Of a stretch of 36,357 nt of DNA, positions 1 through 36,357 are shown in pieces (the stretch's first letter is position 1; every line of letters starts with the position of its first letter). A model generated the notes under the pieces. That model saw nothing but the letters and a program-made list of their open reading frames with translations. It did no database searches and was not told the origin of the DNA. Location of the stretch: the IMG/VR virus record IMGVR_UViG_3300033067_001192, positions 1-36,357 of that record. One strand, 5' to 3'. Made by a program: the position numbers and the translations under genes. The DNA is from a virus (Duplodnaviria; Caudoviricetes).

Positions 1-2880
1 TGGGCGTCAGCAAATCCAGTATTAGCAATCGGTGAACCGGGCTACGAAACTAATACCGGAAAAATCAAATACGGTGATGGATCTTCCGCGTGGAACGATT
101 TGGGTTACGCTCAGACCGAGGGAACGCCCGGTGCTACCGGACCACAAGGAAATGTTGGCGCAACTGGTGCAACTGGACCACAAGGCGCCACAGGGCCACA
201 AGGCGCCACAGGGCCACAAGGCGATGTTGGTGCAACTGGCTCTACTGGTGCCACTGGTCCACAAGGTGAAGTAGGCGCAACCGGCGCTACTGGTCCACAA
301 GGATCTACTGGTCCACAAGGCGATGTAGGTGCTACCGGCTTAACAGGTGCTACTGGAGCAACCGGTCCACAAGGAGATGTTGGTGCAACTGGTCCACAAG
401 GCGATGTTGGTGCAACTGGCTTAACGGGAGCTACTGGTGCAACTGGTGTCCAAGGAGATGTTGGTGCCACTGGTGCAACAGGTCCACAGGGCGATGTTGG
501 TGCTACTGGCCCACAAGGAGATGTTGGTGCTACTGGCCCACAAGGAGATGTTGGTGCTACTGGCCCACAAGGTACTTCTATTAATGTACTAGGTTCAGTT
601 GCAACGGTTCCGAATTTACCAGTTTCTGGTAACGTCAATGATGCATATATTGTCGATGCAGATGGAGACTTGTATGTTTGGGGAGGCTCTAGTTGGTCTA
701 GCGTTGGTCAAATAGTTGGCCCAACTGGTCCACAAGGCAACACTGGTGCAACTGGTCCACAAGGTGATGTTGGTGCCACTGGTGCAACTGGACCACAGGG
801 CGATGTTGGTGCCACAGGGCCACAAGGTGACACCGGTGCTACTGGATTACAGGGCGATACCGGAGCAACTGGTGCTACAGGTCCAATTGGTGCCACAGGG
901 CCACAGGGCGATACCGGAGCAACTGGTTTACAGGGAGATATCGGTGCTACCGGACCACAAGGAAATGTTGGTGCAACGGGTGCAACTGGTCCACAAGGAA
1001 ATACAGGCGACACAGGTGCAACAGGACCACAAGGCGATGTTGGCGCAACTGGTGCAACTGGCCCACAAGGAGCAGCTGGATTACAAGGCGACACAGGTGC
1101 AACTGGACCGCAGGGCGATGTAGGTGCCACTGGTGCAACTGGTGCTACTGGACCACAGGGCGATGTAGGTGCCACTGGTGCAACTGGCGATGTAGGTGCC
1201 ACTGGTGCAACTGGACCACAAGGCGAAGTTGGTGCTACTGGTGCTACAGGACCGCAGGGTGTTATTGGTGATGTTGGCGCAACTGGTGCAACAGGGCCAC
1301 AAGGCGCTACTGGACCACAAGGCGATGTTGGTGCAACTGGACCACAAGGCGATGTTGGTGCAACTGGTGCTACTGGTGCAACTGGTCCACAAGGGAATAC
1401 AGGGGATACTGGTGCAACTGGTCCACAAGGCGATGTTGGTGCTACTGGTGCTACTGGTCCACAAGGAGCCAGCGGTTTACAGGGCGATGTTGGTGCAACT
1501 GGTCCACAAGGCGATGTTGGTGCAACTGGTGCTACTGGTGAAGTTGGTGCAACTGGTCCTGCTGGTGCGGACGGATCCAATGGAACTAGCGTAACTATTG
1601 CTGGAGATGTTCCAAACTCAGCTAGTTTGCCTGATGGTACTGGATTTGCTGTTGGTACTGGATTAATTGCTGCTGATACTGGTCATTTGTGGGTATGGAA
1701 CGGAAGCAGTTTCAATGATGTTGGTCAAATCAAAGGAGACCCAGGTGCAACTGGTCCACAGGGCGATGTAGGTGCAACTGGTGCAACTGGTCCACAAGGC
1801 GACACAGGCTTGCAAGGCGATGTAGGTGCAACTGGCCCAGAAGGAATGATGGGGCCACAAGGAGATGTTGGTGCAACAGGTGCAACAGGTCCACAGGGCG
1901 ATGTTGGTGCTACCGGTCCAATAGGTGCCACTGGCGTTCAAGGTGATGTTGGCGCCACTGGTGCAACTGGTTTACAGGGCGATGTTGGTGCTACTGGTGC
2001 TACTGGTCCACAAGGAGATGTTGGCGCCACTGGTGCAACAGGTCCACAAGGTGATGTTGGAGTTACTGGTGCTACTGGTGCAACTGGTCCACAAGGTGAT
2101 GTTGGTGCTACCGGTGCAACTGGACCACAGGGTGATGTTGGTGCTACTGGTCCAATAGGTGCTACCGGGTTACAAGGTGACGTTGGTGCTACTGGTGCTA
2201 CTGGTTTACAGGGTGATGTTGGTGCAACTGGACCGCAGGGCGCCACTGGACCGCAGGGTGATGTTGGTGCAACTGGTGCTACCGGGTTACAAGGTGATGT
2301 GGGTGCAACTGGTCCAATTGGTGCAACAGGACCACAGGGCGATGTAGGTGCCACGGGTGCAACTGGAGTTGAGGGCCCAACTGGCGCAACAGGACCAATT
2401 GGCGCAACAGGTCCACAAGGAGATGTTGGTGCAACTGGTTTACAGGGCGATGTTGGTGCAACTGGTGCAACTGGACCACAGGGCGCCACTGGACCACAAG
2501 GCGATGTTGGTGCAACTGGTGCTACTGGCCCAGCCGGAGCCGATTCGACTATGACATACGTTGCTAGATCTGCTAGCTTTACCGCAGTGTCTGGGACTGT
2601 GTATGTACTAGATTCTACATCGGGCGCATATACTATGACATTGCCAGCAACCCCGGCAGCCGGCGATTGGGTCAAAGTATACGACATTGAAAACAAATGG
2701 AGCACTAACAACTTTACTGTCAATGGCAACGGAGTTAATGTTAGAACCTGGAGCCAGGGTAGCGGAACTTACAGTGCTGCCGCTAGCACAGTAACAATTG
2801 TACAAACGCTCATTTCACCAATTGGTGTATTGGCAATGACTGTGTATTACAACGGTACTGTTTGGACTGCAATGGCTTAA
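1..2880 (+). CDS. Collagen-like tail fibre/virion fibre protein, 5'-truncated, with Mtd-N-type N-terminal domain
   Basis: Frame +1 is open from base 1 ([36 protein letters not shown], typical of the major tropism determinant N-terminal motif). Hundreds of G-X-Y triplets (GAT/GPQ/GDV) follow, with two W-containing spacers and a C-terminal beta-rich domain. The true start lies upstream of the window, not at 100. Confidence 0.9.
121..2540 (+). repeat. Coding tandem repeats of 9-bp collagen triplet units ([12 protein letters not shown])n
   Basis: Degenerate repeats such as ggtccacaaggcgatgttggtgcaact with synonymous third-position variation. Confidence 0.95.
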
Positions 2881-2902
2881 CGCTAGTTTAATCTAACGCA
2901 AG

Positions 2903-2928
2903 AAAAGCACTCTTAGGAGTGCTTTTTC
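2903..2928 (+). terminator. Rho-independent terminator
   Basis: aaaagcactc-ttag-gagtgctttt perfect stem with T tract, just after the fibre gene. Confidence 0.85.
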
Positions 2929-2941
2929 ACAACAGTGCGGG

Positions 2942-2969
2942 TTGATTTTTTAAAAACTTTTGTTAAAAT
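2942..2969 (+). promoter_or_regulatory. Sigma70-like promoter
   Basis: TTGATT-16 nt-TAAAAT with extended -10 TG, upstream of ATG 2993. Confidence 0.55.
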
Positions 2970-2992
2970 TTAATTTTTAACAAGGGGGTAAT

Positions 2993-3889
2993 ATGCTTCG
3001 AAAAATTTTTATAGCATTACTAATGTTTGCATCTACATTGGTGTATGCTGGATTTAATCCTAGGCAATCAACTGTACGAGTAGTGGTGCCTTATGCACCT
3101 GGGGGCGGGCCCGACACTGTGTATCGAATATTCGAATACTATGCTGCAAAACACAATATTGAAATGGTTCCGGTGCATAGACCTGGCGCAGACGGGCAAA
3201 TTGGCATAGCATATGCAGAAACTGTCAAACCCGACGGGTATAATTTAATGCTAACAATTGCCGGGGATTTATCGCTACGGGATTATTCTAAAAACTTTTA
3301 TCCAGTATCTGCAATATGTCAGACATCGATGTACATTGTAACTTCGGTGAACTCTGAGGTCAATAACTTATCTGACTTATATGCTCACATGAGAGCTGAT
3401 CCGAAAAAGTTAAGTTGGGCCAATTCATCTAAGAGCATTGATCGAGACATCAACTGGATTGCTCGCAAACATAATACATCACTTGGCGATCTAATCTTTA
3501 CACGATACAACAAGGGCGGGCCGCTAGCAGTAGCCGGGGGTCACGTTGATATTGGTATATGGCCTGCAAGCATAGTGGAGAGTCTAGTACTTTCTAACAA
3601 ATTAAAAGTACTAGGAAAATATCAAGCAATCGATCCTGCACCGACAGGAACTCAAAGCATAGAGCAGACCCTGGGCAAAATGGACCGATTGAACGGCTAC
3701 GGAGTTTTCTTACCAGCAAGTACTAGTACAGAAGTGCAAGAGTACTGGTCCAGATTTGTAGAACAGTTTAAAAATGATCCAGAAGTGCAACAAATGTTAA
3801 GAAATAAGTTCTTCACTATGTTTCCTCCCGGCAACAAAGTACTAATAGGTATAATCGACTACAATCGGGAGATTGCTAAAAATGACTAA
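2993..3889 (+). CDS. Tripartite tricarboxylate transporter substrate-binding protein (Bug/TctC family)
   Basis: Signal peptide; motifs VVVPYAPGGGPD, HRPGADGQIG, KPDGYNLML and VAGGHVD. Confidence 0.85.
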   Translation: MLRKIFIALLMFASTLVYAGFNPRQSTVRVVVPYAPGGGPDTVYRIFEYYAAKHNIEMVPVHRPGADGQIGIAYAETVKPDGYNLMLTIAGDLSLRDYSKNFYPVSAICQTSMYIVTSVNSEVNNLSDLYAHMRADPKKLSWANSSKSIDRDINWIARKHNTSLGDLIFTRYNKGGPLAVAGGHVDIGIWPASIVESLVLSNKLKVLGKYQAIDPAPTGTQSIEQTLGKMDRLNGYGVFLPASTSTEVQEYWSRFVEQFKNDPEVQQMLRNKFFTMFPPGNKVLIGIIDYNREIAKND

Positions 3890-4538
3890 GAAGTCGATGA
3901 TATGGATCGGCGAGTCAACTCGTAAGATTGAAGTTGTTGACAGACAAATAGTACATTGCAAAACTTTTGGCGATTTTGTAAGCTATTTTATGTCAATATC
4001 GACCCCAGAGCAGCTTCCTTGTAACATTTCTTTGTCTATACCGGATGTATTTGAGAATGGTTTAATAGACCCAATGGAATATATTAAATGTTATACTAAC
4101 TTTATTAAACTAACTAATCAACGATTTGGTACAGTTTCAGATACTATTGATATAAGTGTCAGGGTTGGTACACAATTAATGACACGTAAACAGGCTGAAA
4201 TTCTGCAGAATACTAACGTTGTTGGTATTGGGCCCATGCAAGCTGTATATGGAAAGGATGCACTCCTAGATGTATTCAATGATCGAAAAAAATACGGTGC
4301 GTCCTGGCCTGAGTATTTGATATCGAATAGGAATTGTAATAACTCAGATGTTATTACATTAACCGAGCGCCAGCAAGTTATATTTGATCTTATACGAAAC
4401 CGTGGTGTAAGTAACAAACAAATCGCGAAGTATCTAAATATTAGTGAAAGTGCTGTCAAATTTCATGTAGGGCACATTTTAAAGAAGTATAGTTTAAAGA
4501 ATCGAACGCAATTAGCGGCCCTGAAAAAATCGGTATAA
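3882..4538 (+). CDS. LuxR/NarL-family regulator (C-terminal HTH, unrecognised N-terminal domain)
   Basis: LTERQQVIFDLI..GVSNKQIAKYLNISESAVKFHVGHILKKYSLKNRTQL; ATG 3882 overlaps the upstream stop. Confidence 0.85.
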   Translation: MTKKSMIWIGESTRKIEVVDRQIVHCKTFGDFVSYFMSISTPEQLPCNISLSIPDVFENGLIDPMEYIKCYTNFIKLTNQRFGTVSDTIDISVRVGTQLMTRKQAEILQNTNVVGIGPMQAVYGKDALLDVFNDRKKYGASWPEYLISNRNCNNSDVITLTERQQVIFDLIRNRGVSNKQIAKYLNISESAVKFHVGHILKKYSLKNRTQLAALKKSV

Positions 4539-4626
4539 TACTGGAGTACAGGCTAGCCCCAAGTACAAGTTTTTCTTCGAATATTGTACCTAAGTACATA
4601 TAGCAATTAGTATATGGAGGTACAAC

Positions 4627-4851
4627 ATGCAACTTGAAACAATACACAATATTTCGGAAAAATTAACCCCAAGACAAACGCAAGTCTTAAAATTAATTTG
4701 CCACCGAGGTCTCAGTAACAAAGCTATTGGTAACATCTTAAAGATATCTGAAAGCACAGTTAAAATTCACACAAGTGCAATTCTTAGATGCTACGGTGTT
4801 AAAAATAGAACACAATTAGTTCTTGCGTATAGCAATAATTTAAGAGCGTGA
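4627..4851 (+). CDS. Stand-alone LuxR-type HTH regulator (GerE-like architecture, 74 aa)
   Basis: LTPRQTQVLKLI..GLSNKAIGNILKISESTVKIHTSAILRCYGVKNRTQL; GGAGG RBS. Confidence 0.9.
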   Translation: MQLETIHNISEKLTPRQTQVLKLICHRGLSNKAIGNILKISESTVKIHTSAILRCYGVKNRTQLVLAYSNNLRA

Positions 4852-4852
4852 T

Positions 4853-5053
4853 ATGCCCGAGCTCGGACTTGGTGCGCCAAGTAATCGGTTGTCTGAGTAT
4901 ACCGTTGACATTACTATTAGCAGTGATCTTGGTAAGATAAATTATAGAATTTTGATAACACGATACTGCCCCAATCAACCGCCATTTCCTTTTGAAATGC
5001 TGCTAACCTACGACCAGTATGTGATATTCCAACAAATGTTTGCAGTGCCATAG
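4853..5053 (+). CDS. Hypothetical protein
   Basis: Abuts the upstream stop and is followed by a terminator-like hairpin. Confidence 0.6.
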   Translation: MPELGLGAPSNRLSEYTVDITISSDLGKINYRILITRYCPNQPPFPFEMLLTYDQYVIFQQMFAVP

Positions 5054-5076
5054 TACTGAAGCACATACTAATACCC

Positions 5077-5101
5077 AAGCCTGGCTTTTGCTGGGCTTTT
5101 T
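5077..5101 (+). terminator. Rho-independent terminator
   Basis: aagcctggc-tttt-gctgggctt stem (two G-U pairs) followed by a T run. Confidence 0.65.
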
Positions 5102-5117
5102 CATTTTAAGTATTATT

Positions 5118-5242
5118 AACTCGGTCAACAAAACGAGATTCAAATATCGAACATGTTGTTCGATGTCCCGACTTCATATAGGAAAGGGTCCTGTGTGCAG
5201 TCAAATATCACTAGGGTTTAATCTATGCGACTAAGAGTCATA
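5118..5242 (+). other. Candidate structured 5' leader or ncRNA
   Basis: Consecutive hairpins: ctcg..cgag (5120-5137), atatcgaaca/tgttcgatgt (5144-5166), gact-catatagga/tcctgtgtg-agtc (5170-5202), gact-aag-agtc near 5229-5239. Confidence 0.4.
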
Positions 5243-5296
5243 ATATTTTAATTATAGCAAAAACCTTAGTAAATTTTAACTTTAAAGGAAAATAAA

Positions 5297-5851
5297 ATGG
5301 CTGATATGTTAACAACTGATCCGTTCTTTAACCTAACTAACCAGGTAGCTGGTGTTCGCGAAAAAGTATCGGATTCTATTTTTGAAAACTACAAACTACA
5401 AGTCGCTCAAACTAACGACATCAACAACCGCGCTATGCAAGTGGCATTGCATGATGCAACTGCATTGGCAGATCTAAAGCAAGCCGTTGCAGAAGGCACT
5501 TTGCAAACCATGTTGGCAGCTGGTCGTACAGATGCTGCAATCGGACAAACCGCTGCCGCAACAATGCGTGCCATTATGGAACAAGGCGAATTGACTCGTA
5601 ACTTAGTCAACGGTATCAATACTCAAAACTTGAATACTGCTTTGATTAACACTAACACAGCATTGTCTGGTTTAGGCGTTCAATTCGGTGGATTGGGTCT
5701 TGCTTACGGTGGTGCTGTTGCTGCTTATCAAAGCGCCAATAGCGTTAGCGCTGTAAATGCATTGGGTAGTGCTCTAGCTAGCAACGGTATCATCAATACC
5801 GGTACTCTAACTGGTGCTACACAGACTGCAACTCCAACAACAATTCGCTAA
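5297..5851 (+). CDS. Ala/Thr/Asn-rich putative structural protein, paralog A
   Basis: Strong RBS aaaggaaaataaaATG; about 80% identical by eye to 5904..6467; no Cys or Trp. Confidence 0.85.
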   Translation: MADMLTTDPFFNLTNQVAGVREKVSDSIFENYKLQVAQTNDINNRAMQVALHDATALADLKQAVAEGTLQTMLAAGRTDAAIGQTAAATMRAIMEQGELTRNLVNGINTQNLNTALINTNTALSGLGVQFGGLGLAYGGAVAAYQSANSVSAVNALGSALASNGIINTGTLTGATQTATPTTIR

Positions 5852-5856
5852 TAGTC

Positions 5857-5882
5857 AACTAGGGCAGGAATCTGCCCTAGTT
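5857..5882 (+). promoter_or_regulatory. Intergenic hairpin (mRNA stabiliser or partial terminator)
   Basis: Perfect 11-bp stem aactagggcag-gaat-ctgccctagtt. Confidence 0.7.
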
Positions 5883-5903
5883 TAAAACACAAAGGAAAAT
5901 AAA

Positions 5904-6467
5904 ATGGCTGATATTACATCATTGGCTACAGATCCGTTCTTTTATCTAACTAACCAGGTAGCTGGCGTTCGTGAAAAAGTTTCGGACTCTGTATTCGAAA
6001 ATTATAAACTACAAGTCGCTCAAACTAACGACATCAACAATCGAGCAATGCAGGTAGCATTGCAAAAAACTACTGCTCTTGCTGATTTAAAATCAGCAAC
6101 ATCGGCTGGTACGTTACAGACTATGCTGGCCGCAGCTCGTACAGATGCTGCGATCGGTCAAACTGCCGCGGCCACTATGAGAACAGTAATGGAACAAGGC
6201 GAATTGACACGCGGAGTAATCAATGGTATCAATACTCAAAACTTGAATACCGCATTGATTAACACTAACACCGCATTGTCGAGTCTTGGTACTCAGTTTG
6301 GTGGACTAGGTCTTGCATATGGTGGCGCAGTTTCTGCTTACCAAAGTGCAAACCAAGTTAGTGCTGTAAATGCACTCGGTAGCGCTTTAGCTAGTAACGG
6401 TATTATTAACACCGGAACTGCGGCAAACGTTGCACAAACTGGTACACCAACATCCATCGGCACTTAA
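5904..6467 (+). CDS. Ala/Thr/Asn-rich putative structural protein, paralog B
   Basis: Same RBS/start context (aaaggaaaataaaATGGCTGATAT) as paralog A; tandem duplicate. Confidence 0.85.
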   Translation: MADITSLATDPFFYLTNQVAGVREKVSDSVFENYKLQVAQTNDINNRAMQVALQKTTALADLKSATSAGTLQTMLAAARTDAAIGQTAAATMRTVMEQGELTRGVINGINTQNLNTALINTNTALSSLGTQFGGLGLAYGGAVSAYQSANQVSAVNALGSALASNGIINTGTAANVAQTGTPTSIGT

Positions 6468-6483
6468 TTTTAAGGAGAACAAC

Positions 6484-6660
6484 ATGATTGTATCTTCTTT
6501 TGGATTAGGTGGCTGGGGCTATCCTAGAGGCTACCTTGCTGCTGGACTTGGCTATCCATACGGCAGTGTATTTGGTTACCCGGGATGGGGATGCGGCTAT
6601 GGCTACCCAGGATACGGATGCTATGGCGGTTATGGATATCCATACCCACTATATCGCTAA
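6484..6660 (+). CDS. Small Gly/Tyr/Pro-rich protein (58 aa)
   Basis: AAGGAG RBS before ATG 6484; GYPYG, GCGYGYPGYGCYGGYGYPYP repeats. Confidence 0.8.
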   Translation: MIVSSFGLGGWGYPRGYLAAGLGYPYGSVFGYPGWGCGYGYPGYGCYGGYGYPYPLYR

Positions 6661-6667
6661 CCTAAAC

Positions 6668-6699
6668 AGCGGGCTAATTCACAAGATTGGCCCGCTTTT
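6668..6699 (+). terminator. Terminator-like hairpin
   Basis: agcgggctaat-7 nt-attggcccgct followed by ttt. Confidence 0.6.
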
Positions 6700-6713
6700 A
6701 AAAAAGGAAAAAT

Positions 6714-6908
6714 ATGTACTCACACTATCTATACCCAGTTTACAGATTTCCGGGCTACGGCTACGGCGGATACGGATACCCATATGGTTATCCAACATTT
6801 GGTTACGGTTACGGCAATTACATCGGAAGTGCATTTGGTTATAATAACCTAATCAACACCGGTACTGCCTCAGATATTACTCAAATTGCTAGCCCGATTG
6901 TAATATAA
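6714..6908 (+). CDS. Small Gly/Tyr-rich protein with shared C-terminal INTGT tag
   Basis: aaggaaaaatATG; GYGYGGYGYPYGYP; ends NYIGSAFGYNNLINTGTASDITQIASPIVI. Confidence 0.8.
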   Translation: MYSHYLYPVYRFPGYGYGGYGYPYGYPTFGYGYGNYIGSAFGYNNLINTGTASDITQIASPIVI

Positions 6909-6909
6909 A

Positions 6910-7611
6910 ATGTATAAAAAGATCACACACGATATACGGGAAGAACACTATGATCATCCCGCATCTTTGCCTGCTCATATGCAAGCTGAATTAATTCAAC
7001 CCTCTAGTCAAGGTAGTCTACCGTCCTGGCTAATAAACGAACAAACTATGTTATTTAGGATGGACTCGAGAACTGCCTGGTCAAAATGGGCATTTTCGTT
7101 GCTAAACTATTCTATTAGTTTGAACGGAGATTTGCCTGGCACTGACCAAGTTAAAGGGAGAGTTAATAAGAATGCAATGATATTGGGCGATTTTTTAGTC
7201 CCTTATTATGGACTAACAGCTGGCAACACGTTTGCATCTGCTCTTATCTCAATTAACGACGTTGGCATGCATTATGTTAATGCATTAAAGGAAGGAAAAC
7301 CTACAGACAACATAGTTGAATTATGGGAACCACTTGTGTATGACATTGGAAAAATTATGTCAGAGCTTAATCCAGTATACTGGCCCGATGCGTTAATATG
7401 TGACATGTTCAAAAACTTAGTTCTAGCTTGGCAGCAGCAATTGACTGCAAGGACCAATGGTGATATTGTAGCTGACGAAATTGCAATCGATCACATTAAT
7501 AAAATTGTAGTCACTGGATTGCCTAATCATATTAGGGCCGGCTATAGTAGCATTGCAGATACGTTCAGTCGTGGTATTATTGCCCAATTTCCAGATATGT
7601 TTATGGTGTAA
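6910..7611 (+). CDS. Helical-bundle protein resembling an uncharacterised Bacillota family often mis-annotated 'acetylglutamate kinase', paralog 1
   Basis: Motifs R.AW, LP, PYYG..AG..F, W......I...MSELNP.YW, GD..ADEIAID, ADTFSRGIIAQFP..F (family recalled from memory, not searched). Confidence 0.6.
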   Translation: MYKKITHDIREEHYDHPASLPAHMQAELIQPSSQGSLPSWLINEQTMLFRMDSRTAWSKWAFSLLNYSISLNGDLPGTDQVKGRVNKNAMILGDFLVPYYGLTAGNTFASALISINDVGMHYVNALKEGKPTDNIVELWEPLVYDIGKIMSELNPVYWPDALICDMFKNLVLAWQQQLTARTNGDIVADEIAIDHINKIVVTGLPNHIRAGYSSIADTFSRGIIAQFPDMFMV

Positions 7612-7616
7612 TCGAT

Positions 7617-7871
7617 ATGGCATTAATTACTACTTCTTCTAAAATTGGCAATCCAGACATAGAGTATTCTAGTTTGGAAACACACGTGGTTATGTCTCTG
7701 GAGCGTTATAAAGCTATCGAGGCACGATTAAGCAAAGCTGAGCTAGGTATAGAAAATGTGCAAGCTCAAATAAAAACAAACAGACTCTATATTATAGGAG
7801 CAACATCAACAGTGTTAGCGGGTATATGCAGCACATTAATTACTCTTATGATAGCAGTTCAAAAGTTTTAA
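7617..7871 (+). CDS. Small coiled-coil protein with a C-terminal transmembrane helix
   Basis: SLETHVVMSLERYKAIEARL coiled coil, then hydrophobic LYIIGATSTVLAGICSTLITLMIAV. Confidence 0.7.
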   Translation: MALITTSSKIGNPDIEYSSLETHVVMSLERYKAIEARLSKAELGIENVQAQIKTNRLYIIGATSTVLAGICSTLITLMIAVQKF

Positions 7872-7880
7872 GGAGTATAT

Positions 7881-8399
7881 ATGAATATCGAAGATACTAA
7901 ACACAGATTCGAAGCACTAAAAATGGCACGAGAATTGCTAAACGAAGAGTATATCAATCGGCGCGCCGAAGATCATAACAAATGGATCGCTGAATGTGAT
8001 ATTGCATGGAAGACAAAAGGTATTAAATTACCATACCCGGCATTTGCGCCGTATCCTTCGGAAGCAGAGATACTAGCACGGGCCTCCACCCTCTATAGTT
8101 TTATCAGCTCTAAAGCGGCCGAAACAGCCCAGCCTGATACTACAGAAACAAATCCATGGTCCACTACGCTTTCTTCTCCGTTACTAGCGCAAACAGAAGC
8201 CCCGACTACTACCACTGCTCCCGAGCCAGTTGTATCAGCAAACATTTCAGAAGCTTCCCCGGAGCCAGCTCTGCCAACTATAGAACAGGCGCCGGTCATA
8301 CCAAAGCCTTTGTTTGCAATGGCACCAACACCGGCGCCAACATCTGCATTAAAGAACATGCTACCAAGTTGGTTGCAAAATAAGGACGGCAATGTTTAA
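7881..8399 (+). CDS. Hypothetical phage protein (helical N-terminus, Pro/Thr/Ala-rich tail)
   Basis: AAGGAG RBS; RFEALKMARELL...YPSEAEILARA motif followed by low-complexity tail. Confidence 0.75.
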   Translation: MNIEDTKHRFEALKMARELLNEEYINRRAEDHNKWIAECDIAWKTKGIKLPYPAFAPYPSEAEILARASTLYSFISSKAAETAQPDTTETNPWSTTLSSPLLAQTEAPTTTTAPEPVVSANISEASPEPALPTIEQAPVIPKPLFAMAPTPAPTSALKNMLPSWLQNKDGNV

Positions 8400-8898
8400 T
8401 AACCTGGGATTGTTTAGTCCAAGGAAGCCGACTCTTAAAGCTCCGGTTAGACGCATCCCAATTGCCGCTCCGGCGCAATTTGGGGGCTACGGCAATGATT
8501 TTTTCCTAACAGGTACGCTAAATGTGCCTGGTGGTCAAGGGCCGGCCGGTCCCACTGGCCCTACTGGCCCAATTGGACTTACTGGCGCAACAGGGCCGAC
8601 AGGACCAGCTGGTACTGTGGGACTAGTTTCAGTAACCGACGTAACAACCACCCCATATAATGCATTGTTAACCGATTATTATCTAGCAGTTGATGTTGCT
8701 GCCGCAGCATCTATCGTTTTACCAGTAAGCCCAACTGGAACTGTTTTTATTATTAAAGATATTGACGGTGATGCTGCAACGAATCCGATTACTATCACAG
8801 CATCTACTACAATCGATGGTGCTGCATCTGCAACGATTACCGCCGACTACGGAAGCGTAACACTCATATTCAATGGTACTGAATGGAATATAGTGTAA
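8392..8898 (+). CDS. Short collagen-like protein with C-terminal beta-rich head domain
   Basis: GQGPAGPTGPTGPIGLTGATGPTGPAG followed by LP..PTGTVFIIKD..G.A..NPITI..TIDG..YGSVTLIFNGTEWNIV. Confidence 0.8.
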   Translation: MFNNLGLFSPRKPTLKAPVRRIPIAAPAQFGGYGNDFFLTGTLNVPGGQGPAGPTGPTGPIGLTGATGPTGPAGTVGLVSVTDVTTTPYNALLTDYYLAVDVAAAASIVLPVSPTGTVFIIKDIDGDAATNPITITASTTIDGAASATITADYGSVTLIFNGTEWNIV

Positions 8899-8928
8899 GA
8901 GTACCATTATAAACATAAAGGAAATAAA

Positions 8929-9327
8929 ATGTCATATACAAATAATGCAACATCAATTCTTGCCGGTACAGGCATTACAGTTGCACCAACTACAGGAACC
9001 GGTGCAAATACAATCACAATTAGTGCTGCGGGCCCTGATATTTTAACGGTTAGGATAGCTACTACGACCCCGGACACAGTGCTAGCAACAGATGAAGTTG
9101 TAAGCTACGAAGTACCGGGCCCAGTCGCAGTAGCAGTAACACTACCGGCCGGAGTCACTGGGCAAGTATTCTATCTTAAAGATGGGTTAGGCTTAGCAGG
9201 TCTATTAACGCCTATTACCATTACACCGGCTGCTGGTACAATTGATGGTGCTGCTACAGCAGTTATCAATGCACCGTATGGCGCACTTACATTAGTCTAC
9301 AGCGGTGTAGAGTGGAAATTAATATAA
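8929..9327 (+). CDS. Small beta-rich fibre-head-like protein, paralog
   Basis: TLPAGVTGQVFYLKD...PITITP..GTIDG...YGALTLVYSGVEWKLI; aaggaaataaaATG. Confidence 0.8.
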   Translation: MSYTNNATSILAGTGITVAPTTGTGANTITISAAGPDILTVRIATTTPDTVLATDEVVSYEVPGPVAVAVTLPAGVTGQVFYLKDGLGLAGLLTPITITPAAGTIDGAATAVINAPYGALTLVYSGVEWKLI

Positions 9328-9333
9328 TATACT

Positions 9334-9801
9334 ATGGCTTACAATAGAGCACCAAGTACTATAATAGCCGGCAGGGCGTTAAAACAAACCCCGCCGCCTA
9401 GTGTATTAGAACCCGCAGGAGTAGTTACTCTCGTAGTCGATGCTGATATTGCTACTACCACAAGCTGTGGGGTTGTGCAAATTGGAAGTGGTCTTAGTAT
9501 CACTCCCACTGGAGTATTATCGGCAACTAGCAGCGGAGGATTGATAAACGTCAAACTTACGGCCATTGATTATCTAGTAGCCGACAAGGATTATTACATT
9601 GGCGCAACAAACAATAATATAAAGATTACATTACCACTGGGAATCCTAGGAAAAGTATATGTGATTAAAAACCAATCATCGGGTAATATCAAGATTGATG
9701 CTACCAATGGTGAAACTTTGGATAGTTCCAACTTTAAAACTATCGGAAGTGAAGCTGCAATAATCGTAGTGTTCGATGGCACACGATGGAACATTATTTA
9801 A
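9334..9801 (+). CDS. Small beta-rich fibre-head-like protein, paralog
   Basis: ATTTSCGVVQIGSGLSITPTGVLSA (fibre shaft repeat); TLPLGILGKVYVIKN...FDGTRWNII. Confidence 0.8.
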   Translation: MAYNRAPSTIIAGRALKQTPPPSVLEPAGVVTLVVDADIATTTSCGVVQIGSGLSITPTGVLSATSSGGLINVKLTAIDYLVADKDYYIGATNNNIKITLPLGILGKVYVIKNQSSGNIKIDATNGETLDSSNFKTIGSEAAIIVVFDGTRWNII

Positions 9802-9812
9802 AAGGAAATAAA

Positions 9813-10511
9813 ATGTACAAAGTAATTACACACACAATCACAGAAGAGCACTTTAATCACCCTAGTATAGTTGAGCATGCTCTTACTCGCGGGAATATTC
9901 ACCCAAAAATGTCAACTAGTATCGTATCAAACGCTATTATAAATTACGATACACTAGCAGCATCTAATTATCGAAATTTAGTTAGATCTTTACTTGAAAC
10001 ATACGTTGCCGATGTAAGGAGTGCAGTAGTTAGTATTATGGGATCGGGGGAAGATACTGGTATTGTTGAAAACAAACTACACCAAACTATAACAGAAATT
10101 GCAGATCGTGTACTCAAGCCCTACTACTCAAGCGATGTTGTTTCTAAAATTGAGCAACATTTAAAAGGGTACACTGTAAGCCTATTAGATATAGCTAAAT
10201 CAGAAAAAAGCGGAAGAAATGTCACTGAGTTTGAAAATACGTTAAAACAACATACTGAAGAACTTGCTATGATGTTAAACACCGTTAATCAGCTATGGAG
10301 CCGAGAAGAGATGCTTAACTATTACACATGGTATTCGCAGGCTGTAAAAGATCAGATTAGGAATCGAAAATCTAAAAACTGGGCTTCAGACCAAGAAGCA
10401 TACGATTATGGGCGTAACGTAATGCTATCTGGTATTCTTAGTAAATTCCCGGGATATTCTCAAGTGTTAGCAAAAGGAGTAATTGCGCAACACGCAGACC
10501 GATTTCGTTAA
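9813..10511 (+). CDS. Helical-bundle protein, paralog 2 of 6910..7611
   Basis: RBS aaggaaataaaATG at 9813 (not 9786); MYKVITHTITEEHFNHP matches MYKKITHDIREEHYDHP; LKPYYS, VNQLWS, LAKGVIAQHADRF. Confidence 0.7.
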   Translation: MYKVITHTITEEHFNHPSIVEHALTRGNIHPKMSTSIVSNAIINYDTLAASNYRNLVRSLLETYVADVRSAVVSIMGSGEDTGIVENKLHQTITEIADRVLKPYYSSDVVSKIEQHLKGYTVSLLDIAKSEKSGRNVTEFENTLKQHTEELAMMLNTVNQLWSREEMLNYYTWYSQAVKDQIRNRKSKNWASDQEAYDYGRNVMLSGILSKFPGYSQVLAKGVIAQHADRFR

Positions 10512-10546
10512 TGGCGAAATGCCCCCAAAGATAAAAAATCCTTAAG

Positions 10547-10566
10547 GAAAGGGCTTAGGCCCTTTC
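10547..10566 (+). terminator. Hairpin ending the accessory module
   Basis: gaaagggc-ttag-gccctttc perfect stem. Confidence 0.6.
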
Positions 10567-10618
10567 GCCTATTATAGCTGCACATAACGATTTACTCGGG
10601 CCCTACTATGTTAAATCA

Positions 10619-10626
10619 CATAAATA
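10619..10626 (+). promoter_or_regulatory. T4-like late promoter
   Basis: CATAAATA about 20 nt upstream of ATG 10647. Confidence 0.55.
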
Positions 10627-10646
10627 ATACAAACAGGGTTTCGGAA

Positions 10647-13600
10647 ATGGCAAAACAACTAAATGATCTATCTCGTATTCAGCAAATTAACATAGGTGTA
10701 AGTCCCAACGATGGTACGGGAGACAATTTGCGCACAGCCTTTGAAAAGATCAACCAAGGATTTGGTGCTATCCTTGACAATCTAGGACAAGGTGTTGCAT
10801 TTTCGGGACTGTCGGACACGCCAGACGGATACGCAATTAATGGAATCGTAACAACAAATGCCAATGCATCGGCACTGATTTACAGATCTGTTATTGGATC
10901 GGACATTGATATTGCGATAGATGACACTAGTATCAGTATTGGATTACCTGACGTTATTTCTAACGAGCATACGTTTGCCGAGAATGTTCGGTTTCTAAAA
11001 GATATTATAGTAACTGGTAATACTATAGTCCAAGACAGCTATATCAACGTTGATGTTTTTGAGACTCGCAATAGAGCAATTATAACAGATACAACGGTAG
11101 CCACAAATAAAACTAGCGGAGCCTTGCAAGTTTCAGGCGGGGCAGGTATTGCTGGCGATGTATATGCAACAACATTCAATGGGGCACTAAACGGATCAGT
11201 GAACGGCACTGTTAGTAGCTTGTCTAACCACAACTCCGATAATTTAGTAGAGGGCTCTACCAACTTGTATTGGACCGCAGCAAGGGCAGCAGCAAATAAA
11301 AAATATATCGACGATAACGATTATTCAAATTCTTCCCCTCTTGCAGGTGTCCTTGGCGAAAATCTTGTGCCACTTTATTCAGATTTTAAGTTTAGTCTCG
11401 GGGCATCGGGATCGTATTCTTTCTTCCTTACAGATGATCAAAATTTTGAAGTAGTGTACTTTCATGGTAATACTCCTACTGGGAACATTCGCCCATTTAG
11501 GGCCTATAGATTTGCTGCTAATCAAGAATTCATCTACGATCCAGAGCCACTAGCTGTATCTTTTGCAGCACCAAACGAGTACGTTAAGCTTTTAATGAAC
11601 GTGGGCACGCAATTTGCATATATTGAATTGCGCAACAATGTGGCCAATACTAGCCGCAAGGTGTTGGCTAAAACTAACGGTAGTAGCAAGAGCATAACTT
11701 GGACGTTAGCGGCCGATGTATCTAGTATAGCTGCTGGTACTACTAACTTTTTCTTACTAGTAAACCCAGATGGCGATCGTATTTTAAAGACAACTATGTC
11801 GGGAACAAGTGTTACTCTCGATGTATATAATAGCAGTTTAACCCTATTGCGCACACAGCAATTATTTACTAGTACAGAAGTCACTAACACTGATCTCAGT
11901 GGACAGGGAAGAACTGTAGGCGATTCATCATTGCCATTTGGTTATAATCCTTTTGGAACTGCTTTTGCGTTTACTTGGAATCGATTCACTAATAATTTCT
12001 TAATGAAGTTGGTAGGATACTATGTTTATACTAGGGCCGACGGCGGGGTTGTGGGACAGAGTTTCGGAAGCACTATATCTTGGAATATACCACAAAGTTG
12101 GTTACATTCGGGTGCCGGGACACCGACAAACTTAATACCAGTTAAATCATCTGGATATCGATATCACAAACTCCCAGACTCAACCTGGGATACTACCGAT
12201 GGAGGCATGGGTACCAGTTACGGAAATGGCGGACAAGGTATTAGTGTTACTACAGACGAATATGCCAAAAGGATTACATTATCCTCAGTTGGTACTTGGA
12301 CAACCACTGGTTTTTCGGTATACGCATTTTACAATCAAGAGTACAAAACAATTGGCGGAAACATGTCGCCAATCTACTCAACATCTGTAAATATTCCCGA
12401 TGCAAGTCCATGGAGTAAGTTAACATATGCTAGCTTCGGTCAAATTATTGACAACAATATACTATTCACCGGAGTAAGTAACAAATTTGGAAGTAAGGCC
12501 GTAGCTGCTAATTTTTCATCATCGGTCTTTAGTTCTATTGTTTCTGCAAACGATACATTAAAGTTAGATCCCACTTCATATGCGTTTGAAACTGGATCAA
12601 ACACTAGTTACTCGACTACGGTGAGAAATGGTACCCCGTATTATTATCAGATTGTTCCCGGTACCGAAGTCCAATCTATTACAGTAGTCAACGGCGTGCG
12701 TATTAAAACTGGAACTGGCTTTACTTTACCAGCGATACCAACTACTGTAGGCGGGGTATCCGGGGTATCAATAGCTGGGCCAATTGTTTATAATGCCAAC
12801 GACAGTGATCGAAAGTTTTGGGCCTTTACTAGCAGTAGCACCGGGCAGTCGTACATTGCTGAATACAGTAACAGTGGCTGGAATACAATACACGGGCCGT
12901 TTTTACAAGATCAAATTGATACTGGCAAGGCCAATCGAGGCGACACAACAAACAACTGGTTTGCTAGCAATGGCACTGTATGTCTAACAGAAAACGGTAG
13001 ATTTTTAGGGCAGTTTGGTGTTTCCCATGTTGGGGGAACAGCATGGTATCAGACTGTGTTTGATGTTAATACAAATACTTGTACTGTTAGAGGGGGCACT
13101 GAGTTTAACAATCCATCTGGTGCATATGGCGGCGTAAGCGGTTATTATGGTACTAGTTTTGGCTATAGTACAGGATTTGGTTATTTTTGTGCCGCCGGCA
13201 GTGGCACACAAACATCAATCGCAATCGTTTCATCAAAAGATATAAGAGGGGTAGGTGCGCCTATTACTGAGGACGAATGGTTCAATAACACCGCAACTCG
13301 ATATGTGATACATTTGTCTGCAGAGCCTACAGTTGGGTTATTTGTGTACCTAAAAACATATCCTCTATTCATTGGCGGGTATTATTCTTCTGTTCCTGAA
13401 CTAAGTTTGCCAGTGGCACCTAATTCTACAAACTACGTTTATGCAGAAAGAAGTCCTACAGATAGAACAGTAATTAACATTACAGTTAGCGTAGACTATC
13501 AGCCTAGTAGTTTTAATAAGGTAGTACTAGGCGAAGTAATTACTAATGCAGATAAAGTTACATCTGCAACTTCTTATGCAATTGATGGGGGCAAGAGTTC

Positions 13601-13679
13601 GCTAATTGAATCAGTTAACTTGCTTAAAAGTCAAGTTGCTGCACTAACTACAGAAATCAATATACTAAAAGGCCTATAA
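10647..13679 (+). CDS. Baseplate-attached tail fibre/spike protein
   Basis: N-terminal QQINIGVSPNDGTGDNLRTAFEKIN (T4 gp9/gp10-like motif); SGALQVSGGAGI and DNLVEGSTNLYWT fibre motifs; G/S/T/aromatic-rich body; C-terminal coiled coil. Confidence 0.75.
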   Translation: MAKQLNDLSRIQQINIGVSPNDGTGDNLRTAFEKINQGFGAILDNLGQGVAFSGLSDTPDGYAINGIVTTNANASALIYRSVIGSDIDIAIDDTSISIGLPDVISNEHTFAENVRFLKDIIVTGNTIVQDSYINVDVFETRNRAIITDTTVATNKTSGALQVSGGAGIAGDVYATTFNGALNGSVNGTVSSLSNHNSDNLVEGSTNLYWTAARAAANKKYIDDNDYSNSSPLAGVLGENLVPLYSDFKFSLGASGSYSFFLTDDQNFEVVYFHGNTPTGNIRPFRAYRFAANQEFIYDPEPLAVSFAAPNEYVKLLMNVGTQFAYIELRNNVANTSRKVLAKTNGSSKSITWTLAADVSSIAAGTTNFFLLVNPDGDRILKTTMSGTSVTLDVYNSSLTLLRTQQLFTSTEVTNTDLSGQGRTVGDSSLPFGYNPFGTAFAFTWNRFTNNFLMKLVGYYVYTRADGGVVGQSFGSTISWNIPQSWLHSGAGTPTNLIPVKSSGYRYHKLPDSTWDTTDGGMGTSYGNGGQGISVTTDEYAKRITLSSVGTWTTTGFSVYAFYNQEYKTIGGNMSPIYSTSVNIPDASPWSKLTYASFGQIIDNNILFTGVSNKFGSKAVAANFSSSVFSSIVSANDTLKLDPTSYAFETGSNTSYSTTVRNGTPYYYQIVPGTEVQSITVVNGVRIKTGTGFTLPAIPTTVGGVSGVSIAGPIVYNANDSDRKFWAFTSSSTGQSYIAEYSNSGWNTIHGPFLQDQIDTGKANRGDTTNNWFASNGTVCLTENGRFLGQFGVSHVGGTAWYQTVFDVNTNTCTVRGGTEFNNPSGAYGGVSGYYGTSFGYSTGFGYFCAAGSGTQTSIAIVSSKDIRGVGAPITEDEWFNNTATRYVIHLSAEPTVGLFVYLKTYPLFIGGYYSSVPELSLPVAPNSTNYVYAERSPTDRTVINITVSVDYQPSSFNKVVLGEVITNADKVTSATSYAIDGGKSSLIESVNLLKSQVAALTTEINILKGL

Positions 13680-16471
13680 TGAACGTACCAATTTGGAAAA
13701 CTCCCAAGGACTTAGGTGTATTAGCCAGTGGATCTTATTTTGAAAAATCTATAGAAGCCATTAGTACTGGGTATCCTGTCACTTACAGTGTAATTTCTGG
13801 TGAACTGCCTACAGGAATACACCTAACTGAAAATGGCACGTTAGTAGGAGTCCCTACCATCACTGGCACAGAATCCAATCTCCTGGGTACCTTCACTGTT
13901 AGGGCTAGGAATAGTCTAGGCAAAATAGCCGATAGAACATTTAAGATAACAGTATCGGGCGTACAACCTCCAACAATACTTTCGGCTACTACAGACCTAG
14001 GAGTGCAGTATGACGGGCTGTATTTCCGTCATCAACTTGTGGCGCTGGACGAAGGAAATACCAACAATCTACATTGGAAGTTTATTAGAGGTAGATTACC
14101 TCCGGGAATTACACTAAGCCCCAATGGGTTATTGGAAGGGGTGTTTTACCAGAATAAAGTAGAAACAGCAGCATTTGAAAAAATGGGTTGGGACAAACTT
14201 GGCTGGGACAAATTTATGTTTGACTTTATTAGTCAACACTCTGATACAAATTACGAGTTTACTGTTGAACTAAGTGACGGTATTAACTACAGTCGACAAA
14301 CTTATTCTCTCAAACTAATTGCTAGGGCGTTACTAACTGGTGATAGGGTTTTGCGCACCATGGATGAAACAGAAGTATCTGTAGACCATGACAACATCAA
14401 CTTGCCATTTGTTACAACAATGCCGCAAGTGCTGTCACAAATTAAGCCCGAAACATCGAGACAGGACACGTACTTTGCTTACAAGTTTGATGCACTTGAT
14501 CTTGACGGCGAAGAAATTTACTTTGAGATTACTAGTCCAGATGAGAGGGGCTATGACCAGGATGGTGAAATTGGCTTTGACATGGACGAGTTTGACAGCA
14601 GTGATTATCCTATGCCCAAATACCTAGGCCTAGATAATCACACCGGCTGGTATACTGGAAAGTTAGGTAAGCAAGTCGATCACAAGGAAGACTATCAGTT
14701 TCAGATTTATGCAAGGAAAGCCTACGACCGAAACTTGCAAGGTTACAGAAGTAACTTTGTTGTTTCTGTACTAGGTCAAGTTGACGAGAACATTACTTGG
14801 GCTACTGACTCAAACTTAGGCAGCATTGACAATGGTGCAATATGTATTTTGCGAGTCAATGCCATACACAGTGCCGGTCGTGATGTCGAATACTACTTAA
14901 AAAGTGACGGCGGGCGCACACCCCAAGGTGTTGTACTACAAAAGAGCGGTATGCTGAGTGGGCGAGTTACTTTTGAGTACTTCCATTTTGACAATGCAGA
15001 TACTACTATAGATGACAATAAAACTACCTTTGATCGTGTTCATAAATTTACAGTAGTAGCACAAACTCCTAATCGTAGTGCATATAGCGAACGCACATTT
15101 ACATTAACAGTTGATCGTGTAAATCAAAAGCCCTTTGAGAATCTATATCTCAAAGGATTCCCCAACAGGGACCAGCGTATCTTGTTTAAGAGCATCATGG
15201 ACAGGCAAGACTTGTTTCCCGATCCGCTGATATACCGTCTAGATGATCCGTACTACGGCAAAGCAGTTGACTTACGATTCCTGTTTTTGGCAGGTATCGA
15301 CACGGCCGATGTTGCTACATATATTGAGGCCATGAGTAAGAACCATTATACCAAAACAGTACTGTTTGGCGATGTCAAGACGGCAGTTGCGTTAGACGAT
15401 CACTACAACGTTCAATACGAGGTAGTCTATTTAGATGTAATTGACGAGCAAGAGGGCCGCGATCCTGTTACTGGAAGACCGGCACCGCCAGCGCAATCAA
15501 TAAGTCTTGCTAAAAATAAGAACAAATATATAGTCAACGATCAGCCCGTGCTAGAGTTTACGCCTAATGCGTTAGGCAACATGAGTAAACGTATCGAAGA
15601 AGTCATGGGTGTTGTAAATCCCAACACACTGCCTGCATGGATGACCTGTCCACAGCCTAGTTCGGTACCGGGACGATACGAGACTCCTCTGGGATATACT
15701 AGGGCAGTGGTGCTAGCATATACAGTGCCCGGGGCCAGTAAGCTAATTGCTTATAGGTTAAAAAATGCCAATTTTACATTTAACAGTATCCCATTCAAGA
15801 CTGACCGATATCAACTAGATAACTATCTATCGACTAACTTTGATTTGGATCTGGGCAAATTTATCCCAGGAATAGAGACCACAATAGATGCAGTCCCAAG
15901 CATTGCTCAGAGGTACAGAGATATGGGACTCGTTGACTATGCAGTAGTCGCGGCCTATGACGAAATCAACAATCAAACAGTAGACACGATCGTAGCCAAT
16001 GGTAGTATTGATGGTGCAACTGAATTGGCCGACGGCCAAACACTAATCTTTTATCAGCAAGATCAATTCCCTGCAGAAATCCCAGGGTACATAGACAGTA
16101 TTATATCCGGATCCGAAAACGAGCGTTCGGCTGTATACACTATCAACATTGGCGACGACCAAACAGTCACACTAACTTTGCTAAGATTAACCCAGCCCGG
16201 GGATGTGATTACCGTCCTTCACGGTATGACTTATGCAAAGCGCCGACTGAATTTTGAAGCATATGCGCTACACGGGTTTGTCCCGCGCTGGTGGACATTT
16301 ACTAAAGAGTTAACGTATGATTCAGTCAGCACCGATAGTTTGATCAAACCTCACAGAGAAACTACGTTTGATCAGCGTGGTACTAGATTCTTTAGCTACA
16401 GAGATCATTATGCAGACCTTGATTCAACGGCTAAATACATAAAGTTTCCAAAAGACGGAGTATTCATTTAA
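13679..16471 (+). CDS. Large virion structural protein with putative Ig (He_PIG-like) repeats, likely baseplate
   Basis: Repeated YSVISGELPTGIHLTENGTLVGVP, GRLPPGITLSPNGLLEG, GRTPQGVVLQKSGMLSG and FTV.A...DRTF motifs. Confidence 0.75.
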   Translation: MNVPIWKTPKDLGVLASGSYFEKSIEAISTGYPVTYSVISGELPTGIHLTENGTLVGVPTITGTESNLLGTFTVRARNSLGKIADRTFKITVSGVQPPTILSATTDLGVQYDGLYFRHQLVALDEGNTNNLHWKFIRGRLPPGITLSPNGLLEGVFYQNKVETAAFEKMGWDKLGWDKFMFDFISQHSDTNYEFTVELSDGINYSRQTYSLKLIARALLTGDRVLRTMDETEVSVDHDNINLPFVTTMPQVLSQIKPETSRQDTYFAYKFDALDLDGEEIYFEITSPDERGYDQDGEIGFDMDEFDSSDYPMPKYLGLDNHTGWYTGKLGKQVDHKEDYQFQIYARKAYDRNLQGYRSNFVVSVLGQVDENITWATDSNLGSIDNGAICILRVNAIHSAGRDVEYYLKSDGGRTPQGVVLQKSGMLSGRVTFEYFHFDNADTTIDDNKTTFDRVHKFTVVAQTPNRSAYSERTFTLTVDRVNQKPFENLYLKGFPNRDQRILFKSIMDRQDLFPDPLIYRLDDPYYGKAVDLRFLFLAGIDTADVATYIEAMSKNHYTKTVLFGDVKTAVALDDHYNVQYEVVYLDVIDEQEGRDPVTGRPAPPAQSISLAKNKNKYIVNDQPVLEFTPNALGNMSKRIEEVMGVVNPNTLPAWMTCPQPSSVPGRYETPLGYTRAVVLAYTVPGASKLIAYRLKNANFTFNSIPFKTDRYQLDNYLSTNFDLDLGKFIPGIETTIDAVPSIAQRYRDMGLVDYAVVAAYDEINNQTVDTIVANGSIDGATELADGQTLIFYQQDQFPAEIPGYIDSIISGSENERSAVYTINIGDDQTVTLTLLRLTQPGDVITVLHGMTYAKRRLNFEAYALHGFVPRWWTFTKELTYDSVSTDSLIKPHRETTFDQRGTRFFSYRDHYADLDSTAKYIKFPKDGVFI

Positions 16472-17050
16472 ATGAGCAATATTAACTACACAAACATCGA
16501 CGGTAATTATCCAGTAGCTGGTCAAGACAACGATAGTCAAGGATTCAGAGACAACTTTACCAACATCAAAAACAACTTGCGTTATGCAGCAGATGAACTA
16601 ACAGAATTGCAAAATAAAGCAATTCTTAAGAGTGCATTGACTGGATCTGAGCTAAACAACGACTTCAACAATGCAACATTGTATCGTCCCAAACTTCGAG
16701 CAGCATCCACTACATTTAAAGATCACGGAAGCACAGCAAACGTTATTGTTAGCTTTCTTGAGGGCGAGTTTCAAAAGGTCACATTAAGTGGCACAACTGC
16801 AACTATTGCACTAAACGACTTTCCGGCATCCGGAACAGCTGGCACCCTTCGACTATGGATTCGCGTAAACTTTGCTGTCAATCAATCAGCATTGGTACTA
16901 AGTTGGCCTAGCAGTGTAACGCTAACTGGCGGAATCACTGGGTTTGATCCCTCTGCCAAAACATCAACATTCTCCGCAGCCGGAGATTACTTGTTCGAAT
17001 TAGTTACCGTTGATGGCGGCACTAACTTTTGGATTATTAAAGTCGCATAA
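16472..17050 (+). CDS. Virion structural protein (tail/baseplate associated)
   Basis: IDGNYPVAGQDNDSQGFRDNF N-terminus, coiled coil and beta-rich C-terminus; operonic with structural genes. Confidence 0.65.
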   Translation: MSNINYTNIDGNYPVAGQDNDSQGFRDNFTNIKNNLRYAADELTELQNKAILKSALTGSELNNDFNNATLYRPKLRAASTTFKDHGSTANVIVSFLEGEFQKVTLSGTTATIALNDFPASGTAGTLRLWIRVNFAVNQSALVLSWPSSVTLTGGITGFDPSAKTSTFSAAGDYLFELVTVDGGTNFWIIKVA

Positions 17051-17054
17051 TTTG

Positions 17055-17083
17055 TTGACTTTGTACGGGTAGTACTATATACT
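17055..17083 (+). promoter_or_regulatory. Sigma70-like early promoter
   Basis: TTGACT-17 nt-TATACT. Confidence 0.75.
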
Positions 17084-17103
17084 ACTCGTACAGGAGTCCA
17101 ATA

Positions 17104-17514
17104 ATGAACAACATCGATTTAAAGCTTTACGAGCAATTCGTAAATGCTGTCACAAGTGCAGAATCAAATAACTACGACCACTTGCATCGTAGAATACAAA
17201 CACTACGCGATACTACCAATGTAAACATTAGTCTATTGATGACTGGTGCGTTTGGCTTGGGTAGCGAAGGTGGCGAGTTCCAAGAAATTGTTAAGAAAAT
17301 TTTGTTCCAAGGGAAACCTTTGGACGAAGCAAACATTTTTCACATGAAGCGTGAATTAGGCGATATTATATGGTACTGGTCTAATGCATGCAGGGCACTA
17401 AACTTGGATCCCAACGAGGTTATTGCAGAAAACGTAACCAAATTAGAGTCACGTTACCCAGGTGGTAAATTTGACGTATATCAAAGCGAAAACAGACAAC
17501 AAGGAGATTTATAA
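17104..17514 (+). CDS. mazG: MazG-like nucleoside triphosphate pyrophosphohydrolase
   Basis: GLGSEGGEFQEIVKK...KRELGDIIWY...NVTKLESRYP. Confidence 0.85.
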   Translation: MNNIDLKLYEQFVNAVTSAESNNYDHLHRRIQTLRDTTNVNISLLMTGAFGLGSEGGEFQEIVKKILFQGKPLDEANIFHMKRELGDIIWYWSNACRALNLDPNEVIAENVTKLESRYPGGKFDVYQSENRQQGDL

Positions 17515-17711
17515 TGTCTACAACTAACGAACAACTACAAGCAACATTTGCAGAATTCTTAACAGAAGATGCAAAATTTACAGCCGGAAATAGCGCAGCA
17601 GGTACTCGCTCCCGCAAAGCATTAGCTGAATTGGGCAAACTTGTTAAGGCACGCCGAAACGAGATTACCGCAGAGAAAAACGCTAGAGCTGAAGCTAAAA
17701 AGGCCAAATAA
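17514..17711 (+). CDS. Histone H1-like (Hc1-type) small basic protein
   Basis: KFTAGNSAAGTRSRKALAELGKLVKARRNEI. Confidence 0.7.
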   Translation: MSTTNEQLQATFAEFLTEDAKFTAGNSAAGTRSRKALAELGKLVKARRNEITAEKNARAEAKKAK

Positions 17712-17713
17712 CT

Positions 17714-17950
17714 ATGCACCCACTTGCACCTGACCTAAGTACATTATCTGATAACGATTTGCATAAGAAGCATGGCGAACTAGTTCAACGACTAGCCCAA
17801 GCTTACCGAATTGGTCCGTTTAGTATTATCGGTCAGTTGCAAATGTTGTTGGAAAACTATAATGCCGAGATTCAACGCCGCAATCAAAAGATCATGGATG
17901 AAATGATGAAAAAAGGCAAAAACATGAGCGGCATTATTGACATCAAATGA
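17714..17950 (+). CDS. Hypothetical protein
   Basis: Tightly packed ORF in operon, helical. Confidence 0.7.
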   Translation: MHPLAPDLSTLSDNDLHKKHGELVQRLAQAYRIGPFSIIGQLQMLLENYNAEIQRRNQKIMDEMMKKGKNMSGIIDIK

Positions 17951-18465
17951 GATACGACAACTATGGTCAAGCTGTAGTAACAACACAGGATCTTTGCGAA
18001 TTGTTATATCGCAATCCTGATATTGACCTAAGTCGATTTTTAGTTGAAGATTGTGGACAATTTAACAGCAGTATCAAGTCTTTACACTACAAAATGCCGG
18101 CTCTGAAGGCATATGTGCCTGTTGCTGCTACAGAGACTGTAGAAGAATTTGATCACCGAAACCAATCAAATTGGCACATGCCCGACTCCTATAAGGAACT
18201 TGACATTGCCAAGTGGCTTCTAGAGTTATGCACTACTCAAGAAGAACTTCAACGTGTGGGTCAAGAACTGTTGTTATATCAAGAGCGTGGATTGTTTCCT
18301 ATGCTGCAATATTTAAAATATCTAGTTGATACCTTACGCCAGAATAATGTCGTTTGGGGAGTTGGACGAGGTAGTAGTGTTGCTAGTTACGTTCTATACC
18401 TATTAGGTATACATAAGATCAACAGCATCCGCTATGAATTAAGCATCGAAGAGTTCTTAAAATAA
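17947..18465 (+). CDS. DNA polymerase III alpha (DnaE)-like fragment
   Basis: RVGQELLLY...YLKYLVDTLRQNNVVWGVGRGSSVASYVLYLLGIHKI...YELSIEEFLK matches the DnaE GPGRGS region. Confidence 0.8.
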   Translation: MRYDNYGQAVVTTQDLCELLYRNPDIDLSRFLVEDCGQFNSSIKSLHYKMPALKAYVPVAATETVEEFDHRNQSNWHMPDSYKELDIAKWLLELCTTQEELQRVGQELLLYQERGLFPMLQYLKYLVDTLRQNNVVWGVGRGSSVASYVLYLLGIHKINSIRYELSIEEFLK

Positions 18466-18486
18466 ATATTACTCAAGGAGATACAC

Positions 18487-18840
18487 ATGAAAAAAGTATA
18501 CCGCACAGCCTTAGGAAAAACCATTGACATGGACAACCTAAGACTAGCCAATGAAGAAATTATTGCCATTGGCAATATGAAAGTAAATGCACGTGGGGAC
18601 GAACTTGGGCCCGGGGGGCAAATTGCCCGAACTAGAAATCAAGTCATGGACGAATATTATAAACTAAACACCCCAACAGTGTCGGACTCTAGTCCTAGTC
18701 TTGTCGAGGACAATCGTTCTACACGACAAATTTCATCCCCAACAATTGAAGATGATTATGTTGCACCTGCAGAACCAGTAAGCCCTGCAGAAGCAGCTAA
18801 GTTAAAAGGCAGTCTTGCTAATTCGTTCGCTAAGAAGTAA
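18487..18840 (+). CDS. Hypothetical phage protein
   Basis: AAGGAG RBS, AATAAATA upstream; YRTALGK.IDM..IGNMKVNARGDELG. Confidence 0.75.
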   Translation: MKKVYRTALGKTIDMDNLRLANEEIIAIGNMKVNARGDELGPGGQIARTRNQVMDEYYKLNTPTVSDSSPSLVEDNRSTRQISSPTIEDDYVAPAEPVSPAEAAKLKGSLANSFAKK

Positions 18841-18842
18841 TC

Positions 18843-19250
18843 ATGTCACTAAAAAACCCATTCGATCAACACACAAAATTCAAATTTAAATATGCAGTAA
18901 ACAGTTTAAAGCCTTTAGGCGATACTGTTATTGTATCCGAAATGGACTTTAGTGGCCGCCAATTAAGCAGCGGTATTGTCCTACTCGGCGACGATGGCAA
19001 GAGTTCGGGGATTCGATCACGCTGGGCAAAAGTGTTTGCTGTTGGGCCGGATCAAAAAGATGTCAAAGTAGGCGAATGGATCTGTGTTGCCCACGGACGC
19101 TGGAGTCGCGGCATTGAAATTGAAGATGAGAATGGGACTCATACCATTCGTAAAGTTGACACCAATGACATTTTGCTGTCTAGCGATCACAAGCCCGACG
19201 ACGACACTATTAGCGATGCAGTAGTCGTTAACAATAACACACGCGACTAA
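18843..19250 (+). CDS. groES: Co-chaperonin GroES-like protein
   Basis: LKPLGDTVIV...SSGIVL...AKVFAVGP...DVKVGE...DILL. Confidence 0.8.
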   Translation: MSLKNPFDQHTKFKFKYAVNSLKPLGDTVIVSEMDFSGRQLSSGIVLLGDDGKSSGIRSRWAKVFAVGPDQKDVKVGEWICVAHGRWSRGIEIEDENGTHTIRKVDTNDILLSSDHKPDDDTISDAVVVNNNTRD

Positions 19251-19496
19251 ATGGAACCTAAAACTAAAGAGGAAGCTAGGGCTTTCTTAAAAAGCATCGG
19301 TGCCCTTAAAAAGCATCGAGTTATCAAAGGCGCCGAGCGCAAACAAGTTGAAACTATGCTAGCGCTCTTACCCTACAAAGACAGCAACAATCAGCGATTC
19401 TGGTGCAGATCTTGGGTAGTAGGTAATATTACATATAATCACTATTCCGGTTCCGGTATGGATGATTTGGAAGAAGTTACAGAGGACGAAGAATGA
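19251..19496 (+). CDS. Hypothetical protein
   Basis: Abutting ORF in operon. Confidence 0.65.
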   Translation: MEPKTKEEARAFLKSIGALKKHRVIKGAERKQVETMLALLPYKDSNNQRFWCRSWVVGNITYNHYSGSGMDDLEEVTEDEE

Positions 19497-19777
19497 GCCA
19501 CGGTGGAAAGGGCGATACCCCTCGCCCATACAGTATCACACAAGAAGAGTTTGGTAATAATTACGAGACTACGTTTGGTAAAACAAAATCAGACAAAAAT
19601 TGCAACAATTGCTATAATTGCCTTAAGGACCAGCTAACAGAATCTGGGTGGCCAGTTACATCATCGCGAATGATTGTGTGCCCCTTTTGTGGAAACAAGC
19701 GGTGTCCGAAAGCAACAGATCATAAACTAGCCTGCACTCAGAGCAATGAGCCAGGACAACCAGGAAGCAGATATTAA
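19493..19777 (+). CDS. Small protein with Cys-rich putative Zn-binding domain
   Basis: GGKGDTPRP N-terminus; CNNCYNC...CPFCGNKRCPKATDH..C. Confidence 0.7.
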   Translation: MSHGGKGDTPRPYSITQEEFGNNYETTFGKTKSDKNCNNCYNCLKDQLTESGWPVTSSRMIVCPFCGNKRCPKATDHKLACTQSNEPGQPGSRY

Positions 19778-20700
19778 TGAAAGAACTTTGGACTGAAAAG
19801 TATAGACCTACTAATGTCGACGGCTATGTGTTCACCGACGTGGCCACAAAGGAGCAGGTCGAGGACTGGATTAAGCAAGGTAGTGTCCCCCACCTTTTAC
19901 TGTACGGCCCAGCTGGCACTGGCAAGACTACATTGGCTAAAATTTTAGTCAAGCAATTGGGCATCGATGACTACGACTTCTTGCAAGTTAACGCAAGTCG
20001 CGACAACGGTGTAGACTTTTTGAAGAGTAAAATTGAAGGATTTGTTAGCACAATGCCCTTTGGTGATCTCAAGATTGTGCTGCTAGATGAGGCCGATTAT
20101 TTGTCACATAACGCACAGGGTATCTTGCGTGGGCTAATGGAAACATACCAAAGTCAAGCTAGGTTTATTCTAACATGCAACTTGGCACACAAAATTATCC
20201 CTCCACTAAAGTCGCGGTGCTGCGAATTGCACATCAACAAAACTGATCAGACTGAGTTTACGACCCGTGTCGCTACAGTATTGGTAACTGAGGATATTCA
20301 ATTTGATTTAGACACCCTAGACAGCTACGTCAGAGCTACGTATCCTGATTTACGTAAGTGCCTAAACTTGTTGCAAGCCAACAGCAATACTGGTACATTG
20401 ACTACTCCCAAGGAAAGCGACAGTGGTACAGCCGACTACAAACTAGCCATGGTTGAGTTGTTTAAAAATGGCCAAATTCGAAAAGCCCGGGAACTGCTAT
20501 GCAGTCAAGCACGTCCAGAAGAAATGGAAGAAGTATTCCGATGGATGTACGACAATCTTGCACTATGGGGCAAAACTGATGAACAGCAAGATGAAGCTAT
20601 TCTCATTATCCGTAAAGGTCTAGTAAACCACAATAGTTGCGCAGATGCAGAAATCAATCTGTCTGCTACTATCACTGAATTAACTCAAATAGGAAATTAA
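19777..20700 (+). CDS. Sliding-clamp loader subunit (RFC small/T4 gp44-like AAA+)
   Basis: LWTEKYRP, GPAGTGKTT, NASRDNG, LDEADYL, SRC motif. Confidence 0.92.
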   Translation: MKELWTEKYRPTNVDGYVFTDVATKEQVEDWIKQGSVPHLLLYGPAGTGKTTLAKILVKQLGIDDYDFLQVNASRDNGVDFLKSKIEGFVSTMPFGDLKIVLLDEADYLSHNAQGILRGLMETYQSQARFILTCNLAHKIIPPLKSRCCELHINKTDQTEFTTRVATVLVTEDIQFDLDTLDSYVRATYPDLRKCLNLLQANSNTGTLTTPKESDSGTADYKLAMVELFKNGQIRKARELLCSQARPEEMEEVFRWMYDNLALWGKTDEQQDEAILIIRKGLVNHNSCADAEINLSATITELTQIGN

Positions 20701-21065
20701 TGCAAAAATCTGTATATCTTATCGCTTATTACAGCGTAAAACCCAAGAATTCTACGGTCAAAACAGCCAAAAAAGGCTGGATGTCTGAAGAAGGTAATGT
20801 AGCATACGATGAACAAATCACTGTAGCAAAAAAGCTAAAAACTAAGGACCTGCAAATGGCCAAAGTTATTCTTGATTTGTCTAACCGAACCGTTTATAGA
20901 AACAGTTGGGGAGATGAAAAGGGATTTGATGATTTGTTCGAACACTTTTATAGTGGTTATCAACGATATCTAGACCCTGTGATTGATCAGTTGGGGTACG
21001 AGATGGTAACAACCGCTCCCACTACACCGACTGCCTCTGCTGCGAGCACTATAACCTCCGAATGA
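20700..21065 (+). CDS. Hypothetical protein
   Basis: Overlapping stop/start with neighbours. Confidence 0.7.
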   Translation: MQKSVYLIAYYSVKPKNSTVKTAKKGWMSEEGNVAYDEQITVAKKLKTKDLQMAKVILDLSNRTVYRNSWGDEKGFDDLFEHFYSGYQRYLDPVIDQLGYEMVTTAPTTPTASAASTITSE

Positions 21066-22120
21066 CCCAAAGAAAAGTTGTTTGGTTATTGAACAGTAGA
21101 CTTGACGTTAGGCCCGGTAGTTTTCGGGACTATTACGCCAAAGTCTACTCGCCGTTTCAGTTTCCGGTCGATCGGTTTAATTTGTTACCCGACATTGATC
21201 CCGACCCGATACCGACTGCCAATATTGTACCTGATGCAGTATACAACCTAAATAACTTAACCACAGATTGGTATGACAGGTTCGTACACTTATGCGATAA
21301 AATGGCCGAGACTGTATACCAAACGTGCGGCAATAGAACTATTGTAGTCATGTACAGTGGGGGCATTGATAGCACAACCGTCTTGGTTGCGTTGATGCGC
21401 AATCCTAAATTCAAGCAATTTGTAAACAGCGGGCAGCTAAAAGTAGCTCTGAATAGTTCTAGCATTTACGAATATCCTGAATTCTTCTATCAGACCATTT
21501 TACCAACAGTTCCGCTAATTGCCACAGACTATAATACAATCATGGCAGACCATAACAACTTGGTTGTTTCTGGTGATGGCGGCGACTACGTGATTTGTAA
21601 TACAGATGTTCCTGTTTACGAATACAACGGTACCACTGACATATTTGATATGGACAAAAATATCATATACAATTATTTTGATCAGTGTGACCCTAGTGGA
21701 AAGTTTAGTAATATGGTGCGCGGTATATCACGTTCTGCACCATTTGAATTGTCCAGTGTTAGTCAGTTGTATTGGTGGTTAGGGCAATGCTTTACGCACC
21801 AGGGAGAAATGTGCTATCCGTTTGCGTGGTCAAAGGTTGATACATCGGAACTTGCTACGTTTAATCGATTGTTTAGATTTTTCCTGCATCCCGAGTTCAT
21901 GACGTTTAGCTTCGAATACATGAGTACCAATCCTGTGTATAAAAACCTATCGGACATGCGTAGATTTTACAAAAATTATATCATTGACTACACCGGGCAC
22001 GAGTACTACAGGAACAAAAATAAAGTCGGAAGTCAACGAGTGGTTGTGAGAAATTGGCACAAGTCTGCAATTTATGATGACTTTGGCTACGATAAATTAA
22101 CTAGTATTATATCAACATGA
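21062..22120 (+). CDS. PP-loop adenine nucleotide alpha-hydrolase (asparagine-synthetase-like) protein
   Basis: IVVMYSGGIDSTTVL and VVSGDGGD motifs; no glutaminase domain. Confidence 0.7.
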   Translation: MTQRKVVWLLNSRLDVRPGSFRDYYAKVYSPFQFPVDRFNLLPDIDPDPIPTANIVPDAVYNLNNLTTDWYDRFVHLCDKMAETVYQTCGNRTIVVMYSGGIDSTTVLVALMRNPKFKQFVNSGQLKVALNSSSIYEYPEFFYQTILPTVPLIATDYNTIMADHNNLVVSGDGGDYVICNTDVPVYEYNGTTDIFDMDKNIIYNYFDQCDPSGKFSNMVRGISRSAPFELSSVSQLYWWLGQCFTHQGEMCYPFAWSKVDTSELATFNRLFRFFLHPEFMTFSFEYMSTNPVYKNLSDMRRFYKNYIIDYTGHEYYRNKNKVGSQRVVVRNWHKSAIYDDFGYDKLTSIIST

Positions 22121-22749
22121 AATTTAACGGACCAATAGTACAAATTAGGATGCTAACGCATCAATTAACCGGACATGTTGTTTGGTACACTATGGACCTG
22201 GGCGCAGCCAATCCGGGAGCCAAATATGTTCCTACTTGCTGCCCGGATCTGGATTACTTAACGTATGTAGGACCTGCCCCGGTGCCAGCTGAGTTTAAAG
22301 ATGCTGTTAAACAGTATCGATTAGTTTATTCAATCTCGGATAGTAAATTCGAACAAGCCAATTTGGCACCCGAATTTGTAGATCATCTAAAACTTGAACG
22401 TGCCAAATGCTATGCTTTGTATCTAATAAACAATTCATGTCACTGGGTTATGGAGAAAAACGGGCTTGTAAATAATCTATGGTTTGACCCATTGTTAGAT
22501 TCTGATCAAGTTATCTCTATAATAGCAACTCAGCAAGGAATTTCTCATGTTAATGCAGAAAAGCTGTATGTATTTAAAAAAGAAGAATACAACAATGAGA
22601 TACGTAAATTAAAGTATGCTCAGTTAACGGCAGAATTGTCTATCATTAATGCACAAACAGTTGACCAAGTAGTAGAAATTTTCAAAACAACATCAATGTT
22701 ATTGGGAAGGTCTCGTGCCAGTGCGTTGGGCCTCATCGAGATACTATAA
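22117..22749 (+). CDS. Hypothetical protein
   Basis: ATGA overlap with the PP-loop gene. Confidence 0.7.
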   Translation: MKFNGPIVQIRMLTHQLTGHVVWYTMDLGAANPGAKYVPTCCPDLDYLTYVGPAPVPAEFKDAVKQYRLVYSISDSKFEQANLAPEFVDHLKLERAKCYALYLINNSCHWVMEKNGLVNNLWFDPLLDSDQVISIIATQQGISHVNAEKLYVFKKEEYNNEIRKLKYAQLTAELSIINAQTVDQVVEIFKTTSMLLGRSRASALGLIEIL

Positions 22750-22752
22750 ATA
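22745..22752 (+). promoter_or_regulatory. T4-like late promoter
   Basis: Exact TATAAATA, 4 nt before ATG 22757. Confidence 0.6.
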
Positions 22753-22756
22753 CACT

Positions 22757-23002
22757 ATGAACCCAATGTTCCAAAAGCTGTATAAGCACAAGAAACCTCG
22801 AGTAAGAGATCCGAATCTTCCTCCCCCGCCAACTCTACTAGGGCAAGTTAAGGAACTCAAGGATACACGAGAAATACTCGAGCAAACGGCAATGCAACTA
22901 CGTGTAATGGAACAACGAATAAGCCGTCTTGAAACTAAGAATCGATATTTAGAAAATTACGTAGATATTCTACGCAACACTATAAATCGACTTAACAAAT
23001 AG
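22757..23002 (+). CDS. Small coiled-coil protein
   Basis: MNPMFQKLY...PNLPPPPTLLG followed by heptad repeats. Confidence 0.65.
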   Translation: MNPMFQKLYKHKKPRVRDPNLPPPPTLLGQVKELKDTREILEQTAMQLRVMEQRISRLETKNRYLENYVDILRNTINRLNK

Positions 23003-23004
23003 CA

Positions 23005-23033
23005 TTGACAAATGGCTTATTTGAGTGTAAAAT
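23005..23033 (+). promoter_or_regulatory. Sigma70-like early promoter
   Basis: TTGACA-17 nt-TAAAAT. Confidence 0.8.
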
Positions 23034-23040
23034 AAGCCAT

Positions 23041-23187
23041 ATGCAAATACAGATCCCTAAAACTGAGCAGCGTACAAGAGCACATCGTGTTCTTTTTGAC
23101 CGCGATTTGCCTTTCCGTGGTCGTAAAGAAGCTCGCAAAGATCTGTACAAAAGGCGCAGCAAACATTCTAAACGTAACTGGGACTAA
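23041..23187 (+). CDS. Small basic ArfA-like (alternative ribosome rescue factor) peptide
   Basis: LFDRDLPFRGRKE.RKDLYKRRSKH resembles ArfA L.DPLFRQRVE..KKG..Y.RK.KH. Confidence 0.45.
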   Translation: MQIQIPKTEQRTRAHRVLFDRDLPFRGRKEARKDLYKRRSKHSKRNWD

Positions 23188-23436
23188 ATGGCGAAAGAAA
23201 TCCCCCAACACAAAGATTTATTAGATCAAACACTCAACGAAGGCGACTGTGTAGCTTACCCGTCTGCTAACACTTTGGTTATTGGCACTATTACTAAAGT
23301 CAATCCTAAAATGCTCAAAGTAACTGCTATTGGATCAAAAGGTTATTGGGCACGTGGTATCAATAAGTACCCCACTGATCTAGTTAAACTAGCAGGCGAG
23401 GAAGTCACAATGTATTTGCTCAAGAATGCAAAATGA
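23188..23436 (+). CDS. Hypothetical phage protein (SH3/KOW-like)
   Basis: DLLDQTLNEGDCVAY...IGTITKVNPKMLKV. Confidence 0.7.
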   Translation: MAKEIPQHKDLLDQTLNEGDCVAYPSANTLVIGTITKVNPKMLKVTAIGSKGYWARGINKYPTDLVKLAGEEVTMYLLKNAK

Positions 23437-23888
23437 AAAAAGTCTTCTACGAAAAAGTGGGCCGCAGGTATAAGCCAGTATACGAGTACGATCAGGTGCT
23501 TATGGATGCCTTTCCCAAAGGGACACATATTGTAATGTGCTATCCGGGCGGACAAAGTCGACGATACAGCATAGATCCTAACTATGCTGCACTAATTGCT
23601 GCGGGGCGTATTGCCGAAGATGTGATCAGTGCAGCAGTAGTTAAGGCTAGCGAAATGCGACCACACAACAAACCCATTACCGAGCAGCAAAAGGAGGCGT
23701 GGGATAATTTAAGCAAGGCATTTGGCAACGAGAAATACTATGTAGAAATACCTAGTGCAAGGGAAATTGCCGAAGCAGGCGTTCGCGCTCTACAAGAAGA
23801 AGCCTTCAAGCTTATGCAAAACGAATCTGTACGGCAGGCATACGAGCATTTTCAATTGGTATGTGAATTAACTAAGGAACATAAATGA
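23433..23888 (+). CDS. Hypothetical phage protein
   Basis: FYEKVGRRYKPV N-terminus; ATGA overlaps. Confidence 0.75.
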   Translation: MKKVFYEKVGRRYKPVYEYDQVLMDAFPKGTHIVMCYPGGQSRRYSIDPNYAALIAAGRIAEDVISAAVVKASEMRPHNKPITEQQKEAWDNLSKAFGNEKYYVEIPSAREIAEAGVRALQEEAFKLMQNESVRQAYEHFQLVCELTKEHK

Positions 23889-24469
23889 AAGACCGTGTAA
23901 TTTTAGTGGATGCGGACGGTGTGTTGTTAAACTGGGAATATGCATTTGACATCTGGATGGATCAGCATGGATTCAAGAAAGTGCCCGGCACCGAGTTTGA
24001 TTACAGCATCGGAAAACGGTACGGAATTGAGACTGATCAGGCTAAGAAACTGATCAAAATCTTTAATGAAAGCGCCGCAATTGGCTTTTTACCACCCTTG
24101 CGTGATGCCATGTACTACGTTAAGCGTTTGCACGAAGAACACGAATATGTGTTTCATTGTATCACTAGTCTGAGCCTGGATGCTAATGCAGGTAAACTTC
24201 GTGAAATGAATCTGCGGAAATTGTTTGGGGAGACTGTGTTTGAAAAAGTCATCTGCCTCGACACTGGCGCCGACAAAGATGATGCATTAGCGCCTTACAA
24301 GGATACTGGGTGTTTTTGGATCGAGGATAAATTAGAAAATGCTGTGTGCGGGCAAAATCTTGGACTTAGGGCTATCCTCGTAGAGCACGGACATAACATG
24401 TATGCCTACCGCGAGAATATCCCCAAGGTTAAGAATTGGAAAGAAATTTATTCAATCATCGTAAGTTAA
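23885..24469 (+). CDS. HAD-family 5'(3')-nucleotidase-like protein (T4 30.2-like)
   Basis: ILVDADGVLLNW, ITS, WIEDK motifs. Confidence 0.8.
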   Translation: MKDRVILVDADGVLLNWEYAFDIWMDQHGFKKVPGTEFDYSIGKRYGIETDQAKKLIKIFNESAAIGFLPPLRDAMYYVKRLHEEHEYVFHCITSLSLDANAGKLREMNLRKLFGETVFEKVICLDTGADKDDALAPYKDTGCFWIEDKLENAVCGQNLGLRAILVEHGHNMYAYRENIPKVKNWKEIYSIIVS

Positions 24470-25212
24470 ATTTCTCCATATAATCTTAGAACTTCAATTA
24501 CAGCAGGATGTCGATGGATGTCCTTGCCCCCAAATTCGACTCCAGCAATGTATTGACAATCGTGCGTGTAGTTGTCCACTAAACGCTGGAAATCGAGTAA
24601 TCCGTTATCGTTTTCCTTTCGATCTGCTTGGCGTGTGTCTCCGGTAACTACCATTCTGGAACCATCACCTAAACGTGTAAGCAACATCTTCATTTGTCCC
24701 GGTGTTGCATTTTGCATTTCGTCTGCAATAATCCAGGCCTTCTTAAATGTTCTTCCTCGCATATATGCTAGTGGAGATATCTCAATAGTTTGTTCGTCTA
24801 GCATTCTGGCAATGTCTTTGGGACTGTAATATTCCATCATAACATCCATGATAGGACGTGTCCACGGCTCCATTTTAGCGTTTAAATCACCGGGCAAGAA
24901 CCCGTGTTTTTCGTCATCGACCCCAACGGCCGGCCTTGTAATTACAATTTTGTTTACTTCTCCTGCTTTATAAGCTTTGATTGCAGCCATAACGGCCAGC
25001 ATAGTTTTACCAGTCCCTGCAGGACCCGTAGCAAAAACGATGGTGCGATTTGGATCTGTAAGTAGATCTATGTATTCCTCTTGTTTTAGACTTTTGGGTA
25101 TCAGTTTTACTGCTTTTTTGTAGTTATTACTAAAAGAATTGAAACGAATAGTGTTGGTATCTTCACTAACTTCGGGCTGTTGAGCGTATGCTCGGTTTCT
25201 GCGTTTTGACAA
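24466..25212 (-). CDS. phoH: PhoH-family ATPase
   Basis: GPAGTGKT, ITRPAV, GFLPGDL, PLAYMRGRTF, DEMQN, TRLG, GD..QAD, RHP; TTG start with GGAG RBS. Confidence 0.93.
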   Translation of the reverse strand: MSKRRNRAYAQQPEVSEDTNTIRFNSFSNNYKKAVKLIPKSLKQEEYIDLLTDPNRTIVFATGPAGTGKTMLAVMAAIKAYKAGEVNKIVITRPAVGVDDEKHGFLPGDLNAKMEPWTRPIMDVMMEYYSPKDIARMLDEQTIEISPLAYMRGRTFKKAWIIADEMQNATPGQMKMLLTRLGDGSRMVVTGDTRQADRKENDNGLLDFQRLVDNYTHDCQYIAGVEFGGKDIHRHPAVIEVLRLYGEI

Positions 25213-25423
25213 ATGTGTCTCCTGGGTGATGTGTACAAACTTAATATCGGATTACATTAAGTCCTTCCACAAAGTATTTAAAATACCGAATCCAAAAAAT
25301 CAACTAGCACATTAGTTTTTTTTAAACGGCATAAGTATTAAGCTGTGCTGGTCGTTGAAGAATATTGTAGTACCCTTTTGCTTTTTGTGCCATAAATAAC
25401 ATAAAGCATTTCGGATCACTACA

Positions 25424-26002
25424 ATGGCAACTATTAAAGACGTACTAGAAAACACTAAAGCTATCTATATGACAGATAGTGCGCTAACCAGTCTCATGGA
25501 TTTTGAGCGTGTCATTGACGAACTAGATGTTTACGTTTTTGAGAACTGGAAAAAGGGTGAATTAGTCGAGGGCCCAGTATACGAAAAGTACTTTGTGACT
25601 TGCACATTTATGTGGCCATATCGTTTAATGCCCGATCCACGCGGCGGAGAAAAGCTACTAGACTACGGATGCCGTGTACGATACAAAAAAGATAGACTAG
25701 AGTTTCCAGTTAAAGTCAAGAGTCCCGACGATTTTGAACCGGGTACTAAGATGCCTAAAATGGCATCAACTCCAATCTGGTTAGTAGAAATTACTATTCC
25801 TAAAAAACTCATGAAAGAAATCCACCAAGGCAGTGTGGAGTTAGAAAATGAGAAATTAGATATCGAAGACATTGAGCAAGCATACGAAACAGGTATGGAC
25901 GACGATGTATACAAAACAGAAGAAGGTCAAAATGGACAACCACCAGCAGCACAGCCACCGGGCGCCGCGCCCGCACCGGGCGCAGTCCCTCCAGTCGCGT
26001 AA
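25424..26002 (+). CDS. Conserved hypothetical phage protein
   Basis: DFERVIDELDVYVFENW..GELVEGP, MPDPRGG; CATAAATA late-type promoter at 25391. Confidence 0.8.
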   Translation: MATIKDVLENTKAIYMTDSALTSLMDFERVIDELDVYVFENWKKGELVEGPVYEKYFVTCTFMWPYRLMPDPRGGEKLLDYGCRVRYKKDRLEFPVKVKSPDDFEPGTKMPKMASTPIWLVEITIPKKLMKEIHQGSVELENEKLDIEDIEQAYETGMDDDVYKTEEGQNGQPPAAQPPGAAPAPGAVPPVA

Positions 26003-26546
26003 GTTAACTGAGGGGCTAGAGCAGGGAGACTTGGCTCGTTTAGTGCATACAGAAATGCACATTGACGAGTACAAGAGCAAAATGGGCAACGATGAAGAAA
26101 TGGTCGTGCTCAGCTTCAAAGTTGGCGGAAAAGATCCAGCCATTGATCTTGTTAACTTTATTGAAAAGGGCTACGATTGGATCTTAGACGCTGACACTAG
26201 TGCTGGCGAAATGGAAGATGGGGACTATATCGTATTCGTTGAATTTGAACGTACTCCTGCGGTGCCCAGTCAGATCATGGAAATATTGCAGGATATGGTG
26301 CATTTGACAGACAACCAAATTGACAGTTGGCGTGTGAGATATTACAAGGATTCAAAGGACCACGAGTTAAGTATTGACAGTCTAAAGTCTATGATACCCG
26401 CAAGTCCCAGCGACTACGCTCGCCGTGTTAGCAAAGATACAGAAATTCTAGACAAACTAAAAGCTCAAGCTGGTGTTAAGATTGACACAAAAGCACCAGA
26501 TAACAAGTATACAGAAAGTCTAAGGATCGCAGCAGGGATCTTGTAA
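25932..26546 (+). CDS. Conserved hypothetical phage protein
   Basis: HIDEYKSKMG, FIEKGYDWILDAD; nearest ATG with RBS (agaagg) is 25932, start uncertain. Confidence 0.7.
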   Translation: MDNHQQHSHRAPRPHRAQSLQSRKLTEGLEQGDLARLVHTEMHIDEYKSKMGNDEEMVVLSFKVGGKDPAIDLVNFIEKGYDWILDADTSAGEMEDGDYIVFVEFERTPAVPSQIMEILQDMVHLTDNQIDSWRVRYYKDSKDHELSIDSLKSMIPASPSDYARRVSKDTEILDKLKAQAGVKIDTKAPDNKYTESLRIAAGIL

Positions 26547-27004
26547 TGTTTATCTTACATCTGTTACCGGACGCATTTTTAGAATTTATTGTTAATGCCA
26601 TCCTATTAATAGGTGTACTAAGCACATTCGTTTCTTTTGTTATTCTCAACCAAGTGCTGAGATTCTTCCCGGCATTAGCAGCATATTACAGAATTGCACA
26701 GCTTGTAAGCATTACTATTCTGTTAGCCGGAGTTTATTTTAAAGGCGGGTATAGCACCGAAATGCTCTGGAGAGGGCGTGTTGAAGAAGCCGAATCCAAA
26801 GTTGCAAAAGCCGAAGCACAAGCCAAGCAAATTAATGACGAACTTGATGCCGAACGCAAAAAGAAAAACAAAGTTATCAAAGAGTACGCAGTTACTGTTA
26901 AGGAGCGTATCGTTGAAAAAGATCGAGTAATTAATGCCGATTGCCGTGTGGCACCGGATGCTGTGACTATTCTAAACGATTCAGCAAAAGGGCCCAAGAA
27001 ATGA
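26546..27004 (+). CDS. Inner-membrane spanin (Rz-like)
   Basis: N-terminal TM helices, periplasmic coiled coil, C-terminal Cys; precedes a lipoprotein gene. Confidence 0.7.
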   Translation: MFILHLLPDAFLEFIVNAILLIGVLSTFVSFVILNQVLRFFPALAAYYRIAQLVSITILLAGVYFKGGYSTEMLWRGRVEEAESKVAKAEAQAKQINDELDAERKKKNKVIKEYAVTVKERIVEKDRVINADCRVAPDAVTILNDSAKGPKK

Positions 27005-27276
27005 TGCGCCTATTGACACTGATCCCAGTGACCCTGCTATCCGGATGTTTAGCCACTAGTGTCCCGGTAGCATCAAAGTTTCCTGCACCCACTAGTCCTG
27101 AAATGATGGTGGCGTGTCCTGAACTTAGACTAATAAAAGATAATACAGAAAAACTTACAGATATCATGGATGTGGTAGCTGATAATTATGAACAATACCA
27201 TCTGTGCCGTAGCAAAGCATCTGATTGGATTGAGTGGTACAACAAACAGCGAAAGAATTTTGACAGCATAAAATAA
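27001..27276 (+). CDS. Outer-membrane spanin lipoprotein (Rz1-like)
   Basis: Lipobox LLSGC; FPAP..MVACPEL...NYEQYHLC...WIEWY. Confidence 0.75.
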   Translation: MMRLLTLIPVTLLSGCLATSVPVASKFPAPTSPEMMVACPELRLIKDNTEKLTDIMDVVADNYEQYHLCRSKASDWIEWYNKQRKNFDSIK

Positions 27277-27291
27277 AGGAGCATAATCAAG

Positions 27292-27915
27292 ATGGAGCTA
27301 ACATTAGAACAACTAAAACAATTGTTACCCAAAAACCCATACGTAGAACATTGGCACGAGGCGTTATCGCAGTTGTTGCCGGACTACGAAATTAATACAC
27401 CCGAACGCATTGCAGCATTTGTTGCTCAGTGTGCCCACGAAAGTGGCGGATTTATGGTTTTAAAAGAAAACTTAAACTACCGGCCGGCAAGTTTACGTAA
27501 ACTCTTCCCTAAGTATTTCCCAACAGATGCTTTGGCTGAACAATATTGTGCGCAACCCGACAAGCAGGCAGCAATTGCCAATCGAATTTACGCCAATCGC
27601 ATGGGCAACGGTGACGAAGCCAGCGGCGACGGTTATAGATATTGTGGGCGTGGACTCATTCAGTTAACAGGGAAAGACAATTACAGCTGGTTTGCAGCCA
27701 GTCTCGAAATCACACCCGAAGAAGCTACAGAATACCTCAGGACATTTGAGGGTGCAGCTCAGTCAGCATGCTGGTTCTGGGAAACCAACAAGTTAAATCA
27801 GTTTGCAGATCGCGGAGACATTTTAATGTTGACTAAGCGCATCAACGGTGGCACTATTGGCTTAGAAGATAGAATTAAACATTACAACCATGCATTGCAT
27901 GTATTAGGAGTATAA
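27292..27915 (+). CDS. Glycoside hydrolase family 19 endolysin
   Basis: RIAAFVAQCAHESGGF, ENLNY, YANRMGNG, GRGLIQLTG..NY, TKRINGG..GL.DR. Confidence 0.92.
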   Translation: MELTLEQLKQLLPKNPYVEHWHEALSQLLPDYEINTPERIAAFVAQCAHESGGFMVLKENLNYRPASLRKLFPKYFPTDALAEQYCAQPDKQAAIANRIYANRMGNGDEASGDGYRYCGRGLIQLTGKDNYSWFAASLEITPEEATEYLRTFEGAAQSACWFWETNKLNQFADRGDILMLTKRINGGTIGLEDRIKHYNHALHVLGV

Positions 27916-27916
27916 T

Positions 27917-28450
27917 ATGACCGAAGAAAAAAAGCCTCTTAGTAGAAGCGAAAGAGAAGCACAGATCAAAGACAAAGCTGGCTGGGTTATCACTGTATTG
28001 GCTGCTTTGCTTGCCGTTAATACCTATATTGGTAGCGGGTTTAGTTCATCTATATTGCAGAACACAATAAAAGCAAACGATACTTGGAACTTCTATCAGG
28101 CTAAAAGTATTAAGCAAAGTATTGCCGAAGGTCAATTAGAAGAAACAAAAGATCTAAAACGCAAACAAGATCTACAAGCCAAGATTGATCGTTATGAATC
28201 TGATCCCGAAAAAGGCGAGGGCAAGAAGGAATTAATGGCCAAAGCTCGTGGATTAGAAGCTGCAAGGGATGAAGCTAAGAAACACACACCTTGGTTAACT
28301 TTTGCCGGCACCGCATTCCAATTGGCTATTGTATTACTATCAGCTAGTATTCTAGCAGTTAGTATGCCGTTGTTCTGGGGCAGTATAGCAGTTGGAACAA
28401 TTGGAACTTTACTATTAAGCCAAGGCCTCTGGCTATGGTTACCGTTATAA
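27917..28450 (+). CDS. DUF4337-like membrane protein
   Basis: TM helix, DTWNFYQAKSIKQ, coiled coil, two C-terminal TM helices (FQLAIVLLSASI). Confidence 0.7.
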   Translation: MTEEKKPLSRSEREAQIKDKAGWVITVLAALLAVNTYIGSGFSSSILQNTIKANDTWNFYQAKSIKQSIAEGQLEETKDLKRKQDLQAKIDRYESDPEKGEGKKELMAKARGLEAARDEAKKHTPWLTFAGTAFQLAIVLLSASILAVSMPLFWGSIAVGTIGTLLLSQGLWLWLPL

Positions 28451-28473
28451 ATTAAAATCAAAAAGGAGCTAGC

Positions 28474-29049
28474 ATGATAAACAAATCAAAAAAACAAGAA
28501 GAAAATACAGCAAAAAAGAAAGATGATGATTGGATGACAAAAAAGTGGCGTCCTATGATGGCAATAATGTATATGGTTTGCTGTCTAATGGACTTTGCAG
28601 TTTTCCCAATTATGTTCACTATTGTACAATTCTGGGAAACACAAGCGGCCAATGATGCATTCCGCCAATGGGTTCCTATTACACTGCAAGGCGGCGGGTT
28701 ATTCCACGTGGCCATGGGCGCTGTATTAGGCGTTAGTGCGTTTGGCCGAACACAGGAAAAAATTGCAGGAGCGTCAGCTACTCCTGCCCCAGCTGGCCTA
28801 CCAGTTACTAATTTAACAACTACACCTGCACCCGGTTTTGCACAACCAATGCAGCCGGCCACATTTAATCCAGCACCAGTTACAAATAGCTTTGGCGCAC
28901 AACCTTTGGCCAGCGGAAGCGGCTTTGGTACACCTAATGCGTTTGGGCCACTTAGAAACGTTGCACCAGGAAACGACTTTGCTCCGGCAGTTGGGGTAGG
29001 GTTTGGAGGCAAGAAGGCTCCTCCCGAAATGCCTCAACCACTACTATAA
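28474..29049 (+). CDS. Putative holin (GTA-type 3TM holin-like) with Pro-rich tail
   Basis: WM.KKWRPMMAIMY...DF..FP, MGAVLGVSAFGRTQEK. Confidence 0.7.
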   Translation: MINKSKKQEENTAKKKDDDWMTKKWRPMMAIMYMVCCLMDFAVFPIMFTIVQFWETQAANDAFRQWVPITLQGGGLFHVAMGAVLGVSAFGRTQEKIAGASATPAPAGLPVTNLTTTPAPGFAQPMQPATFNPAPVTNSFGAQPLASGSGFGTPNAFGPLRNVAPGNDFAPAVGVGFGGKKAPPEMPQPLL

Positions 29050-29058
29050 GGAAACGAT

Positions 29059-29259
29059 ATGAAAAATTTATTTTGGACCAGCTGCATTGCAGCAAGCGTA
29101 ATGTTCTTTGCATGGAATGCTCCAGCAATGGCAGCAGAAACTAAAAAAGTTTGCGTAGAACAAAAAGATGCAAAAACCAACAAGACCAAACAAGTTTGTA
29201 AAGAAGTAAAAATTCACAAGAAGCTAGAAGGTCGAGAGGTTCCCGGTCAGAAAAAGTAA
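29059..29259 (+). CDS. Small secreted basic protein with two Cys
   Basis: Signal peptide ending AMA; KKVC...KQVCKEVKIHKK. Confidence 0.7.
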   Translation: MKNLFWTSCIAASVMFFAWNAPAMAAETKKVCVEQKDAKTNKTKQVCKEVKIHKKLEGREVPGQKK

Positions 29260-29267
29260 TATATTCG

Positions 29268-29296
29268 TTGACCTCACTCGAAATATAAATTATAAT
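29268..29296 (+). promoter_or_regulatory. Sigma70-like promoter
   Basis: TTGACC-17 nt-TATAAT. Confidence 0.8.
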
Positions 29297-29318
29297 ATTA
29301 GAGCATATATGAGGTACA

Positions 29319-30194
29319 ATGAAAGATTATTTTAAAATACTAGGTATCGAGGAAGGCGCATCAGACGATGATATCAAAAAAGCCTTCCGCAGTTTAGCCA
29401 TGAAGCACCATCCCGACAGGGGTGGTGATCAAGCCAAGTTTCAAGAAATACAAGAAGCATACGCAGTTCTGTCAGATCCTCAAAAAAGAGCCGAATGGAA
29501 CATGCAGCGCCGGGGAGGCAATCCGGGCGGATTCCACTTTGATTTTAACTTTGGCCAGCCGCAAGGCGATCCATTTGATATTCATAACATTTTTAGAAAT
29601 TTCCAACAAGGCGGAGATCCGTTTGGGGGATTTCGACAACAGCGGCGCAACAGAGATCTAAAAGTAGTTGTGGATTTAGATTTAGCCAGCACATTAACCC
29701 CACAAACAAAACACATCAGTGTCCAACATTTAAACGGCCATAAGGAAACAGTAACAGTAGAAGTTCCACGGGGCGTTAGCAGCAACATGCAAATGAAGTA
29801 TGCTGGGCACGGTGATCGAAGCTATTCCGACTTACCCCCTGGAGATTTGTATATCAGCTTTAGAGTACTAAGGCATCCAGATTTTAATATAGAAGGACTT
29901 GACTTAGTGAGGGTGATTAAGTTAAACTGTCTAGATGCTATTACAGGAACATCACTAACTATTGACAGTCTCGATGGTAAGCAATTTAGTTGGAATGTAC
30001 CAGTTGGAACACAAAACGGTTCTAGATTTCGTATTGCCCAGCAAGGGTTGTGGTCGGTTGAGCACCCAGTTAGAGGTAGCCTAATACTGCATATTGATTT
30101 AATTGTTCCCAGCAACTTAACTGCCGAGCAATTGTCAACACTAGAAAAAATTTCCCAAGAACTCAAGGAAAATACAGGAACTGTAAATGATTAA
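29319..30194 (+). CDS. dnaJ: DnaJ/CbpA-like co-chaperone (class B, no Zn finger)
   Basis: J domain with HPD, G/F-rich linker, C-terminal substrate-binding domains. Confidence 0.92.
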   Translation: MKDYFKILGIEEGASDDDIKKAFRSLAMKHHPDRGGDQAKFQEIQEAYAVLSDPQKRAEWNMQRRGGNPGGFHFDFNFGQPQGDPFDIHNIFRNFQQGGDPFGGFRQQRRNRDLKVVVDLDLASTLTPQTKHISVQHLNGHKETVTVEVPRGVSSNMQMKYAGHGDRSYSDLPPGDLYISFRVLRHPDFNIEGLDLVRVIKLNCLDAITGTSLTIDSLDGKQFSWNVPVGTQNGSRFRIAQQGLWSVEHPVRGSLILHIDLIVPSNLTAEQLSTLEKISQELKENTGTVND

Positions 30195-32484
30195 TACCAA
30201 TCCCGAAATTGAACTAGTAATTAACCAAGCCACAGACTTGGCTAAAGTACTTCACCATGAGTACGTAACGCTAGAACATTTGCTCTTGAGTCTAATTAGA
30301 TTCCAACCATTTAGAGAACTAACTTCCAAATACGGAGTGGATGTCGCTGGATTGGATGCAGACGTAGATGCATACTTAGCCAAGCAAACTTACTTGAACG
30401 CGAGACATGCTACATCCGGCAGTGATGGTCCTAAAAAAACTCATGCTCTAGAGCGTGTGTTTAACCGAGCGCTGACACAAGTGTTGTTTAGCGGCCGTGA
30501 TCACATCCAGCTAGTTGATGTTTTCCTTAGTATCACTGCCGAGAGTAATAGCCATGCTGCATACTTTATTTTGAAGTATGGCATGGAACGACAAAGCTTC
30601 CTGAATTTCTACAATAAAAATTACAGTGAAGTACCCGGTCGTGCAGCCGCAGTTAGTATCAAAGCAGACGAAGTGCTCAACGAGTACTGCGAAAATTTGA
30701 GTAACAAAGCCAAGTCCAATAAAATTGATCCCGTTATTGGACGAGAAACAGAAATTGAAGAAATTTCTCAAGTACTAGCCAAGCGCAATAAGAGCAACGT
30801 GTTGCTAGTGGGCGATCCCGGTGTTGGTAAAACAGCCATTGCCGAAGGACTTGCACTTAAAATCATCAATGGCGAAGTTCCAGAATACCTAAAAGACTAT
30901 ACTGTTTACAACTTAGACATTGGTAGCTTATTGGCCGGTTCTAAGTATCGCGGAGAGTTTGAAGAAAAGCTCAAGGAAGTTATTAAATCACTGAGTGTCA
31001 AAGGCAAGTGCATTTTGTTCATTGACGAAGCGCACCAAATGCGCGGCGCAGGCGGTGGCAGTCAAAGTAGCGTTGACTTTTCGAATATGATCAAGCCAGC
31101 ATTGAATAAAGGACAGATCAAAGTTATTGCTAGTACCACATGGGAAGAGTACACACAGAGTTTTGAAAAGGATCGCGCACTCATGCGTCGATTCTATCGA
31201 TTGACTGTTGAAGAACCTACTCCGGAAGTAGCCAAACAGATCCTAACGGGACTGAAGCCTTACTTTGAGGAATTCCACAGTGGTACTATTACTGACGATG
31301 CTATTGCTGCGGCTGTTGATCTTAGCGTACGATATCAAGCCGATAAGAAGCTTCCGGATAAAGCAATTGACTTGATCGACACTGCCTGTGCTAAACTGAA
31401 GATTGCTGGTGCCGATTTTGCAGTTGGGCGCAGTGACATTATTGATATCTTAGCCAAGTTTACTAAAATTCCTGCAGAACAAATTGGCGGCGATGCTACT
31501 AACAATCTGCTGGATCTTGACACTAATATTAAACAACGTCTGTACGGACAAGACTCAACTGTCGACACTGTATTGGAAAAGATTTATGTTAGCAAAGCTG
31601 GCTTGAAACCCCTTAACAAGCCAATTGGGAACTTTCTGTTCTTGGGTCCAACCGGAACCGGTAAGACTGAGCTTGCAAAGTTGTTGAGTGAGTACCTTGG
31701 CATGAAGTTGCTGCGATTTGACATGTCCGAATATCAAGAAAAGCACAGTCTTGCCAAACTAATCGGTGCACCCCCTGGCTACGTCGGGTATGACGACAGC
31801 AATCTTGCTGGCGGGCTGCTAATTAGTTCAATCGAAAAGAGTCCAAACAGCATTATCTTGTTTGATGAGATTGAAAAGGCACACCCAGATGTATCCAATG
31901 TTTTGTTACAACTCATGGACGAGGGATTCATTACTGGTAGCAATGGCAAGAAAGCCGACTGTCGTAATGTAATCTTGTTGCTAACTAGTAACTTGGGTTC
32001 AGCTGACAACGAGCGTAATAACATTGGCTTTGGTCGAGACTTGCAAAAGACAGAAGAAGACACTAAAGCAGTTAAAGACTTCTTTAAGCCCGAGTTCCGA
32101 AATCGTCTTGATGCTATTTGCAAGTTTAACAAGCTTGACACATTGAGCATGAAAAAGATTGTTGCTAAGTTTGTTGGCGAAATGAATGACTTGCTTTCCG
32201 AAAAACAAATTAAAGTTCGTCTAACAGAGTCTGCGGTCGATCATCTAATCGAAAAAGGATTTGATGCTAAGATGGGTGCAAGGCCCCTGGCTAAAACCAT
32301 CAATGATAAAATTAAAGTTCCTGTGAGTAAGAAAATTTTGTTCGAGGGACTAGCAAATGGATCTGTAATCAGTGTTGACTACAAAGACAACGAAATTGTT
32401 TTTGACACAATTGCGTATTCAGTAAACGACTTACCAACAGTAGACATCAATGGCTTCATTCGAATGGAAAAAACTGAACTCTAA
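30187..32484 (+). CDS. clpA: ATP-dependent Clp protease ATP-binding subunit ClpA-like
   Basis: Clp N domain; Walker A GDPGVGKT and GPTGTGKT; IGF ClpP-docking loop; no ClpB middle domain. Confidence 0.92.
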   Translation: MINTNPEIELVINQATDLAKVLHHEYVTLEHLLLSLIRFQPFRELTSKYGVDVAGLDADVDAYLAKQTYLNARHATSGSDGPKKTHALERVFNRALTQVLFSGRDHIQLVDVFLSITAESNSHAAYFILKYGMERQSFLNFYNKNYSEVPGRAAAVSIKADEVLNEYCENLSNKAKSNKIDPVIGRETEIEEISQVLAKRNKSNVLLVGDPGVGKTAIAEGLALKIINGEVPEYLKDYTVYNLDIGSLLAGSKYRGEFEEKLKEVIKSLSVKGKCILFIDEAHQMRGAGGGSQSSVDFSNMIKPALNKGQIKVIASTTWEEYTQSFEKDRALMRRFYRLTVEEPTPEVAKQILTGLKPYFEEFHSGTITDDAIAAAVDLSVRYQADKKLPDKAIDLIDTACAKLKIAGADFAVGRSDIIDILAKFTKIPAEQIGGDATNNLLDLDTNIKQRLYGQDSTVDTVLEKIYVSKAGLKPLNKPIGNFLFLGPTGTGKTELAKLLSEYLGMKLLRFDMSEYQEKHSLAKLIGAPPGYVGYDDSNLAGGLLISSIEKSPNSIILFDEIEKAHPDVSNVLLQLMDEGFITGSNGKKADCRNVILLLTSNLGSADNERNNIGFGRDLQKTEEDTKAVKDFFKPEFRNRLDAICKFNKLDTLSMKKIVAKFVGEMNDLLSEKQIKVRLTESAVDHLIEKGFDAKMGARPLAKTINDKIKVPVSKKILFEGLANGSVISVDYKDNEIVFDTIAYSVNDLPTVDINGFIRMEKTEL

Positions 32485-33163
32485 GATTGTAGTATCCGAC
32501 ACCAGGAAACAGTATTTTAATCAATACTATTGTAGTATAAAATACTTTTGCCCTGGTGGTCGGGTAATTGCAAATACAAGTTCTACTGATATACGGGAAG
32601 TAATCGATTTTAGAAAAAGATACAGTAGGATGAGTAACTACGGAGGTAGTTGGCGCTATAATAGGGAGCAGCTAGATCAAGTTGATATAGGCCAACTTGA
32701 AGCGTTTCGTAGCATCAAGAATACGTATCCTACAAAAATCAAATTTAGAGTTGAGGAACCAGCAGTAATAATTTACAGTGAAGAAGAATCAACTATTGTA
32801 GATATAGCCACAATTCTGAAGGACTGGAGTCATACCATCCGACAAGTGACACGTCCTAAAAATGATGCCGATCGAGTAGCAATATCCACCGGATCAATTA
32901 TATTGAAAAAGGATCCCGGATACAAGTTTAAAGTTATGTGCAAAGAAGGTGTGTGCAACAATAAAAGCAGTATTGCAGCATATTTGATAAACTTAGGGGA
33001 CCAAGTTAAAATTAGTGACACAGTAGCGCAATCGTTAATGGTTAACCCATACCCTTATATTTACGGAATTTGGTTTTATACAAATGATCCCGATATTGCA
33101 AATATGCTGAATATCATAGAACCAAATTTTGTGACAAATATTCACAAGGTAGTGGTATCCTGA
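32450..33163 (+). CDS. Hypothetical phage protein
   Basis: 237-aa ORF overlapping the clpA end. Confidence 0.7.
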   Translation: MASFEWKKLNSKIVVSDTRKQYFNQYYCSIKYFCPGGRVIANTSSTDIREVIDFRKRYSRMSNYGGSWRYNREQLDQVDIGQLEAFRSIKNTYPTKIKFRVEEPAVIIYSEEESTIVDIATILKDWSHTIRQVTRPKNDADRVAISTGSIILKKDPGYKFKVMCKEGVCNNKSSIAAYLINLGDQVKISDTVAQSLMVNPYPYIYGIWFYTNDPDIANMLNIIEPNFVTNIHKVVVS

Positions 33164-33192
33164 TTAAATAGAATAACAATAAGGAGGCCACA

Positions 33193-33369
33193 ATGGCACG
33201 TATTCAAGAAGAAGTAATTGTTATTACTGTAAGCAAATTACACAAGACAGACCCCAATGGCACAGTAACCGATAGCGACATTGTTAGTTTGACTGCATTA
33301 TCGGCGCTAGAGGATGTAGCACAAGAATTATTAGGCAACGATGTAGTTGTCGAAATTAGTAAAGCGTAA
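33193..33369 (+). CDS. Small hypothetical protein (58 aa, absent from the ORF track)
   Basis: ATTAAATA late-type motif, AAGGAGG RBS; MARIQEEVIVITVSKL...LEDVAQELLGNDVVVEISKA. Confidence 0.75.
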   Translation: MARIQEEVIVITVSKLHKTDPNGTVTDSDIVSLTALSALEDVAQELLGNDVVVEISKA

Positions 33370-33384
33370 TCAAGAAAGACACAA

Positions 33385-34242
33385 ATGAGTTCAACCGACA
33401 CTGGGGCAAATGTAGTCCCAAATCTACAAGGCGAATCTGCCACTAATGTAGTACAAAAAATTCAAGAGCTGATGAAACAGCAGCAAACTTCACAAACAGT
33501 TGCCACTGCCCAACCTCAAGGGGTACCATACGACTTTACCAAAGTTCATGTACATTTGGGCATTCCTTGCTATGGTGGCATGGTAAGCGAACCTACAATG
33601 ACTAGTTTGTTGAGATTTGTACTCATGGCATCAAAGTTAGGGTTAAACTGGAGCCTCGATACTATGGTTAACGAATCTTTAATCACTCGAGGCAGGAACA
33701 ACTTAATGGCTAAAATGATGACCAATGAAAAAGCCACACACTTTATGTTCATTGATGCCGATATTAGGTTCCAACCCGAAAGCATTTTTCAAATGATTGC
33801 TTACGAGAAAGAAGTCATTGGCGGACTTTATCCTAAGAAGAGTATTCCTAGCAACTATGTTATTAACTTGTTGCCGCAAACTAAAATACAAGGCGATATC
33901 TTTACAGTAGACACTATGGGCACTGGCTTTTTACTGTTTAAGCGCGGAGTCTACGAAAAGTTAATGGCAGCACATCCCGAAACCAAGTACGTTGATGATG
34001 TAGGATTAGGTAAGCAATATGAGCCAATGATGTATGCCATCTTTGATTGCGCAATTGATGCTAAAGGGCACTATCTCAGCGAGGATTGGCTATTTTGTAG
34101 GCGTTGGCAAGAATTGGGCGGAGAAATTTGGGCCCATAGTAAAGCACTATTGAACCACGTTGGACATTACGAATATTTGGGCGATTTGAGCCAAATGCCA
34201 GACTTCAGTAAAGCAACACTTGTTCCCGATCAGAGTGTATAA
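33385..34242 (+). CDS. GT-A fold glycosyltransferase-like protein
   Basis: IPCYGG, NESLITRGRN, THFMFIDADI (DxD), GTGFLL, LSEDWLFC..W. Confidence 0.8.
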   Translation: MSSTDTGANVVPNLQGESATNVVQKIQELMKQQQTSQTVATAQPQGVPYDFTKVHVHLGIPCYGGMVSEPTMTSLLRFVLMASKLGLNWSLDTMVNESLITRGRNNLMAKMMTNEKATHFMFIDADIRFQPESIFQMIAYEKEVIGGLYPKKSIPSNYVINLLPQTKIQGDIFTVDTMGTGFLLFKRGVYEKLMAAHPETKYVDDVGLGKQYEPMMYAIFDCAIDAKGHYLSEDWLFCRRWQELGGEIWAHSKALLNHVGHYEYLGDLSQMPDFSKATLVPDQSV

Positions 34243-34266
34243 TATAATACAGCTAGTCTGTATCAT

Positions 34267-34887
34267 ATGCGCTCATCTAGATCTTCTAATACTGCACAAG
34301 ACGTCCTGGTAGTTTATCCGGGACGTTTTCAGCCCTTTCATAAAGGGCACAAATCCGTTTACAGTAAGTTAGTGAAAAAGTACGGACACGATCGTGTTTT
34401 TATTGCTACTTCCAATAAAACGGAACTACCAAAGAGTCCATTTAGCTTTGCAGACAAAATGCAGTTTATGGCGTTAGCCGATGTTAGTCCAGATTGCATC
34501 GTCGAGACCACACAGCCTTATAAGGCCCCCGAATTGGTCAGTAAGTATCCGGCAAACAGCACTAAATTAATCTTTGCAGTTAGTCAAAAAGACATGGACG
34601 AAGATGCTCGGTTTTCTAGTTGGACTAAAAAGGACGGTAGCCCTGCTTACTTCCAGCCTATTCCCCCAAATGCTAGGCAAATGCTAACACTAGACCGCCA
34701 TGCGTACATTTTGACGGTTCCCACGGTCCCATTTAAAGTACTTGGGAAACCCATGCAAAGTGCAACCGAAGTTCGTAAGCAATTTGCTAACGCGGATTTC
34801 CAAACACAGCAGTCCATTATCGAAGACTTGTTTGGGGTATACGACCCAACAGTACTCCAAATCATGCAGAACAAACTAGTGAGCTGA
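34267..34887 (+). CDS. Cytidylyltransferase-like (HxGH) nucleotidyltransferase
   Basis: YPGRFQPFHKGH and SATEVR motifs. Confidence 0.8.
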   Translation: MRSSRSSNTAQDVLVVYPGRFQPFHKGHKSVYSKLVKKYGHDRVFIATSNKTELPKSPFSFADKMQFMALADVSPDCIVETTQPYKAPELVSKYPANSTKLIFAVSQKDMDEDARFSSWTKKDGSPAYFQPIPPNARQMLTLDRHAYILTVPTVPFKVLGKPMQSATEVRKQFANADFQTQQSIIEDLFGVYDPTVLQIMQNKLVS

Positions 34888-34892
34888 TCCAG

Positions 34893-34900
34893 TATAAATA
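34893..34900 (+). promoter_or_regulatory. T4-like late promoter
   Basis: Exact TATAAATA upstream of ATG 34920. Confidence 0.65.
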
Positions 34901-34919
34901 CATTATACTTGGATCATGC

Positions 34920-35306
34920 ATGAAAACCACAGACTTTATTAAAGAAAGCGCCAATATCGTACTCGATGCACACAATATGCATCAAGATCACGAAGTACAA
35001 ATGGCCCGCGAAGAGTGCTATCACATTGCTAATAATGCAATTGCGCTGCATAAACTGCTACAGCAAATAAGCGAAAGCAAAGGCCTAGACGGATGGGTCT
35101 CGGAGAAAATCTCCATTGCTAACGACTACTGTCGTACCGTTAAAGAATACTTAGAATACGAACTAATGTCCGGTAATTCTCCAATGGGCTTAGGAGAAGA
35201 CGACGGCGGTGCTAGTGCAGGAGCCACTACTAGTTCTGTTATTGCCACAGCGCCTGCACAGAATTTATTTAAGAAAAAGAAGATCGTCAAAAGGACAATG
35301 AAATGA
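34920..35306 (+). CDS. Putative internal head protein
   Basis: MKTTDFIKE resembles the T4 capsid-targeting sequence; DHEVQMAR...LDGWVSEKI. Confidence 0.65.
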   Translation: MKTTDFIKESANIVLDAHNMHQDHEVQMAREECYHIANNAIALHKLLQQISESKGLDGWVSEKISIANDYCRTVKEYLEYELMSGNSPMGLGEDDGGASAGATTSSVIATAPAQNLFKKKKIVKRTMK

Positions 35307-36357
35307 GCAACAACCAGGATATGATTAAATTAGTAAAACTGCTAGAGGGCTCGTCCCCTAAGTTTGCAGGCGAACCAGCACAAAAGCCGGGCGATCAAGT
35401 ACGTGGTACTGATGTTGCTAAAACTGGTGGCAAAGACCATCCTTTTAAAGATCGTTTAGTTGGCGAAGATACTACTTTAGAAGATACACTAAGCAAAAAG
35501 TATCAAGACTTCAAGGACGTACAAGCCAAAGACGCAGTAAAGAAAAAAGACAAAACAGAGTTAGACGAAGCAGACTATGATGACGAAGACGACTACGACG
35601 AAGACTCGGCAAATGGCTTCTTTGTTTGTATCGGCAGCGAAGAAGACGGCGGCTTTGTTGGTATGGTGACCAAAGACGGTGGTAAGTGGAGAGAGTCTAA
35701 TGTTGCCGGTAACGCTCCCTATAGCTGGGGCGGCAAGAGTTACATGAGTTACCTAAGCGCAGACGAAATTATGTCTTACATTCGTAATGACTACGGTCGT
35801 CATGCAGACGTCAAAGGCCCATTCTACGATGAAGACGACGCCATGGAATATGCCCAACACCAATACGGTCTAGGTGAAAGTATTACTGAGGGGCATGGGA
35901 CCGATATTAACATTGGTGATCCAGTAGAGATTACTGGTGATGTACAGTTCAAGGGAGCCACTGGCGATGTTGCTGCATTTAACCAAGATCACAGTTTTGT
36001 TATCGTGGATCTTTACAATCACGGTAAACGCAGTTTCCATGTAAGCGATGTAAGTTTTAACGAATATGCTGGTAGCGATGAAGAAGAAGCCCGCATGTAC
36101 GATGCTGGCGAATTCCGTGATAACTTAGACGAGGACTTTGGTGATAGCCCAGTTGCAAGTGCCATCACACGCAGAATTTTATTACAGCGCACAGACCTTT
36201 TAAGCAAATACGGTCCAGAAAAAGTTGGTGCGGCTGTGGATGAAGTTGCCGACTTTGTTGGCGATGTAGACGAAATTGGCAGTAGCGATGTAAGTGGCTG
36301 GATTCGTCATGTTGAACAGATGTTGGGTAACATGAATGAGCAAGGTGTGGCGGAAGG
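35303..36357 (+). CDS. Acidic modular putative internal head polyprotein, 3'-truncated (absent from the ORF track)
   Basis: ATG 35303 (ATGA overlap), open to the window end; segments separated by LDE, LGE, ITE, ending EQGVAE. Confidence 0.75.
   Translation, partial: MSNNQDMIKLVKLLEGSSPKFAGEPAQKPGDQVRGTDVAKTGGKDHPFKDRLVGEDTTLEDTLSKKYQDFKDVQAKDAVKKKDKTELDEADYDDEDDYDEDSANGFFVCIGSEEDGGFVGMVTKDGGKWRESNVAGNAPYSWGGKSYMSYLSADEIMSYIRNDYGRHADVKGPFYDEDDAMEYAQHQYGLGESITEGHGTDINIGDPVEITGDVQFKGATGDVAAFNQDHSFVIVDLYNHGKRSFHVSDVSFNEYAGSDEEEARMYDAGEFRDNLDEDFGDSPVASAITRRILLQRTDLLSKYGPEKVGAAVDEVADFVGDVDEIGSSDVSGWIRHVEQMLGNMNEQGVAE

Follow-up and report, generated by a model that had tools for sequence, protein, structure and literature searches.

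A conserved gene cassette of large T4-like freshwater phages with a predicted self-assembling product

The locus at positions 2993-10511 of the 36,357-nt window (the whole stretch of viral DNA analyzed here) raises the question of what a phage might build with LuxR-type regulators followed by a series of helical, Gly/Tyr-rich, and beta-headed proteins. A sequence-only reading had proposed a spore-coat- or exosporium-like module that is switched on by an environmental cue and forms a shell or occlusion-like body. Our analysis confirmed that the block is real and that all parts listed earlier are present. The genes indeed travel as a unit and their body looks structural and self-assembling by its sequence features, but the kinship to spore coats and the role of a TctC-family protein as sensor were not supported.

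Layout of the block and its regulatory unit

The block comprises 15 ORFs, one more than first counted, which are all co-oriented as described (Table 1). Pfam matched the expected GerE/LuxR HTH twice, and the duplicated parts were found as stated in the form of E1/E2, the H1/H2 paralogs, and two Gly/Tyr-rich peptides (31% Gly and 22% Tyr in G1; 19% and 22% in G2). Of the hairpins thought to bound the block, the left one reaches z -3.1, but the right one is within chance because 13 of 200 shuffles were equally good. Three internal hairpins had not been listed before, and the one at the end of the regulatory unit divides the block into this unit and the body. The position between two fibre genes is seen in the window but is judged a local accident rather than a feature of the block. 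Contigs from 4 runs belonging to 3 studies reach 29-30 of the 30 bins of the block, and one X2 record (2494-3304) crosses its left junction; no single piece among the contig matches listed spans the whole block. Searches with the tail gene at 13679-16471 and with TctC returned no viral relatives, so that an empty-site allele is not demonstrable. Rfam gave no match within 2800-10700, and sigma-70 sites occur at chance level (23 versus 22.9).

Table 1. Features of the block and its borders (positions in the window).
Feature	Positions	Strand	Description	Support or occurrence
Hairpin	2902-2927	+	terminator-like, 3' of collagen fibre gene	z -3.1
A	2993-3889	+	TctC-family solute-binding protein	PF03401, E 5e-9; tblastn 0/38 loci
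B	3882-4538	+	LuxR/NarL-type HTH with N-terminal domain	Pfam; LuxR in 30/38 loci
C	4627-4851	+	second LuxR copy, HTH only	Pfam
D	4853-5053	+	66-aa ORF, sporadic	83% identical match in 1/38 loci (L021)
Hairpin	5077-5098	+	terminator-like, end of regulatory unit	z -2.8
TAAGTA	5107-5112	+	T4-late-promoter-like, 5' of structured leader	role inferred
E1	5297-5851	+	predicted major subunit; one amphipathic helix and conserved C-terminal tail	
Hairpin	5857-5882	+	strong, intergenic, 3' of E1	z -5.4
E2	5904-6467	+	E1 paralog	84% identical to E1
G1	6484-6660	+	58-aa Gly/Tyr-rich peptide, 2 Cys	26/28 loci
Hairpin	6663-6700	+	strong, intergenic, 3' of G1	z -5.0
G2	6714-6908	+	64-aa Gly/Tyr-rich peptide, ends in E tail motif	24/28 loci
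H1	6910-7611	+	six-helix bundle, N-terminal MYKKITH tag	
I	7617-7871	+	short coiled coil and C-terminal hydrophobic segment, weakly XhlA-like	16/28 loci
J	7881-8399	+	conserved helical N-domain and Pro/Thr/Ala-rich tail	25/28 loci
K	8392-8898	+	GxGND motif, 11 collagen triplets, XD1-type head	
L	8929-9327	+	short shaft and XD1-type head	
M	9334-9801	+	short shaft and XD1-type head	
H2	9813-10511	+	second tagged helical bundle	H1/H2 paralogs at 19%
Hairpin	10547-10566	+	short, 3' of H2	z -1.5

Within the regulatory unit, A is a local passenger and not a conserved part of the cassette; with no tblastn match to it in any of 38 loci, the proposed sensor role is not supported, and a single locus carries a barely related TctC gene next to LuxR, on the opposite strand. 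The likely cassette regulator is B. HTH-only copies like C are unusual in relatives (4 of 58 LuxR ORFs are shorter than 110 aa), and 54 of 58 carry an extra N-terminal domain. This domain looks receiver-like by eye, but a Pfam match was absent in 11 sequences and the assignment was rejected. In profile searches, NarL (3e-17) scored far above GerE (2e-7), and the one match among 185,579 prokaryote genomes is read as a phage contig, all of which speaks against a stand-alone GerE-type regulator in a sporulating host. Ahead of the body, the TAAGTA motif precedes a leader (5150-5296) that folds at z -2.8. Motifs of this class, a pattern picked post hoc, stand 5' of the first E gene in 31 of 33 loci compared to 77 of 611 other ORFs.

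Spread of the cassette across phages

The same gene order is conserved in 42 viral loci and consists of LuxR, one or two copies of E, two Gly/Tyr-rich peptides, six-helix bundles, a membrane-anchored coiled coil, and three beta-headed proteins, as expected of genes that co-occur as a unit. Each body gene is found in 16-27 of 28 long loci, though these counts are not independent for K/L/M and H1/H2, which cross-match. A reduced form, with the distant E counterpart E', occurs in 62 further loci, psbA and pmoC phages among them. There, a head gene lies at most 2 ORFs from E' in 55 of 57 loci, accompanied by a protease in 35 and a Tyr-rich peptide in 36 of the 57, and often the cassette comes down to E', one or two heads, and a peptide. 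Judged by these genome comparisons, we are dealing with a mobile and conserved cassette of large T4-like freshwater phages, dozens of them uncultured.

The copy studied here is a protease-less, double-LuxR version. The statement that the body contains no enzyme is correct for this copy only, as the cassette ends in a papain-like protease in 20 of 28 relatives (papain genes of FLC9 and LR756511 were discarded as members because both lie outside any cassette). A HiPIP-like cargo in 11 loci fell below the cut-off (E 0.04).

Insertion sites vary, and flanking proteins matched virion-structural families in 3 of 94 cases, plus one terminase. The carriers include two lineages with approximately 30% identity between their gp23 capsid proteins, and the kit therefore probably does not depend on a single type of host virion surface. 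Among 50,697 GenBank phage records, E1 and H1 were unmatched by tblastn; L023-H, P0194, and P0254 also found no match in GenBank phages, and a cyanophage E' matched At2 alone and weakly.

Predicted subunit, shared tail, and knobbed proteins

By sequence comparison, E is a subunit of no known family. PDB profile searches with E and H returned nothing credible, and neither gave a Pfam or PDB sequence match to a polyhedrin-family matrix protein. E1 and E2 consist to 39% of Ala, Thr, and Asn and are free of Cys. A single helix (9-162) is predicted for E with a hydrophobic period of 3.60 (3.60-3.64); a heptad coiled coil was ruled out, with low power at 3.5, and the homotrimer prediction reached a median of 0.31 against a mark of 0.42, which speaks neither for nor against a trimer. 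The median identity of E, 76%, is the highest among genes with more than one match across loci. In close relatives, E ranks first in codon bias in 25 and among the top three in 34 of 36 loci, and its bias is near that of the capsid gene in both close genomes compared, with head genes at background. The distant group differs: E' takes first rank in only 9 of 41 loci, and for 6 of 7 genomes its codon bias stays below that of the capsid gene (0.23-0.35 versus 0.47-0.52).

A tail of around 27 residues is common to E and the peptide G2; this match was computed at the family level, while the tail of the 6714-6908 copy was compared with E by eye. An HMM of the E tail picked only E and small Tyr-rich ORFs at E <0.5 among 2965 ORFs. 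E and G2 carry the same tail variant in each of the loci compared (31 of 31), and the E-core tree requires at least 4 changes of variant, but this agreement may come from physical linkage because a distance of about 0.5-1 kb between the tails would allow both to be exchanged together.

The start of H2 was placed at an ATG behind a strong SD (9813) and not at 9786. H1 is related to a bacterial family annotated as "acetylglutamate kinase" or "glycosyltransferase", and the cassette is absent from the neighborhoods of H on two Bacillus-family plasmids; in a fold search with H, Foldseek matches at E<=0.001 were absent, and the best Z, 8.6, fell below the bar for helical bundles. I reaches a KD19 of 1.92, and two of its relatives match PF10779 below the cut-off.

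Among the knobbed proteins, L is the second most conserved body gene (median identity 71%). The GPT collagen ascribed to one of them is present in K, but it amounts to only 11 Gly-X-Y triplets (8530-8628), 3 of them GPT. A second head type in relatives gave no match.

Readings of the product

Our preferred reading, held tentatively and a little short of an even chance, is a late-expressed kit for a bulk polymer of E and G2 that bears short fibres and is predicted to cover or surround the progeny virions as a coat or mesh. Conserved gene order, varied insertion sites, the tail common to E and G2, the XD1-type heads, and the strong codon bias of E in close relatives are what the analysis shows in its favor, whereas the steps of assembly are inferred. 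LuxR and the TAAGTA late-type promoter would turn on the body genes, and E, made in near-capsid amounts, would pack side by side via a straight hydrophobic stripe. The shared tail may stack E with G2 as minor subunit or nucleator, I would tether the assembly to the inner membrane, and MYKKITH-tagged proteins could be loaded as accessories. Trimers of K, L, and M would jut out as exchangeable adhesive knobs, including an ice-binding domain in some relatives (PF11999 in L023). In most relatives, the papain-like protease may mature or release the structure, and the benefit would likely be attachment to particles or protection in water. The missing codon bias of E' in distant genomes counts against this reading, as do the more remote relatives of E that occur in small cultured phages (phiPLPE gp38, At2 gp65, and KLER1-1 gp74), which lie beside one or two tiny ORFs with the other module genes absent and, for KLER1-1 gp74, among replication genes. 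phiPLPE gp38 is also absent from the 3 proteins marked as MS-confirmed in GenBank, but so short a list carries little weight.

It seems unlikely that the cassette is a branch of low-copy accessory tail or head fibres with K, L, and M as XD-type baseplate adaptors and E, G, and H as chaperones or linkers. Such a role would fit the short collagen, the fibre-like genes on either side in the window, PHROG 972 and PHROG 20556 (matched by heads in 13 of 39 each), and the PDB profile matches of the heads, all weak, to gp34-type 9f4a_Le (7e-5), TSP4-N (0.01), and gp9-type proteins (0.08). However, the TSP4 match is limited to 101-168, the extent of XD1, which the accessible part of PMC8825819 describes as a spacer of unclear function, whereas the docking modules named there, XD2 and XD3, were unmatched. 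The cassette also has no tailspike or long receptor-binding gene, its flanks are rarely structural, the codon bias of E is far above that of the heads, and a dedicated LuxR comes with it.

We consider it distinctly unlikely that E, G1, and G2 form a cross-linked shell under the inner membrane, an occlusion- or cyst-like body that would hold virions past cell death until the protease dissolves it. The high-copy codon signal of E, the membrane anchor I, the Tyr/Gly-rich peptides, an own regulator, the frequent protease, and the independence from capsid lineage would agree with such a body, as would H with its relatives in Bacillota (27% LysM-fused in one cluster). Similarly low is the probability of a broader version, in which giant phages that infect cyanobacteria, methanotrophs, and other bacteria in fresh water share a regulated kit for a virion-holding protein body, a counterpart of the occlusion body or exosporium that is nucleated on the inner membrane, carries swappable (also ice-binding) adhesins, and is opened by the papain-like protease. 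Yet searches of Pfam, NCBIfam, and PDB gave no spore or occlusion homology, the cassette has neither a Cys lattice nor a cross-linking enzyme, its heads are of phage-fibre type, and the reduced form often contains nothing beyond E', one or two heads, and a peptide. The spore-coat kinship itself is not supported: The heads match phage XD1, with no BclA/BxpB chain in the PDB profile search up to E 5, and Cys occurs in just 2 of 58 E copies; coat-protein families had no Pfam or NCBIfam match, and no Cys-rich basal lattice protein of the ExsY/CotY type was found.

Very unlikely is an intracellular membrane-active or anti-grazer device, akin to R-bodies or a phasin/PspA-type lining, whose E helix would line or puncture membranes with the rest as add-ons: The period of E fits a helix that lies on a surface or forms part of a straight barrel, its small-phage relatives start with a hydrophobic, Gly-rich segment and lack the other module genes, and I is weakly XhlA-like, but 30 E sequences did not match the RebB (PF11747), PspA, or phasin Pfam families up to E 1, and the near-obligate head genes would go unexplained.

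Should the E/G2 polymer with its short fibres indeed coat or bundle virions, this would change the picture of persistence, attachment, and dispersal of large phages in fresh water. A regulated structural kit that spans such divergent capsid lineages, including phages with photosynthesis and methane-oxidation genes, could also be the source of a new protein material that assembles by itself by means of a short, portable tail, and the five-gene reduced form puts it within reach of testing in E. coli. In line with the initial impression that no such system had been described, we found no published description in the literature outside subscription papers and bioRxiv supplements; the cassette families could be listed in a protein-cluster table that supplements 10.64898/2026.10.24.761521.

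The small-phage proteins phiPLPE gp38, At2 gp65, and KLER1-1 gp74 are distantly connected to E via P0259, but these belong to two- or three-gene units, and gp38 is labeled "tail-fiber" only putatively. The functional amyloid operons for curli and Fap resemble the cassette in an atypical LuxR regulator, in a major and a minor subunit that share an Asn/Gln/Thr/Gly motif, and, for Fap, in a protease. By contrast, E is predicted to be helical, has a single motif copy, and comes without secretion channel or signal peptide. Accessory surface fibres are also the point of likeness to jumbo phages CBB, Y3, Atu_ph07, and PTm1, whose hair-like appendages are proposed, in the accessible parts of PMC7824862 and PMC13282480, to aid attachment in flowing water; any such phages among the GenBank records encode no close relatives, as E1 and H1 were unmatched there. 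With T4 gp9/gp10/gp34 and CBA120 TSP4 (PMC8825819, accessible part), the cassette shares the XD1-type C-terminal heads of K, L, and M, and its carriers are gp23-type phages; it differs in the unmatched docking modules, the lack of tailspikes, and a mostly non-structural context, and its own regulator and high-copy helical subunit lack a counterpart in those systems. From the Bacillus cereus-group exosporium, as far as described in the accessible parts of PMC10470788 and PMC8546674, the cassette is set apart by a Cys-free, helical E in place of a Cys-rich basal layer, heads without sequence match to BclA or BxpB, short collagen, and the absent sporulation context. By analogy only, the two architectures are alike in combining an abundant subunit at the base, collagen-like trimers that carry beta heads, shared short targeting motifs, and a LuxR-type regulator.

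Layout and recurrence of the cassette

The window comprises an entire record of 36,357 bases, occurs in riverine and freshwater sequencing runs, and encodes MazG, a Pol III alpha fragment, Cpn10, a clamp-loader-type ATPase, PhoH, DnaJ and ClpA/B, as expected for a large phage. The cassette consists of 15 ORFs in one orientation, in the order A (TctC), B and C (LuxR), D, E1 and E2 (predicted major helical subunit), G1 and G2 (Gly/Tyr-rich peptides), H1 (helical bundle), I, J, the beta-headed K, L and M, and H2. A collagen ORF of 926 codons lies on one side of it and an ORF of 1023 aa on the other, and its GC content is that of the remaining window. Of the hairpins that the sequence-only reading had placed at both ends, the left one is significant but the right one is not, and significant hairpins also lie inside the block at 5077, 5857 and 6663.

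At the 90% cluster level, 763 relatives of E1 were found, and 42 viral loci carry one; removing redundancy among the 42 leaves 29, a tally that includes the window but not a locus in which no E was called. The order LuxR-E(1-2)-G1-G2-H(1-2)-I-J-K-heads-H-protease recurs among these relatives; the proposed unit is real, conserved and mobile. Across the 28 loci of sufficient length for scoring, G1 was found in 26, G2 in 24, H1 in 26, I in 16, J in 25, K/L/M in 27, and a papain-like peptidase in 20. LuxR lies upstream in 30 of 38 loci, D is present in one, and the TctC of the window had no match in any of the 38; in locus L008, LuxR has a TctC next to it on the opposite strand, but one unrelated to that of the window. 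The insertion between fibre genes applies to the window but not as a general rule: from a list of 124 flanking proteins, 94 were scanned once repeats, doubtful ORFs and members of the module had been set aside, and just 3 of the 94 belong to virion-structural families by match and 1 to terminase; the site in the window is therefore atypical.

A second E group, detected by profile search (probability 99.7%), spans 62 viral loci with a reduced cassette, 43 of 60 being non-redundant. The E of this group (E') has a head gene no more than two ORFs downstream in 55 of 57 loci, a protease lies less than 5 kb away in 35 of 57, and a Tyr-rich peptide is present in 36 of 57 and LuxR in 20 of 62; 17 loci carry a psbA-family ORF (one confirmed with Pfam). 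Among carriers, gp23 is above the cut-off in 9 of 34 records, most of them fragments, and in all 3 complete ones, and the two capsid lineages share ~30% identity. Only one of 185,579 prokaryote genomes contains E, on a 10-kb MAG contig also encoding LuxR and H that we read as mis-binned phage. A third E group comprises the cultured small phages phiPLPE, At2 and KLER1-1 and one Citrobacter genome; in the cultured phages the E-like gene is accompanied only by tiny ORFs. These phages are tractable models of E function, and the accessible portion of PMC3391216 makes no mention of phiPLPE gp38.

Features located in the window and in relative loci
Locus	Position	Feature
Window	100-2880	926-codon collagen-like ORF, probably entering from the contig start; two short non-collagen inserts; C-terminal domain weakly like cassette heads (probability 41%)
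Window	2993-10511	Cassette
Window	5112-5296	Structured 5' leader ahead of E, also in most relatives
Window	8491-8511	Single RTX-like GxGND motif in K
Window	17947-18465	Free-standing 172-aa piece of bacterial Pol III alpha
Window	34893-34900	TATAAATA element
Window	34920-36355	ORFs downstream of TATAAATA, with acidic repeated segments; no Pfam match for the longer ORF
L008	14518-14796	Small Cys domain, weakly HiPIP-like (9 further loci besides L008 and L014)
L014	7911-8153	As in L008
L023	12270-13427	Ice-binding PF11999 protein among cassette head genes
L034	6628-7785	Ice-binding protein of the same family as in L023, among head genes
L045	2732-5368	TctC-like and TctA-like pair; small enzyme genes beside it, one type methyltransferase-like; contig phage-like, assigned to a Chitinophagales MAG
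L046	6419-7590	E-like gene with tiny downstream ORF, cultured small phage
L047	6770-8225	As in L046
L112	5845-6733	As in L046
L093	6865-7635	pmoC/amoC gene immediately 5' of the E' cassette

Expression and structure of the components

In the close group, a pattern selected after inspection of upstream sequences, TAA[GA]TA or TTAACTAA, precedes the first E by 20-200 nt at 31 of 33 loci; for other ORFs the figure is 77 of 611. All 17 distant loci with LuxR have it ahead of E', versus 7 of the 27 that lack LuxR. We take it to resemble the T4 late promoter. The structured leaders before E had no Rfam match. C-ending codons account for 0.64 of Asn/Phe/Tyr/Ile codons in E1 and 0.55 in E2 versus 0.24-0.36 in K/L/M, and the best E tops the codon-bias ranking in 25 of 36 close loci, with values near those of gp23 in L023 and L034. 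Distant E' ranks first in 9 of 41 loci; its value is lower than that of gp23 in 7 of 7 genomes, by a clear margin in 6.

AlphaFold predicts E as a single helix (residues 9-162) with a low-confidence tail. Its hydrophobic period (3.60 in the close and 3.64 in the distant group) describes a straight stripe rather than a heptad coiled coil. Searched against 2965 ORFs, a tail HMM (final 42 alignment columns) had no hits below an E-value of 0.5 other than E and small Tyr-rich ORFs, one of the hits being an E' fragment recognized by eye; G2 of the window lay outside this set and its tail likeness was judged by eye. E and G2 both have a GAGA tail variant in 7 loci and both lack it in 24 (near-duplicates counted); on a tree of tail-less E the variant requires 7 changes, at least 4 of them forced. 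This agreement fits co-assembly of E and G2, but recombination of the linked genes as a block would leave the same pattern.

H is confidently predicted as a six-helix bundle (pLDDT 95.6) resembling Bacillota clusters called "acetylglutamate kinase family" or LysM-fused (TM 0.87-0.88), and the H copy of L023 has matches in 10 plasmid records. Since 1-2 of 60 phage copies keep the His motifs, versus 27-28 of 28 non-phage-like relatives, the metal site has likely been lost in phage H. The tag MYKKITH begins 47 ORFs, covering H bundles and at least two other domains, as would a loading signal; the HiPIP-like domain follows it in 4 cases.

The product and its likeness to known assemblies

The most economical reading is a self-assembling product, in which an abundant subunit would be joined by low-copy fibres, a maturation protease and minor partners with the same tail. 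The form that we favor, at somewhat below even confidence, is a coat or mesh that lies on virions or surrounds them. The product could instead be an ordinary fibre branch, which we consider unlikely, or an occlusion-like body, which seems a shade less probable still; a membrane-active device is the most doubtful of these readings. The kinship to spore coats suggested earlier is reduced to a likeness of architecture; homology searches found none. The accessible part of 10.64898/2026.10.24.761521 mentions neither spore, collagen, cysteine protease nor coiled.

Relatives exchange an ice-binding domain, the HiPIP-like Cys domain or a second beta head into the cassette, the last without a match in our searches. 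At 32 loci head-family proteins contain the GxGND motif, which is otherwise seen in just 2 ORFs. The K/L/M heads themselves match the proximal long tail fibre, TSP4-N and one gp9-type protein, and their TSP4 match falls within XD1, the beta-sandwich domain of such fibre proteins that the accessible part of PMC8825819 describes as a spacer of unclear function common to gp9 and gp10.
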